From positions 1-64,000 of the forward strand of contig CM097885.1 in the NCBI GenBank assembly GCA_044892525.1: a stretch of 64,000 bases of DNA, written 5' to 3'. Source of the stretch: Schmidtea polychroa (lineage: Eukaryota). Shown here in pieces: positions 1 to 64,000 of this stretch. Position 1 is the first letter of the stretch; every line of letters starts with the position of its first letter. The translations under genes and the position numbers were made by a program. The notes under the pieces were generated by a model. The model did no database searches and was not told where the DNA came from. It worked only from the letters and a program-made list of their open reading frames with translations.

Positions 1-40243: not shown

Positions 40244-41653
40244 ATGTCTCTAAATAAATATTGGAGATGTGAAAGTTGTAATTGTCAAGTTACAAGACTT
40301 CATAAAGCAAGTCATTTAAAAACTAAAAAACATACAGGAGGTGATCTAATTCCACGAGCTGGAGGCGATTTGCAATCTTCAAAAACAACATCTTCAATAT
40401 TAAAACCTTTTACTACAGAAAAATATCCAGGTGAAAGACATTTATTTAAACACAACTATACTGGACCAGGAACACGTCTAGATATTAGATTAGATGAAAA
40501 TAATAATCCCAAACAAGGAGAAGAACCAATAAATAGAATTGATCAAGCAGCTTTAAAACATGACATTGCATACAATTCAACAAATCTTAGAGATAGACAT
40601 GTTGCAGATGTGAATTTAATACATGATTTAAATAGTATCCAAAATCCATCAACCCAAGAAAAGATTCAAAGAGCTCTAGTTAAATTAGCAATGAAAGGTA
40701 AGATTTTCATAGGCTTAGGACACAGTCCGATCACCATGGGTGCAAGACTTCCTAGGAAAGCAAAAGATGTTGCTTATAAAAAGATTATCGAACAAGCAGA
40801 GATTGAAAGATCCCTCGAGAGTACAGCCAAGACTAGTTTACAAACCCCAACAGAATCAGAAATAAAATATGCAAAGGAATTACACCATGAATTTAGAAAA
40901 AATAAAAAATATTTAAAAGTTCAAGTACATGAAAAAGATCAAACATGGTCTGCAGATTTAGTCTTTATGCCCAAATCATCAGACCCTGAAAAATATAAAA
41001 TAATTTTAACTGTAATAGATTTATATACAAGATTTGCTTTTGCAAGATGTTTAGAAAATAAAACAGGATATTCTATTACAGAAGCATTTGAAAATATATT
41101 TGAAGAAAATCAAAGAATCCCAAAATATTTATGGTGTGATAAAGGAACAGAATTTTATAACAAAGTTTTTACAAAGTTTTTAAATGAAAATGATATTAAA
41201 TTATATTCAACAGAAAACGAAGGAAAAGCAGTCGTAGTTGAAAGATTAAATAGAACATTAAAAAATAAAATGTGGAAATATTTTACTGCTATTGGAAAAC
41301 AAAAATGGAACAATGAATTGTTACAAAAGATTGTAAATGAATATAATAATGATGTACATAGTTCTATAAAATTAACACCTTTAAATGCTTCCATGAAGCC
41401 TGAAACCATTAAAGTGGTAAATATTGAAAATGATGTTATTGAAAAACCAAAGTTTAAAATTGGTGACCGAGTAAGAATATTTAAATATAAAAATAAATTT
41501 GAAAAAGGATTCACAGCAAAATGGACAAATGAAATTTTTATTATAAATAAAATACATTATACAACTCCAATAACATATACCATCTTTGATTTAAATAATG
41601 AAAAAATATTAGGTAGATTTTATAATAATGAACTACAGAAAACAGATTTTTAA
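40244..41653 (+). CDS. Zn finger, parvovirus-type phospholipase A2 and rve integrase fusion
   Basis: CESC..HLKTKKH; HNYTGPGT..PINRIDQAALKHDIAY..AD; DDE triad in WSADL, WCDKGTEF, VVERLNRTLK. Confidence 0.9.
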   Translation: MSLNKYWRCESCNCQVTRLHKASHLKTKKHTGGDLIPRAGGDLQSSKTTSSILKPFTTEKYPGERHLFKHNYTGPGTRLDIRLDENNNPKQGEEPINRIDQAALKHDIAYNSTNLRDRHVADVNLIHDLNSIQNPSTQEKIQRALVKLAMKGKIFIGLGHSPITMGARLPRKAKDVAYKKIIEQAEIERSLESTAKTSLQTPTESEIKYAKELHHEFRKNKKYLKVQVHEKDQTWSADLVFMPKSSDPEKYKIILTVIDLYTRFAFARCLENKTGYSITEAFENIFEENQRIPKYLWCDKGTEFYNKVFTKFLNENDIKLYSTENEGKAVVVERLNRTLKNKMWKYFTAIGKQKWNNELLQKIVNEYNNDVHSSIKLTPLNASMKPETIKVVNIENDVIEKPKFKIGDRVRIFKYKNKFEKGFTAKWTNEIFIINKIHYTTPITYTIFDLNNEKILGRFYNNELQKTDF

Positions 41654-41664
41654 GTCGACAAGCC

Positions 41665-42456
41665 CTAAAACAAACTTTTCCATATTTCAGCTTCTTCTCT
41701 ATCCAAATAAATATAATTATATTTTTCTTTCCAATGATTATCAACAAACATATCAAACATATTCTTATCAGGTTCAACATTTGAAAATAAATCATTATAA
41801 ATCATATTCTTATCACGGCGATCTAATTTAAAAAATATAAAACAATTGGAATTATTTCTTATTGAATTTTTATCTAAAGCATAATATGTTTGAGATATAT
41901 AAATAACATTACAATTATTATGTCGACCTCGTGTAAAGTAACTCTTTTGAATCTCTTGATTTTTCATATTAACAACATCATCAAATATAACTAGATTCTT
42001 TTTATCTTTAGGAAGTAAATCACAATGTAAAACATCTTCAGGTTTATTAGAGAATAAAACTTGAATTGCCTCCTGCCCTTCTTCACAAATATAATCATTT
42101 TTATTACTAATATCTGATTCTAAAATCTTTTCCTTATACCAATCAACCATATCACAAGGTTGAAAAACTTCTTCAGGACACCTATGTTGATTTTTAAAAA
42201 TATCAATTATTGCTTTTTTAGTTAATTTATTTTCAAATCCACATTTCAAAAGTTGTAATTCTGGTTGATTTATGGTTGTAGAATAAAAGATTAAATTATT
42301 ATAATCTAAAAAATCATCTTCAAGTAACATTCTCAAAACAAGTACATTCTTTCCACATCCAGAAGAACCAACAATTAATAATCTAAAATTATCAGGAAAT
42401 ACTTTATTATTAAATTTACTCTTATGTCTATTTAAAATTGGTTTCCAAATATCCAT
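41665..42456 (-). CDS. Polinton A32/FtsK-like packaging ATPase
   Basis: Walker A GSSGCGK, Walker B LVIFDD, RGRH, ISQ, IRNN; likely ATG at 42456. Confidence 0.92.
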   Translation of the reverse strand: MDIWKPILNRHKSKFNNKVFPDNFRLLIVGSSGCGKNVLVLRMLLEDDFLDYNNLIFYSTTINQPELQLLKCGFENKLTKKAIIDIFKNQHRCPEEVFQPCDMVDWYKEKILESDISNKNDYICEEGQEAIQVLFSNKPEDVLHCDLLPKDKKNLVIFDDVVNMKNQEIQKSYFTRGRHNNCNVIYISQTYYALDKNSIRNNSNCFIFFKLDRRDKNMIYNDLFSNVEPDKNMFDMFVDNHWKEKYNYIYLDREEAEIWKSLF

Positions 42457-42471
42457 TTTGTTTATTATAAA

Positions 42472-43050
42472 ATGACAACTGAAGAATCTTTGCAAGAATT
42501 AATAAATTCAAATAAAAATAAATCAGTAGTAATTGATGGTAAAAAATATTTTATTGGAAAACATGTAAAAGAACAAGTTAGAGCGAAGCTCCACGAAGCT
42601 AAAGAAGGTGGCATTCTTCCATTAGCTGCTTTAATACCTGCAATCATTGCTGGTTTATCAGGTGCTGCTGGAATAGCTGGAGGAATTGCAACTACAGTTC
42701 AAAAAGCTAAAGAATCTCAAAAGACAGACCTAGAAAAAGAAAAACTACAAACTGAAATCGATTCAATGAAGAAGGTAGGGCAAGCTAAAGGAGGAGTGTC
42801 CGTTGGAAAGGGTCTCTATCTTAATCCATATGAGGGGAGTCGGCAAAAGTCTCAGGGCAAAGGTCTTTATCTTGATCCTTATAAAGGTAGAGGTTTAAAT
42901 GATTTTTTAAAAAATCAAATTTCTACATCTGAATCTTTATCTTCAAAAGATAAAGAAGGTTTAAAAAAAATATGTAAATCTTTAAAGAATGGATGCCTTT
43001 GTAAAACTAAAAATGGTAAAGGATTATACTTGAAGCCCTTCGAACTATGA
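42472..43050 (+). CDS. Polinton virion core/membrane-active protein (adenovirus pX/pVII-like)
   Basis: GGILPLAALIPAIIAG hydrophobic motif; three GKGLYL repeats, which are putative protease sites. Confidence 0.7.
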   Translation: MTTEESLQELINSNKNKSVVIDGKKYFIGKHVKEQVRAKLHEAKEGGILPLAALIPAIIAGLSGAAGIAGGIATTVQKAKESQKTDLEKEKLQTEIDSMKKVGQAKGGVSVGKGLYLNPYEGSRQKSQGKGLYLDPYKGRGLNDFLKNQISTSESLSSKDKEGLKKICKSLKNGCLCKTKNGKGLYLKPFEL

Positions 43051-43072
43051 TACCATTTTTGATACCATTAAA

Positions 43073-43954
43073 ATGGTATATGAAGAAAGATTAGCACTTT
43101 TAAAAAAAATACAATCAGAACAAGATAAATATAATAAAAAAGATACAACTCAACATGCTGAATCTATAATATTAAATGAGGTAATAACACAACAACAGGG
43201 GCCAACAATTAAAGCTATAAAAGAGTTGGAAGATTTCAATGAGCAAGCAAAATTTAAAGAGTTAGAAGATAAAAAACAAAAAATAAAAGAACTAGAGTGG
43301 CAGGATAAAGAAAAAGAATCCAGTGAAAACCATCCTGAAAGAAATCAAAGAAAAAGCAGAAGAATTTCTAATGTGGAAGAAGAAGAAATGTTTTTAAAAA
43401 CAAAAGCTCTTAAAGTTGATCCTAAAATTAGAGATGATTTACCTCCTTCAATTAGACCCACATTTAATACTAATACTGAAGGATATCAAATAATAACAAT
43501 TAATAAACAAAACTTTACTTTATATTCAAATTCAGAAAATAAATCACGTATTCATTCACAAAATGTTTATAATAATGAATATTTAGACTTTGAATTTACA
43601 GATGATTTTTATAGATTACTTTGTGGATATTTTTCAGATGATGTTGAAGAAATTAAAAAATATTTAAATTTAATAAAATTAATAAGAGCTAGTTCTAAAG
43701 CAAAATATATTCAAGATTTAAAGAATTATTTAAATAAAAATGAAAAGGGTTATGTTGTTACAGAGGGAGAGGGATTAATTAGTAAAGGTGGTAAACCAAA
43801 TCCCATCAATCTTTTTATTGAATTAAGAAAACTATTAGCTGCAAGGAAAGCAGGACATAATAATTTAGATTCTGATATTTTAAAGATTTCTAAAGATTTG
43901 TTAAAACAAGGAATAATTTCAAAAGATAAATTTAATAAGTATACGAAGTTATAA
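43073..43954 (+). CDS. Polinton hypothetical protein
   Basis: 293-aa ORF in the morphogenesis cluster with GEGL and AARKAGHN motifs; conserved in the second copy. Confidence 0.7.
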   Translation: MVYEERLALLKKIQSEQDKYNKKDTTQHAESIILNEVITQQQGPTIKAIKELEDFNEQAKFKELEDKKQKIKELEWQDKEKESSENHPERNQRKSRRISNVEEEEMFLKTKALKVDPKIRDDLPPSIRPTFNTNTEGYQIITINKQNFTLYSNSENKSRIHSQNVYNNEYLDFEFTDDFYRLLCGYFSDDVEEIKKYLNLIKLIRASSKAKYIQDLKNYLNKNEKGYVVTEGEGLISKGGKPNPINLFIELRKLLAARKAGHNNLDSDILKISKDLLKQGIISKDKFNKYTKL

Positions 43955-43976
43955 ATACGAAGTTTTAAAATACAAA

Positions 43977-44441
43977 ATGACTCCTTCAATATTAGATTTT
44001 TTAAAAACATTTGGAATAAATGCAAAAACAAATTTTGATTTAAAAGATTATGCAAATTATTTAAATTTAAAAATTAAAATATTAATGAATGATGAATTAT
44101 CAAGTCTGGAGAGTCCCCTGAATATAATAATCAATTATCAAAATTCAAATGAAAAAGGATCTCATTGGGTTTGTATATATAAGAAATCTATCTACTTTGA
44201 TTCTTTTGGGATTAAACCTACTAAAGAAGTTGAAGATTATCTCTTGAGGGGTTCTCCGATTGATTCCCCAAATGGTTATACTTTTAACTCTTTACAAGTT
44301 CAACCTTTGAATACTAAAATATGTGGTATTTTAAGTTTATATGTTTTGTATAGATTGAATAAGGGAGAGGGAAAGGGGCATACGCAGGATTTTGAATCTA
44401 TAATTCAAGAAATTTATAATGATCTAGAATCTCTACTATAA
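43977..44441 (+). CDS. Polinton adenain-like maturation cysteine protease
   Basis: GSHWV, YFDSFG and QVQ..CG catalytic motifs. Confidence 0.92.
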   Translation: MTPSILDFLKTFGINAKTNFDLKDYANYLNLKIKILMNDELSSLESPLNIIINYQNSNEKGSHWVCIYKKSIYFDSFGIKPTKEVEDYLLRGSPIDSPNGYTFNSLQVQPLNTKICGILSLYVLYRLNKGEGKGHTQDFESIIQEIYNDLESLL

Positions 44442-44489
44442 GGATTTTTACTATAAGGATTTTTACTATATGAATTTACTACTAAAGAA

Positions 44490-45254
44490 ATGGAGCTTCA
44501 CAACCCTCCGGAAGATAATTTAAAAAAAATGGTAAACATAATGTCAGATAAATATTCAAGAACTTTATCTATAAATTCAAAAGAATCAGAGTTTACTATA
44601 AACTTTCAAGATTCAATTAAATTAGATCAAAATATAAATTATGAATTGGGGCTATTATGGTTTTGTGCTTATAATACTATTTTTAATATAACTAAAGATA
44701 ATAATAAATTTACTATTCAAACTCGTGATGGGCATAAACCAGAAATTATAACAATAGAACCTGGGGCATATGAGATAAAAGATTTAAATGATATACTTTC
44801 TAAAAAAACAAATGAAGGTATTAAAATTAAAATGGATATACCAACTTCAAAATGTGTAATGACTTTGAAGAATATAAAAATTAGTTTTTTAGATAATTGT
44901 TTCTTTCACACAGTTTTAGGATTTAAACCTATGGATATAACAATAAAAGAAGATAAAATAATAACATCAGAACATATTATAAAAATAATAAATACAAACA
45001 CAATAAATATTCATTGCGATTGTATAACAGGTTCTTATAATAATGGTAAACAAACAAATGTTTTATATTCCTTTCCCTCAAACACAGTTCCTATGGGATA
45101 TAAAATAGTTGAAAGAATGAATCCTCCAAATTATTTACCTTTATGTAGAAAATATATAATGGATATTAATTTTAAAATTCTTAATCAAGAAGGAGAATTG
45201 ATTGATTTTAATGGAGAAGAGATTTCAATGTATTTACATTTGAAACAGGTTTGA
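44490..45254 (+). CDS. Polinton minor capsid (penton-like) protein
   Basis: YNTIFNI..NN, PGAYEI, LGF, IHCD.I.GSY.NG, NQEG..IDFNGE. Confidence 0.82.
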   Translation: MELHNPPEDNLKKMVNIMSDKYSRTLSINSKESEFTINFQDSIKLDQNINYELGLLWFCAYNTIFNITKDNNKFTIQTRDGHKPEIITIEPGAYEIKDLNDILSKKTNEGIKIKMDIPTSKCVMTLKNIKISFLDNCFFHTVLGFKPMDITIKEDKIITSEHIIKIINTNTINIHCDCITGSYNNGKQTNVLYSFPSNTVPMGYKIVERMNPPNYLPLCRKYIMDINFKILNQEGELIDFNGEEISMYLHLKQV

Positions 45255-45278
45255 AGATTCATTTTAAATTATTAATAA

Positions 45279-46288
45279 ATGAGTTCTTATATTCCATGTA
45301 ATAGAGGTGGTGGAACAATAAAAACAGGGTTTAATACAGAAGAAATATTAACTTTAACAGAAAATAAATATATTAATGAAAGAGGTGATTCAATGAAGGG
45401 TGATTTAATTTTAAATGGACACAAGATAAAAGAATTATCTTTTCCAACTGATGAAGCTGATGCAGTTAATAAGAAATATGTAGATGGTGTTAAAAAATAT
45501 ACTGATTTAACAATAACAAGAATTGAAAGTTCATTAACAACAAAAATTGATTCAATGGAATCAAAGCTTAATAATATCGAACAACGATTTAATGATAAAT
45601 TTGACAAGTTACAAAGTCTGTTAACTGAACAAGTTGTAAAGTTAAATACTGCTATATTAAATTCTAAAGATAAACAAATTATGAATACTAAATTTAATAC
45701 AATATATAATATAATAAATGAGATGATTACATCATTTAATTTCAAATTTCAAATTTAGAGTCTCATGGAACACACATTAACACCACACATAGTATTAGAA
45801 AAAGAGCTGCTGAATTAGAACAGAATAAAACATTATTACCCCATACATATAAACATTTTATAGAACCAAGTTTAATAACAACAAACAGTAAAGAATGGGG
45901 TGTTTTTATGGTTGTAAAAATTATTGATCCTTATTTCTTTTTGTTTGATGATGATAATGAAAGAATGAAATGGTTTGTGAAATGTGATTATAATAGTAAG
46001 CTTGAAAAGGGTGATGTTATAATGACTAGTTATGATTTACCACACGGAGATTGGTATGTTAATACTCATTCACATGGACTACATAAAGTTAAAAGTAAGA
46101 ATATTCATTTTTCTAGTTCACTTGTACAATATATAGATTTAATATTTTATGAAAAAAAGGTTGATGTTGATGAAGTTCGTAAAGCATTGAGAGAATTGTA
46201 TAAAGATATCCTCTCAACAAGAGTTTCTTTTGATATCCGAGTATTGGTGCCAGATGGTGCTCAGAAGAATAAAGTCTTATTTTTTTAA
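45279..46288 (+). pseudogene. Fibre-like protein, frameshifted copy of the 336-aa gene at 61243-62253
   Basis: Split into 159-aa and 126-aa ORFs by a 6-to-5-bp replacement at about 45740. Confidence 0.8.
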
Positions 46289-46296
46289 TTATTAAA

Positions 46297-46908
46297 ATGG
46301 AAGAAGTAAGAGAAGAAAAAATTTACCCAGAATTGAGATCATCAGGATATAATTCCGAAGGTCACAAAGGTTCCAAGGCCTCGGCTCCCACAGAACTTGA
46401 AATTATGAGAGTAAAAGAATTTAAATCAGAAACCTTACATTTACAAGATTTATTAAAGCATTATAAAAAAATTAAAAATAGATGGAATAAAGGGAATACA
46501 GTTTTAAAAGTTATAGGTTATTCTTTAGGATTTGCATCTGCAATATTAACAGTTATTTTACCCATAACTTTACCAGTTGTTACTCTTGCACCTGTAATAC
46601 TTGGAAGTATTTCTGTGGCTGATGGTTTCTTAACTGAAATAGTTTCATTATCTTATACTTCTAAAAAGAAAAGTTTATATAGAGAAGTTTGTTTATCAAT
46701 AGAATTAGGAATCTCTAAATTATTTTTATTTCAATTAAAAGCTTTGGAAGATGGAATCCTGACAGACGAAGAAATAATGAAATCAAATCAAATAATACAA
46801 GATATAAAGAATGAGGTTATAAGATTAAAAAGGGAGGGCATGGTGGCTAATGTTATAAGTAATAAAAAAACATCTCGAGAAAAATGGTTAAAGAATTCTT
46901 ACTTATAA
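46297..46908 (+). CDS. Polinton membrane protein with an N-terminal YPxL motif
   Basis: IYPEL..ASAP, coiled coil, hydrophobic hairpin (VIGYSLGFASAILTVILPITLPVVTLAPVILG). Confidence 0.72.
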   Translation: MEEVREEKIYPELRSSGYNSEGHKGSKASAPTELEIMRVKEFKSETLHLQDLLKHYKKIKNRWNKGNTVLKVIGYSLGFASAILTVILPITLPVVTLAPVILGSISVADGFLTEIVSLSYTSKKKSLYREVCLSIELGISKLFLFQLKALEDGILTDEEIMKSNQIIQDIKNEVIRLKREGMVANVISNKKTSREKWLKNSYL

Positions 46909-46969
46909 AAAAGTAGATCAGGTTGCTATAGTTGCTTAAATTAATTGTCGACATTTTATTATTAAAAAA

Positions 46970-47412
46970 TTAAATATCGTTGAAAGCCAACCTATGAATC
47001 ATTAATTTATGATCTTTAAATTCTTTATCACTTAGACCTTTTATATATTCAGGATCAGTATTAAAATATTTAAGTTCTAAACATATAGGATTAAAAACTT
47101 GAGAATATAAAGGTTTCTCGATTTCTCTCACGGGATAAATAAATATCAAGATCAGTAATCTTTGTATCATATAACTTATTCAACTTTTCTAGATTTTTTA
47201 TTATAGGGATTAAATTATGAATCTCTTATCATCATAATTTGATAATGATATTTTTTGAGATTCTATCAAGTGAATATCATGGTTTTCACTTTTAAGTTGA
47301 TGTATTTCATCAATTTTATCTTTATGATTTGGATTCAATGTATCTATATAATCTTGATGAGAAAGATTCTTTGCAACCACTCTCTGTATTCCTTTACATC
47401 TGTTATCCTTTA
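46970..47412 (-). pseudogene. 3' fragment of family-A pPolB with deletions
   Basis: Reverse complement of about 60035-60540 (KDNRCKGIQRVVAKNL..YDDKRF..HRLAFN). Confidence 0.85.
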
Positions 47413-47499
47413 AATTAGTAATATTTTTTATAATTTCAAAAATGTTATTTTCTTGATTTTTAGTTTCCATCATTTTATAGTGTTAAAATTCTAATTCTT

Positions 47500-50400
47500 A
47501 GACCAGTCGTAATTGATTTATAATTATTTCTGCAGTAATGCTTTTTAACATTAATTTATGTGATTTAAAGTCTTCTGGTGTTAGTCCTTGGATATATTCA
47601 GGATCAGTATTAAAATATTTAAGTTCTATAGGTTTATATTTTGAACTTGATTATATAAAGGTTTAGGAATTAATATTTCAGGATATTGGATTTCTACTTT
47701 AGCAAGTTGAAGGTCTGTAATCTCTAGGTTATAAATTTCATTTATTTTATCAAGATTTTTTATTATAGGGATTAAATCATTTCCAATAGGTAATGTTGTC
47801 TTCAAGTCAGAAAGTATAAATCTTTTATCATCATAATTTGTTATAGCAATCTTGTTACACTCTTCAAGATATATATTATGTTTCTCTGATTTAAGATGAT
47901 GGGTTTTAGCAATTTTATTTTTATAATTTATATTTAATGAATCTTTATACTCTTGATGTGTGAAGGTTTTTGACACTGATTTTTGAATTCCTTTACTTTT
48001 ATTTTCTTTATAGCTTTTCGGGTTTTCAGGGAATGAAGGATATTCAAATGTGTGATCTATTTCAACAGATCCTTCTCCCTCCCCTATTATAAATTTTATT
48101 GTATGCTCTTTCATAATTGGTTTGTCTTTCATTTCAAGAGAATATTGTTTAGGTCTAATAAACACTCCTCCACTTATTGGAGTATTTGGTTTTTCATCTT
48201 TAAAAGTAAATAATTCTCCAGAGTTGTTTATTAATTTATTTAAGGTTTCGTTTTCACTTATTTCCTTTTTTAAATCTTTACTATGACCAATTTAAAAACA
48301 TACTATCAGTGTCCATAGCATGCATGGATATTCGATCTCCAAAATGGGGTACTAGAACATCATAGTAGGTCTCATACATTTGAAGCTTTGAAAGTTCTAA
48401 AATTGAAAAACCTATAAAGATTGGTTTATTATAAGTTTTTACAAAGTTTTTAATCTCTATAGCTATAAGGTTACTAGAGAATATCTCGGCATTTTTAAAT
48501 GTGGGCTTTCCAATTATCCGGTTGTACCTATTAAGGTCTTTGGATGTATTGGTCAAAAGCTCTACACGTGTGTACTTGTCTATATTCTCCATGGTCTTTC
48601 CAAAGACCGCATTGTTCAGGAGTTTGTAAATCATATCAAGAAATGCATTTCCAGCTCTCTTTGCTGCATTTCTTTTCAAAATATTTCCCTCTATGAATTT
48701 TTTCATAAAAGGGGCTTGTCGAAATTTAATAATGGAATGTACTTTTTTTAAAACCATTCCATGGGAGAGATAAAACTGAAGGTCTATAATGACAAAGGTA
48801 ATCAGTTTTATCGGTCTGATCGCATAAAAGTTTTATACAGGGCGATCTATCCTGAGCCATCTGCCAGTCTGAAAGTTCTTCAGTCGAGATCTTTCTTCTT
48901 ACTGGAGCAAATGGAAAGAATCTTGTCCTGGATTTTATTTCATTGGGATATTCAAGATCGCATTCTATGACATATCCAAATTGAGAATCTTTTGGTGTTT
49001 TTAGAATTTCTTGTATTAATTCCTCAGTGGGGTCTTCCCAGGTGAACTTGCCAATTGGAAGTTATTGAGTCATTACTCCCGCATATAAAGCTGTTGCATC
49101 TATATACATTATTTCAGAAGGATTAGAAAGACCTTCCATTATTTCCTTACAATCTTCTGGGTTTGTTATTTCTACATATAGAGCATCAGGATCTTTGAAA
49201 AATTTAGGATAAAGAGTTGTAAAATTATTAGCATTTATTTCTCTATTCCCTTGTACTGAAGAAATACCTCCTCTAATATTATGTTTATATACATTAAACA
49301 TATCAAGCTCAACTAATATTTCAATAGTTTTATTTCTTACTGCTACATCTTCATCAGTCCATATGGTATATAATAATATATCCCAAGCTAGAGAGGGAGC
49401 GGTTATATAATTATAAGGTTTTAATTCAAAAGCTTTTGAAAATGTCTCGAAGCAATCAGCTAAGATATAAACATCCAAGGAAAGATACATGTCAGTATAT
49501 TCTCCAAGGTTTCTACAGTTGAATAGATTCCACATTTTAACTGCACGGGAATATTCCTGATCAGAAATCCCTGATTGTGTTAAAACAGAAAAGAAATCTT
49601 CTTGGGGTGGGAGTAATTCATTATATTTTTCAAAGGAGTCTATATAATCATATGGATAGATTCCTTTTGCTAGACAGGTATTATATTCCTCTAATGGAAT
49701 ATTGTTTTTTAATAACACATGTTCTTTTGTATATTTAAAATCCTCAGGGTTCATAGTTTTAGCAATCCCATCCAAAGACATCCCTAAGAAATTTAACGAG
49801 TCCAAAAACTTAAAGCATCCATATTGAATGCTTTTATATTTTTCTTTTGTAAGTCCAATAACCTTGAAAGAGTTTTTAGCATTTGCGGCCAGATGCTTAA
49901 TGAATAGGTGAATATCATAGCCAAAAATATTGTGAAATATAAATGGTATGTGTGTTGGTTTTTTACAATTGAGATTACATTTTTTATGGGCTGCTCCTCT
50001 GTAATTATTTTCTCTTTTAAAATGATCATGGTCTGCAACCTTTGGCTCCTCATCCTCAAACTCTTGTTTACACATCCAGCAGTGTGTTGCATTTTTATAT
50101 TCTTCCTCTTGTTCTTCTGAAAAATTCATAGGAAAGTTGGATTTTAATATTATATATAATTCATGTTCTAGATTATTTAAAGTTTTAACAAAATGATCTA
50201 GAGTCTCTTTGTCAGAAGTTCCTCTAAATGAATATTCTCTAGATTCTACAAGTTCTGGATAATTACTTTTAAAAAACATTTTATAAGCAGAGGGTAATTG
50301 TTTTGTTAGTTTTACAGTATTAGTTTTTGTTCGTCTTAGTTTTACATTTATAGCTTCAAAATCACAATAAACCACTCCCAATGCTTCTAATAGATTGGAA

Positions 50401-51875
50401 TAGTTTTTAAACCTCATATTAGCATTTTTCTTGTGTGGCATTTTTATTAAAGCAGGTTGATTCTTACAACAGAGTCTCTCATGTTTAATAGCAGCAAGTT
50501 TTGAACTTGAATGATATAAACATCTTTTACAACATATGCCTCCACGAATGAGTGTGTTTCCTTTCATAAAACTTTGAAAATTCTTTATTAAGATATAATG
50601 AAGTTTTTTATCTAACATAGTGCCTCCGGACGCAGTGCTTTCTGCTTCTGGTTCTAATGAAATGCCTTCTTCTGCTTCTCTCCTCGGGTGAACGCTTTGA
50701 ACCTCTTCACCATATTCTTCTCCATCAAAGTCTTCATCTGGTTTACCTTCTTCTAATATTAAAAGATCTACTTCTCTCTTTTCATCTGAGATTTCCATGT
50801 TAGAAATGTAAATAGGAATAATGTGTTTATAATTTTTATTTTTTCTAGTTTTTGTAATTTTGGTTGGAATGAATTGATAAATATTAATTTTAAGATTATT
50901 TAATTTTTCAAATGCTGGAACATCTTCAATTTTCATTGGGTGGGAAAAATCTTTTGGATAAATTAATTCAGATTCATATTCTTCATATTTTTGAACTCTC
51001 TGTGGGTTAGTTGCTTGAGGATGTAAGTGTGCAAGTATTGACCATTGAAAACATTTATTATCTTTATTCTGTACATTTATAACATGGTTGGAGGTGAATG
51101 GTGTGTGAATAAAAGATTTAGGATTTGGTGGTGCGCCTCTCCAGTATTCAATCTCTATATTTTGAAAAGAGTGGAATCTTAAATTAGATTCTCCTAGTTC
51201 TTGTTCCACCTGTTCTTGTTTTTCTTCCAATTCTTTAGCTATATCATTAACAAGTTTATTTCCTGCTTTTGTAGAAAATAAATATTTATATGAGGTTTCA
51301 ATTTTTACATCTAGAGGCATTGCGATCGAATCATCTCCTCTCCAGTATTTTGCATTTCCTGTAAATTTAACTTTTATAACATTAAATCTTGATCTACCAA
51401 ATTTTTTTATAGCATCATCCATTGATGATATTATTTTTTTTTTATTTTCTCTTATATATTGCATGATTGATCTGGGTCCTCGTTTTACTTCTGCAATTAC
51501 ATCGGTGTGATTGAAGTCATCCCAATTAAACTCTAGTTTTTCAGCTTTTTCAGTCATTGAGTTTGAATCAGAATCTTTTGCTTCAAGACCACAATCTTCT
51601 ATGTGTCTTAAGTAAAAAGATTTTATCCTCATCGTTTTTCCACATGCTGAACATTCGAATATTTCTCTGTTTTTAGGAACTCCAATACAATTTTTAAAAT
51701 GCTTCTTATAACCTGAAAATAAATATCTATCCTTACATTTAGTACAGATTTTGGAATTAGTGTCATCTAGTGTGTTAGCTTTTATTAAATGGTCTTTTGA
51801 TTTTTTATGAGATGTTAAAGCAGTTTTATTTTTAAAATTTTTTTCACAAATTTCACAATTGAAAATAGCTTCCAT
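47500..51875 (-). pseudogene. Protein-primed DNA polymerase B, Polinton family B (nonsense codon plus frameshifts)
   Basis: N-terminal Zn fingers, YCDFE exonuclease motif, DHDH..RGAAH..CN endonuclease-VII-like insert, FLDS, KGIYPY, IDATALY, KLLNNAVFGK, DTDS; TAA at 49062 where family A has Tyr. Confidence 0.9.
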
Positions 51876-52034
51876 TTTTAAAAGAATCTTTTGGTTGGAT
51901 ACGATGTTTTGGTTTTGATATTAATTTTTATTTTTTTAAATCTAAAAGTGATCAGGCGACCTAGATCATTATGAATTAGGTAATCTGATATTCTTATAAC
52001 ATTAAATCCTTATAACATTAAATCCTTAAGACCA

Positions 52035-52281
52035 AGTAGTGAGGAATCTATGCACCCCGTTACCTTTTCTCGGAATTACTAATCTATAAATACATCTATT
52101 CCGAACTTTTTTACTTTTAAGGGAAGAAATTAAGGGTTAATGGCAATAGGGGACAAAGTTTAAAAGTTAAAAAAAGTGAAGAATATGGGGTAAAAAAGCA
52201 TATAAATGTGGAAAATATGGGTCAATAGCGCTGTTTTTTTTTGAGGGTGGGGGTGCTGGGGTGCATAGATTCCTCACTACT
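52035..52281. repeat. Polinton family-B terminus: perfect 24-bp inverted repeat AGTAGTGAGGAATCTATGCACCCC bracketing 247 bp
   Basis: 52035-52058 is the reverse complement of 52258-52281. Confidence 0.9.
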
Positions 52282-52618
52282 CTAATTCCTCAAATCCATC
52301 CATCAAATTTTCATTCCAACCTTTAGAATAATACCTTCCATAATTAGACAAACTCCTTCAACTGAATCACAACCTAATCCCTCAAATTCACTACAAACCT
52401 CCGGACTCAAGGTTTTAGAATTTTTGTTTGTGAATAAAAGTTTTTGTCATAAGTTATATTATTGTTAATTATTATTCTATTTTTATCCATTACACAACAC
52501 TCACCCCGACTGTCCCAATACATTTTTATCGGTGACTCTTTCGGGCTCGTCAAATTTCCAACCAAACACTACAACTAATAAACACCCACAAATATATAAG
52601 TAACTTATAAACATAACA
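52282..52618 (+). mobile_element. Partial Gypsy LTR (3' end) inserted in the BEL RT
   Basis: Reverse complement of 34593-34929; ends CATAACA exactly where the BEL ORF breaks (FNRLVFGL|). Confidence 0.85.
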
Positions 52619-55245
52619 AAGACCAAACACTAACCGATTAAACTCATACTTAATAATTTTCCCCCCAGTTGACCATAAAAACCGATGATATTTCCTGTCT
52701 TCAAGAGCCATTCTTATTTGCAGATACATTTCTGCTATATCACAAACAACAGCTACGGAAAATCGACGAAAACGAATTAAAATATCAAAAACGTCATTTT
52801 GTAATTTTGGGCCAACTTCCACCATATCATTAAGTCCCACCCCATTACACCTGGCTGCCGCATCAAACACAATACGCACTTTCGTGGTGTCCTTATCTCT
52901 TCTAACCACGGGAAAGTGTGGTAATATCCATTCCGAATCTCCAGGCATCATTTTCTCTTTTACAATACTTATATAATCTTTTTTCAGGTAACCATTCAAA
53001 ATATCCTGATACTCAGTTCGTAAGTCTTCCTTTTCAAGCCTCTTGTCCAAACTTCGCAGTAGACTTTCTGCCATTTTTTCACTATTGGGCAAAGCTGTTG
53101 GTGACTCTTTCCATGGCACTTTTACCTCGAAATGTCCGTCTACTTTCTTCATCTCAGATTTGGTTTTCTCATAAATCGCTTGGTCTTTCGCTGCAAATAT
53201 ATTTTCCTTTAAGCCGCTATCATCAATTTCCCAAAATCGCTCCATCTGTCGTTGCAAATCCTCGACATTACCGAAGAACGTTCGTATGAAATTGCTTTGA
53301 TGGTTCCAAGTTCTTCCCACCGAGGTTCTTACCACACATGTCCAGCCAAGTGGCGTTAAACGGGCAATCGGTTCATCCAACTTACCATCGATTTCTTTGA
53401 GTGCTCGTTGAAGCGTTAAATAATCCGCGCCAATTAACACTTCAACTGCCTGTCTATCGTCTAGCATCGGAAAATGGATGCCCTTCAGGTGAGTCCACTT
53501 ATGTTTTTCTCTGGCCCAATTTACTACCTTCATTTCTCCCGTGATATTTGTTACGGCCAGTGCGTTGAAGTTTTTCGTCAATCGGCCGTCATTACTAATT
53601 AACTTCATGGTCACTGGAGTAGCCATCATTTGTTGGATATTACCTCCGATAACCCCTATCGGTGTCCTCTTTTCCACCCCTTTTAACCCAAGCTCCTTTA
53701 AAATTCTTAGATTGATGTAGCTAACTGAGCTTGCATCATCTAACAGTGCATTGAATTTTATTTTCTTGTTCCCATTTTCCAGGTAGATTGGAATTGTTCT
53801 TAAACTAAGGTAAGGTCTTAGGTTTTTCTCGTTCATCCCTTTCTGGGTCAGCATCGTGTTGTTACCTTTTTCACTCTCCTCACTAATTTGTCTTTCATGT
53901 AATAATTCGTTGTGCCTTTGCTTACATCCGGTAACCTTGCAGAAAGATTCTTTACGACATTCCTTGGCCATGTGATTTCTTTTGAAGCAATTCCTGCACA
54001 GTTTCTTTTCTTCGATGACTTTCTTCCTTTTAGGAATTCTGAGTTGCTTGAACTTGTCACATTGGTCTAGGTAATGTTGACCACCACAGTGTACACACTC
54101 TGATCTATAGCCGTTAGAGTTATTTACCTGTATGACTGTTCCACTTTTAACTCTGCCATCTGGTTGCCCCGTAAAATGCGTCCGACCTCCAGGATTGAAT
54201 CTTTCTCTTCCCCTAGACACCCCTTCTACTCTTGACCCATCACAAGCCCTGGTGCTTGGTTTAGTCCCATACACAACCTCGTTAGTGGACCTTAGGATCT
54301 CCGCTTCTTGTTGTATCCATCTTCTCAAATCCTCTATCGTCTCCCGCAATTCCTTTTCAATTTTCTCTTTTTTCCATTTATACACAAGATTCGTCGTTAA
54401 CTTGCCCAAACACTTTTGAAAAAGATTGCCAGTCTTTATTTCGGATTCTTTCCCAGTGGATTTAAATCGCACGGTGACCGTTTCTAATAATCCAACAAAT
54501 GAGTCTAGATCCTTCAAATCTCCTTCTCGAATTGGCCTGAACTGTTCCATCTCCTCTAACATTGATAAATATATCCTTTCATCCCAACCATATCGCCTAT
54601 CCAACTTCTCTTTTGCCATTTGATAAGCCTCTGCCGAATATCCAAGATTTTCAATTAACTTTAATGGCTCTCCGTGAAGGTACTTGTGCAGGTGAAACAT
54701 CTTTTCAACCTCATCACCTTCCGCTTCGTCAACACATGCAGTAAAAGCTGCTTTCCATGGTTCGTACTCTTTCATCTTGCCTTCAAAAACAGGGATTGTA
54801 ATTTTCTGTAGACTTTCCAGTTTTCTTTTATGCCCGGAATTATTCTTCTTGATTTGATCATCATTCACATTTTCCTTCTCTTCCATAAAAGATTGATTTG
54901 CTTTTCTTTCCATCAATGCCCCAATTATTTGATGTTTTTCCTCGATCTCTTGCAGGTCTTTATCTAAGATTGCAGTGATGTCCAATCTTTGCAATTTTTA
55001 CTGATTGTTCTCAGATCCCCTAATTCTTCATCTAGACTCTCCTTTTGATCTTCATATTCCGCCAACCATTCGCTAACATCCTTCCCATTTATATCATTGA
55101 GAATCTTGTTTCTTAATCTCGTTAATTTTCCTTTTTTCATTCTCCTTTTCCACAGTCCTTCTTCTAAAATCTCTTCGTCATTGCCCCCGCACAGCCTGAG
55201 TGACAAATGAAGTGTCGACCCTACTTGTATCCTATAATCATTCAA
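52619..55245 (-). mobile_element. BEL/Pao LTR retrotransposon fragment: ubiquitin-like C-terminus, Gag (three Cys/His knuckles), protease, partial RT
   Basis: IPVFEG..W..F; CVHC..H..C, CRNC..H..C, CKVTGC..HNELLH; ALLDDAS; LIGAD; TPLGW; LPHFPV..TTKVRIVFDAA; DIAEMYLQI. Confidence 0.92.
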
Positions 55246-55497
55246 AGTAGTGTGTATATATACCCAACCCAAACAGCCCTCCCAACAAAAACATACCTCC
55301 ATTACGCTTAAACCATTAGAAAAACAACATAAAACCTATGTTTTTATAGTATTTTAACCCCATATTTTAAACAACAACCACCCTTAATCTTTAAAGCCTC
55401 AAACTCAAAAGCTTCAAACTAAAAAGAGAATAGAAAAGAAAATGGCCTTATGAAAAAGTTAGAGGGCTATTTGGGATAGGGCTATATACACACTACT
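55246..55497. repeat. Polinton family-A terminus with an inverted repeat (15 bp perfect, about 36 bp imperfect) bracketing 252 bp
   Basis: AGTAGTGTGTATATA at 55246 and TATATACACACTACT ending at 55497. Confidence 0.88.
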
Positions 55498-56081
55498 GAT
55501 CGCAATGAAACTCCGGAGTTGATCTTTATCAGATTATTGATTTTAAATTATATAAATTAAAAAATAAATGAAAAATAGTAAAACTGCTCTGAGGGGACAG
55601 TGGTATTTTTTTTTTTTTTTCACTGTCCCCTCAACAGTTTTTTTGATCCGGATCATTTCAACCTCTTTCGTTTATCAAATCTCTTCTAATATACAAGCTG
55701 GCCAGACTCATACATCAGAATCAATCCGATAATAGCAGCACGCCTTATTATTCGCTTCTCGCTCACGAAGTCGATTTCAACGGCGTTTTAAGCGTGCTGC
55801 TCGAAAGTACAAATGAATTCGAAAGCGAATCCGAAAGAGGTCCGAAAACAACTGAGAAAGGGATCGATCCGGGGGTGTTCGAAAGACAGGTGGCGATAAT
55901 TACCGGTTCGCCACCATCACCCGTTTCAATAATTTTTTTTTCATATTTATGTTTAAAAATAAAATAATTAATAAAATAAATAAAATAAATAAAATAAAAT
56001 AAAATAAAAATAAATAAAATAAAATATAAATCTAAGATACCCACACTATTAATTTCAAATTTTTAATATTATTTTATGTTG

Positions 56082-56165
56082 AAAAAAAAACTAACCACAG
56101 TTAGGATTTGAACCGCTATCCATTTGAACCACGGTGCCGGTCTAGCCCACTGCGCTATCTAGGAT
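56082..56165 (-). ncRNA. Putative Pol III tRNA-like element (A-box, B-box, oligo-T); second copy at about 34362-34450
   Basis: Minus strand reads TAGCGCAGTGG...GGTTCAAATCC...TTTTTTTTT; no clean cloverleaf. Confidence 0.45.
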
Positions 56166-56263
56166 TGGATTTTTGTCATTTTTTATACTGTCACATTATG
56201 AAAATAAATATAAAAACATAAAAAATCAAAACAGGATATCCAATAAAAAATTTTTTTCTAAAA

Positions 56264-59200
56264 ATGAATTGTAATATTTGTAATAAAGTTTTTAAAAATA
56301 AAACTGGATTAATTTCTCACTTAAAATCGAAAGCTCATTTATTAAAAGAAAACAATCTTAATGATACAAATTCAAAAGTTTGTCCTAAATGTAGAGGAAG
56401 ATTTCTACATTCTGGATATAATAAACATTTTGAAAATTGTATCGAGAAAAATAGAGAAATATTTACATGTCCTCATTGTAACTTTTCAACAAAACTAAAT
56501 TTCTATTTTTTAGAACATATGAAAGAATGTAAAAATAAAAAACAAAATTCTGACGATGAGGAATGTCATTCAGAAGGAGAACCTGATCATGTTGAAAGAG
56601 AAAAATATAACTGGGATAATTTTAAACATATAGATGAATTTCACTTAAAAATTAATGGGCCTGCAACTCCTGGAGAATATATAAATAAAAATAAAAAAAA
56701 TATTAAAGATTCTTTCACTGAAGCTTTAAAAAATTATAAACCGACAAGGTATAATGTTATAAAATATAAAATTATAATAAAAGCAAAATACTGGCGAGGA
56801 GCAGAAGAAAAGACAACACCCTTAGATGTTGAAATTGGAATACCTTTTAAATATTTATTTTCAATTAAAGGATTTGATAAAACCATCAAAGAAATAATTA
56901 AAGCAGCAGAAGCAAAACAAGAGGAAGTAGAAAATGAATTAGGAGATTCAAACTTAGTATTCAACTCTTTCCAAACTTTAGTGATTGATTATTGGAGAGG
57001 ATTACCACCCAATCCTAAATCTTATATTCCTACACCCTTTAAATCTAAAAATGTTATAAATGTACAGAATAATGATAACAAATGTTTCATCTGGTCAATA
57101 CTTGCACATTTACATCCTCAAGCAACAAATCCCCAAAGAGTTTCAAAATACAAACAATATGAAAATGAATTAATATTTCCCAAAGGATTCAAACACCCAA
57201 TGAAACTAGAAGACATTCCAGAATTTGAAAAATTAAATAATCCTAAACTTAATATTTATGAACATGTTATAGGGAAAGAAATTATTCCAATTTATATTTC
57301 AGATAGTGGAACCAAGGATAACGGAGCACAGGACAACGAGATATATCTTTTAATCTTGGAACAACAAAATAATCAACATTATGTTTTAATAAAAAACTTT
57401 CAAGCTTTTACATCACCAGAGAATCCAACTAGTGGAGGAGGAACATGTAAAAGATGTCTTCATTATTCAACAACTAAAAACTCTATGATTAAACATACAA
57501 GATTTTGTGAAAAAGATGATCCAGCTTTAATTAAAATGCCTAATAATCCCAAGATGTATTTTAAAAACTTTTCAAATTTACTACAAACAGTTGGAGTTCT
57601 TTATGGTGACTTTGAATCTATAAACCATAAACAAGATTTGGTTTATCAATATTTAAAAATAATAGAAAAAAATAAACTCATGGATTTATGGAACTCCCCA
57701 GGAGAGAAGATGAAACCAGAGAGGATGAAAGCCTTTCTAAGAAAAAGAAATAAACCTAATAGTGTTAAAAAAACTAAACAATTACCATCTGCTTATAAAT
57801 TATTATTTAAAAGTAATTATCCTGAACTCATAGAATCTAGAGAATATTCAATTCTAGGAGGTACCCCTGAAGAAGTCTTGAATCATTTTACTAAAAATAT
57901 AAATGATCTAGAACATGAAATATTTAAAATATTAAAAACAAAGTATCCTCAAAATATTTCTAATCAACAACAACAAGAATATGAAAATACTTCCAACTGT
58001 TGGATGTGTAAACAGAATATTCTTCCTGATGAAAAAGTTATAGATCATGATCATTTAAAAAAGGAAAATAATTATCGAGGAGCAGCTCATAAAAGTTGCA
58101 ATCTTAATTGCCATACTCCTAAATTTATACCTGTTATATTTCATAATCTTTTTGGATATGACATACATCTATTTATTAAACATTTAGCAGCAAATGCTAA
58201 AAACTCTTTAAAAGTTATCTTCTTAACAAAAGAAAAATATAAATCAGTTGAATATGGGAAATTAAAATTTATAGACTCGTTAAACTTTCTTCAAATGTCT
58301 CTAGATGGAATAGCTAAAACAATGAAACCAGAAGATTTTAAAATCACTCGAGAATTCTTGGAAAAAAATAATATTCCTCTAGAAGAATATCCTACATGTT
58401 TAGCAAAAGGAATATATCCTTATGGCTATGTTGACTCGTTTGAAAGATATAATGAAACAAGTCTTCCTAACAAAGAAGATTTCTTTTCAAACTTACTACA
58501 ATCAGGGATTACAGATCAAGAATATTCTCGAGCATTAAAAATGTGGGAATTATTCAAGTGTAAAACTTTAGGAGAATATACCAACATGTATTTATCCTTA
58601 GATGTTTATATTCTAGCAGATTGCTTTGAAGAATTTACAAACTCTTTTGTTCTTAAACCTTATAATTATATAACTGCACCCTCTTTAGCTTGGGATACTA
58701 TGTTATATACCATTTGGACTTCAAATATAGAAGATGCTGATAAAATTATAGATCTTTTAACTAACCTCGATATGTTTAACCAAATTAAAACAAACATTAG
58801 AGGAGGAGTCTCTTCAGTAATGGGGAATAGAGAAATAAAAGCTAGAAATGCAATAACTACTAGCCGAAGACTATCTAAACACCCTGATGATCCATATATG
58901 AAAATTAACAATGAGGAATTAAAAGAATTATTAGAAACAATGAAAAATCCTATATTTATACTTTATATAGATGCAACAGCTTTATATTCAGGAATTATGA
59001 CTCAATATTTACCAATGAGTGATTTCACTGAAATAGAGAACCCAACAGATGACCTTATGAAAGAAATACTTTCAACATCGAAAGATTCTCCAATAGGTTA
59101 CTTTATAGAATGTGACCTCGACTATCCAGATGATATAAAATCAGGAACAAGATATTTTCCTTTAGCTCCCATAAGAAGAAAGATTGATATCAACGAACTC

Positions 59201-60529
59201 TCTGAATGGCAAATCTCACAAGATAAACCTCCAACAATGAAACTTCTTTGTGATCAAACAGATCGAAGGTTTTATCTTTGTCACTATAGACTCCTCCAAT
59301 TTTATCTCTAACCCTAAAGTTCATAGTGTCATAAGATTTAAACAAGCTCCATTCATGAAAGCTTTTATCGAGGAGAACATTAGGTGTCGAAACATTGCAA
59401 AAAGAGAGGTAATCTTTTTAAAGATAATAATTATAAACTTTTAAACAATTCAGTCTTTGGGAAAACAATGGAGAATGTTGATAAATATACTCATATTGAA
59501 CTCCTAACAAATACTACCAAAGATATTAAGCGTTATAATCGCATGCTAGGAAAGCCTACATTTAAAAACGCACAAGTATTTTCTGAAAATCTTACTGCAG
59601 TAGAATTAAAAAAGTATGAGAAAACATATAACAAACCAATATTTATAGGGTTTACAATTTTAGAACTTTCAAAATTACAAATGTATGAAACATATTATAA
59701 CATCTTACAACCTATATACGGAGCAAATATATCAATGCATGCAATGGATACAGATTCAATGTTTTTAACAATAAGAACTCATGATTTACAAAAAGATATG
59801 AAAGAAAATCCTATACTTTCAAATTTAATAAATTCATCTGGAGAACTATTTTCGTTTAAAGATGAAAAACCTTTTACTCCTATAGAAAATGGAATATTTA
59901 TTCGTGCTAAACAATATTCATACGAAACATTTAGAAACCCTGAATTTATAACTAGATCATTTATATTTAAAACTCCAGAAACAGTAGAAACCATAACACA
60001 TAGATATCCTATATTTCCTAAAGAAGAAAAACCTGTAAAGGATAACAGATGTAAAGGAATACAGAGAGTGGTTGCAAAGAATCTTTCTCATCTAGATTAT
60101 ATATATACATTGAATCCAAATCATAAAGATAAAATTGATGAAATACATCAACTTAAAAGTGAAAACCATGATATTCACTTGATAGAATCTCAAAAAGTAT
60201 CATTATCAAATTATGATGATAAGAGATTCATACTAAGTGATTTAAAGACAACTCTACCTATTGGAAATAATTTAATCCCTATAATAAAAAATCTAGAAAA
60301 GTTGAATAAGTTATATGATACAAAGATTACTGATCTTGATATTCATAATGTTGAAATTATTTATCCCGAGAGAGAAATCGAGAAACCTTTATATTCTCAA
60401 GTTTTTAATCCTATATGTTTAGAACTTAAATATTTTAATACTGATCCTGAATATATAAAAGGTCTAAGTGATAAAGAATTTAAAGATCATAAATTAATGA
60501 TTCATAGGTTGGCTTTCAACCATAACTGA
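56264..60529 (+). pseudogene. Protein-primed DNA polymerase B, Polinton family A (two frameshifts, at about 59310 and 59408)
   Basis: 1015-aa and 381-aa ORFs bridged by a short third frame; YGDFE, DHDH, FIDS, IDATALY, KLLNNSVFGK, DTDS. Confidence 0.92.
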
Positions 60530-60640
60530 AACCAACGATATTTAATTTTTTAATAATAAAATGTCGACAATTAATTTAAGCAACTATAGCAACCTGATCT
60601 ACTTTTTTAAAAATACACCCATTTTATAAGTAAGAATTCT

Positions 60641-61234
60641 TTAACCATTTTTCTCGAGATGTTTTTTTATTACTATAACATTAGCCACCATGCCCTCCCT
60701 TTTTAATCTTATAACCTCATTCTTTATATCTTGTATTATTTGATTTGATTTCATTATTTCTTCGTCTGTCAGGATTCTATCTTCCAAAGCTTTTAATTGA
60801 AATAAAAATAATTTAGAGATTCCTAATTCTATTGATAAACAAACTTCTCTATATAAACTTTTCTTTTTAGAAGTATAAGATAATGAAACTATTTCAGTTA
60901 AGAAACCATCAGCCACAGAAATACTTCCAAGTATTACAGGTGCAAGAGTAACAACTGGTAAAGTTATGGGTAAAATAACTGTTAATATTGCAGATGCAAA
61001 TCCTAAAGAATAACCTATAACTTTTAAAACTGTATTCCCTTTATTCCATCTATTTTTAATTTTTTTATAATGCTTTAATAAATCTTGTAAATGTAAGGTT
61101 TCTGATTTAAATTCTTTTACTCTCATAATTTCAAGTTCTGTGGGAGCCGAGGCCTTGGAACCTTTGTGACTTTCGGAATAATATCCTGATGATCTCAATT
61201 CTGGGTAAATTTTTTCTTCTCTTACTTCTTCCAT
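60641..61234 (-). CDS. Polinton membrane protein (copy of 46297-46908, different C-terminus from a frameshift)
   Basis: Near-identical protein. Confidence 0.75.
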   Translation of the reverse strand: MEEVREEKIYPELRSSGYYSESHKGSKASAPTELEIMRVKEFKSETLHLQDLLKHYKKIKNRWNKGNTVLKVIGYSLGFASAILTVILPITLPVVTLAPVILGSISVADGFLTEIVSLSYTSKKKSLYREVCLSIELGISKLFLFQLKALEDRILTDEEIMKSNQIIQDIKNEVIRLKREGMVANVIVIKKHLEKNG

Positions 61235-61242
61235 TTTAATAA

Positions 61243-62253
61243 TTAAAAAAATAAGACTTTATTCTTCTGAGCACCATCTGGCACCAATACTCGGATATCA
61301 AAAGAAACTCTTGTTGAGAGGATATCTTTATACAATTCTCTCAATGCTTTACGAACTTCATCAACATCAACCTTTTTTTCATAAAATATTAAATCTATAT
61401 ATTGTACAAGTGAACTAGAAAAATGAATATTCTTACTTTTAACTTTATGTAGTCCATGTGAATGAGTATTAACATACCAATCTCCGTGTGGTAAATCATA
61501 ACTAGTCATTATAACATCACCCTTTTCAAGCTTACTATTATAATCACATTTCACAAACCATTTCATTCTTTCATTATCATCATCAAACAAAAAGAAATAA
61601 GGATCAATAATTTTTACAACCATAAAAACACCCCATTCTTTACTGTTTGTTGTTATTAAACTTGGTTCTATAAAATGTTTATATGCATGGGGTAATAATG
61701 TTTTATTCTGTTCTAATTCAGCAGCTCTTTTTCTAATACTATGTGTGGTGTTAATGTGTGTTCCACGAGACTCTAAATTTGAAATTCTTTTATTAAATGA
61801 TGTAATCATCTCATTTATTATTTTATATATTGTATTAAATTTAGTATTCATAATTTGTTTATCTTTAGAATTTAATATAGCAGTATTTAACTTTACAACT
61901 TGTTCAGTTAACAGACTTTGTAACTTGTCAAATTTATCATTAAATCGTTGTTCGATATTATTAAGCTTTGATTCCATTGAATCAATTTTTGTTGTTAATG
62001 AACTTTCAATTCTTGTTGTTGTTAAATCAGTATATTTTTTAAAACCATCTACATATTTCTTATTAACTGCATCAGCTTCATCAGTTGGAAAAGATAATTC
62101 TTTTATCTTGTGTCCATTTAAAATTAAATCACCCTTCATTGAATCACCTCTTTCATTAATATATTTATTTTCTGTTAAAGTTAATATTTCTTCTGTATTA
62201 AACCCTGTTTTTATTGTTCCACCACCTCTATTACATGGAATATAAGAACTCAT
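61243..62253 (-). CDS. Polinton fibre-like protein
   Basis: GDSMKGDL..HKI..L..P....DAVNKKYVD tail-fibre-like motif, coiled coil, C-terminal globular domain. Confidence 0.7.
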   Translation of the reverse strand: MSSYIPCNRGGGTIKTGFNTEEILTLTENKYINERGDSMKGDLILNGHKIKELSFPTDEADAVNKKYVDGFKKYTDLTTTRIESSLTTKIDSMESKLNNIEQRFNDKFDKLQSLLTEQVVKLNTAILNSKDKQIMNTKFNTIYKIINEMITSFNKRISNLESRGTHINTTHSIRKRAAELEQNKTLLPHAYKHFIEPSLITTNSKEWGVFMVVKIIDPYFFLFDDDNERMKWFVKCDYNSKLEKGDVIMTSYDLPHGDWYVNTHSHGLHKVKSKNIHFSSSLVQYIDLIFYEKKVDVDEVRKALRELYKDILSTRVSFDIRVLVPDGAQKNKVLFF

Positions 62254-62277
62254 TTATTAATAATTTAAAATGAATCT

Positions 62278-63042
62278 TCAAACCTGTTTCAAATGTAAAT
62301 ACATTGAAATCTCTTCTCCATTAAAATCAATCAATTCTCCTTCTTGATTAAGAATTTTAAAATTAATATCCATTATATATTTTCTACATAAAGGTAAATA
62401 ATTTGGAGGATTCATTCTTTCAACTATTTTATATCCCATAGGAACTGTGTTTGAGGGAAAGGAATATAAAACATTTGTTTGTTTACCATTATTATAAGAA
62501 CCTGTTATACAATCGCAATGAATATTTATTGTATTTGTATTTATTATTTTTATAATATGTTCTGATGTTATTATTTTATCTTCTTTTATTGTTATATCCA
62601 TAGGTTTAAATCCTAAAACTGTGTGAAAGAAACAATTATCTAAAAAACTAATTTTTATACTCTTCAAAGTCATTACACATTTTGAAGTTGGTATATCCAT
62701 TTTAATTTTAATACCTTCATTTGTTTTTTTAGAAAGTATATCATTTAAATCTTTTATCTCATATGCCCCAGGTTCTATTGTTATAATTTCTGGTTTATGC
62801 CCATCACGAGTTTGAATAGTAAATTTATTATTATCTTTAGTTATATTAAAAATAGTATTATAATCATAAAACCATAATAGTCCCAATTCATAATTTAAAT
62901 TTTGATCTAATTTAATTGAATCTTGAAAGTTTATAGTAAACTCTGATTCTTTTGAATTTATAGATAAAGTTCTTGAATATTTATCTGACATTATGTTTAC
63001 CATTTTTTTTAAATTATCTTCCGGAGGGTTGTGAAGCTCCAT
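62278..63042 (-). CDS. Polinton minor capsid protein (copy 2)
   Basis: Near-identical to 44490-45254. Confidence 0.82.
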   Translation of the reverse strand: MELHNPPEDNLKKMVNIMSDKYSRTLSINSKESEFTINFQDSIKLDQNLNYELGLLWFYDYNTIFNITKDNNKFTIQTRDGHKPEIITIEPGAYEIKDLNDILSKKTNEGIKIKMDIPTSKCVMTLKSIKISFLDNCFFHTVLGFKPMDITIKEDKIITSEHIIKIINTNTINIHCDCITGSYNNGKQTNVLYSFPSNTVPMGYKIVERMNPPNYLPLCRKYIMDINFKILNQEGELIDFNGEEISMYLHLKQV

Positions 63043-63090
63043 TTCTTTAGTAGTAAATTCATATAGTAAAAATCCTTATAGTAAAAATCC

Positions 63091-63555
63091 TTATAGTAGA
63101 GATTCTAGATCATTATAAATTTCTTGAATTATAGATTCAAAATCCTGCGTATGCCCCTTTCCCTCTCCCTTATTCAATCTATACAAAACATATAAACTTA
63201 AAATACCACATATTTTAGTATTCAAAGGTTGAACTTGTAAAGAGTTAAAAGTATAACCATTTGGGGAATCAATCGGAGAACCCCTCAAGAGATAATCTTC
63301 AACTTCTTTAGTAGGTTTAATCCCAAAAGAATCAAAGTAGATAGATTTCTTATATATACAAACCCAATGAGATCCTTTTTCATTTGAATTTTGATAATTG
63401 ATTATTATATTCAGGGGACTCTCCAGACTTGATAATTCATCATTCATTAATATTTTAATTTTTAAATTTAAATAATTTGCATAATCTTTTAAATCAAAAT
63501 TTGTTTTTGCATTTATTCCAAATGTTTTTAAAAAATCTAATATTGAAGGAGTCAT
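63091..63555 (-). CDS. Polinton adenain-like protease (copy 2)
   Basis: Same protein as 43977-44441. Confidence 0.92.
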   Translation of the reverse strand: MTPSILDFLKTFGINAKTNFDLKDYANYLNLKIKILMNDELSSLESPLNIIINYQNSNEKGSHWVCIYKKSIYFDSFGIKPTKEVEDYLLRGSPIDSPNGYTFNSLQVQPLNTKICGILSLYVLYRLNKGEGKGHTQDFESIIQEIYNDLESLL

Positions 63556-63577
63556 TTTGTATTTTAAAACTTCGTAT

Positions 63578-64000
63578 TTATAACTTCGTATACTTATTAA
63601 ATTTATCTTTTGAAATTATTCCTTGTTTTAACAAATCTTTAGAAATCTTTAAAATATCAGAATCTAAATTATTATGTCCTGCTTTCCTTGCAGCTAATAG
63701 TTTTCTTAATTCAATAAAAAGATTGATGGGATTTCCTTCACTAATTATTCCCTCTCCCTCTGTAACAACATAACCCTTTTCATTTTTATTTAAATAATTC
63801 TTTAAATCTTGAATATATTTTGCTTTAGAACTAGCTCTTATTAATTTTATTAAATTTAAATATTTTTTAATTTCTTCAACATCATCTGAAAAATATCCAC
63901 AAAGTAATCTATAAAAATCATCTGTAAATTCAAAGTCTAAATATTCATTATTATAAACATTTTGTGAATGAATACGTGATTTATTTTCTGAATTTGAATA
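63578..64000 (-). CDS. Polinton hypothetical protein, copy 2 (partial, cut by the window edge)
   Basis: Reverse complement of about 43522-43954 with a small in-frame deletion. Confidence 0.7.
   Translation of the reverse strand, partial: YSNSENKSRIHSQNVYNNEYLDFEFTDDFYRLLCGYFSDDVEEIKKYLNLIKLIRASSKAKYIQDLKNYLNKNEKGYVVTEGEGIISEGNPINLFIELRKLLAARKAGHNNLDSDILKISKDLLKQGIISKDKFNKYTKL

What the first reader, a model, noticed from the sequence alone, without database searches (positions are those of the whole stretch)
52035..52281. Polinton termini carry a second, inverted copy of the AGTAGT origin about 250 bp inside, in two different families
Seen: family B has a perfect 24-bp inverted repeat spanning 247 bp (52035-52281). 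Family A has a 15-bp perfect (about 36-bp imperfect) inverted repeat spanning 252 bp (55246-55497). The sequences differ beyond AGTAGTG, yet the geometry and position upstream of pPolB are the same, and neither cassette has its own TSD. Established: Polinton TIRs begin with AG/AGT repeats used for protein priming and integration. Inference: each end could fold into a local panhandle, act as an invertible cassette, or release approximately 250-bp mini-replicons. I do not know of a description of this terminal architecture.
Basis: partly seen in the sequence, partly recalled or inferred. Interest (0 to 1): 0.72.

Follow-up and report, generated by a model that had tools for sequence, protein, structure and literature searches.

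The report
Polinton ends with built-in fold-back copy
Two distantly related virus-like jumping elements (Polintons) in a eukaryotic genome each carry a mirror copy of their first 15-24 bases about 250 bases inside the end, so a single DNA strand is predicted to fold back onto its own tip, which likely helps mark or rebuild the end when the element is copied.

Summary
Both inverted repeats are real and beyond chance: B has 24/24 bp over 247 bp, A has 15 perfect (31/36) over 252 bp, and neither has a TSD. The outer AGTAGT of each is a true insertion junction. The inner copy is a fixed part of the element end: a high-depth contig crosses B's inner junction unbroken, and all three ends keep one loop orientation. 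This argues against solo MITEs, an invertible cassette or released mini-replicons, on limited data. The A and B polymerases are 55% identical, their loops look weakly homologous, and both arms changed together at 6 of the first 15 positions, so complementarity seems maintained. The third end (33515) has lost the terminal part of the inner arm, so the feature is not universal. None of 4 AGTAGT contig ends of distant relatives has it. Best reading (inferred): the 3' strand folds back locally, like Streptomyces 'Rabbit Ears' telomeres, to define or rebuild a duplex origin. I found no description in 10 paper searches. No whole genome was available for a survey.

The parts
52258..52281 (-). Family B outer terminus (AGTAGT end) and outer arm, 24 bp; true right end of the element, inserted in a 338-bp LTR-like repeat
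   Evidence: contigs of X2, X5 and X7 carry 52281/52282 onward joined to other sequence (pieces 11, 17, 25); window copy 34593-34930 is the uninterrupted form
52035..52058 (+). Family B inner inverted copy of the terminus, 24/24
   Evidence: crossed unbroken by contig X2-10, 51948-52241
52059..52257 (.). Family B loop, 199 bp, weakly homologous to the A loop in one orientation
   Evidence: 1 of 500 shuffles as good; flipped 249 of 500
51938..52034 (.). Non-coding stretch inward of the B cassette; probable inner part of a ~344-bp TIR (inferred)
   Evidence: same X2 contig; one X2 contig has other letters before 51938
49062..51875 (-). Family B pPolB, N-terminal ORF; the gene continues in separate pieces to about 47500 and is broken
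   Evidence: PF03175 on the piece 48281-48757, E 1.5e-9
55246..55281 (+). Family A outer terminus (AGTAGT end) and outer arm; true left end, inserted in a Bel/Pao-like retrotransposon remnant
   Evidence: X1 (11 contigs) and X7 (1) continue with other letters behind 55245; DUF1759 ORF 52550-54913
55462..55497 (-). Family A inner inverted copy: terminal 15 bp perfect, 31/36 overall
55282..55461 (.). Family A loop, 180 bp
55498..56189 (.). Rest of the family A terminal repeat; 55572-56185 is 570/596 identical to the 33515 end
56264..59311 (+). Family A pPolB, N-terminal ORF; broken, continues in a separate ORF at 59468-60529
   Evidence: 55% identical to B
33515..34475 (+). Third end: A-type terminal repeat, probably the capsid-side end of the left element, inserted in the rDNA spacer satellite; lacks the terminal part of the inner arm, with a ~90-bp non-homologous block at 33764-33852 that holds a small hairpin
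   Evidence: (empty site seen in the repeat copy at 32265)
38928..47412 (.). Body of the left A-type element: DJR capsid, PLA2-like/rve integrase ORF, A32 ATPase and further genes; fused without a terminus to the B fragment at about 47412
   Evidence: 43523-47412 vs 60036-64000: 23 mismatches, 7 gaps in 3975 columns

Best explanation
The 250-bp unit is a fixed part of the terminal repeat in this Polinton lineage, with an inner mirror copy of the terminus that is likely kept complementary by selection, so that the strand carrying the element's 3' end would fold back locally into a 24-36 bp stem closing exactly on its last base. Shown: the repeats, their place at real insertion junctions, the fixed inner junction in B, and the joint change of both arms between A and B. 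Inferred: after excision or strand displacement this stem would (1) give the protein-primed polymerase a double-stranded origin without the two ends, some 15-20 kb apart, having to meet, and (2) mark the exact end, since unpaired host bases could be trimmed and lost terminal bases re-copied from the inner arm. That copying would explain why the terminal 15-24 bp are perfect while the distal arm drifts. Occasional run-on extension of the paired 3' end would make palindromic (snap-back) by-products. The device would be optional, since the 33515-type end lacks it.
For: Repeats far beyond chance. The stem ends exactly on the first base of AGTAGT in both families. Both arms carry the family-specific letter at 6 of the first 15 positions (8, 10, 12-15) in families whose pPolB are 55% identical, while span (247/252) and loop orientation are kept. 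Predicted pairing of the last 12 nt of the 3' strand is at least 0.89 (A) and 0.94 (B), against 0.12-0.29 for the last 4 nt at 33515. Of 15 mismatches in the distal arms (A positions 16-40, B positions 25-37), 9 are G-T wobbles on the 3' strand and 0 on the 5' strand (partly a consequence of C-rich outer arms). Inner junction unbroken in X2 contig 10. Precedent in another protein-primed system: Streptomyces Palindrome I/IV duplex and fold-back end repair (PMC5449611, passages); panhandle origin regeneration in adenovirus (PMC9863843, passages).
Against: Only two ends with the feature were seen in full, and no biochemical or single-strand data exist. The 33515 end lacks it, and X1 contigs skip 55471-55518 (9 contigs) or 55444-55595 (1 contig), so copies without it exist. 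Letters of the 33515 type are the majority at site 55780 in all four runs, and in X7 the A-type outer segment has depth about 10 against about 200 for the inner repeat, so the feature may be a minority among A-like ends (the tool warns that depth is no copy number). 0 of 4 AGTAGT contig ends of distant relatives have it. A/B loop homology is weak (z about 3, shared base gradient), and the inward flanks do not align above shuffles (267 of 500; shared 10-mer 54 of 1000). Concerted arms fit a protein-binding site equally well. No listed contig bridges A's inner junction.
Confidence: 0.45

Rival explanations
1. The inner copy is a second, inverted binding site for the protein that recognises the end (integrase, terminal-protein/polymerase or a host factor), acting in double-stranded DNA without folding, like the outer and inner ends of composite transposon arms (Tn5/Tn10, recalled).
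For: Explains the joint change of both arms and the fixed ~250-bp spacing; no flip needed, matching.
Against: Does not by itself require the copy to include the very first base, nor the wobble bias on the 3' strand. An inner end usable by the integrase should give solo cassettes, and none was seen (limited view).
Confidence: 0.2
2. Neutral relic or recurrent by-product: a copy-back or internally deleted mini-element (both ends 250 bp apart) capped the element end and was spread to the TIRs by homogenisation. It decays (A: 31/36; 33515: lost) and is occasionally re-made (B: 24/24).
For: Gradient of decay from B through A to 33515; copies lacking it persist, and X1 shows an A-type end joined behind 55370 inside the repeat (table 5c); the outer ~330 bp varies more than the inner repeat (204/223 plus a non-homologous block, against 570/596).
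Against: The same span and homologous position in families with 55% pPolB identity, with family-specific arms, need either long maintenance or a hot spot that itself depends on fold-back.
Confidence: 0.2
3. The cassette is an invertible segment, a flip/flop hairpin end, or a free ~250-bp mini-replicon/MITE that moves alone.
For: The geometry (two inward-facing AGTAGT ends) is formally that of a mini-element; the X2 cassette contig has about 4 times the depth of the pPolB-start contig (438 vs 105).
Against: No TSD. Contig X2-10 is unbroken across 52035 and 52058, where solo or flipped copies would branch, and it includes 87 nt of inward flank at the same depth. None of the 15 joints shown of 60 changes strand. 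Same loop orientation at three ends. No other cassette copy in the window or in the 129 fetched loci.
Confidence: 0.08
4. The pairing matters at RNA level: an outward-reading transcript of the cassette folds into a long-stemmed non-coding RNA, or the inner copy acts in the pPolB promoter.
For: The wobble bias fits the outward-reading strand as RNA as well as DNA; B's inner copy lies 160 bp from the pPolB ATG.
Against: No Rfam match at E up to 1; the A distance is 767 bp; there is no reason for an RNA stem to end exactly on the DNA terminus.
Confidence: 0.05
5. Chance or assembly artefact.
For: The locus is repeat-rich and rearranged (rDNA, nested retroelements); the best DNA holder may be the source sample.
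Against: Shuffle controls; a separately assembled contig matches B's inner junction with 0 differences; two different sequences show the same geometry.
Confidence: 0.02

Closest known systems
Polinton/Maverick (adintovirus-like) TIRs with 5'-(AGT)2//(ACT)2-3' end motifs (PMC8097293 and bioRxiv 10.1101/2023.08.22.554363, passages read)
   Same: AGTAGT termini, pPolB next to one end, rve integrase, DJR capsid, A32 ATPase; terminal repeat of about 340-940 bp, within the reported 46-1,447 bp range; end motif assigned to jumping-back priming.
   Different: The passages seen describe one end motif per terminus and no inner inverted copy; 0 of 4 AGTAGT contig ends of distant relatives show one.
Streptomyces telomeres, 'Rabbit Ears' fold (PMC5449611, passages read)
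   Same: Protein-primed end whose 3' single strand pairs its terminal bases (13-bp Palindrome I/IV duplex) with an inner inverted copy; fold-back templated repair of lost terminal bases has been shown there, using the Palindrome I hairpin.
   Different: Seven short palindromes in 180 nt, an internal origin with end patching, Tpg/Tap and no family B polymerase. Here there is one 15-36 bp stem with a ~200-nt loop in a pPolB element. The paper states that no such repair was reported for adenovirus- or phi29-type replicons.
Adenovirus and bidnavirus panhandle (PMC9863843 and PMC4938981, passages read)
   Same: A displaced single strand regenerates a duplex origin by pairing inverted repeats.
   Different: There the two genome ends pair; here the partner lies 250 nt from the same end.
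Terminal palindromes of Halocafeteria virophages and PLVs (bioRxiv 10.64898/2026.07.28.741278, passages read)
   Same: Self-complementary sequence at the TIR extremity of integrated Polinton-related elements, proposed to fold and prime replication.
   Different: 52-nt palindromes found with a gap limit of 10, preferentially in elements without pPolB; here the arms are 180-199 nt apart in pPolB elements.
Composite transposon arms (Tn5/Tn10 outside and inside ends) and parvovirus flip/flop hairpins (both recalled, not read)
   Same: An end module bounded by inverted copies of the terminus.
   Different: No sign here that the inner end is used alone or that the loop flips; no Rep/HUH nickase was noted among the ORFs scanned.

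Membership tests
Polinton/Maverick | Protein-primed family B polymerase | tested here: met
   PF03175 on the B piece 48281-48757, E 1.5e-9; A is 55% identical to B; several homologues carry PF03175. Both genes are broken into pieces.
Polinton/Maverick | Retroviral-like integrase | tested here: met
   PF00665 in 40244-41653, E 7e-12, with a PLA2-like domain; seen in the left A-type body only
Polinton/Maverick | DJR major capsid protein and A32-like packaging ATPase | tested here: met
   PF21738 E 8e-26; PF04665 E 1e-8
Polinton/Maverick | Adenain-like maturation protease | tested here: inconclusive
   ORF 43977-44441 gives only Peptidase_C39 at E 0.057; its resemblance to adenain is recalled
Polinton/Maverick | (AGT)2 end motif at true insertion junctions | tested here: met
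   33515, 52281 and 55246; empty-site forms
Polinton/Maverick | Pair of TIRs and a 6-bp TSD around one element | tested here: inconclusive
   No complete element in the window: the left one is an A/B fusion whose flanks do not match, and the right one runs off the window; the two A-type ends are 84% alike
MITE / solo non-autonomous element | Own TSD | tested here: not met
   no flanking direct repeat of 3-9 bp
MITE / solo non-autonomous element | Stand-alone copies with varied flanks on both sides | tested here: inconclusive
   none in the window or 129 loci; X2 contig unbroken at B's inner end; whole genome not held
Invertible cassette / flip-flop hairpin end | Both loop orientations present | tested here: not met
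   one orientation at 3 of 3 ends and in X2 contig 10; no strand change among 15 joints shown of 60; contigs drop rare variants
Streptomyces-type fold-back telomere | Terminal 3' bases can pair with an inner inverted copy | tested here: met
   predicted pairing of at least 0.89 over the last 12 nt; prediction only
Streptomyces-type fold-back telomere | Internal origin, end patching, Tpg/Tap and an array of short palindromes | tested here: not met
   the element encodes a pPolB, and the repeat search shows one terminal stem with a long loop; this is a likeness of working, not membership
Streptomyces-type fold-back telomere | Fold-back structure used in priming or end repair | not testable with these tools
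   needs biochemistry

The most novel reading that the evidence does not exclude
A lineage of pPolB Polintons has evolved a self-sufficient, Streptomyces-like fold-back telomere: each 3' end pairs with its own inner copy to define, trim and repair the exact terminus and to rebuild the priming origin independently of the far end. Run-on from the same paired 3' end would be the source of the giant palindromic Polinton derivatives noted elsewhere in this genome, whose centres should then be a single AGTAGT...ACTACT cassette. This would answer, for one lineage, how an excised Polinton regains precise ends.
Probability: 0.25. Interest if true: 0.8.

Novelty: new variant of a known kind. Interest (0 to 1): 0.5.

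Why it matters
How Polintons leave the chromosome and regain exact, primable ends rests on a model (end-to-end pairing of TIRs) cited from Kapitonov and Jurka 2006, which I saw only second-hand. A lineage with natural ends that have and lack an inner terminus copy gives a built-in comparison, and sharp predictions that need only the assembly: covariation of the arms, age of copies, and the centres of palindromic derivatives. If the fold-back is used, it is a convergence with Streptomyces telomeres in a replicon class for which PMC5449611 says no such end repair had been reported. It also matters for annotation, since an inner ACTACT can be mistaken for an element end or a MITE.

Tried and rejected
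Whole-genome survey: no genome is held for this window. Single-protein pPolB scan of viral contigs: 7 pattern hits, 0 relatives; capsid-alignment scan: 173 hits, 0 relatives. Exact 24-mer of the B arm in viral contigs: 0. Geometry pattern in viral contigs: 14 loci, none with a tblastn hit to pPolB, capsid, integrase or ATPase in the fetched flanks; 11 have arms of 12 bp or less, 2 are AGTAGTG microsatellites, and 1 (L115) has arms that run on beyond AGTAGT. 113 pPolB-bearing loci (33 viral, plus the best 80 of 498 metagenome hits; a few appear to be duplicates) were screened for local inverted repeats. None has a terminus-matching inner copy, but only 4 begin with AGTAGT, and contig starts need not be termini. 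L012 gives 16/20 at 614 nt (4 of 200 shuffles) but lacks the first base and is AT-rich: inconclusive. Fold-backs in L047, L052 and L073 are not AGTAGT-bounded. Rfam on 51800-56300: 0 matches. ARAGORN: 0 genes. PDB profile search: 0. No RNA holder listed. The 7-bp repeat before 52035 and after 52618 was considered as a TSD of cassette plus LTR and rejected, since the two sides belong to different elements. The idea that the 338-bp inverted pair 34593-34930/52281-52618 is family B's TIR was rejected: contigs show that this repeat continues independently past 52282. The by-eye register for the 33515 remnant was off and is not used. Earlier-findings look-ups by sequence and by words were empty.

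Full report
Observation. B has arms 52035-52058 and 52258-52281 (24/24, span 247). A has arms 55246-55281 and 55462-55497 (31/36, terminal 15 perfect, span 252). Neither cassette has a flanking direct repeat of 3-9 bp. Between 33400 and 64000 the only perfect inverted 15-mers at a span of 100-600 bp are these two and five registers of one T-run/A-run pair; shuffles gave a mean of 0.1 and 1 of 100 reached two. The first 20 nt of A and B find inverted matches of 17/20 and 20/20, reached by 0 of 200 shuffles each; the 33515 end gives 13/20 (43 of 200). Folding z-scores are -6.85 (B) and -6.27 (A).

Anatomy. The left half of the window is an rDNA array on the minus strand. An A-type terminal repeat starts at 33515 in the spacer satellite, and the uninterrupted site is seen in the repeat copy at 32265. 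It is followed by an LTR-like/Gypsy insertion (about 34593-38333), then capsid, integrase and ATPase genes, a short piece of A-type pPolB ending at 47412, and, with no terminus at the joint, a family B pPolB running to the B end at 52281. The left element is therefore an A/B fusion. Then come a 338-bp LTR-like repeat (52282-52618), a Bel/Pao-like remnant (52619-55245; DUF1759) and a second A element from 55246 that runs off the window. The two A bodies differ by 23 mismatches and 7 gaps in 3975 columns. The pPolB ORFs of A and B are 55% identical (537/978), and both genes are in pieces.

Which AGTAGT is the real end. Contigs of four public runs from three studies were laid on 51700-56400 (the tool showed 15 of 60 joints, 24 of 869 loose ends and 32 of 33,718 pieces). 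Contigs of X1 (11) and X7 (1) follow the retrotransposon to 55245 and go on with other letters. Pieces of X2, X5 and X7 follow the 338-bp repeat to 52281/52282 and go on with other letters. So 55246 and 52281 are insertion junctions. At B's inner end the opposite holds: X2 piece 10 (294 nt, depth 438, no differences) runs from 51948 to 52241 without a break. Solo copies would branch at 52035 and flipped copies at 52058 (my inference from 31-letter words), so neither is common in that run; contigs drop rare variants, and X2 may be related to the source sample. One X2 contig diverges before 51938, which suggests a B terminal repeat of about 344 bp containing the cassette (inferred from one contig). 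No listed piece bridges A's inner junction.

One inherited architecture. Read from the terminus inward, the A and B loops align better than 499 of 500 shuffles, and not when one is flipped (249 of 500). This is weak, and a shared base gradient may help. The inward flanks do not beat shuffles (267 of 500), and a shared 10-mer there is marginal (54 of 1000). At 6 of the first 15 positions A and B differ, and at all 6 both arms of a family carry the family's letter. With the span kept at 247/252, the arms have changed together. Of 15 mismatches in the distal arms (A positions 16-40, B positions 25-37), 9 are G-T wobbles on the strand carrying the 3' end and none on the other strand; the C-rich outer arms account for part of this. 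Distances to the pPolB ATG differ (outer end 1018 vs 406 bp; inner end 767 vs 160 bp).

The feature is not universal. The 33515 end matches A at 204/223 over the outer 225 bp and 570/596 over the inner repeat, but between them a block of about 90-100 bp is non-homologous (237 of 500 shuffles). It removes the terminal part of the inner arm, leaves a diverged distal remnant and adds a small hairpin. The remnant suggests loss rather than gain (inference). X1 also has contigs skipping 55471-55518 (9) and 55444-55595 (1). The 33515-type letter at 55780 is the majority in all four runs, and in X7 the A-type outer segment has depth about 10 against about 200 for the inner repeat (depth is no copy number). 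Whether a complete A element has the inner copy at both ends or only on the pPolB side cannot be told here. Among 113 pPolB-bearing loci from public collections, 4 begin with AGTAGT and none of them has an inner copy above shuffles; L012 is inconclusive. The nearest relative, L034, starts about 180 nt before its ATG without a visible terminus or inner arm. A geometry scan of viral contigs gave 14 loci with no Polinton gene in the fetched flanks.

Mechanism. At an end that has the cassette, the strand ending 3' reads body, arm, loop, complementary arm. Folding puts the last base on the first base of the inner copy; predicted pairing of the last 12 nt is at least 0.89 (A) and 0.94 (B), against 0.12-0.29 for the last four at 33515. 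Established: the (AGT)2 motif is assigned to jumping-back priming (PMC8097293, passages), and adenovirus single strands regenerate an origin by an end-to-end panhandle (PMC9863843, passages). Inferred: a local stem would give the same duplex origin without the far end, would mark where host bases stop pairing, and would let lost terminal bases be re-copied from the inner arm. This fits a perfect terminal 15-24 bp and a drifting distal arm. Regular rolling-hairpin replication is disfavoured because it predicts flip and flop loops. Rare run-on from the paired 3' end would give palindromic dimers centred on one cassette. Earlier notes of this scan report giant gene-less palindromic elements with Polinton ends and mirror-image rearrangements in this genome; I could not check them and use them only as a lead. 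I put 0.45 on this reading, 0.2 on a second protein-binding site, 0.2 on a neutral relic or by-product, 0.08 on an invertible or free cassette, 0.05 on an RNA role and 0.02 on artefact.

Comparison with what is known. The elements meet the Polinton/Maverick tests for pPolB, integrase, capsid, ATPase and end motif; protease, TIR pair and TSD are inconclusive. The cassette fails the MITE test for a TSD and the inversion test for two orientations. [quoted passage not shown] It is not a member of that class. A 2026 preprint reports terminal palindromes in virophage and PLV TIRs, but they are 52-nt, nearly loop-less and mostly in elements without pPolB (10.64898/2026.07.28.741278, passages). Passages of PMC8502044, PMC6431247, PMC12220804, PMC4938981 and 10.1101/2023.08.22.554363 describe TIRs without an inner copy. 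Ten full-text searches (listings and abstract starts seen) turned up no description. Kapitonov and Jurka 2006, Pritham 2007 and Repbase entries were not read, no supplements were opened, and any of these could hold one. That the host is an animal comes from earlier scan notes, not from a test of mine; Rfam shows only a eukaryote.

Verdict. A real, lineage-restricted and apparently maintained terminal architecture of Polintons, seen in full at two ends, with an untested but specific mechanism. New variant of a known kind; interest 0.5.

Noticed in passing
window 56099-56164 (minus) and the copy near 34385-34450: A tRNA-like unit with A-box-like and B-box-like motifs (consensus recalled) lies in the inner part of the family A terminal repeat, pointing outward; ARAGORN calls no tRNA. 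Similar B-box-like words lie near 38600 and 38810.
   Followed up: partly
window 12438-12867 vs 38526-38916: The rDNA spacer holds 243-bp tandem units that are 85% alike, inverted, to the non-coding stretch just upstream of the Polinton capsid gene: Polinton-related DNA apparently built into the rDNA spacer.
   Followed up: no
window 17410-25863: A non-LTR retrotransposon with two ORFs (the second with a Ulp1-like protease domain, RT and zf-RVT) and a long TTA tail interrupts the large-subunit rRNA gene of one rDNA unit.
   Followed up: no
window 33764-33800: Where the third end lacks the inner terminus copy, it has a compact ~25-nt hairpin instead.
   Followed up: partly
window 47412-47549: Family A and family B Polintons are fused inside the A pPolB gene with no terminus at the joint, most simply by a deletion.
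   Followed up: partly
window 40244-41653: A PLA2-like domain and the rve integrase core lie in one ORF.
   Followed up: no
window 55370 to 55245 (table 5c): One X1 contig runs to 55370 and then restarts at the A terminus: possibly one A-type end inserted into another's terminal repeat.
   Followed up: no
L073:1-250; L052:439-626: Long fold-back sequences of 190-250 bp lie upstream of pPolB-like genes in two metagenome contigs, in L073 right at the contig end; they are not AGTAGT-bounded.
   Followed up: partly
L023, L025, L029: Polinton-like viral contigs whose two inverted end repeats are only 83-86% identical, similar to the 84% between the two A-type ends here.
   Followed up: no
window 35926-36059 and 38192-38325: A 134-bp piece of the Gypsy element's 3' region is duplicated in inverted form in front of its RT-RNaseH-integrase ORF.
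   Followed up: no
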